From assembly GCA_046594095.1 (NCBI GenBank), contig JBKJQK010000042.1:1-37044 (forward strand): a DNA stretch of 37,044 nt, in the 5' to 3' direction. The notes beneath the pieces were generated by a model. It had not been told where the DNA came from, made no database searches, and saw nothing but the letters and a program-made list of their open reading frames with translations. Shown here piece after piece: positions 1-37,044 of this stretch. Position numbers and translations under genes: made by a program. How positions within the stretch are numbered: the stretch's first letter is position 1; every line of letters begins with the position of its first letter. The stretch comes from Anaerolineae bacterium. Its GTDB lineage: Bacteria; Chloroflexota; Anaerolineae; J036; Brachytrichaceae.

Positions 1-1203
1 AACCGGAAGGCCGGCTGGAAGATCCTGGACGAGCCGAGCGCCGACAAGATCATGCAGGAGATCAACGGCTACACCTGGGCCGACAAGAAACTGGTCGCGG
101 GATTCGCCAACCTGAAGGACGACGGCACGACCGCCTGCGGGGTGTGGATCTACAGCGGCGTGTTTCCTGAGGCCGGGCGCAACCGCGCGGCTGAACGCAA
201 GAGCGACCCAAACAACTACGTGAACCCCAACTGGGGTTTCGCCTGGCCCGCGAACCGTCACATCATGTATTCCCGCGCAAGCGCCGATACGCAGGGCCGG
301 CCGTGGAGCGAGAAGAAGAAATACACCTCCTGGGATGCGACCCGCGATAGCGGGACAAAGGACGCCAACGGGAACGCCATCCTCGGGCTCTGGGTGAATG
401 CCTACAGCGACGCCATCGACTTCGTGGTCACCAAGGCGCCGGGCGCCAAGGGCAACCCGAAGGGGCTGGGCCTGGCCTGGCAGGACGGTATTTCGCCAGC
501 CATCATGAAGTACGACGGCAAGTTCTGGCTGTTCGCCCCGAGCGGCCTGGTCGACGGGCCGTTCCCCGCCCACTACGAACCATATGAGTCGCCGGTCGCC
601 AATCCGGTCTACAAGCAACAGCGCAACCCGGTGGCCAAGACCTGGGCGGTCAAGGGCAACCGCTATCACGAGCCCACGCCGGAAGACAACGCGAAGTATC
701 CGCTCATCATCTCGACCTACCGCATCACCGAGCACTACCTGGCAGGCGGGATGAGCCGCTGGCTGCCGTGGCTGGCTGAGCTGATGCCCGAGTTGTTTGT
801 CGAGATGTCGCCCGAGCTGGCGGCCGAGCAGGGCATCAAGAACGGCGAGTGGGTGACTGTCGCGACGGCGCGCGGCGAGGCCGAAGCCAAGGCCCTTGTT
901 ACCAAACGGATAAAGCCGTTCAACATCAACGGCAAGGTCGTTCATGAGATCGGCATGCCATGGCACTGGGGCTATCAGGGCCTGGCGGTCGGCGACGTGA
1001 GCAACGACTTGTCGGCCCTGGTGGGCGAGCCGAACGTGACCATCCATGAAGGCAAGGTCTTCAGTTGCAACATGCGCAAGGGTCGCCGGAGCAAATCGCC
1101 GCCGGCGCTCTTTCAAGACGCCGTCGCCAGCGACACCGGCGACGAAATGGCCATGGAAGACGTCAAGGTGACGGCCTACCTCGGCGACGTGGAGAATTCC
1201 TAG
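1..1203 (+). CDS. fdnG: Formate dehydrogenase-N-type molybdopterin oxidoreductase, catalytic alpha subunit, C-terminal ~400 aa (5' end outside window)
   Basis: Frame 1 is open from base 1; track ORF 52..1203 only marks the first internal Met. The segment YPLIISTYRITEHY...ELFVEMSPELAAEQGIKNGEWVTVATARGE...GMPWHWGY parallels the C-terminal molybdopterin-dinucleotide-binding domain of E. coli FdnG/FdoG. The Fe-S subunit gene follows 10 nt later. Confidence 0.85.
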   Translation, partial: NRKAGWKILDEPSADKIMQEINGYTWADKKLVAGFANLKDDGTTACGVWIYSGVFPEAGRNRAAERKSDPNNYVNPNWGFAWPANRHIMYSRASADTQGRPWSEKKKYTSWDATRDSGTKDANGNAILGLWVNAYSDAIDFVVTKAPGAKGNPKGLGLAWQDGISPAIMKYDGKFWLFAPSGLVDGPFPAHYEPYESPVANPVYKQQRNPVAKTWAVKGNRYHEPTPEDNAKYPLIISTYRITEHYLAGGMSRWLPWLAELMPELFVEMSPELAAEQGIKNGEWVTVATARGEAEAKALVTKRIKPFNINGKVVHEIGMPWHWGYQGLAVGDVSNDLSALVGEPNVTIHEGKVFSCNMRKGRRSKSPPALFQDAVASDTGDEMAMEDVKVTAYLGDVENS

Positions 1204-1213
1204 GAGCAACACG

Positions 1214-2032
1214 ATGGCAAAAGGCATGTTTGTGGACACATCCCTCTGCATCGGTTGCAAAGCCTGCCAGGTTGCGTGCAAGGAATGGAATGAGCTTCCC
1301 GGCGAGCCGGAGCACTTCCAGACGGTAAGCGGCAAACTCCAGGCGGTCAACTTCACCGGAGATTCGTACGACAACACGGGCAGTCTGTCGGCCACCAACT
1401 GGCGGCGTGTTCGTTTTATCGAACAGGGCTCATCGGCCGAGGGCAACATGGCCTGGCGGATGATGAGCGACAGTTGCAAACACTGCACGCAGGCGGGCTG
1501 CCTGGAGGTGTGCCCGACCCATGCCCTGATCCGCACCGATCTGGGCAACGTGGTGGTGCAACAGGACGTCTGCAACGGGTGCCGGGCCTGCATCGGCGCG
1601 TGCCCGTTCGGCGTCATCAGCTATAACAATTCAACGGGCAAGGTCAACAAGTGCACGTTGTGCGATGACCGGATTCACAATGGGCTGGAGACCGCCTGCG
1701 CGAAGGTTTGCCCGACCGACTCAATTGTCTTCGGCGACGTCGATACGCTGCGGGCCGGCGCCCGGACGCGGGTCGACACGCTGAAGAAGCTGGGGTTCAA
1801 CAAGGCCCAGCTTTACGGCGATACCGATGTGCTCGGCGGCCTGAACGTCTTCTATCTTCTGCTCGACGAGCCGGGGGTCTATGGCCAGCCCAAAAACCCG
1901 ACCCTGCCGCAGAAGAACCTGGTCTCGGGGTCGGTCTTTAGCGTCGTCAGCGCCATCGTCCTTGGTCTGGGCGCGCTGGTGGCCTTTCGTAGGCGCGGCA
2001 AGGCGGCCGGCGCCGGGTTGGCGAAGGGGTAA
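1214..2032 (+). CDS. fdnH: Formate dehydrogenase Fe-S (beta) subunit, multi-[4Fe-4S] ferredoxin type with C-terminal membrane helix
   Basis: Cys clusters CIGCKACQVAC, CKHCTQAGCLEVCP, CNGCRACIGACP, CTLCDDR...CAKVCP. C-terminal hydrophobic helix VFSVVSAIVLGLGALVAF. GGAG lies 8-11 nt upstream of the ATG. Collinear with E. coli FdnH. Confidence 0.9.
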   Translation: MAKGMFVDTSLCIGCKACQVACKEWNELPGEPEHFQTVSGKLQAVNFTGDSYDNTGSLSATNWRRVRFIEQGSSAEGNMAWRMMSDSCKHCTQAGCLEVCPTHALIRTDLGNVVVQQDVCNGCRACIGACPFGVISYNNSTGKVNKCTLCDDRIHNGLETACAKVCPTDSIVFGDVDTLRAGARTRVDTLKKLGFNKAQLYGDTDVLGGLNVFYLLLDEPGVYGQPKNPTLPQKNLVSGSVFSVVSAIVLGLGALVAFRRRGKAAGAGLAKG

Positions 2033-2034
2033 TC

Positions 2035-2946
2035 ATGGTAGAACTTCAATTTCCCCGCTGGGAATGGTGGATCGTCGTGTATTTCTTCGTCGGCGGCATC
2101 GCCGGCGGGGCGTACTTCATCGCATCGGTGGTCGAGCTCGTCGGGGCGGAAGAGGATCGGCCGATCGCCCGGATGGGATATACCCTGGCGTTCCCGCTGG
2201 TGCTCGTGTGCGGGATCTGTCTGGTGGCTGATCTGGGCCGCCCGGAGCGCTTTCTCAACATGATCTTCAACGCAAGCCCGGCGACCCCCGGGCTGTTTAG
2301 CTTGAAAATGGATTCGCCCATCTCGGTTGGGGCGTATGGGCTTCTTGGGTTTAGCGCCTTCAGCTTCCTGTCGTTTCTCGACATGCTGGTGGAGACCGGC
2401 AAACTGCCCTGGGCGCCGCTGCGAAACAGATACAGTGGCGCGCCGCGCATGATTTACTCGGTCATTGGCGGCGTGTTTGGGCTGTTTCTGGCGGCATACA
2501 CAGGTGTTCTCCTGGCCCACACGCAGATGCCGGCGTGGGCGGACACGCCGCTTCTGGGCGCGCTGTTCGTTGCCTCGGGGGCGTCCACCGGGGCCGCCGC
2601 CATCACACTCGGGCTGGCGCTCACGCGGGTCGGCCTGGTCGATGGATGGCGCAAGCTGAAGCTGACTGACAGCGTCGCCATCATCCTGGAGATTGTCATC
2701 CTGGTGGTTCTGCTCGTTGTCCTCGGGGCGGCGGCGGCCCCGTTGCTGCGCGGCATCAACGGGGTGCTGCTGCTGGGCGTGACGTTACTGCTTGGGCTGC
2801 TCGTGCCGCTCGGTCTGCAATTCCGGGCCGGCTTTCAGGGCGCAAAAACAAGCCGGAACACGACGATACTCGGCGCCGGGCTGATTCTGCTTGGCGGTTT
2901 CGTCATCCGGATGGTGATTGTCCTGGCCCCACAGGGATACCTCTAG
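2035..2946 (+). CDS. NrfD/PsrC-family integral membrane subunit (heme-less quinone-interacting anchor)
   Basis: 303 aa, almost entirely hydrophobic helices. N-terminal WWIVVYFFVGGIAGGAYF is typical of NrfD/PsrC proteins. Starts 3 nt after the fdnH stop. Confidence 0.8.
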   Translation: MVELQFPRWEWWIVVYFFVGGIAGGAYFIASVVELVGAEEDRPIARMGYTLAFPLVLVCGICLVADLGRPERFLNMIFNASPATPGLFSLKMDSPISVGAYGLLGFSAFSFLSFLDMLVETGKLPWAPLRNRYSGAPRMIYSVIGGVFGLFLAAYTGVLLAHTQMPAWADTPLLGALFVASGASTGAAAITLGLALTRVGLVDGWRKLKLTDSVAIILEIVILVVLLVVLGAAAAPLLRGINGVLLLGVTLLLGLLVPLGLQFRAGFQGAKTSRNTTILGAGLILLGGFVIRMVIVLAPQGYL

Positions 2947-3021
2947 CGTAGAAAGCGCGGCAGGCGCAGGGCAACGCGCTAGCCGGTCGGATTCCAAATC
3001 GGCCAGGTCGCCCGCAAGGAC

Positions 3022-3342
3022 TTGGCCGAGTTTTCGCAAATCATGGCAGGAAGAGACGGACAGGGCAATACCGTAAACCCGAGCTCGAAGAAACGCGACC
3101 GGACCATCGACGACGCGTTGTTCACGATGGAGCGACTCGGCGCGTGGCTCGGCGGAGCTATCGAGGACAACGCCTGGGAACAGGCCGAGAACGCCTATCA
3201 GGTCGCGATGCTGCACGGCATGCTTGTCTATCTGCGCGGACAGATCGACACATTCGTCGCTCTGGGAGGTGATGAGGTCCGCGAGACCGTCGCGAACTTG
3301 CGCGCCACAGCCGCCCAAAATTCAGCCGATTTGAGCGCCTGA
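3022..3342 (+). CDS. Small hypothetical protein (106 aa) inside the fdh operon
   Basis: Third-codon positions are strongly G/C-biased in this frame, unlike the overlapping antisense ORF 2785..3318. The stop lies 9 nt before the fdhE start. No recognisable motif. The true start could be an internal Met. Confidence 0.5.
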   Translation: MAEFSQIMAGRDGQGNTVNPSSKKRDRTIDDALFTMERLGAWLGGAIEDNAWEQAENAYQVAMLHGMLVYLRGQIDTFVALGGDEVRETVANLRATAAQNSADLSA

Positions 3343-3351
3343 GATCACCGT

Positions 3352-4344
3352 ATGGCCAAAGTTGCGCCGCTCGCGCCGGAAACCGCCGCCATCCACAAGC
3401 GCCTGGGGGAGCTCCACGCCCGCTATCCGGATCTGGCCGAGCCAATCGCCTTCTATCACGAATCGCTTCCGTTGCTGCGCCAGTCTGAGACGTCCATCGA
3501 GCCTATCACGCTGCCCTCCGGACGTGTCCATGACAAGCTGGCGATGGGGATGCCGGTTCTGGTTGGCGAAGACCTGCCGCTTGATGTGGACGCGACGCGC
3601 GCGCTCATGCTGCAACTGTGCAAGGCCGCCGAGTCCTTTGCGCCGCCCGCCCCGTCGGGCTCGACCGGCGCAAAGGGCAACTTGTCGCGGTTGTTCAAAC
3701 GCGGCCAGCCCGACGCGCTCAAGGTGATCGAGGCCGCCCAGGCTGGGGATGGCGGCGTGTTCCGGACGGCTGCCGCCGGACAAATTCGCCGGGCTATTGA
3801 TCGCGATGAACTGAACCTGACCGAGGTTTTCGGGCGCTTGGCGATGGGCGATTGGCGGCGGGTCGAAATCATGGCCCATGGGCTCACGCTTGACGCCGAG
3901 ATGTTGCGCGTCCTGGCTCAGGACACTTTGAAACCGGCCCTGCGGGTATGGGCGCGTGGCGTCCAGGCCGATACGAGTGAATGGAAAAGCGGCGCGTGTC
4001 CCTTGTGCGGGAGCCCGCCGGCATTGTCCGAGATTCGAGGCAAGGAGGGCGCACGACGCCTGCGTTGCGGGATGTGCGGGACGAGCTGGCATTACCCGCG
4101 CCTGCAATGCGCGTTCTGCGCCAACGACGATCATAAACATCTGGGCAGGCTCATGGTTCAGGGTGAGCACGACAAGTACTACGCGCAAACCTGCGATGTG
4201 TGTCGCGGCTATAACAAAATCGTTGTGACATTTGACGCGATCCCGGTCGATTTCCTCGCCATCGAGGATCTGGCGACCCTGCATCTGGACTACATCGCCA
4301 GCGAAGCCGAATATGCCCGCGTACCGGTGGGCGCGGGGCGCTAG
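3352..4344 (+). CDS. fdhE: Formate dehydrogenase accessory protein FdhE
   Basis: C-terminal paired CxxC motifs CPLCGS...CGMCGTSW...CAFCAN...CDVCRGY, characteristic of FdhE. Position directly downstream of the fdh structural genes. Confidence 0.85.
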   Translation: MAKVAPLAPETAAIHKRLGELHARYPDLAEPIAFYHESLPLLRQSETSIEPITLPSGRVHDKLAMGMPVLVGEDLPLDVDATRALMLQLCKAAESFAPPAPSGSTGAKGNLSRLFKRGQPDALKVIEAAQAGDGGVFRTAAAGQIRRAIDRDELNLTEVFGRLAMGDWRRVEIMAHGLTLDAEMLRVLAQDTLKPALRVWARGVQADTSEWKSGACPLCGSPPALSEIRGKEGARRLRCGMCGTSWHYPRLQCAFCANDDHKHLGRLMVQGEHDKYYAQTCDVCRGYNKIVVTFDAIPVDFLAIEDLATLHLDYIASEAEYARVPVGAGR

Positions 4345-4381
4345 ATCACTCATCCAGCCGACTCCTCAAAGGCGCGCCCAG

Positions 4382-5506
4382 ATGCTCAAGAACCTCTTCG
4401 CCCGCAGGCCGCCGCCCGTCACCGTCGACCAGGTGATGGCCGCGCTGACCTCCGTGCTAGACCCCGAGGCCAACCGCGACATCGTCTCGCTCGGCATGGT
4501 CAAGAACGTCGCCGCCCGCGACGGCGTTGTGAGCTTTGCGATCCGGTTGCGCGAGGCGGGCAGCCCGCTTCAGGTCCCGATCGAGCGGCGGGCCCGCAAG
4601 GCGGTGGGCGCGATCCCGGGGGTGGGCGAGGTCCGGATCGGCTTTGAAACCGACCCGCGCTCCGAGCTGCGCGACACGAAGCCGCTGGCCGAACTCGAGG
4701 TCCGTCACGTCATCGCCGTCGCCAGCGGCAAGGGCGGGGTCGGCAAAAGCACCGTGGCTGTCAATCTCGCCTGCGGCCTGGCAAAACTGGGGCACCGGGT
4801 CGGACTGCTCGATGGTGACATTCACGGGCCGAATGTCCCATTGATGATGGGCATCGCCGGCGAGCAGCCCTTTGCCTTTGGCGACCGGATCTTCCCCCCG
4901 CAGGCGCACGGCGTGACGGTGATGAGCATGGGGCTGATGGTCCCGGCCGAGGCGCCGGTGATCTGGCGCGGGCCGATGCTGCATCAGGCGATCCGCCAGT
5001 TGTTGCGCGACGTGATGTGGGGCGAGCTGGATTTCCTGATCGTCGACCTGCCGCCGGGCACCGGCGACGCGCAACTCACTTTGATTCAGTCGATGCCGCT
5101 GGCCGGCGTAGCGCTGGTGACGACGCCTCAGGACGTGGCGCTGTCGGACGCGATCCGGGGCGGCGAGATGTTCCGCCAGTTGGACGTGCCCGTGCTCGGG
5201 ATGGTCGAGAACATGAGCTACTACGAATGCGCGAAGTGTGGCGAGCGCGACTACATCTTTGGCGAGGGCGGCGGCGCGCGGCTGGCCGAGAAGATGGGCG
5301 TGCCGCTGCTGGCCCAGATTCCGATCCACGCGGCGATCCGTGCCGGCGGCGACGCGGGGATGCCCGCCGTCATGGGCGCGCCCGATTCGCCGGCCGGGCA
5401 GGCGTTCATGGGCGCGGCGCGCGCCATTGCCGCGGCTGCCAGCGCGCGCCCGGCCCCGAAAAGCGCAACGTCAAAAACCGATCCTCAACTCAAGATCATG
5501 GGCTAG
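4382..5506 (+). CDS. mrp: Mrp/ApbC/NBP35-family P-loop ATPase (Fe-S cluster carrier type, CxxC present), N-terminal DUF59-like domain
   Basis: Deviant Walker A VASGKGGVGKST, DLPPGTGD, ENMSYYECAKCG (CxxC at 5228-5239). Start set at ATG 4382 (MLKNLF...) because the longer track ORF from 4232 overlaps the fdhE 3' end with R/S/P-rich sequence. The start is uncertain. Confidence 0.8.
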   Translation: MLKNLFARRPPPVTVDQVMAALTSVLDPEANRDIVSLGMVKNVAARDGVVSFAIRLREAGSPLQVPIERRARKAVGAIPGVGEVRIGFETDPRSELRDTKPLAELEVRHVIAVASGKGGVGKSTVAVNLACGLAKLGHRVGLLDGDIHGPNVPLMMGIAGEQPFAFGDRIFPPQAHGVTVMSMGLMVPAEAPVIWRGPMLHQAIRQLLRDVMWGELDFLIVDLPPGTGDAQLTLIQSMPLAGVALVTTPQDVALSDAIRGGEMFRQLDVPVLGMVENMSYYECAKCGERDYIFGEGGGARLAEKMGVPLLAQIPIHAAIRAGGDAGMPAVMGAPDSPAGQAFMGAARAIAAAASARPAPKSATSKTDPQLKIMG

Positions 5507-5521
5507 GCCCGCAATATCCTC

Positions 5522-6601
5522 ATGCCCAGCCCCCAAACCGTCCTCGCCGCGCTTTCAAAGGTCCAGGAGCCGGAACTGCATAAGGATCTGGTCAGTCTGA
5601 ATATGGTCCACGCCATCCGCATCGACGGCGGGGCGGTCGAATTCACGATCCGGCTGACGACGCCGGCCTGTCCGCTTAAGCATCAGATCGAGCGCGAATG
5701 CGTTCTGGCGGTGGGCGCGATTCCCGACGTCACCGGGGTGAAAGTGCGCTTTGACGCGAACACAGTCCGCGACACGCGCCTGGCGAACCTGCCCGTCCGA
5801 AATATCGTGGCGGTCGGGAGTGGCAAGGGCGGGGTGGGCAAGAGCACGACCGCTGTCAACTTGGCGATCGCCCTGAAACAGCAGGGGGCCCGGGTGGGCC
5901 TGCTCGACGCCGACATCTATGGGCCGAACATCCCGCTGATGATGGGGGTGAAGGGGTCTCGCCCAAACGTGAGCGGGGGCAAGCTCGTGCCCGTGCAGGC
6001 GTTTGGCTTGCAGCTCATGAGCATGGGCTTCCTGCTGGGCGCCGATCAGCCGGCCATCCTGCGCGGGCCGATGTTGCACAAAGCTCTCGAGCAGTTCATT
6101 CGGGATGTGGCATGGAGCGACTGCGATTATTTGATCGTCGATCTGCCGCCGGGGACCGGCGACGTGCAGCTGTCGCTGTCGCAAATCGCGCCGATGACGG
6201 GCGCGGTTGTGGTGACGACGCCCCAGGACGTGGCCCTCGAGGATGTCCGCAAATCGATCTATGCCTTCAAGAGCATGAATGTGCCGGTGCTGGGCGTGAT
6301 CGAGAACATGAGCTATTTCATCGCCCCCGACACCGGTCGGCGGTATGACATCTTCGGGCATGGTGGCGGGCAGCGGATGGCGCAGGCGCTGGACGTGCCC
6401 TTCCTGGGCGAAGTGCCGATCGACATGGCGATCCGCGAGGGCGGCGACCGCGGGCTGCCGATTGTGGCATCGGAAGCGGGCGGCGCGCATGCGCTGGCCT
6501 ATCAGGCCATCGCCTCGGCGCTGGCGGCGAAGATCAGCGTGATGAACGCCCAACGGGCTACGCCTGGGCTAATTGCGTTGGACGCGATACCGATCGTGTA
6601 G
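5522..6601 (+). CDS. Mrp/ApbC-family P-loop ATPase paralog lacking the CxxC motif, N-terminal DUF59 domain with TPACP motif
   Basis: VGSGKGGVGKST, DLPPGTGD, ENMSYFIAPDTGRRYDIFGHGG (no Cys at the CxxC position, 6320-6337). The N-terminal domain carries TTPACPLK. Confidence 0.85.
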   Translation: MPSPQTVLAALSKVQEPELHKDLVSLNMVHAIRIDGGAVEFTIRLTTPACPLKHQIERECVLAVGAIPDVTGVKVRFDANTVRDTRLANLPVRNIVAVGSGKGGVGKSTTAVNLAIALKQQGARVGLLDADIYGPNIPLMMGVKGSRPNVSGGKLVPVQAFGLQLMSMGFLLGADQPAILRGPMLHKALEQFIRDVAWSDCDYLIVDLPPGTGDVQLSLSQIAPMTGAVVVTTPQDVALEDVRKSIYAFKSMNVPVLGVIENMSYFIAPDTGRRYDIFGHGGGQRMAQALDVPFLGEVPIDMAIREGGDRGLPIVASEAGGAHALAYQAIASALAAKISVMNAQRATPGLIALDAIPIV

Positions 6602-6664
6602 GCGCTCGTTCCCATCGGTCACTCAGCGGCGCGGATGCCCGCGTGGCGCGCGACAGCGGGCCAT

Positions 6665-6692
6665 TTGACACGGGAGCGCTTGCGGCCATACT
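6665..6692 (+). promoter_or_regulatory. Candidate sigma70-type promoter TTGACA-N16-CATACT upstream of the DUF3592 gene
   Basis: Perfect -35 hexamer at 6665-6670 and a 4/6 -10 at 6687-6692, about 50 nt upstream of the 6741 start. Pattern match only. Confidence 0.3.
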
Positions 6693-6740
6693 GAGGACGA
6701 GCATTTTCGGCGGGCGGCGATTCCGACCTATGCGATTGGG

Positions 6741-7178
6741 GTGAAGATTATGTTCTTTCTAATGAGCGCGGGTGCTTTTTTGGTTTCGATCGGTTGTCTC
6801 TGGGCGGGGATTAGGGCCTTGCTCAAACAGAGTCGCGAACGGGCGGCATCCGTGTCCGCCCAGGGAGTCGTCGTCGGCGTTCGACGACAGGTCTTCAAGG
6901 CAGGCAGCTCCGGTGTCTATTGCCCGACCGTAGATTTTCGGCTTCCGTCCGGCGAGGTTGTCCGCTTTGAATCGTCGTTTGGGACCATGCCCGCCTCGCA
7001 CAGCGTGGGCCAGGTCGTCAAAGTGGTCTACGACCCCCGGGATCCGCGCAAGGCGGAGGTCGATTCGGTTGTGGCCAACTGGCTGATGCCGGGCTGTCTG
7101 CTTGCTTTCGCGGCGGGCGCGATGTTTTTCAGCCTCATGTTCCTCGTCCTCTTTCTCATTACAGCCAGAAGCGGTTAG
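6741..7178 (+). CDS. DUF3592-like membrane protein (TM - beta-rich domain - TM)
   Basis: N-terminal helix FLMSAGAFLVSIGCLWAGI, central GVVVGV...YCPTVDFRLPSGEVVRFES...VVKVVYDPRDPRKAEV, C-terminal helices. GTG 6741 or ATG 6750 as start. Confidence 0.7.
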   Translation: MKIMFFLMSAGAFLVSIGCLWAGIRALLKQSRERAASVSAQGVVVGVRRQVFKAGSSGVYCPTVDFRLPSGEVVRFESSFGTMPASHSVGQVVKVVYDPRDPRKAEVDSVVANWLMPGCLLAFAAGAMFFSLMFLVLFLITARSG

Positions 7179-7186
7179 GGAGACAC

Positions 7187-7984
7187 ATGAGCGATGAACC
7201 TGTGGTCTGGCATTACGGCCTGATGGCCGAGCGCTGGGCGTTGCCGGGCAAGGAACCTCGCGAAGCGCTCTTCTTCCTGAAGGAGATCGCCCGCTTCGGC
7301 CAGCCCGTTCTCGATCTGGGCTGCGGAACCGGGCGAGTGCTGCTGCCGATGTTGCGGGCCGGGATCGACATCGACGGCTGCGACATCTCGGGCGATATGC
7401 TCGGGCACTGCCGGCGCAAGGCGGCCGAGGAGGGCTTCCGCCCGAATCTGTATGAGAGCCCGATGCACGCCATTGCCCTTCCCCGAAAATACCGCACGAT
7501 CTACATCTGTGACGCGATCGGACTGGCCGGCGGCCGAGAGCATGACCTGGAAGCGCTGCGCCGCTGTCACGCGCACCTGGAAGAAGGCGGCGCCTTACTG
7601 GTCAACATACAGGCCGAATACACCTCGCGCGACTCGTGGGATGGATGGGTCAAGGAGGCGCGCCAGTTGTTGCCCCAGCCCTGGCCCGAGGAAGGCCGGC
7701 GACAGATTGCGCCGGATGGCAGCGAGCACATTGCCCGCTTCCGCTACGTGGACGTGAACCCGCTCGAGCAGCGCTACACCCGCGAGGTGCGCCTGGAGAA
7801 ATGGCAGACTGGTGTTCTTGTCGCCTCGGAGGAACACTCCCTGATCGGGCAAATGTACATGAAGAACGAGATGCTGCTGATGCTGAGAGTGGCCGGACTC
7901 CGCGACGTCACCGTGCGGGGCGACTACACCGATGACCCCGCCACGTCCGACCACGACGAGCTGATCCTTACCGCAGTCCGTTAG
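7187..7984 (+). CDS. Class I SAM-dependent methyltransferase
   Basis: Motif I VLDLGCGTGRVLLPM and post-I acidic residue (IDGCDIS). 265 aa. Starts 8 nt after the previous gene. Confidence 0.8.
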   Translation: MSDEPVVWHYGLMAERWALPGKEPREALFFLKEIARFGQPVLDLGCGTGRVLLPMLRAGIDIDGCDISGDMLGHCRRKAAEEGFRPNLYESPMHAIALPRKYRTIYICDAIGLAGGREHDLEALRRCHAHLEEGGALLVNIQAEYTSRDSWDGWVKEARQLLPQPWPEEGRRQIAPDGSEHIARFRYVDVNPLEQRYTREVRLEKWQTGVLVASEEHSLIGQMYMKNEMLLMLRVAGLRDVTVRGDYTDDPATSDHDELILTAVR

Positions 7985-8179
7985 CGCTCCCTTGCGCAAT
8001 GCCCGCCGCTGGCGAGAATACTCCGCATGCCCGGCCACAGCGCGCCACCCATCTGATGCGGGTCGTGACCGCGCTGGAGCGATGAGGCAGAGGTCCGTTT
8101 GCGCATTTGGGCTTTGAGACTAAACTCTGTTGGGTCGACCATCTAGCGGCCTCATTTGAGGCGAAGGAGCAAATCAATC

Positions 8180-8455
8180 ATGGTCCATGTCCTTGTCCGC
8201 CACACCGTCGCCGACTATTCAGCCTGGCGCCCTATTTTTGACGGCGACGCCGCACGGCGTAAGGCTGCCGGCGCCACGGGCGTTAACCACGTTCACCGCG
8301 ACGTCGATGAGCCCAATACCCTGACGCTCGTTCTGGAGTGGGACAACGCTGAGAATGCCCGCAAGTTCTTGGACGATCCTGCCTTGCGCGAGGTCATGGC
8401 AAAGGCCGGCGTGGTCGGCGCTCCTGCCGTACGCGCGATCCTGGCAAACGCCTAA
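8180..8455 (+). CDS. Small ABM / dimeric alpha-beta-barrel-like protein (91 aa)
   Basis: GAAGGAG at 8163-8169 precedes ATG 8180 (MVHVLVRH...). The size and beta-alpha-beta pattern (VLVRHTV...TLTLVLEWDNAENARKFL) fit the antibiotic-biosynthesis-monooxygenase-like fold. Family assignment is tentative. Confidence 0.65.
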   Translation: MVHVLVRHTVADYSAWRPIFDGDAARRKAAGATGVNHVHRDVDEPNTLTLVLEWDNAENARKFLDDPALREVMAKAGVVGAPAVRAILANA

Positions 8456-8470
8456 ACACGACCTCGCAAG

Positions 8471-8512
8471 CCACACAACGGACCCCGGCTCCTGCCGGGG
8501 TCCGTTGTGTGG
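8471..8512 (+). terminator. Perfect 18-19 bp GC-rich hairpin directly after the ABM-like gene (no U-tract)
   Basis: CCACACAACGGACCCCGG (8471-8488) pairs perfectly with CCGGGGTCCGTTGTGTGG (8495-8512). It starts 16 nt after the TAA stop (8453-8455) and ends 45 nt before the ridA start. Confidence 0.5.
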
Positions 8513-8556
8513 CAGCCTGCCTCCTGGAAATTCCGCCAAGCGCGAGGAGTGATCCG

Positions 8557-8934
8557 ATGAGCAAAACAATCGTCCATACCGATCAAGCTCCGAAATCGCC
8601 CGCCTACAGCCAGGCCGTGCGGGCCGGCGGGCTTGTCTTCGTGTCCGGGCAGGGACCGTTTGATCCCGTGACCGGCGAGGTGGTGGGCTTCACCATTCAG
8701 GAGCAGACGGCCCAGTGTTTGCGCAATATCGAGGCAATTCTTCGCGAGGCGCGGAGCTCGCTTGCCCAGGCGGTCAGCGCGACCTTCATCCTGGCCGAGG
8801 AGGACGACTTTCCGGGCTTCAACGAAGAGTGGCTGAAGTGGTTTCCCGCGAATCCTCCGGCGCGCCAGGGCGCCAAGCTCCCCATCCGGCCCGGGGAAAT
8901 GAAGATATCGATCGCCATCATTGCGGCGGCGTGA
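8557..8934 (+). CDS. ridA: RidA/YjgF/UK114-family reactive-intermediate deaminase
   Basis: MSKTIVHTDQAPKSPAYSQAVRAGGLVFVSGQGPFDP is collinear with RidA proteins. GAGGAG at 8544-8549 precedes ATG 8557. Confidence 0.85.
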   Translation: MSKTIVHTDQAPKSPAYSQAVRAGGLVFVSGQGPFDPVTGEVVGFTIQEQTAQCLRNIEAILREARSSLAQAVSATFILAEEDDFPGFNEEWLKWFPANPPARQGAKLPIRPGEMKISIAIIAAA

Positions 8935-9002
8935 AAGGAACGTCGCTACAATGACTCGAACGCGCCCGCAGACATCGTGTTGCCTGTCGGCCGGGGGATG
9001 CA

Positions 9003-9347
9003 ATGAGCGATCCGACCTCGACCCGCCCGCAGGCGCTAATCACCGGCGCGTCGTCGGGCATCGGCGCCGTCTTAGCCGAGCGCCTGGCCCGCGACCAATA
9101 TGACCTGGTCCCGGTCGTCCGCCGCCACGATTGGCTCGAGGCGCTCGCCCAGCGCCTCACCCAGGAGCATGCCATTTCGGCTGAGGTGCTGGTCGCAGAC
9201 CTCACCGATACCCAGGCGCTGCGGGCGGTCGAGCATCGCATCGCCGCGCTCGAGGATCTGAGCTTGTTGACCCAGATCAACGAGGGCCAGCGCCAACTGT
9301 TTGAGCGCAGCCGAACCGACGCCGAAGTGGCGCGGCGTGGAAGGTAA
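9003..9347 (+). pseudogene. Truncated short-chain dehydrogenase/reductase (N-terminal Rossmann part only)
   Basis: ALITGASSGIGAVLAERLA (TGxxxGIG cofactor motif) and the following beta-alpha units are present. Similarity stops near LEDLSLL (about residue 88) and the ORF ends at 114 aa. The NNAG, catalytic S and YxxxK segments of a ~250-aa SDR are absent. Confidence 0.55.
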
Positions 9348-9389
9348 CCCATCACCCAGTCAAGACCAATCATCCTCCCCACTGGCACC

Positions 9390-12137
9390 GTGACCTTCCT
9401 GTTCACCGACATCGAGGGCAGCACCCGGCTGTGGGAGCAATACTCCGGCCCGATGAAGGCGGCGGTCGCACGGCATGATGAGTTGCTTCACAACGTTGTT
9501 CTTGAGCATGCCGGACGGGTGATCAAGACAACTGGCGACGGCCTGCACGCCGTATTCATCCAGGCATCCGATGGTATGGCCGCAACCCTGGATGCGCAAC
9601 GAGCCCTTGCGGGCGAAGCCTGGCCCGGCTTGCCGAGTCCTTTGCGGGTGCGGATGGGCCTCCGCACGGGCGAGGCTGAGTTGCGCGAGGGTGACTACTA
9701 CGGCACGACCGTCAACCGGGCCGCCCGGCTGATGTCGATCGCGGCCGGCGGGCAGATCCTGCTCTCGGCCACAACGGCCGAGCTCGCCCGCGAGCAACTG
9801 CCCGAAGGCGCGAGCCTGCGCGACCTGGGCGAACACCGGCTCAAGGATCTGGCCCAACCCGAACAGGTCTTCCAGCTCACGGGATCGGGCCTGCCCGCTG
9901 ATTTTCCGCCGCTCAAGTCGCTGGACGCGTTCCCCAACAACCTGCCGGTTCAGCTCACCAGTTTCGTCGGGCGCGAGCGCGAAGTCGCCGAGGTCAAACG
10001 CTTGCTGGCCACCACCCGGTTGTTGACGCTGACCGGTCCCGGCGGGACGGGCAAGACCCGCCTCTCGCTGCACGCATCGGCGGAGGCGCTGGAGTCGTTC
10101 GCGGGCGGAATCTGGCTGATCGAACTTGCCCCGCTGGCGGACCCGGCCCTCATCGCCCAGGCGGCCGCGGTCGCGCTGGGGGTGCGCGAGGGTGGCGGAC
10201 GCACACTGCTCGAAGCGTTGATCGACTACCTTCGCCGGAAACAGATCCTGCTCATCCTTGACAACTGCGAGCATCTGGTCGAAGCGTGTTCGCGCTTTGT
10301 CGAAGCGCTGTTGCGCGCCTGCCTGAAGCTCAAGGTCCTGGCCAGCAGCCGCGAGGCGCTGGGGATCGCGGGGGAGACCGCCTTCCGGGTTCCCTCCCTG
10401 GCCCTGCCCGAGGCCGACTGCGCCATGCCTGATGCGCTGGCCCGGTCGGAGTCAGTCCAACTGTTCGTCGAGCGCGCCCAGGCGCACTTGAACGGGTTCG
10501 CGGTAACCGAGGCCAATGCGGGCGCCATCGCCCAGATCTGCCGGCGCCTCGACGGGATCCCGCTCGCGCTCGAGCTGGCCGCGGCGCGGGTCAAGTTACT
10601 CAAGCCCGAGCAGATTGCGGCCCGGCTGGATGACCGCTTCCGGCTGCTGACGGGCGGAAGCCGCACTGCTCTGCCGCGCCAGCAAACCCTGCGGGCGATG
10701 ATGGACTGGAGCTGGGAGCTGCTCCCCGAACCGGAGCGCGTGTTTCTACGACGGCTGTCGGTCTTTGCGGGAGGCTGGACGTTGGAGGCGGCCGAGGCGG
10801 TCGCCGCCGACGCAAGCGCCGGGGTCGACGCGCTCGATCTGCTGGGCCAACTGGTCAACAAATCGCTGGTCACAATGGAAGCCGACCAGTCTTCCACCGC
10901 GCGGTATCGCCTGCTGGAGACCATCCGCCAGTACTCCCGCGACAAACTGTTCGAAGCCGGCGCGGACGAAGGCAGCGGGGCACGCAATCGGCATCTCAGT
11001 TTCTATCTTGCGTTCGCCGAGGAGGCCGCCCCCAAACTGACCGGCCCGGAAATGATCGATATCTTGGACAAACTGGGGGCGGAGCAGGATAACTTTCGGG
11101 CGGCGCTGGTGTGGTCTTTGAGTGCAGATCCACTCGCGGCCCTGCGCATGACGGCGGCTCTGACCGGCTTTCGGGGCAGCCGCTTGTCGGTCACAGAAGC
11201 CTATGCGCTGACCCAGTTGGCGCTGACGGCGACGGAAGCCCGGCACTGGGAGGGTGAGGCAGCCAAGACCTATCTGGCGGCCAAAGCCTGGACTGTGATC
11301 GTCGCTGCTTCCATGCTTATGGCGATGGGAGAGAATCAGAAGGCCATGTTCATGATCGAGGGCGGAATCGCTCTGGCGCGCCAGATCGGCGCCAGCCGGA
11401 CGCTGGCGATGGGTTTGGGGATCGGGGCAACCATCACGGGGTTTCTCGGCAAATTGGACCTGGCCGGCGCCTGGGCAGAGGAATCGAATACACTGGCTCT
11501 CCAGGACGGCGATGCGTATGCACTGACGATGATGGCCGGCGTGCGAGGATTTTTGGCACTCGTCGCCAATCAGCGTGTGGATGCGCATGAAATGGAAGAG
11601 ATCATTCGGCTCGCCCGCGCGTCGGGCAACCCGCAGGCGATGGCGATGGCTTACAGAAATGTCGGCCGGCTCACGGCATTGGGAGGGAATCTCGCCGAAG
11701 CGTTCCTTTTCCATGAGAAGTCCGGGCAGCTCTTTCTGAGGGTGCGCGACAGATCCTCCTACAACTCATGCCGGAGCGAGATGGGGCATATTCTGCGCTG
11801 GCAGGGGCGGAATACCGAGGCCGCCGTCCGGTATAGCGAGACGATCCGGGTCTGGTCCGAATTGGGGCAGCGGGCGGCCGTCGCGCGAGAACTGGAAAGC
11901 TTTGCCCTGATCGCCGTCGCGCAAGGTCAGAGCGAGCGGGCAGGCCGGCTCTTTGGCGCGGCGGAGGCGCTCCGGGGCGCCAATGGCTCGCCCATGTTGC
12001 CCTCGGAACGACGCGAATACGACGAGGGTTTGGCGCGTCTGCGCGGGCAGATGGACGAGGCGGCCCTCACCCTTGCGTGGGCGGCGGGCCGGGCAATGGA
12101 CATGGATCAGGCGATTGACTTCGCCGCGCCGCGGTAG
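9390..12137 (+). CDS. Class III adenylate/guanylate cyclase domain - STAND-type P-loop NTPase - TPR-like helical repeat protein (915 aa)
   Basis: Cyclase motifs FLFTDIEGST, IKTTGDGLHAVF, GTTVNRAARL. Walker A LTGPGGTGKTRL, Walker B ILLILDNCEHL. The C-terminal ~350 aa are Ala/Leu-rich repeats. GTG start. Confidence 0.85.
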   Translation: MTFLFTDIEGSTRLWEQYSGPMKAAVARHDELLHNVVLEHAGRVIKTTGDGLHAVFIQASDGMAATLDAQRALAGEAWPGLPSPLRVRMGLRTGEAELREGDYYGTTVNRAARLMSIAAGGQILLSATTAELAREQLPEGASLRDLGEHRLKDLAQPEQVFQLTGSGLPADFPPLKSLDAFPNNLPVQLTSFVGREREVAEVKRLLATTRLLTLTGPGGTGKTRLSLHASAEALESFAGGIWLIELAPLADPALIAQAAAVALGVREGGGRTLLEALIDYLRRKQILLILDNCEHLVEACSRFVEALLRACLKLKVLASSREALGIAGETAFRVPSLALPEADCAMPDALARSESVQLFVERAQAHLNGFAVTEANAGAIAQICRRLDGIPLALELAAARVKLLKPEQIAARLDDRFRLLTGGSRTALPRQQTLRAMMDWSWELLPEPERVFLRRLSVFAGGWTLEAAEAVAADASAGVDALDLLGQLVNKSLVTMEADQSSTARYRLLETIRQYSRDKLFEAGADEGSGARNRHLSFYLAFAEEAAPKLTGPEMIDILDKLGAEQDNFRAALVWSLSADPLAALRMTAALTGFRGSRLSVTEAYALTQLALTATEARHWEGEAAKTYLAAKAWTVIVAASMLMAMGENQKAMFMIEGGIALARQIGASRTLAMGLGIGATITGFLGKLDLAGAWAEESNTLALQDGDAYALTMMAGVRGFLALVANQRVDAHEMEEIIRLARASGNPQAMAMAYRNVGRLTALGGNLAEAFLFHEKSGQLFLRVRDRSSYNSCRSEMGHILRWQGRNTEAAVRYSETIRVWSELGQRAAVARELESFALIAVAQGQSERAGRLFGAAEALRGANGSPMLPSERREYDEGLARLRGQMDEAALTLAWAAGRAMDMDQAIDFAAPR

Positions 12138-12171
12138 GCTCCCAGGAAGGCACGGGCGGTATCGGCGGCAG

Positions 12172-13314
12172 TCAATTCAACGCTTTCTCGTAGATGCGGT
12201 GCTTCTTATAGATCTTCCCGCCCATGTTCACCGCGTCATCGAGGGTGAGGACGTCCTCCTCGATCTGGACGATGTCGGCGTGCTCGAAGCGCCCGTCGCT
12301 GATCGTCTTGAACATCTCGGAGTACAGGACCGCGTTCACGCCCAGCCCGCGATACGGGGCCAGGATTCCGGCCCCCATCAGATTCAGCCAGCGGGTGCGT
12401 TTGAACTCGCGCAGGATCCAGAACCAGCCAAAGGGCAGCAGCCTGCCCTTCGCGCGCTGAATGCCCTCGCTCAGATCGGGGAAACCAAACAGGAAGCCGG
12501 CGATGGCATCGCCCTTCATCACCAGCTTGATCATCTTCGGCTCGCCCACCTGCATCAGTCGGTCGCCGATGACCTTGGCCTCGGCGTCCGTCACCGGGTT
12601 GAATTCCCAGTTGCGCTCGAACGTATCGTTGTAGAGCTTGACAATCCGGGGGATCCATTCGCGCAGCTCGGCCTTGGTCTCAAACGACTTGATCGTGAAC
12701 CCGCGCCGGGCCTTCATCCGCTCGGCGATCTCGAACACGCGCGGCGGCAGCTTTGGGCTGCCCGGCAGATACAGTGACATGAAATCGCGCTGGCGGGTGT
12801 AGCCGGCGCCCTCGATCAGCCCGCCGTAGTAGGCGTGGTTGTAGGGGATGCCGATGGCGGGGTGATGCTCGAAGCCCTCGACCAGCACGCCCAGCCCATC
12901 GCCCTGCAGAAAGCCCTTCGAGCCGACGACCTTATCCAGCCCGCGCGTCTTCGCCCAGGCCTCGGCGGCGCCAAACAAACCGCGGGCAGCCTCGGCGTCA
13001 TCCTCACCGTCGAACAGGTAGAAATTGGCCGTGTTGCACTTCCAGTGGGCGTTGTAGTGCTTGTTCTCCAGGACCGCGATCTGGCCGACGACCCGGCCGC
13101 CCCGCTCGGCGGAGAAGAAGGCCGCGTCGCTGTGGGCGTAGAACGGCGACTTCTTCCGGTTGAGCATCAGGCGGGTGTCATTGACGATGGGCGGCACCCA
13201 CTGCGGGCAATCCCGATACAGGCGGAAGGGCAGATCGACAAAGCGATCAACGGCGCGCCGGTCGGTGGTGTCGACCTCGGAAATCGTGAGGGTCATGGGC
13301 GCGTATTGTGGCAC
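12172..13314 (-). CDS. GNAT-fold acyl-CoA N-acyltransferase-like protein (380 aa)
   Basis: Acetyl-CoA-binding-type motif YRGLGVNAVLYSEM. N-terminal ...VDLPFRLYRDCPQWVPP... is typical of a ~380-aa GNAT-related family. Substrate unknown. Confidence 0.7.
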   Translation of the reverse strand: MPQYAPMTLTISEVDTTDRRAVDRFVDLPFRLYRDCPQWVPPIVNDTRLMLNRKKSPFYAHSDAAFFSAERGGRVVGQIAVLENKHYNAHWKCNTANFYLFDGEDDAEAARGLFGAAEAWAKTRGLDKVVGSKGFLQGDGLGVLVEGFEHHPAIGIPYNHAYYGGLIEGAGYTRQRDFMSLYLPGSPKLPPRVFEIAERMKARRGFTIKSFETKAELREWIPRIVKLYNDTFERNWEFNPVTDAEAKVIGDRLMQVGEPKMIKLVMKGDAIAGFLFGFPDLSEGIQRAKGRLLPFGWFWILREFKRTRWLNLMGAGILAPYRGLGVNAVLYSEMFKTISDGRFEHADIVQIEEDVLTLDDAVNMGGKIYKKHRIYEKALN

Positions 13315-13348
13315 GACGGAGGACGGTGTTCCGGTTGCGTTCCCGGAC

Positions 13349-15532
13349 CTACGCCTTCTTCAACCCGCTCAGCGCGGCGCTGAGGCGCTTGCCGCCGTGG
13401 CCCTCAAAAAAAACCTCGACCTCTTCGTCGTCGCGCATCCGGGTGCTGCGCAGCACGATCCCGCCCCCGAACTTGGTGTGCTTGACCCGATCCCCGGGCT
13501 TGAACTGGGTGCCGGTGTTTGTGGGCCGGGTGGTCTCAGCCGGGCGGGCGCCGGGTGTGGCAGGAGTACCTGAGTCCCAGCGGGTCGGGTTGCCAGCCCA
13601 GGTCGTCGTCTCGGCCTTCAGGTCCGAGCCGGTCTTGCGCTTGCCATCCACCAGCGCCTCGGGCAGATCGCGCAGAAAGCGCGAGGGCTCGGCCGCGTCG
13701 CTCTGCCCATACAGCGAGCGTCGGAACGCGCGCAGCAGATACAGCCGCTCCTTGGCCCGGGTGATGCCGACGTAAAACAGGCGGCGCTCTTCGGCCATGT
13801 CCTCGGGAGCCTCGAAGGTGCGGCTGTGCGGGAGGATGCCATCCTCCAGCCCGGTGATGAAGACCGCCTTGTACTCGAGGCCCTTGGCCGCGTGCAGGGT
13901 GAGCAGGGTCGGCGCATTGGGGCTCTCCTCCACGTTGTCGGTCTCGCTCACCAGCGCGACGTCGTTGAGAAAGTCCTGGAGCGGCGTATCGCCGGCCTCG
14001 GCCGCCACGTTGCGCAATTCGGCCACGTTCGCCCAACGGTCCTCGCCCTCATCCGTGCCGTCCCGCATCCAGTCGCGGTACCCGCTGGTCTTCATGATCT
14101 GGTCGAAAAGCTGGGCGACGTTCAGCTCGTCCTTGAGCGCCCGCCAGGTCTTCCACATCGCTCCGAAATCGGCCAGGGCTTTGACCGCCCGGCCTTCCAG
14201 GTTGCCCTGGGTGAGGACCTCGAAGACGGGCAGACTGTTGGACCGGGCGTATTCCTCGAACGTGGCCACGCTCTTGTCGCCGATGCCGCGGGCTGGCACG
14301 TTGATGATCCGGCGCAGGCTTATCGAATCGGCCGGGTTATTGACGATCCGCAGATAGGCCATGGCGTCTTTGATCTCCTTGCGGGCGTAAAAGCGCGTCG
14401 CGCCCACCAGCCGGTAAGGGACGCCGGCCCGGACAAAGGCGTCTTCAATCGCCCGGCTCTGGGCGTTGGTCCGATACATCACCGCCACCTCGCCCGGCTC
14501 GGCCGCCTTCAGGCGCGACAGCTCGGCGATTGTGTCCACCACATACTGGGCCTCTTCCTCGGCGTTGTAGAGCTCGCGCTGGACGATCTTCGGCCCGGCG
14601 CCCTTTTCGGTGAAGAGGTTGATGTGCCGCCGGTTCGGGTTGCGCTTGATGACGGCCATGGCCGCGTCCAGAATCGTCTGCGAGCTGCGGTAGTTCTGGT
14701 CCAGCGGAATGACCGTCAGATCGGGAAAGTCTTTCTCGAGCCGCTGGGCGTTGCGGTGATCGGCCCCGCGCCACTTGTAGATCGACTGGTCGGGATCGCC
14801 CACGCAAAACAGGTTGGGGTGTTTGGCCGAGATCAGGCGCAGCATCTCGTACTGGGCGATGTTGGTATCCTGAAACTCGTCAACCAGGGTGTGCAGGGTC
14901 TTTTCCTGCAGGCGCTCGCGCGCGGGAGCGGCCTCGCGCAATAAACGCACGGTCTCCATCAGCAGATCGTCGAAGTCCAGGGCATTGTTGGCCCGCAGGA
15001 TGGCGTTATAGCGCTCGTAGACGCGCTGGGCGATCTCGTTGATATACGTGTCCGGCGCGAACAGCTCGGGCGTCACCAGCTCATTCTTGAGGTTGCTGAT
15101 GATGCCGTGGACGGTCGAGGGTTTGATCCGCTTCTCGTCGAGGTTGAGCTCCTTGAAGGCGGCCTTGATCACCCCGAGCTGGTCGTCCGAATCGAAGATC
15201 GCGAAGTTGCGGTCGATGCCGATCAGCGGTCCGTCGCGGCGGAGCATCCGCGCGCACAGGCTGTGGAAGGTGCCCATCGCCACTTCTCGGGCGGGCTCGC
15301 CGATGGCGCGCTCAAGCCTGTCGCGCATCTCGCGCGCGGCCTTGTTGGTGAACGTCACTGCCATGATCCTGTAGGCGAAGACGTTCCGGGCGCTGATCAG
15401 ATACGCGATCCGGCTGGTCAGCACCCGGGTCTTGCCGCTGCCCGGCCCGGCGATGATGAGGTGCGGGCCGTCCTTCGCCTCGACGGCGCGGCGCTGGTTG
15501 GTATTGAGCTTGTCGAGCAGGGCTTGTGTCAT
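13349..15532 (-). CDS. pcrA: ATP-dependent DNA helicase PcrA/UvrD (SF1)
   Basis: Motifs LNTNQRRAV, AGPGSGKTRVLT (Walker A), TFTNKAAREM, LVDEFQDTN, LDQNYRS, TLHAAKGLEY, LFYVGITRAK. C-terminal FKPGDRVKHTKFGGGIV tail. Confidence 0.9.
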   Translation of the reverse strand: MTQALLDKLNTNQRRAVEAKDGPHLIIAGPGSGKTRVLTSRIAYLISARNVFAYRIMAVTFTNKAAREMRDRLERAIGEPAREVAMGTFHSLCARMLRRDGPLIGIDRNFAIFDSDDQLGVIKAAFKELNLDEKRIKPSTVHGIISNLKNELVTPELFAPDTYINEIAQRVYERYNAILRANNALDFDDLLMETVRLLREAAPARERLQEKTLHTLVDEFQDTNIAQYEMLRLISAKHPNLFCVGDPDQSIYKWRGADHRNAQRLEKDFPDLTVIPLDQNYRSSQTILDAAMAVIKRNPNRRHINLFTEKGAGPKIVQRELYNAEEEAQYVVDTIAELSRLKAAEPGEVAVMYRTNAQSRAIEDAFVRAGVPYRLVGATRFYARKEIKDAMAYLRIVNNPADSISLRRIINVPARGIGDKSVATFEEYARSNSLPVFEVLTQGNLEGRAVKALADFGAMWKTWRALKDELNVAQLFDQIMKTSGYRDWMRDGTDEGEDRWANVAELRNVAAEAGDTPLQDFLNDVALVSETDNVEESPNAPTLLTLHAAKGLEYKAVFITGLEDGILPHSRTFEAPEDMAEERRLFYVGITRAKERLYLLRAFRRSLYGQSDAAEPSRFLRDLPEALVDGKRKTGSDLKAETTTWAGNPTRWDSGTPATPGARPAETTRPTNTGTQFKPGDRVKHTKFGGGIVLRSTRMRDDEEVEVFFEGHGGKRLSAALSGLKKA

Positions 15533-15537
15533 GCCGG

Positions 15538-16500
15538 TCAGGGGATCAGAACCACCTTTCCGGTGGTGGCGCGGCCGGCCAGCGCGGCCTGGGCGGCTCC
15601 GGCCTCGGCCAGGGGGTATTGCCGGTCAATCCGGACGCTGAGCTTGCCGGCCGCCATCCAGCCGAACAGGTCGCCGGTCCGGGAGAGCAGTTCCTCGCGG
15701 GTTTGCAGGTAGTGGCCGAGCGTGGGGCGGGTGAGATACAGCGAGCCTTTGCTCATCAGGGTGAGCGGATCGAGCGGGTCGACCGTGCCGCTGGCGTGGC
15801 CAAACAGGGCCAGCACGCCCCGCGGGCGGAGGCAGTTCAGGCTGCGTTCGAACGTGTCGCGGCCAACCGAGTCGTAGACCACGTCGACGCCCTTTCCGCC
15901 GGTCAGGCGACGGACCGCGGTGTCGAAGTCCTCATAGGGCAGGACGTGCTCGGCGCCGGCCGCGGTCGCCAGGGCGCGTTTGGCCTCGCTCGAGGCCGTG
16001 GCGATGACGCGCGCGCCGCGCAGCCGGGCGATCTGGACCAGCAGATTGCCGGTCCCGCCCGCGGCCGCGTGGATGAGGCAGGTGTTCCCCGGCTGCAGGG
16101 CGAAGGTGTCGCTGGCCAGGTAGTGGGCGGTGCAGCCCTGGAGCATGACCGCCGCGGCCTGGGTCGTCGCCACGCCGGCGGGGACCCGGACAAGCTTGTC
16201 GGCCGGGACGATGGCGTACTCGGCATACGCACCGCCGACAAAGGCGTAGGCGACCGGGTCACCGGGCTTGAGTTCGGTCACGCCTTCACCGAACCCGTCG
16301 ACCGTGCCGGCGGCCTCCTGGCCGGGGGTGAAGGGCAGGGCGACCTTGTAAACGCCCATCCGGTGGTAGATGTCGATGAAGTTGACCCCGATGGCCTCGA
16401 GCTTGACTCGGACCTGGCCGGGTCCGGGCTCGGGCAGCGGGACCTCATCGATTCGGAAGACCTCAGGTCCGCCATGCTCGTGGAAGCGGATTGCCTTCAT
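15538..16500 (-). CDS. qor: NADPH:quinone oxidoreductase (zinc-independent MDR family)
   Basis: [15 protein letters not shown]...[22 protein letters not shown]... and the AAGGTG nucleotide-binding motif are typical of Qor/zeta-crystallin proteins. Confidence 0.8.
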
Positions 16501-16503
16501 GGG

Positions 16504-17451
16504 TTACTCCCCCTGCAACTGGCTGATCTCGGCCGGGGTAAGGGCGAGGGTTGCCGCGGCCAGGATGTCGTTGAGTTGGACGAGCGAGGTCGCTGACGCA
16601 ATTGGGGCGGTGATCGACGGGCGGGCGACCAGCCAGGCCAGCGCAACTGTGGCAGGTGACGCGCCGCGGGCCTGGGAGACCGCCTGGACGCGCCCAAGGG
16701 TCTGCCAGGCATGGTCGTCGGCCATATAGCGTGTCCGCACACCGCCGGCCCGCTTTGTTTCGGGCAGCTCACCCTCGCGGGCGTATTTTCCGGTCAAAAA
16801 GCCGCTGGCCAGCGACGAGTAGGGGATCACCCCGACGTGCCGCTCGGTGACGATGGGCTCGAGATCGGTCTCGTAGGCGTTGCGGCGGATGAGGTTATAG
16901 AACGGCTGCAGGCACTCGTATCGCGCCAGATGCCGGGCGGCCGAGGTGTCGAGGGCCTCAGTCAGGCGCGCGCCGGTGTAGTTCGAAGCGCCGATCGCGC
17001 GGACCTTGCCCGAGGTGACGAGCTCGTCGTAGACGGCCAGGGTTTCCTCGAGCGGCGTCTCGGGGTCGTCGATGTGAGACTGATACAGGTCGATGTAGTC
17101 GGTCTTGAGGCGACGCAGCGAGTGCTCGACCGACTTGAGGATGCGGCCGGGCGCCAGGCCCTCGCCGCCGTCGCCCATCCTGTTGCCGACCTTGGTGGCG
17201 AGGATGACCTTGTCACGATTGCCGCGGTCGGCCATCCAGTTGCCCAGGATGGTCTCGGATTCGCCCCCGGAGTGGCCGGGCACCCAGGTGGAATACGCGT
17301 CGGCGGTATCGATGAAGTTGCCGCCTCCCGCGAGGAACGCGTCGAGGATGGTGAACGAGGCCGGCTCGCTGACGGTCCATCCGAAGACGTTGCCGCCCAG
17401 ACAGACGGGTGAGACATTCAGGCCGCTGCGGCCAAGGGGTCGGTATTGCAT
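16504..17451 (-). CDS. Aldo/keto reductase
   Basis: MQYRPLGRSGLNVSPVCLGGNVFGW...FIDTADAY...LATKVG...DLYQSH is the AKR signature. Start set at the Met at 17451, because the track ORF start at 17556 would overlap gyrB. Confidence 0.85.
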   Translation of the reverse strand: MQYRPLGRSGLNVSPVCLGGNVFGWTVSEPASFTILDAFLAGGGNFIDTADAYSTWVPGHSGGESETILGNWMADRGNRDKVILATKVGNRMGDGGEGLAPGRILKSVEHSLRRLKTDYIDLYQSHIDDPETPLEETLAVYDELVTSGKVRAIGASNYTGARLTEALDTSAARHLARYECLQPFYNLIRRNAYETDLEPIVTERHVGVIPYSSLASGFLTGKYAREGELPETKRAGGVRTRYMADDHAWQTLGRVQAVSQARGASPATVALAWLVARPSITAPIASATSLVQLNDILAAATLALTPAEISQLQGE

Positions 17452-17470
17452 ACGCCCATTATGGCCGACC

Positions 17471-19471
<2,001 letters not shown>

Positions 19472-19734
19472 TGCCGGGCCTCGCGTTTTGGTCTGTTTTT
19501 CTCGGCTCCAGTCGCACTTCACCCAACCGAAGAAAGGAAAAAGGATGGTATCGGAAGTTGCGGCCGTCGATCTCCCTTCCCTTCCTTCTTGCTTTCTTCG
19601 TAACTGCTCAGCCTACGCGCCCGTATCGGTCGGAAGTCGGGAACGCCGGACGAGCAGATGCTGACCTGGTTGACAGCCGGGCAGGCGGCGGAATATCTGA
19701 AGGAGCAGAAGTCGGGTATTCTTTGCCTATCGAC

Positions 19735-20127
19735 ATGCGGACAAGCACTCAACTAATCCTGATCGCGATCATCGCCCTCTATACCGCTGGCTGCGGCGGC
19801 TCAACGCCGCCGGTCACCGTCAGCGCGCCGCCGACAGCTATCCCCGCCGCCGCAATCACGCGCGGTGAGATTGCCTTTAATGCCACCTGCGCGGCCTGCC
19901 ATGGCGAACGCGGCCGGGGAACCACCACCGGCCCGCCGCTCGTCCACGACTACTACAAGCCCAGCCATCATGCGGACGCGGCTTTTTTGCTCGCGGTCCG
20001 CAACGGCGCCGTCCAGCACCACTGGGGCTTTGGCAAAATGCCCGCTCAACCCCAGGTGACCAACGTCGAGATCGTCGACATCATCGCCTATGTGCGGGCC
20101 ATCCAGCGCGAAGCGGGGATTCGATAG
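19735..20127 (+). CDS. Class I c-type cytochrome, lipoprotein (130 aa)
   Basis: Signal peptide with lipobox MRTSTQLILIAIIALYTAGC. Heme motif CAACH (NATCAACHGERG). Distal Met in FGKMPAQ. Start at ATG 19735 is preferred over the in-frame ATG 19471. Confidence 0.8.
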   Translation: MRTSTQLILIAIIALYTAGCGGSTPPVTVSAPPTAIPAAAITRGEIAFNATCAACHGERGRGTTTGPPLVHDYYKPSHHADAAFLLAVRNGAVQHHWGFGKMPAQPQVTNVEIVDIIAYVRAIQREAGIR

Positions 20128-20160
20128 GGAGATCGTAAACCGAAGCTGGCTCATGCTTAC

Positions 20161-20188
20161 TTCGGTCTTCGGTCTCCCGTCTTCGGTC
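20161..20188. repeat. Four tandem heptamers (TTCGGTC x2, TCCCGTC, TTCGGTC) between the cytochrome c and ATPase genes
   Basis: Read directly from the sequence. An upstream ACCGAAG (20139-20145) is complementary to the first copy (CTTCGGT, 20160-20166), giving a 7-bp stem with a 14-nt loop. Confidence 0.6.
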
Positions 20189-20270
20189 CCTTGAACTATG
20201 ATCCGGTATTCAGAAAAGTCATACAACCCCTCCGATTGAAGCCCGGTCGGACGTCTTCCGCATCACCGGC

Positions 20271-22508
20271 ATGGATTGCGCTGATTGCGCGCGAGCCATC
20301 GAAGCCGGCGTGGCGAAGCTCGACGGCGTGAGCGCGTGCGCGCTGAACTACGCGGCCGGCATCCTCAAGGTCCAGGGCGCGATCCCGCGCGAGACCGTCA
20401 TCGGCCGCGTCCGCGCGCTGGGTTATGGCGTCCAAGAGACGCGCGATGATGCGCCCGCCCGCCTGCCGTTTCTGAATGGATTGCCCGCCACGGGCGCGGC
20501 CGGCTTTCTGCGTTTCCTCCTCTCCCGCCGTACGACGGCCCTGGCCCTGTTGGGAGCGCTGTTGATTCTGCCCGGACTGCTCTTCAACGAGCTCCTGCCG
20601 ATGCTGGACCTTCGGTCGGTCGTTTTTGACGTCACCTCGCTCGGCGCGTTGCTGGCCGCCGGGTTGCCCATCGCCCGGAGCGCGTGGCGGGCGCTGCGGA
20701 TCAACCGCCGGATCAGCATCAACCTGCTGATGACGATCGCCGCGATCGGCGCAGTTGCCATCGGCGCGACCACCGAGGCCGGTCTGGTGATGGTCCTGTT
20801 TGCCATCGGCGAGGCACTCGAGGGCTATACGATGGAGCGCGCCCGGGATTCCATCCGCAGCCTGATGCGGGTCGCGCCCAATGAGGCGACCGCGCTCCGG
20901 CCGCGCATGAACTGCCGGGAACATCTTGGCCAGAACGGTTATGCGGGCGGACCGTGCCCGGTGTGCGGGCCCGAAGAGACCCGGGTGTTTGTCGACGAGC
21001 TCGCCATCGGCGAGACCATCGTCGTCAAACCGGGCGAGCGCGTCGCCATGGATGGCCTTATTCTTGAGGGCGCATCGAGCGTAAATCAGGCCCCGATCAC
21101 GGGCGAGAGCCTGCCGGTGGATAAGACGGTTGGCGCGGAGGTGTTCGCGGGTTCGATCAACGGCGAGGGCGCGCTCGTCGTCAAGGTGACCCATCGGGCG
21201 CAGGACAACACCATCAGTCGCGTCATTGCCATGGTCGAGCAGGCCCAGGACAAGAAGGCGCCCGCCGAGCGCTTTGTCGACCAGTTTGCGAAGTACTACA
21301 CGCCGGCCGTCGTCGGCGTCGCCGTGCTGGTCGCGCTCGTTCCGCCGCTGATCTTCGGCGCGCCGTTTCTCGGACCGCAGGGCTGGTTGTATCGGGCCCT
21401 CGAGTTGCTGGTCGTGGCCTGCCCCTGCGCGCTCGTCATCAGCACCCCGGTTGCCCTGATCAGCGCGATCAGCAATGCGGCTCGCAATGGCGTGCTGGTA
21501 AAGGGCGGCGCCTCGCTCGAGGCGCTCAGCCGGGTCCGGACTGTTGCGCTGGACAAGACCGGGACCCTGACCGAGGGCCAGCCGCGGGTGGTCAAGGCCC
21601 AGGCCCTCGATTGTGTGAACCTGGTTGGAAACTGCGACCGTTGTGATGATCTGCTCGCCCTGGCCAGCGCCGTCGAGCGGCGCAGCGAGCATCCTCTGGC
21701 GAAGGCGATCGTCGATGCGGCCGACGCGCGCGGCGTCCGCAATCGGTATGCCGCCGCCGATACGGTCACCGCGATCACGGGCCGGGGCGTGACGGGCGAG
21801 GTGGACGGGCGGGCTGTGCTGATCGGCAGCCACGCCTATTTTGACGACGTGCTGCCGCACGAGACGGCGCTGTGCGGCGAGATCGACGCGGCGTCGGCGC
21901 TCGGGCATACCCCCATGCTCGTCGGCGAGAACGGCCGCCTGCGCGGTTACATCACCCTCGCCGACACAGTCCGCGACTCCTCGCGCGAAGCGCTCGCGCG
22001 CCTGGCCGCTGACGGGATCGCCACCATCATGCTGACCGGCGACAACGCCGCGACCGCGAGCGCGATTGCCCGGGATGTCGGGGTGTCCGATGTGCGGGCC
22101 GGGCTTCTGCCCGGGCAAAAGGCGGACGCGATCAAGGCGCTTCTGAGCACTCACCGTTGGGTGGCGATGGTGGGCGATGGCGTCAACGACGCGCCGGCGC
22201 TGGCCACGGCGACGGTCGGGATTGCGATGGGCGCGGGGTCGGGCCAGGCGCTCGAGACCGCCGATGTCGCGCTGATGGCCAATGACCTGCGCAGGGTTCC
22301 CTACGCGCTGCGCCTGGCCCGCGCCGCGATGGGGACGATCCGCGGGAACATCGCGTTCGCCATTGGGATCAAGCTGGTGTTCCTGGCCCTGGTGCTGATG
22401 GGACTGGGAACGTTGTGGATGGCCGTGTTTGCCGATGTCGGCGCGTCGTTGATCGTGACCTTGAATGGGATGCGCTTGCTGGGGTGGCGGGATAAGCCGG
22501 CTACTTGA
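20271..22508 (+). CDS. zntA: Heavy-metal-translocating P1B-2-type ATPase (Zn/Cd/Pb class)
   Basis: HMA motif (G)MDCADCA, TM CPC motif VVACPCALVISTP, DKTGTLT, HPLA, GDGVNDAPAL, TM Lys (IGIKLVFL) and TM Asp (FADVGASLIVTLNGMRLL) as in ZntA/CadA. The start codon is problematic (see findings). Confidence 0.9.
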   Translation: MDCADCARAIEAGVAKLDGVSACALNYAAGILKVQGAIPRETVIGRVRALGYGVQETRDDAPARLPFLNGLPATGAAGFLRFLLSRRTTALALLGALLILPGLLFNELLPMLDLRSVVFDVTSLGALLAAGLPIARSAWRALRINRRISINLLMTIAAIGAVAIGATTEAGLVMVLFAIGEALEGYTMERARDSIRSLMRVAPNEATALRPRMNCREHLGQNGYAGGPCPVCGPEETRVFVDELAIGETIVVKPGERVAMDGLILEGASSVNQAPITGESLPVDKTVGAEVFAGSINGEGALVVKVTHRAQDNTISRVIAMVEQAQDKKAPAERFVDQFAKYYTPAVVGVAVLVALVPPLIFGAPFLGPQGWLYRALELLVVACPCALVISTPVALISAISNAARNGVLVKGGASLEALSRVRTVALDKTGTLTEGQPRVVKAQALDCVNLVGNCDRCDDLLALASAVERRSEHPLAKAIVDAADARGVRNRYAAADTVTAITGRGVTGEVDGRAVLIGSHAYFDDVLPHETALCGEIDAASALGHTPMLVGENGRLRGYITLADTVRDSSREALARLAADGIATIMLTGDNAATASAIARDVGVSDVRAGLLPGQKADAIKALLSTHRWVAMVGDGVNDAPALATATVGIAMGAGSGQALETADVALMANDLRRVPYALRLARAAMGTIRGNIAFAIGIKLVFLALVLMGLGTLWMAVFADVGASLIVTLNGMRLLGWRDKPAT

Positions 22509-23730
22509 TCAGCAAGCCGGTCAGCCAAAGAATCAGCATGCCCGCGGTTACGCCCGCGAACTGCGTGAGTGGCGAAGGCGCGTTGGCATTGTTCTTTTGC
22601 AGCATCCTGAAGAGCTGAAAAACGACGACAAAGACGGCGCCCGCGCCCACCGAAAGAAACAAGACCGCCAGCGGCTGTGAATAGCTCAGCCCGCCGATCC
22701 AGGCTCCCGCGATGGCGGGCCCACCGCCGATCAAGCCCATCAGGCCGAGATCGGAGAGCCTGAGCGGGTCGCCCGCGATGGGCGTGACGATCGCCAGCCC
22801 TTCGGTGATGTTTTGGATGATGAACCCGACCACGAGAAAAGTTCCAAGTGACGCCGCGCCCACGGCGAACGACGCGCCGATGGCGAGTCCTTCGCCAAAG
22901 TTGTGCAGGCCAATGCCAATCGCGATCATGAATGCGAGCGAGACGCGCGTCCGGGCAGGGTCAGGGGCAGTTGCGCTCCCGCCGCGGGGGGACGCCTGGC
23001 GCTGCGAGATGGCCTGCAGCAGCATGAACGTCGCAACGATCCCGATCCCGACGATGCCAATCCCCTGGAAGGCGCCCCCGAGTCCGTTGGCCAACTCCAA
23101 TGCCTCGCTCGCCGCGTCAATTCCGAGGAAGATCAACAATCCGATTGTCACGGCGGTAAAGAACACCATCCACCGCCGCGACATTCGGCGCAGGACAGGC
23201 AGCCACAACATGCCGAGCACAATCGGGATGACACCCACATACAGGCCGATCAGGGTGAAACTCAACAGGGTTCTGACATCGGCTGCGCGGGTTTCGGCCG
23301 CCACCGCGATCGAGGCGTCGAAGGCGATCGCGCTGGATGAGATCAGCCGGATGGCGTAGGCCTCCCCTTCAACCCACGGGTAGTCGAGCCTGATCGTTGC
23401 GCTTCCCAGCCGGGGGATTGAAGGCCCGGGGGTTGCCGCAAACGCCCAGTACGAATCGTTGATGATGACCTGGGCAATGGCGACGGTCTGCGGGCTGACG
23501 TTGCGCAAGTGCAGTTCGATCGTGCCGGGTTTGAGTGTCGCGCGCTCAAACTGAAGCGCCTCAATGGGGGCGGCGGGCTTGGCGCTGAGGCCGGCGCCAT
23601 CGGTGCGGACAAAGACCGCGATGACGACCGCCAGAAGGAGAATCGGCAGGGCGAACAGCAGAATTGTGCGGCCAGGGCCGGGCCTCGACGCGGTGACCGG
23701 ACTTGATCCCACAGGCGTGGTCTGGGTCAT
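22501..23730 (-). CDS. ZIP-family divalent metal permease with ~150-aa N-terminal extension (TM + extracytoplasmic beta-rich domain)
   Basis: ZIP signature IGIGLHNFGEGLAIG and about 8 hydrophobic helices in the C-terminal ~260 aa. The N-terminal helix LLFALPILLLAVVIAVF is followed by a soluble segment. Its 3' end overlaps the convergent ATPase gene by 8 nt. Confidence 0.8.
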   Translation of the reverse strand: MTQTTPVGSSPVTASRPGPGRTILLFALPILLLAVVIAVFVRTDGAGLSAKPAAPIEALQFERATLKPGTIELHLRNVSPQTVAIAQVIINDSYWAFAATPGPSIPRLGSATIRLDYPWVEGEAYAIRLISSSAIAFDASIAVAAETRAADVRTLLSFTLIGLYVGVIPIVLGMLWLPVLRRMSRRWMVFFTAVTIGLLIFLGIDAASEALELANGLGGAFQGIGIVGIGIVATFMLLQAISQRQASPRGGSATAPDPARTRVSLAFMIAIGIGLHNFGEGLAIGASFAVGAASLGTFLVVGFIIQNITEGLAIVTPIAGDPLRLSDLGLMGLIGGGPAIAGAWIGGLSYSQPLAVLFLSVGAGAVFVVVFQLFRMLQKNNANAPSPLTQFAGVTAGMLILWLTGLLIK

Positions 23731-23733
23731 GAT

Positions 23734-24795
23734 CTATGCCTCCACTTCAAATTGCCCAACCCAGCCCAGCTCGGCGAACTCGGTTTTGTGCGCGTGAAAG
23801 AGGTAGCGGCCCGGGTGTTTGTAGCGAAATTCCAAAATTCCGCGCTGGCCCTGGCCCTGAATGATGGTGTCGGTGAGCTCGCTCGGTGTCAGGCTCGTGC
23901 CGGTCGGAAAGTAGTGGAAGAAGTTCGCGTGCACGTGGAAGGAATTGAGCATGTCGTATTCGAGGATGTTCACCAGGAAAATCCTGTTCAACGCGCCGGC
24001 CTTGATCTTGATTGGATTGCGGTCGTAGTGAAAGGGGATCGTGTTGACGCAATAGATTTCGTTCTTGCCGTCAAAGTCAATATCAAACCCGGCCATCACC
24101 ATGACCATTTCCCTGTCCGCTTTGTTCACGTAACCCGCTTTTGGATCAATGATGAAGGCGCCGTACAGGCCCTTTGCAATGTGCGAAGCAAGCGGCAGCA
24201 CATGGCAGTGATAGAGATGCAGCCCAAACGGTTCGGCGTCAAACTCGTAGATGAAAGTGCCGCCCGGGTTGACCGGCGTTGCGCCGTCCATCTCGGCGGT
24301 ATGAAAGCCGTGAAAGTGAATCGAGTGGGCATGATCGCTGCCGTTGATGAAGGTGACTTTGACCCGGTCACCCTCCGTGCAGCGAATCGTCGGCCCGGGC
24401 ACGCGGCCGTTATAGGTCCAGGCCGGATACTGAATTCCCGGAGCGACTTCGATCATCTTATTCTGGGCCACGATGGTGTACTCGCGCAAGGTCTGCCCAT
24501 TTGCGAGCTGACTGACTTTGCCAAAGTCAAAATCCCCCAGCAGATCGGTCGGGTTGAAACCGTTGGCATCGTGGTCCACCTCCCCGACCATGCCCGCGCC
24601 CGAATGCCCGCCATGCGCGCCGCCCGACGGTGGCGGGAGCGGCTGCTGGTGCGGCTGGCCGGTTCCATGCGGGGAGGACCCGGACGCCGCAAGCCCGCCT
24701 CGCGCGCCCTCGCCAAACGCGGCAAAGCCGGTGGCAAGCGCGCCTGTGCCGAGCGCCCCCAGCAATAGGCGTCGCGAAATCGTTCTCTTGGTCAT
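23734..24795 (-). CDS. Tat-exported two-domain multicopper oxidase, NirK-like fold
   Basis: Twin-arginine signal MTKRTISRRLLLGALGTG. Cu-ligand motifs HSIHFHG, YHCHVLPLASHIAKGL, SFHVHANF, LFHAHKTEFAELG. His/Gly/Pro-rich linker after the signal. Stops 3 nt before the ZIP start. Start set at ATG 24795 rather than 24900. Confidence 0.8.
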   Translation of the reverse strand: MTKRTISRRLLLGALGTGALATGFAAFGEGARGGLAASGSSPHGTGQPHQQPLPPPSGGAHGGHSGAGMVGEVDHDANGFNPTDLLGDFDFGKVSQLANGQTLREYTIVAQNKMIEVAPGIQYPAWTYNGRVPGPTIRCTEGDRVKVTFINGSDHAHSIHFHGFHTAEMDGATPVNPGGTFIYEFDAEPFGLHLYHCHVLPLASHIAKGLYGAFIIDPKAGYVNKADREMVMVMAGFDIDFDGKNEIYCVNTIPFHYDRNPIKIKAGALNRIFLVNILEYDMLNSFHVHANFFHYFPTGTSLTPSELTDTIIQGQGQRGILEFRYKHPGRYLFHAHKTEFAELGWVGQFEVEA

Positions 24796-24905
24796 CTTGT
24801 CGAACCCCCCTTGGCGCCACGACCCACCTCGTGACTGCCCAAATACCTCGCGAAAGGGTGTGCCCCGCCTCAGACCGGGCCGATGAATTCCTGGACACAC
24901 TCCGG

Positions 24906-24921
24906 TTTAGGGTTGCCTAAA
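24906..24921 (-). promoter_or_regulatory. Operator palindrome 2, TTTAGG-N4-CCTAAA, over the predicted transcription start
   Basis: Plus-strand TTTAGGGTTGCCTAAA. Same half sites as operator 1, with centres exactly 30 bp apart. Confidence 0.55.
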
Positions 24922-24928
24922 CAGCGCC

Positions 24929-24957
24929 ATCTTAATTTAGGTATCCCTAAATGTCAA
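24929..24957 (-). promoter_or_regulatory. sigma70-type promoter TTGACA-N17-TAAGAT of the MCO-ZIP operon
   Basis: The minus strand reads CGC-TTGACA-TTTAGGGATACCTAAAT-TAAGAT-GGCGCTG-TTTAGGCAACCCTAAA. The -35 is 6/6 (24952-24957), the spacer is 17 nt, and the -10 is 4/6 (24929-24934). It lies about 130 nt upstream of ATG 24795. Confidence 0.55.
24936..24951 (-). promoter_or_regulatory. Operator palindrome 1, TTTAGG-N4-CCTAAA, filling the -35/-10 spacer
   Basis: Perfect 6-bp half sites TTTAGG / CCTAAA separated by 4 bp (plus-strand TTTAGGTATCCCTAAA). Confidence 0.55.
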
Positions 24958-25045
24958 GCGGGGATTGGACATTCGCCATGACTCCTGCAAAGTCGTCAAT
25001 TTCCGGTCGGCACGATGCTGCGGCGACCTCAAGAGACAGTATGGG

Positions 25046-25103
25046 CTAAGAAATCAACAGAAAAAGGGGAGAAAGGGAGGGTAATTGCCTTCTCCCTTTC
25101 TCC
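25046..25103 (-). terminator. Rho-independent terminator (minus strand)
   Basis: The minus strand reads GGAGAAAGGGAG-AAGGCAATTACC-CTCCCTTTCTCC followed by CCTTTTTCTGTTGATTTCTT. This is a 12-bp perfect stem (25068-25079 / 25092-25103) with a U-rich tail. Confidence 0.6.
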
Positions 25104-25309
25104 TGCAAATCGCTGAAAACCGACGGCGATCAAGCGGATCGCAGACATCACGGATTCTGTCAAGGGACTTTGCAGGAGCCATGGGACATTCGCCCATTTC
25201 CGAATCGAGAAGCCCGCCCGCATTTGTTGCGCGGTAAAGGCGGCCACGAGGATGCGCAAGCATGGATCGCTCGGGCGAGCCGCCCGCGCTCCCGACGCGA
25301 ACCACGTTG

Positions 25310-25897
25310 TCATGCCTGCCCTTTCGGCCGGGGCGGTTTGAAACTCAGTTTGACTCCCCACGCGGTTGCGTATTTCTTGCGGTACTTGGGGTCGGTTTCG
25401 ATCTCGATCAGCGCGAGCGCCCGATCTCGGATCGCATCATCCTTCGCCGCGTCGTGGAGCTGGCGCAGGCCGACCTGGATGTCGTAGCGGATAAGGGTGC
25501 AGTTTCTCTCGACCGCGCAGTCACGGAAGCGCCTGGCCAGACTGTCGACCACCATCTTTTGCTGCTTCGCGCCAGCGGCGCCCACCTTCCAAATCGATTG
25601 CAGCGTATGTCGGGCAGTGACGAAGCGCTCGTCCCGGGTGGCGGCCAGGAGCTGCGGAAAGTCCGTGACCATCCGGCCCTTTGGGTCGCTTTTGGCCAGG
25701 TTGCTGAGTAACTGCCCGGCGATGGCGCGGATATGATTGTTCTCGTCCTTCAGATGCGCGAGGGCCTCATCCCAGACCTCGTAGGCCCATCCGACCTTTT
25801 CGTCGGTGATCGCAATGACGGTCATGAAGGCCCGATATCGAGCGTCGGGATCCGTCGAATACAGATCGTCGAATAATCTGCGGGTGGCACTGTCCAT
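25310..25897 (-). CDS. All-helical HEAT/ARM-like repeat protein, function unknown (195 aa)
   Basis: GGAGG lies 5 nt upstream of ATG 25897 (MDSATRRLFDDLYSTDPDARYRAF...). Repeated helix-turn-helix segments with ...IRAIAGQLLSNLAK... resemble HEAT repeats. Assignment is tentative. Confidence 0.6.
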   Translation of the reverse strand: MDSATRRLFDDLYSTDPDARYRAFMTVIAITDEKVGWAYEVWDEALAHLKDENNHIRAIAGQLLSNLAKSDPKGRMVTDFPQLLAATRDERFVTARHTLQSIWKVGAAGAKQQKMVVDSLARRFRDCAVERNCTLIRYDIQVGLRQLHDAAKDDAIRDRALALIEIETDPKYRKKYATAWGVKLSFKPPRPKGQA

Positions 25898-25926
25898 GGA
25901 AACCTCCGGCGGCATTTTCCTGTGAA

Positions 25927-26328
25927 TCACACAGGCGGTCTACCTAATTCAGGACGATTTGTGAAGTACTTTACGCCGTCGATGGCGCCGAAGTGCTCAT
26001 CCTGGGTCCACAACACCGCTTTGTGAAGCTGCGCGGTCGCAAGGATCAGGCAGTCCGCCATCGCCAGCTTGCGCACGAGCGATATCCGCGCGGCATCAAG
26101 CGCGATCTCGCGATCAAGCGCGACCACCGTTCCCAGCGACATGAAGCCGACAAAGCGCAGAGCGTCTTCTTCGCCGGCCTGGGCCAGTAGGCGCTTGAAG
26201 ACCTCGAAGACGCAGATCACCGGAACGATGAGCCGATCAGTCGCCTGAATTGGAGGCGCAAAGAAGCGCGCGTTCGGTCCGCCGGCAAAATACTCGAGCC
26301 AGCCCGAGGAATCGACGACGTTCTTCAT
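25927..26328 (-). CDS. vapC: PIN-domain toxin VapC
   Basis: Acidic PIN residues in VVDSSGW, CVFEVF, MADCLILATA, WTQDEHF. 133 aa. ATGA overlap with the upstream antitoxin gene. Confidence 0.85.
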   Translation of the reverse strand: MKNVVDSSGWLEYFAGGPNARFFAPPIQATDRLIVPVICVFEVFKRLLAQAGEEDALRFVGFMSLGTVVALDREIALDAARISLVRKLAMADCLILATAQLHKAVLWTQDEHFGAIDGVKYFTNRPELGRPPV

Positions 26329-26537
26329 CGGCGTTCATCGGCCTCCTCACGCTCGACATCGGTGTTCAGCCCTTTCAGCAAGCCCCGCGCCTTTTCGATT
26401 GGGGGCACGACGACCACCCTCAACGTGAGATTGTACGGAATGAACATGATCTTCTGGCCAGCCTTCAAGTTGAAGCGTTCGCGAATCTCGCGCGGGATCA
26501 CGACCTGAAATTTGGAGGAAATTGTGGCGGCATGCAT
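26325..26537 (-). CDS. vapB: AbrB/SpoVT/MazE-fold antitoxin VapB
   Basis: 70 aa. N-terminal swapped-hairpin motif SSKFQVVIPREIRERFNLKAGQKIMF. Acidic C-terminal tail. 4-nt overlap with vapC. Confidence 0.8.
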   Translation of the reverse strand: MHAATISSKFQVVIPREIRERFNLKAGQKIMFIPYNLTLRVVVVPPIEKARGLLKGLNTDVEREEADERR

Positions 26538-26630
26538 GCTTTACGCTTACTTATCGATCTGAATTGGTAAAGAAAGCTTACCAGAGCGGGCCGTCAGTGG
26601 GCAGACCCGCAAGGCGGCCGCGAGTGCCCT

Positions 26631-27824
26631 TCAGCCGCCGGCCGGCTGGCGTGAGCCGTCCAAAAAGACCGGTCTCCTCGACGACGCCAACCGCTCGAGC
26701 AGCGCGACCGCATGCGTCGGGCCGGGCAGCGCCGCGATTTTGTCGCGCATGCTTTCGGCCGCGCCCCGGCAGCCCGGATCGGCCAGAACGGCCGCCACTG
26801 CATCGCGGATCATGCCCGGGGTCGCCGCCACAGGATCCAGCGCCAGCCCAAGACCGAGTTCCACACACCGGGCGGCATTGTCGGGTTGATCGGCCCCCAT
26901 CGGGATGATCACCATGGGCCGGCCATGCGCGAGCGCGCCCAGCACGCTGCCCGACCCGCCATGCGCGACGACCAGATCGCAGCGGGGCAGAACCACCGCC
27001 TGAGGGATGTATTGGGCGACGACGACATGGCCGGGCTGCGGACCAAATTCTGCCGGGTCAATTTCGCGCCCGACCGTGGCGATCACGTTCACCGGCAATT
27101 TGCGCAGGCCGGCCAGCGCACGCGAGAAGAGGTCGCCTGACTCGAGGTTGAAAACAGTCCCCAACGTGAGATATACGGTTGGCGCGCTGGGAATTGGCTG
27201 GAGGCCGCCGAGCGCGCCATCATCCGAAGACCGGGGCAGTTCAAGATGGATGCTGTGCCCGGTGGGGGGCAGGGGGTGGGCTGGGTCACGAAAGCCGGGC
27301 GGAAACGGGCACAACACAAGATATCGGCGGAGCATTTCGAGCTCGAGGTCCAGCGGGAGCGCATGCCTGGCCCAGAGCGCGCTCAACGTCGGACCGACCG
27401 CGCTGGCGCCCACAAAGGCGCCGGCCGCCATGACCAGGACGCTGGCATACAGCAGGCCGAGCCGTTCCGCCGCGAGCATGGCTCCGAAATCGGTTTCGTC
27501 GCAGACGATGACATCCGGCCGCCACGCCTCACACAGCGCCAGGGTCAGGGGCACCCGATCCCGCGCCGCGCGACCGGCGAAGCGGTCCCGAAATTCTTGC
27601 TGCTCGCGGGCGGCGTCGAGCGGGCGGAGCGGCGCGCGAGCCGGCCCGCTTGACGCGCGGTCTCCCATTGGCGTCACGTCGAAGCCGGCCGCCCCGACGA
27701 TGGATGCCATCGACGGTCCGCATCCGAAAACGACCGCATGGCCGGCCGCCCTGGCCGCGCGGGCGACCGGGACGAGCGGCTCAAAGTGGCCGCTGCCGCC
27801 GACGAAGGTGAAGAGGATGCGCAT
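26631..27824 (-). CDS. GT1-family (GT-B fold, MGT/UDP-glycosyltransferase-like) glycosyltransferase
   Basis: MRILFTFVGGSGHFEPLVPVARAARAAGHAV at the N-terminus. C-terminal donor-binding region VVAHGGSGSVLGALAHGRPMVIIPMGADQPDNA. Start set at ATG 27824. Confidence 0.8.
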   Translation of the reverse strand: MRILFTFVGGSGHFEPLVPVARAARAAGHAVVFGCGPSMASIVGAAGFDVTPMGDRASSGPARAPLRPLDAAREQQEFRDRFAGRAARDRVPLTLALCEAWRPDVIVCDETDFGAMLAAERLGLLYASVLVMAAGAFVGASAVGPTLSALWARHALPLDLELEMLRRYLVLCPFPPGFRDPAHPLPPTGHSIHLELPRSSDDGALGGLQPIPSAPTVYLTLGTVFNLESGDLFSRALAGLRKLPVNVIATVGREIDPAEFGPQPGHVVVAQYIPQAVVLPRCDLVVAHGGSGSVLGALAHGRPMVIIPMGADQPDNAARCVELGLGLALDPVAATPGMIRDAVAAVLADPGCRGAAESMRDKIAALPGPTHAVALLERLASSRRPVFLDGSRQPAGG

Positions 27825-27950
27825 GATCGTGGTGACCTTAGCACGCTTTGGGCCGCGAGATGGACGCCCGGTCCCGCCGGGTTTTTCTCCTGGCTGACCT
27901 TCGCGTGATAACATCGCCTTTCAGCTATTTTCGGCCCGTTTTACACGTGT

Positions 27951-30900
27951 ATGGATGAAGCAAACACACCAGCCGGCACGTCTGGCGAGGCCAGCCCGTC
28001 GCCGGAGCCCGCGCGCAAGCGCTCGCTATTCGGCATTTCGATCCGCGTGAAACGGGCGGCTCCTCCCGTTGAACCGGCTGAGACACCCGAAAGCGTCGCG
28101 CCGGTTCCGCCTGAACCCGTGATCGGTCCTGCGGTTGAGATTGCGCTCCCTACCGCCACCATCGTCGAAGTGCCCCTTGAGGTCGGGGCCGAAGCCGCCC
28201 CCATAGTCGAAGTGCCCCTTGAGGTCGGGGCCGAAGCCGCCCCCATCGTCGATGTGCCCGCGGAGGTCGAGGCCGAAGTCGCGCCCATCGTCGAAATGCC
28301 CGCGGAGGTCGAGGCCGAAGTCGCCCCCACCGTCGATGTGCCCCTTGAGGTCGAGACCGAAGCCGCCTCCATCGTCGAAATGCCCGCAGAAGTTGGGGCC
28401 GGGGCTATCTCCATCGTGGAGATCATCGAGATGATTGAACCGCTAGCCCCCCACCTCCTCGATGCCTCCGCCATCATCGAAACCCCCATGGCGCCCGTTT
28501 TCGAAGTGCCTGCCGCCGTCATCGAACCACCCGCGGCGCCGCGCATCCGATTCCGGCTCCGGCCGGTTTGGACTTCCGCCGGCGTCCCCTCTGGCCGGGC
28601 CGGCCTGCGCTCGCGAGCCGCCTGGCTTAACAAGGACCGCCTGTCCTCGCTCCTCCTCATCCTGGCCATCATCATCGGCGGCGCGCTGCGATTCGCCGAC
28701 TTGAACTGGGACGACGGCAAGGGCTATCACCCCGACGAGCGCTTCATCACCGGGGTGACGACTGCCCTGAAATTCCCCGACACCCTGAAGCAGTTCATCG
28801 ATCCGCGCCTGTCGCCCTTCAACCCGTACAACGACGAGCGCAAACAGCCGCGCAACTTCGCATATGGGTCCTTCCCGTTGTACGCGACCAAGACCACCCA
28901 GCAGATCCTGAGCGCGTTCGACAAGAAGATCCTGGACTACGACCGGACCGCCGTGGTCGGCCGGGCGCTCTCGGCCCTGTTTGACACAGGCGCGATCCTG
29001 TTTGTTTTCCTGCTCGCCCGGCGCCTGTTCAATCGAAACGCCGCCCTGATCGGCGCGTTCCTGTACGCCCTGACCGTGCTGAGCATCCAGCACGCCCATT
29101 TCTACACCAGCGACATCACGCTGAACTTCTTCATCCTTCTGACCGCCTACGCGGCCACCGACATCGTGCGCAAGGGCGATTTGCGCAGCGGCGCGCTCAC
29201 CGGCGCGGCGGCGGCGCTCGCGATCGCCTGCAAGGTTGCCGCCGCCCCGCTCCTGCTGCTCATCCCGGTCACGCTGTTTTTGCGTTGGCGCGGGGTGAGC
29301 CTGCGCCTCGATGATCCGCCCTCGCCCAGGGTGGATGGGGAGCGCATCCTGGGTGTTGCCGCGATCGCCATTCTGGCTTTCCTGGGCGTCACCTTTATCG
29401 CCCAACCCTACGCGATTCTGGATGCGGCCTCGCTGTTCCGCAGCATCGAAGAGCAGAACAACATCATCGTCACCGGCGAGGCCGATCTGCCCTATATCCG
29501 GCAGTACTTCGGGACGGCCCCTTACGCCTACTTCCTGCAGCAACTTGCGGTATGGGGAATGGGTCTGCCCTACGGGATCTTCGCCCTGGCCGGGAGCCTG
29601 TTCCTGGTCTACCTCGCCTTTCGCAAGCGCTCCGTCGGCGCGGTCCTGCTGCTGGCCTGGCTGATCCCCTATTTCGCGATCTCCGGCCGTTTTCAGGCCA
29701 AGTTCCTGCGCTACATGCTGCCGCTGCTGCCGTTCCTGGCGATCGCGGCAGCGGTGCTGGCCGATCACGCCCGCGGCTGGTTGGCCAGGCTGGCCAAACG
29801 CCTCTCCCTCCCCGACGAGGGCGGCCTGAGCGTCGCGCTGCGTTATAGCGTGCCCGCCCTTCTCGTTGGGCTTACCGCCCTGTACGCCGTGGCCTTTGCG
29901 AACATCTACACCGAGCCGCATACGGCCAATCAAGCCTCAAAGTGGATCAACGCGAATGTCCCGGGCGGGTCGGCGATCACCCGCGAACACTGGGAAGAGG
30001 GCATTGCCGGCCTCAACCAGAGCTATCGCCAGCCCCCGGCCGTGCCCGAGCTGCCAATGTACGAGGTCGACAACGCCCAGAAGGGCGATCTGCTCTCGCG
30101 CGCCCTGACCCAGAGCGATTACATCGTCTTCTTCTCCAACCGGCTGTATGGCACGGTGGGCCGGCTTGTCCAACGCTATCCGCTCAGCCACGAGTACTAC
30201 CGGCTGCTGTTCAGCGGCGAGCTCGGCTATGAGCTGGCCTATTACGCCGACGCGCCGGTCCAGTTTGGGCCGGTCGCCCTGTACGAAGACACCTTTGGCC
30301 GGCCGGGGTTGCCGCGGCCTGGGGCGCTGGCTGACTATCGCCCGGCCCCGCTGACGCTCAATCTGGGCTTTGCCGACGAGAGCTTCTCGGCCTATGACCA
30401 TCCCCTGGTCATGGTTTTCAAGAAGACCCGTCCCATCACCGCCGAGGCCGTCAGCGCAGCCCTGCGCCCCTTCGCGCCCGCGGCCCAGGCCGCGTCGGCG
30501 ACCCGGGCCCAATCGCTCCTGACCGAAGCGCAGACGGCAGAAAATGAGTCGGGTGGCACGTTCGCGGATCTGTTCAATCCCAACGCCCTGCCCAATCAGG
30601 CGCCCCTGCTCGTCTGGTTTGTATTGATGTTGGTGCTGAGTTTGGCCATGCTGCCCGTCACCGCCCTGATCTTCCGGCGCCTGGCCGATCGCGGCTACGC
30701 CTTCGGGCGGGCTTTGGGGATGGTTCTGCTTTCCTGGCTGGTCTGGTTCCCGGTCAGCCTGCGCCTTCTCGAAAGCACCCGCCTGGCCGCTTTTGGGGCG
30801 CTGCTCGCGATGGTGATCGGCGGGGCCATCCTGTGGCGGCTCCATGCCGCAGAACTGACGAAGTTCATTCGTGAACGCTGGCGCGTGCTCCTGACCGAAG

Positions 30901-33329
30901 AGCTGATCTTCTGGATCGTGTTCGGGCTGTTTGTGTTTGTGCGGGCCTCGAATCCCGACCTGTGGCATCCCGCCCGCGGGGGCGAGAAGCCGATGGACTT
31001 TGCGTATCTGCTGGCGGCCATCAAGACCACGACCCTTCCGCCGTATGACCCATGGTTCGCCGGCGGTTACATCAACTATTACTACTATGGCCAGTTCATG
31101 CTGGCGGTGCTGATCAAACTGAGCGGCATCCTGCCTGAGATGGCCTACAACCTGGTTGTGCCGATGCTGTTCGCGATGACGGCGGCGGGCATGTGGGGTT
31201 TGTCTTACAACGTTGTGTCGGCGATCCGCGGCGATGCGGGCGCGCGCGGCCGGCTGCCCTCGCCCGCCCTGGGGGCGACCCTGTCGATGCTGTTCATGTC
31301 CGCCTTCGGCAACCTCGATGGCGGGCTGATCCTGTTTCGGCGCTTCATCGTTCTGGGAGGCGGGACGGATGCGCCGCTGGGCGTCTTGTTGACCAGCCTC
31401 AACGACATTCCGCGCCTGTTCAATGGCCTGCTCAAGGGCATCCAGGGTGGGCAGAAAGTGATGCAGCTTCCGATCGACTGGTTCTGGGCGCCCACCCGGG
31501 TGTATCCGCCCTCCGCATCGATCCAGGAGTTCCCGTTCTTCACCTTCCTGTTCTCGGACCTGCACGCGCACATGATCGCAATGCCGATCGCTATTGTTGC
31601 CCTGGGCTTCGGGCTGGCCCTGGCGATGGGGCGGCCCCTTGGGGCAGCCGCGCCGGCTGCCAGTAGCGATACGCCGTTGCGGCGCGCATGGGCGCGTCTC
31701 CGGCCATGGCTGCTGCCCGCCGTCACGGTCCTGCTGGCCGGGCTGGTGTTGGGCGCGATCGGGCCGACCAACTCATGGAACTACCCGACCTACATCCTGG
31801 TCACCCTCGGCGCGGCGCTGTTTGGCTGGTGGTCGGCGGAAAATCCGCTTGAGGCGCGCCGGGCCGGCCGCGGAGCGGCCACACTACCCGCGCTTGGCCA
31901 GGCCCTCTTTGTTGGCGGAGCGATTTGCGCGCTGAGTTACGTGGCCTATGCGCCCTTCCACGGCGCCCTTCAGCGGGCCGACCTGGGATTCGAGGCTCAG
32001 CCTGAGCGCACGCCGTTTAACCTGTTCCTGCTCGTTCAGGGCTTCTTCCTATTTGTCGTCCTGAGCTGGCTGGCGGTCGAAGCCCGGCGCTGGTTTGGGG
32101 CGAACGTCACAACTCGGATGCGCACTGCCCCGGCCGGGCGCCAGATCTCGGCCTTCGACGCGCTTGGGGCGGCGATGGCCGAATCAGGCATCACCTTCAA
32201 CCGGATCATCGGAACGCTGCTGCTCCTGGTTGCGCTGGCGTTGCTGCTGCTGGCCCTTGGCTGGGGCCCGGTTGCGGTCTTCTCGACGTTGTGCGCGATC
32301 CCCGTCGTCACCCTGGCCCTCACCCGCCGGCCCGGCGCCCAGGGGTTCACCCTGCTCTGCGCGGGACTGGGTCTGGTGCTGTGCGCGGCGGTCGAAGTCT
32401 GGGTGCTCAAGGGCGATGTCGGGCGGATGAACACGGTGTTCAAGTATTACCTCGACGTCTGGACGCTGTTCTCACTGGCCGCCGGGGTGGGGCTGGCGAC
32501 GATGATCAGCGGGCTGTATGGCGGCAGACTCCAGCGCGCCCCGCGAATTCGGATTGAGTTGACCCGCTCGTGGCGCCTCGGTATCGTGGCGGACGGCTGG
32601 CTTGCCCAGACCCGGCCAGACCCGGCCGAGGCGGCGGGGGTCGACGAGATGGTTGCGGCTTCTGACGCCAGCGCGCCCGAGCGCGGCGCGCAGTCTCGCC
32701 CCGGCGTGACGGGCATCGTCTGGACGGCCGCCCTGGCCCTGCTCGGGATAACGGCCGCGGTCTATCCGTTTTTTGCGTTACCGGGCCGGCTGATCGACCG
32801 GTTTGACACCAAGATCGCCCCGACCCTGGATGGCATGAAATACATGGAAACCGCCCGGTTGCCGGTCGAGACCCAGCGCGACGGGCGGCGCTTCAGCGCC
32901 GAGCTCAAGCTTTCGGACGACCTGGCCGCGATCCGCTGGTTGCGCGAGAACATCGTGGGCTCGCCTTTGGTGCTCGAAGCGACCTCGGCCGCCGACCCGC
33001 ACCCGCGCCTGTATGGTTGGGGAAACCGGGTGGCCATCTATACCGGGCTTCCGACGATCATCGGGTGGGACAACCATCAGCGCCAGCAGCGCAACGGCAC
33101 GCCCCTCATCGAGCAACGCACCGGCGACGTTCTGAAGATTTACGCCACCGCGAATGCGGACGAGACGCAGCGCCTGCTGCAGCAGTACCGCGTTGATTTC
33201 ATTTACTACGGCGGCTTGGAGAAGTTTCACTATCCGGCCGGAGAGGCCAAGTTCGCCGACCTGGCGGCCCGCGGCGCGTTGACGCCGGTGTATAACCAGC
33301 AAAACACACTCATTTACAAGGTGAACTGA
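27951..33329 (+). CDS. 1,792-aa polytopic membrane protein: acidic tandem-repeat N-terminus + GT-C-like glycosyltransferase module + DUF2298 / Chlor_Arch_YYY module
   Basis: Uninterrupted ORF. Residues 71-166 are 14-aa repeats. From about residue 230 there are many TM helices, with GYHPDERF in the first loop, and a soluble segment at ~650-830 (ADESFSAYDHPLVMVFKK). The second TM-rich half carries GGEKPMDFAYLLAAIKTTTLPPYDPWFAGGYINYYYYGQF (YYYY at 31077-31088), the hallmark of TIGR03662/PF10060 as I recall it. Confidence 0.85.
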   Translation: MDEANTPAGTSGEASPSPEPARKRSLFGISIRVKRAAPPVEPAETPESVAPVPPEPVIGPAVEIALPTATIVEVPLEVGAEAAPIVEVPLEVGAEAAPIVDVPAEVEAEVAPIVEMPAEVEAEVAPTVDVPLEVETEAASIVEMPAEVGAGAISIVEIIEMIEPLAPHLLDASAIIETPMAPVFEVPAAVIEPPAAPRIRFRLRPVWTSAGVPSGRAGLRSRAAWLNKDRLSSLLLILAIIIGGALRFADLNWDDGKGYHPDERFITGVTTALKFPDTLKQFIDPRLSPFNPYNDERKQPRNFAYGSFPLYATKTTQQILSAFDKKILDYDRTAVVGRALSALFDTGAILFVFLLARRLFNRNAALIGAFLYALTVLSIQHAHFYTSDITLNFFILLTAYAATDIVRKGDLRSGALTGAAAALAIACKVAAAPLLLLIPVTLFLRWRGVSLRLDDPPSPRVDGERILGVAAIAILAFLGVTFIAQPYAILDAASLFRSIEEQNNIIVTGEADLPYIRQYFGTAPYAYFLQQLAVWGMGLPYGIFALAGSLFLVYLAFRKRSVGAVLLLAWLIPYFAISGRFQAKFLRYMLPLLPFLAIAAAVLADHARGWLARLAKRLSLPDEGGLSVALRYSVPALLVGLTALYAVAFANIYTEPHTANQASKWINANVPGGSAITREHWEEGIAGLNQSYRQPPAVPELPMYEVDNAQKGDLLSRALTQSDYIVFFSNRLYGTVGRLVQRYPLSHEYYRLLFSGELGYELAYYADAPVQFGPVALYEDTFGRPGLPRPGALADYRPAPLTLNLGFADESFSAYDHPLVMVFKKTRPITAEAVSAALRPFAPAAQAASATRAQSLLTEAQTAENESGGTFADLFNPNALPNQAPLLVWFVLMLVLSLAMLPVTALIFRRLADRGYAFGRALGMVLLSWLVWFPVSLRLLESTRLAAFGALLAMVIGGAILWRLHAAELTKFIRERWRVLLTEELIFWIVFGLFVFVRASNPDLWHPARGGEKPMDFAYLLAAIKTTTLPPYDPWFAGGYINYYYYGQFMLAVLIKLSGILPEMAYNLVVPMLFAMTAAGMWGLSYNVVSAIRGDAGARGRLPSPALGATLSMLFMSAFGNLDGGLILFRRFIVLGGGTDAPLGVLLTSLNDIPRLFNGLLKGIQGGQKVMQLPIDWFWAPTRVYPPSASIQEFPFFTFLFSDLHAHMIAMPIAIVALGFGLALAMGRPLGAAAPAASSDTPLRRAWARLRPWLLPAVTVLLAGLVLGAIGPTNSWNYPTYILVTLGAALFGWWSAENPLEARRAGRGAATLPALGQALFVGGAICALSYVAYAPFHGALQRADLGFEAQPERTPFNLFLLVQGFFLFVVLSWLAVEARRWFGANVTTRMRTAPAGRQISAFDALGAAMAESGITFNRIIGTLLLLVALALLLLALGWGPVAVFSTLCAIPVVTLALTRRPGAQGFTLLCAGLGLVLCAAVEVWVLKGDVGRMNTVFKYYLDVWTLFSLAAGVGLATMISGLYGGRLQRAPRIRIELTRSWRLGIVADGWLAQTRPDPAEAAGVDEMVAASDASAPERGAQSRPGVTGIVWTAALALLGITAAVYPFFALPGRLIDRFDTKIAPTLDGMKYMETARLPVETQRDGRRFSAELKLSDDLAAIRWLRENIVGSPLVLEATSAADPHPRLYGWGNRVAIYTGLPTIIGWDNHQRQQRNGTPLIEQRTGDVLKIYATANADETQRLLQQYRVDFIYYGGLEKFHYPAGEAKFADLAARGALTPVYNQQNTLIYKVN
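28161..28440 (+). repeat. About 6.5 tandem copies of a 42-bp coding repeat (14-aa unit IVEVPLEVGAEAAP)
   Basis: Copies start at 28161, 28203, 28245, 28287, 28329, 28371 and 28413 (degenerate). Copies 1 and 2 differ by a single base. Units are in frame with the giant ORF. Confidence 0.9.
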
Positions 33330-33345
33330 AAGGTTCGATGCGCTC

Positions 33346-34068
33346 TTGAACATTCTGATCTTCATCCCGACCTACGAGGAGCGCGAGAATGTCGAAAAGA
33401 TGGCGGCGGATCTGCAGGCGCTGCATTTTCCCAAGGACATCCTGTTCATGGACGACGCCTCGCCCGACGGGACGGGCGAGGCCCTCGACGCGCTGGCGCG
33501 CCAACACGCCAACATCCAGGTGCTTCATCGGCCAGGCAAGCTCGGCATCGGCAGCGCGCATGTCGCCGGGCTGGCCTGGGCGCGCGAGCATGGCTACACC
33601 CGGGTGGTCACGATGGACTGCGACTTCACGCACGCGCCGGACAAGATACAGGAGATGATCGCCTTCGCCGACGACTATGACGTCGTGGTTGGATCGCGCT
33701 ACATGCATGATCATGGTCTCAGCGAATGGAATTGGCGCCGGAAGTTTCTCACCCGGACCGGGCACTTTGCGACGCGATATTTGCTGGGGATGCCCTACGA
33801 CGCGACGGGCGCATTCCGCCTGTACCGCCTGGATCGTATTCCGCATTCCGCCTTCGTGAAGGCGAACGCGTCCGGGTACTCGTTCTTCTTCCAAAGCCTG
33901 TACATCCTCCATCGCAATGGCCTGCGGATCAAGGAAATACCGATCGAGTTGCCGGCCCGGATGTACGGGCACTCCAAGATGGTCTTCGGGGAGGTTTTGC
34001 GCAGCCTCCAGCACCTGGGCCGGTCATTCGTGACCCGGGTATTTAATCCCAAGGCCTTCGAGCTGTAG
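33346..34068 (+). CDS. GT2 polyprenyl-phosphate sugar synthase (Dpm1/Ppm1-like polyprenol monophosphomannose synthase family)
   Basis: ILIFIPTYEERENV, FMDDASPDGT, VVTMDCDFTHAP (DxD-type), VVVGSRY. 240 aa, soluble-type. The only possible start in the open frame is TTG 33346. Confidence 0.8.
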   Translation: MNILIFIPTYEERENVEKMAADLQALHFPKDILFMDDASPDGTGEALDALARQHANIQVLHRPGKLGIGSAHVAGLAWAREHGYTRVVTMDCDFTHAPDKIQEMIAFADDYDVVVGSRYMHDHGLSEWNWRRKFLTRTGHFATRYLLGMPYDATGAFRLYRLDRIPHSAFVKANASGYSFFFQSLYILHRNGLRIKEIPIELPARMYGHSKMVFGEVLRSLQHLGRSFVTRVFNPKAFEL

Positions 34069-34089
34069 CGTCGGGCGGCGGGGCGCAAA

Positions 34090-34177
34090 TGACCGACCGG
34101 ACTACTGACCGACCGGACTACTGACCGACCGGTCTACCGACCGACCGGTCTACCGACCGACCGGTCTACTGACCGAC
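34090..34177. repeat. 5.5 tandem copies of a 16-nt unit (TGACCGACCGGACTAC / CGACCGACCGGTCTAC)
   Basis: Units at 34090, 34106, 34122, 34138 and 34154, plus a partial unit at 34170-34177. The array lies between convergent genes and overlaps the last 4 codons (including the stop) of the minus-strand GT2-MT gene. Confidence 0.9.
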
Positions 34178-35665
34178 TGCGACCGCCACCAGGTTCAACC
34201 CGGGCCAGGGAAGCGCGCTGTCGATGCGGCGGATCGTCGGCATGATGATTTCGAGCAACTTGAGCTGCGAGGGCGTGTAGGCCCGCTGTTTAAACAAGCG
34301 CCCGTTGGACCACCAGCCCAGCGTCGACGCCCGGTTGAAGTCAAACATCGACTCGGCCCGCAGGCCGGCCGCCTCGAGGGTCGTCCGGAGCGTCTCGCGG
34401 GTATATCGCCGCCGGTAACCCAGCGCTTCATCGATCGTTCCCCGGATTCCGGGCTGCTGGGCGGTCAGGATGATGATCCGCCCGCCGGGCATGAGTGCCC
34501 GGCTCGCATTGCGCAGCACAGCGACGGGGTCCTCGGCCCGTTCGAGCGCGCTCACCAGCACCACGGTATCAAATTGGCCAACCAGCGGGTCGAAATCAGC
34601 CGGGTGGGTCGGGTCAACCTTGAGCACCCGCAAATACGGCTTGCCGAGCGAGTAGCCGGCCAGATAGTCGAGCTGGGTCGGATTCGTCTCAGTGGCGACA
34701 TACAGGTCGCGCGGGATGAACTGGCTGGTCAGGCTGCCTGCGCCCGCGCCGATTTCGAGCACCCGGTCGCCCAGCAGGGGGCGGAGGGTGCTGCCCAGCC
34801 ACTGGTTGAAACGCCGGGCGTTTTGCAGGTTGCGAACCATCCCGGCCCCGACTTCATCCTCACGGTACAGATCATCGATGATGGAGTAGGTGACCATTGC
34901 CCGGAGGGCCAGGACGCCGTCCCTGGCCCGGATCTTCTTGCCTTCTTCGAAGCTGCGGGGAAGATAGCGGATCGGCACCTCGAAGATGCGGGCCCGGCGC
35001 TTGGCCAGCTTGAGGGTGATCTCGATCTCGAACCTGAAGTCGTTCGAGCGCAAGGGCAGTGACTTGAGCAGGCGGGTGTTGATCGCCTTGTAGCAGGTCT
35101 CGACATCGGTCAGATCGAGGTCGGTGATCCAATTAGTCAACCCGGTGATGAAGCGGTTGATCAGGGTATGGCGGAACATCAGCGCCCGGCGGTACTGGGC
35201 GGAGATATAGCGCGAGCCAAAGACCGCGTCGGCGCCCTCCTCGATGAAGGGCTCGAGGATGGCCGGAATATCGGCCGGGTTGTACTCCATGTCCGCGTCG
35301 TGGACGATGCACACATCCCCGGTCGCATACTGGAGGGCGGTCCTGAGGGCGGCGCCTTTGCCCTGGTTGCGCTCGTGGCGGATCAGTTTGATCCGATCGT
35401 CCGTGGTGGCCAGCCGCTGGAGAACTTCCCAGGTGCCGTCCTTGCTGCGGTCATCGACGATGATGACCTCGAGGCGCGAAATCCGCTCGCTGCGCAGGGC
35501 CAGCACCCGGTTCACGCTGGCGGTGACGAGGTGCCGCTCGTTGTAGACCGGGATCATGACGCTCAAGGCGAGGGCATGCGGCCGGCGCTGCTCGGAGGTG
35601 GGCAGGGCGGTCAGCAGTTCGAGCGGTTGCGGGCGTTCGGCGGCAGCCGTTTCAGCGCGAAGCAT
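34166..35665 (-). CDS. Bifunctional GT2 glycosyltransferase / class I SAM-dependent methyltransferase fusion (499 aa)
   Basis: N-terminal GT2 motifs: LSVMIPVYNE, IIVDDRSKDGT, CIVHDADMEYNP, VFGSRY. C-terminal methyltransferase motif I VLEIGAGAGSLT and post-II LMPGGRIIIL. Confidence 0.85.
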   Translation of the reverse strand: MLRAETAAAERPQPLELLTALPTSEQRRPHALALSVMIPVYNERHLVTASVNRVLALRSERISRLEVIIVDDRSKDGTWEVLQRLATTDDRIKLIRHERNQGKGAALRTALQYATGDVCIVHDADMEYNPADIPAILEPFIEEGADAVFGSRYISAQYRRALMFRHTLINRFITGLTNWITDLDLTDVETCYKAINTRLLKSLPLRSNDFRFEIEITLKLAKRRARIFEVPIRYLPRSFEEGKKIRARDGVLALRAMVTYSIIDDLYREDEVGAGMVRNLQNARRFNQWLGSTLRPLLGDRVLEIGAGAGSLTSQFIPRDLYVATETNPTQLDYLAGYSLGKPYLRVLKVDPTHPADFDPLVGQFDTVVLVSALERAEDPVAVLRNASRALMPGGRIIILTAQQPGIRGTIDEALGYRRRYTRETLRTTLEAAGLRAESMFDFNRASTLGWWSNGRLFKQRAYTPSQLKLLEIIMPTIRRIDSALPWPGLNLVAVAVGQ

Positions 35666-35773
35666 CGGAGACGTATTCTATCGCCCCAGGCGGACGGCCG
35701 AGGTCGCGGACGGACGTTGCCGGATGCCACCCGCGCCATGGCCAGGGCAGTCAGACCGCCGTTTTCGCGTCCG

Positions 35774-37044
35774 CTACGCTTTTCGCCCGATGCCGATGGC
35801 GCTGATACCCGGCCAGGGCAGGATCCGATCAAGGGCCCGCACAATCGGCATGATCAACTCCAGCGCTTTAAGTTGAACGCTTGAGAAATCCTTGCGCCGA
35901 AGCACTCTTGCGTTCCAGAACCAGGCTGGCACCGAAATCCGGTTGAAATCGAACATGCGCTCGACCTCAAAGCCGGCGGACTCCAGGGAGCGGCGCAGTC
36001 CCGTGGCGGTGTAGCGCTCGCGATGCTCGAGCACTTCGTCGAGCGATCCGTACAGCGCCGGGTGCTGTGGCACGAGGATCACGACCCGACCGCCAGGCGC
36101 CAGCGCGGTCCGCAGGTTTTTCAACGAAAGTTGCTCATCCGGAACATGCTCGAGCACGTTGATCATGACCGCCGTGTCAAACACGCCCTGCACCTTCTCG
36201 AAGTCTCCCTCGTTTCCCGCGTCGATCCGCATCACGCGCAAGTAGGGCTTTCCGATCGCGTAGGAGCCAAGGTAATCCAAATAGCGCGGGTTGATGTCGC
36301 TGGCCACATACAACTCGCGCGGGATAAATTGGTTTGTGAGATTGCCAATCCCGGCCCCGATTTCCAAAACGCGATCGCCAATGTACGGGCGCAGCGTGTC
36401 GGCCATCCACTGATTGAATCGGCGCGCCGATTGCAGGTCGTTGAGGATGTTCGACCCGTACTCATCGCCCATATAGATGTCGTCCACGATCGAATAACGC
36501 AGCATGGCCAGGATCGCCAGGAAACCGTCCTTGGCCCGGATTTTCTTGCCTTCCACATAGCTTCGGGGGGAATAGCGAATGGGCACTTCATAGATGCGCG
36601 CCCGCCGCTTCGCGAGCTTGAGGGCCAGCTCGACTTCGAACCGGAAATCATTCGACCGCAGCGGGATTGACTTGAAAAGAGGCGTCTTGATCGCCTTGTA
36701 ACAGGTCTCGACGTCGGTCAGGTCAAGGTCGGTCAGCCAGTTTGAGATTGCCGTGAGGGTGTTGTTGATCTTGGTGTGACGATACATCAACGCCCGGCGA
36801 TACTCGGCAGAGATATAGCGTGACCCAAACACGGCGTCGGCGCCCTCGCGGATGAAGGGCACCATCAGTCTGGCCAGATCCTCGGGGTTGTACTCCATGT
36901 CGGCGTCGTGGATGACGCACACATCGCCGGTGGCGTGACCGCGCGCGGTCCGGATGGCAGCGCCTTTGCCCAGGTTGCGCTCATGGCGAAGGAGGGTGAT
37001 TCGAGCATCTTGCGCCGGCTGGCGGCGCAAGATGCTCGAATCAC
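35774..37044 (-). CDS. Second GT2 glycosyltransferase / SAM methyltransferase fusion, paralog of 34166..35665 (N-terminus beyond window end)
   Basis: Collinear with the neighbour, by eye roughly 55-60% identical: CVIHDADMEYNP, VFGSRY, NDFRFEVE, VLEIGAGIGNLT, LAPGGRVVIL. The frame is open to the window edge. The track start at 37030 is a TTG inside the GT2 domain, so the gene is 5'-truncated by the window. Confidence 0.8.
   Translation of the reverse strand, partial: DSSILRRQPAQDARITLLRHERNLGKGAAIRTARGHATGDVCVIHDADMEYNPEDLARLMVPFIREGADAVFGSRYISAEYRRALMYRHTKINNTLTAISNWLTDLDLTDVETCYKAIKTPLFKSIPLRSNDFRFEVELALKLAKRRARIYEVPIRYSPRSYVEGKKIRAKDGFLAILAMLRYSIVDDIYMGDEYGSNILNDLQSARRFNQWMADTLRPYIGDRVLEIGAGIGNLTNQFIPRELYVASDINPRYLDYLGSYAIGKPYLRVMRIDAGNEGDFEKVQGVFDTAVMINVLEHVPDEQLSLKNLRTALAPGGRVVILVPQHPALYGSLDEVLEHRERYTATGLRRSLESAGFEVERMFDFNRISVPAWFWNARVLRRKDFSSVQLKALELIMPIVRALDRILPWPGISAIGIGRKA
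36996..37044. repeat. Perfect 22-bp inverted repeat (5-nt loop) terminating exactly at the window end
   Basis: 36996-37017 (GTGATTCGAGCATCTTGCGCCG) is the exact reverse complement of 37023-37044. Loop is GCTGG. Confidence 0.9.

What the first reader, a model, noticed from the sequence alone, without database searches (positions are those of the whole stretch)
27951..33329. Giant fusion of a GT-C-like glycosyltransferase module with a DUF2298 / Chlor_Arch_YYY module
One uninterrupted 5.4-kb ORF encodes three parts. The first is an acidic repeat region. The second is a polytopic segment starting near residue 230, with an acidic GYHPDERF motif in its first loop and a ~180-aa soluble domain. That layout matches lipid-carrier-dependent GT-C enzymes (ArnT / PMT_2 type). 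The third is another polytopic half bearing [12 protein letters not shown]...[20 protein letters not shown]. This YYYxG signature defines TIGR03662 / PF10060 (DUF2298), a family with no experimentally assigned function that is described from Chloroflexi and Archaea. Physical fusion to a GT-C-like module, next to a polyprenyl-phosphate sugar synthase gene, is a concrete functional lead. It suggests DUF2298 acts in extracytoplasmic, lipid-linked glycosyl transfer.
Basis: partly seen in the sequence, partly recalled or inferred. Interest (0 to 1): 0.72.

Follow-up and report, generated by a model that had tools for sequence, protein, structure and literature searches.

The report
Two-module membrane glycosyltransferase of Chloroflexota
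The 5.4-kb gene is real and encodes two related membrane sugar-transferase modules joined in one protein, but this layout is the normal form of a large, untested protein family in Chloroflexota bacteria, not an oddity of this genome.

Summary
ORF 27951-33329 (+) encodes 1792 aa in three parts: an acidic repeat extension (aa 1-225), a PMT_2-type GT-C module (aa 228-855) and a DUF2298/TIGR03662 module (aa 885-1792).

1. The fusion is not unusual. All 120 listed homologue clusters and all 80 best species-representative genome loci carry both modules in one ORF, in the same order. All 80 loci are Chloroflexota.
2. DUF2298 is itself GT-C-like. The only significant PDB matches of its AlphaFold model are GT-C enzymes (DPY19, STT3, AglB, AftA). 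Its profile also aligns with the N-module profile (hhalign 91%, E 1e-6). The protein is therefore a tandem of two paralogous GT-C units.
3. The neighbouring 240-aa DPM1-like GT2 is real, but it is missing even from the closest relatives. What recurs outside Dehalococcoidia is a cluster of further PMT_2-type GT-C genes, a stand-alone DUF2298 gene, GT4 and methyltransferase genes.

Most likely function: a covalent "heterodimer" of two polyprenyl-phosphate-sugar-dependent transferases acting on the outer face of the membrane. The acceptor is unknown. This is an ordinary member of a known but uncharacterised family. Interest is moderate.

The parts
27951..33329 (+). Whole gene: 1792-aa bimodular GT-C membrane protein (stop codon included)
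   Evidence: ORF list and translation. Pfam and NCBIfam hits. Full-length homologues.
27951..28625 (+). N-terminal extension, aa 1-225. It has a conserved start motif, MDE.NTP...KRSLFGISIRVKR (KRSLFGISIRVKR = aa 23-35), followed by a variable acidic linker rich in Pro, Ala, Val and Glu. It is probably cytoplasmic and disordered.
   Evidence: Found only in the Thermoflexales clade (P0002-P0006); other homologues start at about query residue 225. The motif is conserved and the linker varies in length. An Arg-rich stretch lies just before TM1.
28153..28385 (+). 42-bp tandem repeat of 5.5 copies, encoding 14-aa units of the type PIVEVPLEVGAEAA
   Evidence: Tandem Repeats Finder: 86% matches, score 326.
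28632..29915 (+). N-module membrane core, aa 228-655, about 11 transmembrane helices, PMT_2/PMT-type GT-C
   Evidence: PMT_2 E 4e-13 and PMT E 5e-8. AlphaFold model pLDDT 93. Foldseek matches to AglB, STT3, ALG12/9, ArnT, Pmt4, Emb and AftD.
28722..28745 (+). GYHPDERF in the first outer loop. P261, D262 and E263 are invariant. This is the putative catalytic or metal-binding DE motif at the start of the first juxtamembrane helix.
   Evidence: 60 of 60 sequences conserved. Position relative to the helices taken from the model.
29916..30515 (+). N-module soluble alpha/beta domain, about aa 656-855. Invariant residues: W665, W681, R731, E810, Y815, H817, P818.
   Evidence: Secondary structure of the model. 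Conservation. Its N-terminal part (to aa 727, with E679 opposite E1676) aligns with the C-terminal soluble domain of the C-module.
30603..33326 (+). C-module = DUF2298 / Chlor_Arch_YYY, aa 885-1792: three extra transmembrane helices, a GT-C-like core and a soluble domain
   Evidence: TIGR03662 at 510.6 bits and PF10060 at E 1e-105. Model pLDDT 88. Foldseek matches to DPY19, STT3, AglB and AftA.
30942..31091 (+). First outer loop of the C-module core, aa 998-1047: R..[15 protein letters not shown]...[10 protein letters not shown].INYYYxG. Invariant residues: R998, D1003, W1005, G1010, G1011, E1012, K1013, D1033, Y1043-1045, G1047.
   Evidence: Column counts of 60 out of 60. Weak alignment to the first loop of the N-module.
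31521..31571 (+). IxEFPFFTFL.ADLHAH, aa 1191-1207. Invariant residues: E1193, P1195, D1203, H1205, H1207. These are candidate ligands for a metal or a phosphate.
   Evidence: Column counts. H1205 aligns with the invariant H383 of the N-module in the profile comparison.
32793..33326 (+). C-terminal soluble domain of the C-module, about aa 1615-1792. Invariant residues: W1663, G1670, E1676, T1698, G1699, G1705, H1709, R1714, R1723, E1757.
   Evidence: Model. Borderline fold match to the C-terminal globular domain of AglB-S2, 3vu0: probability 1.0, TM-score 0.53, but E 0.1. Conservation.
33346..34068 (+). 240-aa GT2, DPM1/PpgS-like polyprenyl-phosphate glycosyltransferase with the catalytic domain only. 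It starts 16 nt after the stop codon on the same strand and is probably co-transcribed. It is specific to this lineage.
   Evidence: Glycos_transf_2 E 1.5e-25. Best PDB match is P. furiosus Dol-P-Man synthase 5mlz, E 9e-18 over aa 1-226. PpgS, PgfS and ArnC models match below their cutoffs. Absent from L003 and L005.
34166..35665 (-). Fusion of an AglJ/DPM1-like GT2 with a SAM methyltransferase (499 aa). Conserved next to the gene in the Thermoflexales clade.
   Evidence: Orthologues in L003 and L005.
35774..37030 (-). Second GT2-methyltransferase paralogue. Its N-terminus is cut by the end of the window.
   Evidence: The GT2 match starts at model position 51. Paralogues in L003 and L005.

Best explanation
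The gene encodes one polypeptide made of two paralogous GT-C-type glycosyltransferase units, in effect a covalent heterodimer.

Anatomy:
- A lineage-specific acidic tail lies in the cytoplasm.
- Unit 1 (aa 228-855) has about 11 transmembrane helices, an invariant HPDER motif in its first outer loop and an outer soluble domain.
- Three linker helices then bring the chain back across the membrane.
- Unit 2 (aa 885-1792, the DUF2298 domain) has its own invariant acidic first loop (NPD...GGEK...D...YYYxG), an IxEFP...DLHAH motif and a second outer soluble domain.

Proposed mechanism:
1. DPM1-like GT2 enzymes load a sugar onto polyprenyl phosphate on the cytoplasmic face. Here these are the 240-aa GT2 and the GT2-methyltransferase fusions.
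2. The lipid-linked sugar is flipped to the outer leaflet.
3. Each GT-C unit transfers it to an acceptor held by the soluble domains. The two units probably carry out two consecutive or two different linkages on one envelope glycan or surface glycoprotein.

Basis of each step:
- Shown here: the architecture, its conservation, the GT-C fold of both units and their paralogy.
- Inferred: the donor type, the topology and catalytic activity in both units.
- Unknown: the acceptor and the sugar.
For: Family and fold:
- PMT_2, PMT, PF10060 and TIGR03662 all score above their curated cutoffs.
- The N-module model (pLDDT 93) gives 28 matches at E <= 1e-3, all of them GT-C-fold membrane proteins: 27 GT-C glycosyltransferases (AglB 6e-10, STT3, ALG12/9, ArnT 5e-7, Pmt4, Emb, AftD) plus PIG-U (8imx_U).
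- The DUF2298 model (pLDDT 88) gives six significant matches, all GT-C: DPY19 3e-6, STT3 3e-4, AglB 4e-4, AftA 8e-4. The next matches have probability <= 0.3.
- The N- and C-module profiles align at 91% probability, E 1.1e-6, over 326 columns that include the soluble domains.

Conservation:
- Acidic and histidine residues in the outer loops of both units are invariant in 60 of 60 sequences.
- The architecture is found in 80 of 80 loci and 120 of 120 clusters.

Genomic context:
- Outside Dehalococcoidia the gene sits among further PMT_2-type GT-C genes, some with NHL or PA14 domains. These occur in 26 loci, with a stand-alone DUF2298 gene in 17 of the 80 species loci and GT4 and methyltransferase genes nearby.
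- On a Pseudobutyrivibrio plasmid, a stand-alone DUF2298 gene lies in a surface-polysaccharide locus. That locus also carries a GtrB-type polyprenyl-phosphate glucosyltransferase (E 6e-70 to 5ekp), a GtrII GT-C and an O-antigen ligase.
- The adjacent GT2 in the window is DPM-synthase-like.
Against: - No member of DUF2298 has any experimental function. The papers that mention it give no functional data.
- The fold matches of the C-module are local: TM-scores are 0.26-0.35 normalised to the query and at most 0.51 to the target. No solved structure is detectable by sequence.
- The alignment of the first loops of the two modules is only marginal (E 0.02-0.04), so the equivalence of the catalytic residues is inferred.
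- In Dehalococcoidia the gene sits among housekeeping genes (LOG-like, enolase, GAPDH) with no glycosylation context.
- A GT-C-like protein, Agl23, has been reported to flip lipid-linked glycans rather than transfer them (PMC11182771). A GT-C fold therefore does not prove transferase activity.
Confidence: 0.6

Rival explanations
1. Only the N-module is a transferase. The DUF2298 module is a non-catalytic GT-C-like unit that flips or scrambles the lipid-linked sugar or presents the acceptor, so the fusion couples supply to transfer.
For: Agl23 of Haloarcula hispanica defines TIGR03663, the PMT-like family that is the best NCBIfam match for the N-module region. It is described as a putative hexose-P-dolichol flippase and translocated a lipid-linked glycan in proteoliposomes (PMC11182771). 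The fold match of DUF2298 to GT-C enzymes is weaker than that of the N-module.
Against: DUF2298 keeps a set of invariant acidic and histidine residues in its outer loops, as expected of an active site. Stand-alone DUF2298 genes exist without a fused partner. The N-module itself fails the TIGR03663 cutoff (17.8 against 126 bits).
Confidence: 0.2
2. One or both modules act as a polymerase or ligase, like Wzy, O-antigen ligase or an oligosaccharyltransferase. They would move pre-assembled oligosaccharides from a polyprenyl diphosphate carrier instead of single sugars from a monophosphate carrier.
For: The best fold matches include the oligosaccharyltransferases AglB and STT3 for both modules, and the C-terminal domain resembles that of AglB. 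An O-antigen ligase gene sits beside DUF2298 on the Pseudobutyrivibrio plasmid.
Against: There is no STT3 Pfam hit and no WWD string anywhere in the protein. In the only look-alike, GWDxH, the Asp is present in just 34 of 60 sequences. The neighbouring GT2 genes are of the monophosphate-sugar synthase type. PMT_2 relatives use monophosphate donors (established knowledge of GT39 and GT83).
Confidence: 0.15
3. The long ORF is an artefact: two ordinary genes joined by an assembly or frameshift error.
For: None found. The only reasons for suspicion are the unusual length and the high G+C content, which also produces long spurious antisense ORFs.
Against: The same single-frame N-then-C arrangement occurs in 80 of 80 independent genomes and 120 of 120 protein clusters. 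Relatives at 65-75% identity cover 99-100% of the length.
Confidence: 0.01

Closest known systems
DUF2298 (PF10060) / Chlor_Arch_YYY (TIGR03662) family
   Same: The window protein is a full member. It matches the whole model, carries the YYYxG signature and has the N-terminal extra module. Larger relatives with two DUF2298 copies, some also carrying TPR repeats, were seen here.
   Different: Nothing essential. The only local peculiarity is the 225-aa acidic repeat extension, which is confined to the Thermoflexales clade.
PMT_2 / PMT-type GT-C enzymes: GT39 protein O-mannosyltransferases and GT83 ArnT
   Same: The N-module passes both Pfam cutoffs. It has an invariant Asp-Glu at the start of the first outer loop, about 11 helices and a GT-C fold.
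   Different: The Pfam match covers only about 110 residues. No MIR or PMT_4TMC domain was found. The soluble domain is C-terminal and unrelated to those of Pmt or ArnT. Substrate unknown.
Pmt1-Pmt2 and EmbA-EmbB heterodimers of GT-C enzymes
   Same: Two paralogous GT-C units work side by side. Here the two units are joined covalently. Both Pmt and Emb structures appear among the fold matches.
   Different: An interface between the modules was not modelled, because the full length exceeds the prediction limit. The analogy is an inference.
STT3 / AglB / PglB oligosaccharyltransferases (GT66) and DPY19 C-mannosyltransferase (GT98)
   Same: These are the best structural matches of the DUF2298 module. 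The C-terminal globular domain resembles that of AglB.
   Different: No sequence-level relation was found. There is no WWDYG motif. TM-scores are low.
Agl23 (TIGR03663), the flippase-associated PMT-like protein of Haloarcula hispanica
   Same: It is the best NCBIfam match for the N-module region. From my recollection of the TIGRFAM description, its family co-occurs with TIGR03662. It is linked to the use of dolichyl-phosphate hexose (PMC11182771).
   Different: The score of 17.8 bits is far below the cutoff of 126, so the N-module is not a member.
Gtr-type three-component glycosylation (GtrA, GtrB, GtrC/GtrII)
   Same: The logic is the same: a GT2 makes a polyprenyl-phosphate sugar and a GT-C uses it outside the membrane. 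A DUF2298 gene lies beside GtrB-like and GtrII-like genes on a Pseudobutyrivibrio plasmid.
   Different: The GT2 in the window lacks the C-terminal membrane helices of GtrB (240 aa against about 310). No GtrA-like flippase was seen in the window.

Membership tests
DUF2298 / TIGR03662 (Chlor_Arch_YYY) | Score above the curated cutoffs over the whole model | tested here: met
   PF10060 scores 354.7 bits against 27.8, covering model positions 1-488 of 488. TIGR03662 scores 510.6 bits against 300.25, covering positions 4-726 of 727.
DUF2298 / TIGR03662 (Chlor_Arch_YYY) | YYYxG signature | tested here: met
   NYYYYG lies at aa 1042-1047. Y1043-1045 and G1047 are present in 60 of 60 homologues.
GT-C fold superfamily, N-module | Polytopic core with a GT-C fold | tested here: met
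   PMT_2 and PMT score above their gathering scores. Foldseek gives 28 matches at E <= 1e-3, all GT-C-fold proteins: 27 GT-C enzymes plus PIG-U.
GT-C fold superfamily, N-module | Conserved acidic residue in the first extracytoplasmic loop | tested here: met
   D262 and E263 are present in 60 of 60 sequences, directly after TM1 and at the start of the first juxtamembrane helix. The side of the membrane is inferred, not measured.
GT-C fold superfamily, C-module (DUF2298) | Polytopic core with a GT-C fold | tested here: met
   All six Foldseek matches at E <= 1e-3 are GT-C enzymes and the others drop to probability <= 0.3. The profile is homologous to the N-module. TM-scores are modest.
GT-C fold superfamily, C-module (DUF2298) | Conserved acidic residue in the first outer loop of the core | tested here: inconclusive
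   D1003, E1012 and D1033 are invariant and follow the helix that aligns with TM1 of the N-module. That alignment is only marginal, and no residue-level superposition was possible.
GT-C fold superfamily, both modules | Transfer from a polyprenyl-phosphate-linked sugar donor | not testable with these tools
   This needs biochemistry.
GT39 protein O-mannosyltransferases | PMT core plus the PMT_4TMC C-terminal domain (and a MIR domain in eukaryotes) | tested here: not met
   Only PMT model positions 81-205 of 245 are matched. No PMT_4TMC or MIR hit at E <= 1.
GT66 oligosaccharyltransferases (STT3 / AglB / PglB) | STT3 family match and WWDYG motif | tested here: not met
   No STT3 Pfam hit. No WWD string in the protein. 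In GWDxH the Asp is present in only 34 of 60 sequences.
TIGR03663 (Agl23) | Score above the curated cutoff | tested here: not met
   17.8 bits against a cutoff of 126.25.
DPM1 / PpgS / GtrB-type polyprenyl-phosphate glycosyltransferases (the neighbouring 240-aa GT2) | GT2 catalytic domain closest to known polyprenyl-phosphate sugar synthases | tested here: inconclusive
   The best PDB match is Dol-P-Man synthase 5mlz, E 9e-18 over the full length. The next matches are ArnC and GtrB. All NCBIfam equivalog scores are far below their cutoffs.

The most novel reading that the evidence does not exclude
DUF2298 is an unclassified GT-C glycosyltransferase family with no experimental data. It is paralogous to its PMT_2-like partner. 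The fused protein would be a covalent heterodimer at the centre of a conserved multi-GT-C pathway (PMT_2-NHL, PMT_2-PA14, stand-alone DUF2298, GT4 or GT2 plus methyltransferases). That pathway would build a still unknown, possibly methylated, envelope glycan or surface glycoprotein of Chloroflexota. The O-glycosylation seen on a Chloroflexota archaellin, whose enzyme is unknown (PMC12488501), is one candidate product.
Probability: 0.4. Interest if true: 0.65.

Novelty: new member of a known kind. Interest (0 to 1): 0.4.

Why it matters
DUF2298 is a large family. Its members are very large, strongly conserved membrane proteins with no assigned function.

Showing that the domain is a GT-C-like paralogue of its fused PMT_2-type partner gives a concrete hypothesis that can be tested by mutation, with named residues. 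The hypothesis concerns how Chloroflexota, and some Archaea and Clostridia, build part of their cell envelope. Showing that the gene sits in a recurring multi-GT-C cluster adds to this.

For this window specifically, the gene is an ordinary family member. The value lies in the family, not in the locus.

Tried and rejected
- **Oligosaccharyltransferase-like reading of DUF2298.** SIQE looks like the TIXE/SVSE motif and GWDNH looks like WWDYG. Rejected as evidence of membership: there is no WWD string, the Asp of GWDxH is present in only 34 of 60 sequences, and there is no STT3 hit. The I-x-E-F-P motif is nearly invariant, but its equivalence to TIXE could not be tested without coordinates.
- **Sequence searches of the PDB.** Searches with the full profile and with the DUF2298 core profile found nothing meaningful. 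The only hits were an antibody CDR with a YYYYG string and a reductase.
- **Literature.** 'DUF2298' occurs in two papers, neither of them functional. 'TIGR03662', 'Chlor_Arch_YYY' and 'PF10060' gave nothing, and the 'YYY domain' hits concern the unrelated Y_Y_Y sensor domain. Lu et al. 2020 on Agl22 and Agl23 is not held.
- **Conserved adjacency of a DPM-like GT2.** Rejected. It is seen only in the window, L003, L005 and, marginally, L070, even at E 0.01.
- **A shared 'HAH' metal motif in both modules.** Only partly true. In the N-module only H383 is invariant and H381 is not.
- **Direct alignment of the first loops of the two modules.** Marginal only (BLASTP E 0.02, hhalign E 0.04, probability 1%).
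- **Archaeal neighbourhoods.** Not reached. The best 80 genome loci were all Chloroflexota, and the plasmid collection held only one hit, from Clostridia.
- **Pfam clan and CAZy status of DUF2298.** These could not be looked up with the tools available.
Full report
**Observation**

ORF 27951-33329 on the + strand is the longest ORF in the window: 1792 aa with an ATG start. The region has a strongly negative AT skew of -0.20 to -0.24 between 29 and 33 kb. I read this as typical of a gene rich in hydrophobic codons. The long antisense ORFs inside it (496 and 544 aa) are the usual by-product of 65% G+C.

- **Acidic extension.** Residues 1-225 are acidic, with 27 D/E against 6 K/R in the first 140 residues. 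They contain a 42-bp repeat of 5.5 copies at 28153-28385.
- **N-module.** A polytopic segment starts at aa 228, with GYHPDERF at aa 258-265. It matches PMT_2 (aa 335-446, E 4e-13) and PMT (E 5e-8), both above their gathering scores.
- **C-module.** The second half carries [18 protein letters not shown] and NYYYYG at aa 1010-1047. It matches PF10060 (E 1e-105) and TIGR03662 (aa 885-1791, 510.6 bits against a cutoff of 300.25).

**Is the single ORF real?**

Yes. The protein search returned 194 relatives. The 120 listed all contain both modules in the same order. Five clusters from Thermoflexales at 65-75% identity cover 99-100% of the length.

The best 80 are all Chloroflexota: Thermoflexales, Dehalococcoidia including SAR202, Anaerolineae and Chloroflexia. 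In 80 of 80 of these loci, N and C lie in one ORF with N first.

The closest locus is L005, a Thermoflexales MAG with 91% identity over the 261-aa core.

The start codon is supported. The first 35 residues (MDE.NTP...KRSLFGISIRVKR) are conserved in the Thermoflexales clade. The acidic Pro/Ala/Val/Glu linker that follows varies in length and sequence. Homologues outside that clade begin at about residue 225.

**What the two modules are**

*N-module.* The AlphaFold model of aa 216-870 is confident (pLDDT 93, pTM 0.94). Against the PDB it gives 28 hits at E <= 1e-3. All are GT-C-fold membrane proteins: 27 are GT-C glycosyltransferases (AglB 6e-10, STT3, ALG12 and ALG9, ArnT 5e-7, Pmt4, EmbA/B/C, AftD) and one is PIG-U (8imx_U). 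Transporters follow only at E >= 0.05.

*C-module (DUF2298).* The model of aa 861-1792 is also good (pLDDT 88, pTM 0.91).
- Its six hits at E <= 1e-3 are all GT-C enzymes: DPY19 3e-6, STT3 3e-4, AglB 4e-4, AftA 8e-4.
- The next hits are pyrophosphatases and transporters at E > 1e-2 with probability <= 0.3.
- TM-scores are modest (0.26-0.35 on the query, up to 0.51 on AftA), so the resemblance is distant.
- The C-terminal globular part resembles the C-terminal domain of an AglB (3vu0, probability 1.0, TM 0.53), but at a borderline E of 0.1.

*Relation between the modules.* A profile-profile comparison of 60-sequence alignments gives 91% probability and E 1.1e-6 over 326 columns. It pairs:
- N aa 383-727 with C aa 1205-1753;
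- Q..HF with DLHAH;
- VKxMRYxLP with TVFKFYLQxW;
- the starts of the two soluble domains, AS.WI..NVP.GS..E with AI.WL..NV.GSP..E.

The first helix and first loop of the two cores align only marginally (E 0.02 by BLASTP; E 0.04). Even so, they share the pattern R-x(2-4)-N-(W/P)-D ... H-P ... E-(R/K).

I conclude that DUF2298 is a GT-C-like module and a distant paralogue of its fused partner. The protein is a tandem GT-C, not a GT-C joined to something else.

**Conserved residues and topology**

Residues invariant in 60 of 60 sequences:
- *N-module:* R247, P261, D262, E263, H383, R587, Y588. In its soluble domain: W665, W681, R731, E810, Y815, H817, P818.
- *C-module:* R998, P1002, D1003, W1005, G1010, G1011, E1012, K1013, D1033, Y1043-1045, G1047, W1179, R1183, E1193, P1195, D1203, H1205, H1207, R1492, N1494, F1497. 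In its soluble domain: W1663, E1676, T1698, G1699, G1705, H1709, R1714, R1723, E1757.

In both models the acidic motif lies directly after a long transmembrane helix, at the start of a short helix. In characterised GT-C enzymes the catalytic Asp/Glu sits at this position (established knowledge of PMT, ArnT and STT3).

The inferred topology is as follows.
- The segment before TM1 is Arg-rich, so it is probably cytoplasmic.
- The N-module has about 11 helices, which places its soluble domain outside.
- Three further helices (C-model 25-104) return the chain to the inside, so that the core of the C-module starts in the same orientation.

This is inference from the models and the positive-inside rule. 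It has not been measured.

**Genomic context**

*In the window.*
- The gene is followed after 16 nt, on the same strand, by a 240-aa GT2 (33346-34068). Its best solved relative is the Pyrococcus Dol-P-Man synthase (E 9e-18 over the full length), followed by ArnC and GtrB. The NCBIfam matches PpgS, PgfS, AglJ and ArnC are all below their cutoffs. Calling it a polyprenyl-phosphate sugar synthase is therefore reasonable at family level.
- Two convergent AglJ/DPM1-like GT2-methyltransferase fusions follow (34166-35665 and 35774 to the window end).
- A GT1 lies upstream in divergent orientation.

*In relatives.*
- The 240-aa GT2 and the GT1 are absent from the two closest relatives, L003 and L005.
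- Both relatives keep the two GT2-methyltransferase genes. Then come PMT_2 and PMT_2-PA14 genes, with a further PMT gene in L003.
- Among the 80 species loci only L005 and L070 have a DPM-like GT2 nearby, as does the close relative L003, even at E 0.01.

*Recurring neighbours.* I clustered all flanking ORFs of the 85 sources, that is the window plus 84 loci.
- PMT_2-type GT-C genes, some with a C-terminal NHL propeller or PA14 domain, occur in 26 loci (48 ORFs).
- A stand-alone DUF2298 gene follows directly downstream in 17 of the 80 species loci.
- GT4 and SAM-methyltransferase genes are also frequent.
- All are typically on one strand. A common order is GT4, methyltransferase, PMT_2, N+C fusion, DUF2298, PMT_2, PMT_2-NHL.
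- Three loci carry N+C+C giants.

*Dehalococcoidia.* There the gene instead sits in housekeeping synteny: LOG-like, enolase and GAPDH genes upstream, prephenate dehydratase downstream.

*An independent case outside the phylum.* On plasmid pNP95 of Pseudobutyrivibrio xylanivorans, a stand-alone DUF2298 (751 aa, PF10060 E 3e-91) lies in a surface-polysaccharide locus. The locus holds:
- a GtrB-type synthase (E 6e-70 to 5ekp);
- a GtrII GT-C;
- an O-antigen ligase;
- a sugar aminotransferase;
- a sugar epimerase/dehydratase.

**Mechanism proposed**

The protein is a covalent pair of paralogous GT-C transferases. It acts on the outer face of the cytoplasmic membrane and uses polyprenyl-phosphate sugars made by DPM1-like GT2 enzymes. 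Each module has its own acidic first loop and its own soluble domain. I expect two consecutive or two different transfers onto one envelope glycan or surface glycoprotein. This would be analogous to the obligate Pmt1-Pmt2 and EmbA-EmbB pairs.

- Shown here: the architecture, its conservation, the fold of both modules and their paralogy.
- Inferred: the donor class, the topology and activity of both modules.
- Unknown: the acceptor and the sugar.

Probable O-glycosylation of a Chloroflexota archaellin, with no assigned enzyme, has been reported (PMC12488501). That is one candidate substrate, but nothing links it to this gene.

**Rival explanations**

- DUF2298 could be a non-catalytic flippase-like or acceptor-presenting unit. 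The precedent is Agl23, a PMT-like protein that translocates lipid-linked glycans in vitro (PMC11182771). The N-module is not an Agl23 family member (17.8 against 126 bits).
- The modules could work as a polymerase, ligase or oligosaccharyltransferase on diphosphate-linked oligosaccharides. Against this: no STT3 hit, no WWD string, and the GWDxH Asp present in only 34 of 60 sequences.
- An assembly artefact is excluded by the comparative data.

**Comparison with what is known, and novelty**

The protein is a full member of PF10060/TIGR03662. As far as I recall, the TIGRFAM description already mentions forms with an extra N-terminal region, two copies and TPR repeats, and co-occurrence with the PMT-like TIGR03663. 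Forms of 2100-2750 aa were seen here, several of them with TPR repeats or two DUF2298 copies.

Public records already label relatives as 'glycosyltransferase family 39 protein', 'phospholipid carrier-dependent glycosyltransferase' or 'DUF2298 domain-containing protein'. No functional study of DUF2298 was found, and NCBIfam of June 2026 still gives it no functional name.

The family is large: 6553 representatives of 50%-identity clusters match the C-module at E <= 1e-3, and 2097 match at E <= 1e-30.

The locus is thus a new member of a known but uncharacterised kind. Two results here may be new: DUF2298 is GT-C-like and paralogous to its partner, and it sits in a recurring multi-GT-C cluster. 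I could not check the Pfam clan or CAZy status.

**Verdict**

- Observation: confirmed.
- Interpretation: right in direction, but the fusion is ordinary for the phylum and the neighbouring-gene argument is lineage-specific.
- Interest: 0.4.

Noticed in passing
window 33346-34068: The 240-aa DPM1-like GT2 directly downstream is absent from the two closest relatives. In L003 and L005 only about 60 bp separate the big gene from the GT2-methyltransferase gene. The GT2 is therefore a recent gain in this lineage, or a loss in the others.
   Followed up: partly
window 34166-35665 and 35774-37030 (- strand): Two tandem paralogues fuse an AglJ/DPM1-like GT2 to a SAM methyltransferase. The second is cut by the end of the window. 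The pair is conserved in L003 and L005 and hints at a methylated sugar.
   Followed up: partly
window 26631-27914 (- strand): A GT1 glycosyltransferase of the EryCIII / macrolide-GT type lies in divergent orientation, with only 36 bp between the two start codons. It is not conserved next to the gene in relatives.
   Followed up: partly
L011 1192-8502; L070 7313-15271; L036 1-5997; L001 701-12788: Some Chloroflexota carry three-module giants (N+C+C, up to 2653 aa). L001 has three DUF2298 genes in a row (1570, 864 and 1597 aa as ORFs).
   Followed up: partly
L022, L025, L026, L044, L051, L056 and others (flanks of the fusion gene): There is a recurring same-strand cluster: GT4, SAM methyltransferase, PMT_2, N+C fusion, stand-alone DUF2298, PMT_2, PMT_2 with an NHL propeller. 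It looks like a dedicated multi-GT-C pathway.
   Followed up: partly
L004, L007, L066, L083, L031 and other Dehalococcoidia loci: In Dehalococcoidia the fusion gene sits in conserved housekeeping synteny: LOG-like, enolase and GAPDH genes upstream, prephenate dehydratase downstream. There are no glycosylation genes nearby.
   Followed up: partly
L085 (Pseudobutyrivibrio xylanivorans plasmid pNP95, 61638-80291): A stand-alone DUF2298 gene in a Clostridia plasmid lies in a surface-polysaccharide locus. The locus also holds a GtrB-like GT2, a GtrII GT-C, an O-antigen ligase, a DegT aminotransferase and a CapD-like epimerase/dehydratase.
   Followed up: yes
window 4232-5506 and 5522-6601: Two adjacent paralogous Mrp/NUBPL-type P-loop NTPases, each with an FeS_assembly_P domain.
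   Followed up: no
window 9390-12137: A 915-aa protein joins an adenylate/guanylate cyclase domain to a STAND-type NTPase.
   Followed up: no
window 20271-24900: Metal-handling genes lie together: an HMA-domain P-type ATPase, a ZIP-like membrane protein (below the Pfam cutoff) and a multicopper oxidase.
   Followed up: no
window 25927-26328 (- strand): A PIN-domain (VapC-like) toxin gene. A partner antitoxin was not looked for.
   Followed up: no
window 52-2946: A PsrABC-like oxidoreductase set: a molybdopterin-binding domain, a 4Fe-4S subunit and an NrfD membrane subunit. The first gene shows only its C-terminal domain and may start before the window.
   Followed up: no
window 28443-29933 and 29937-31571 (- strand): Long antisense ORFs (496 and 544 aa) lie inside the gene. 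They have no support and are typical of high-G+C DNA. Similar alternative-frame and antisense ORFs within the fusion gene also clustered across loci in the neighbour analysis.
   Followed up: partly
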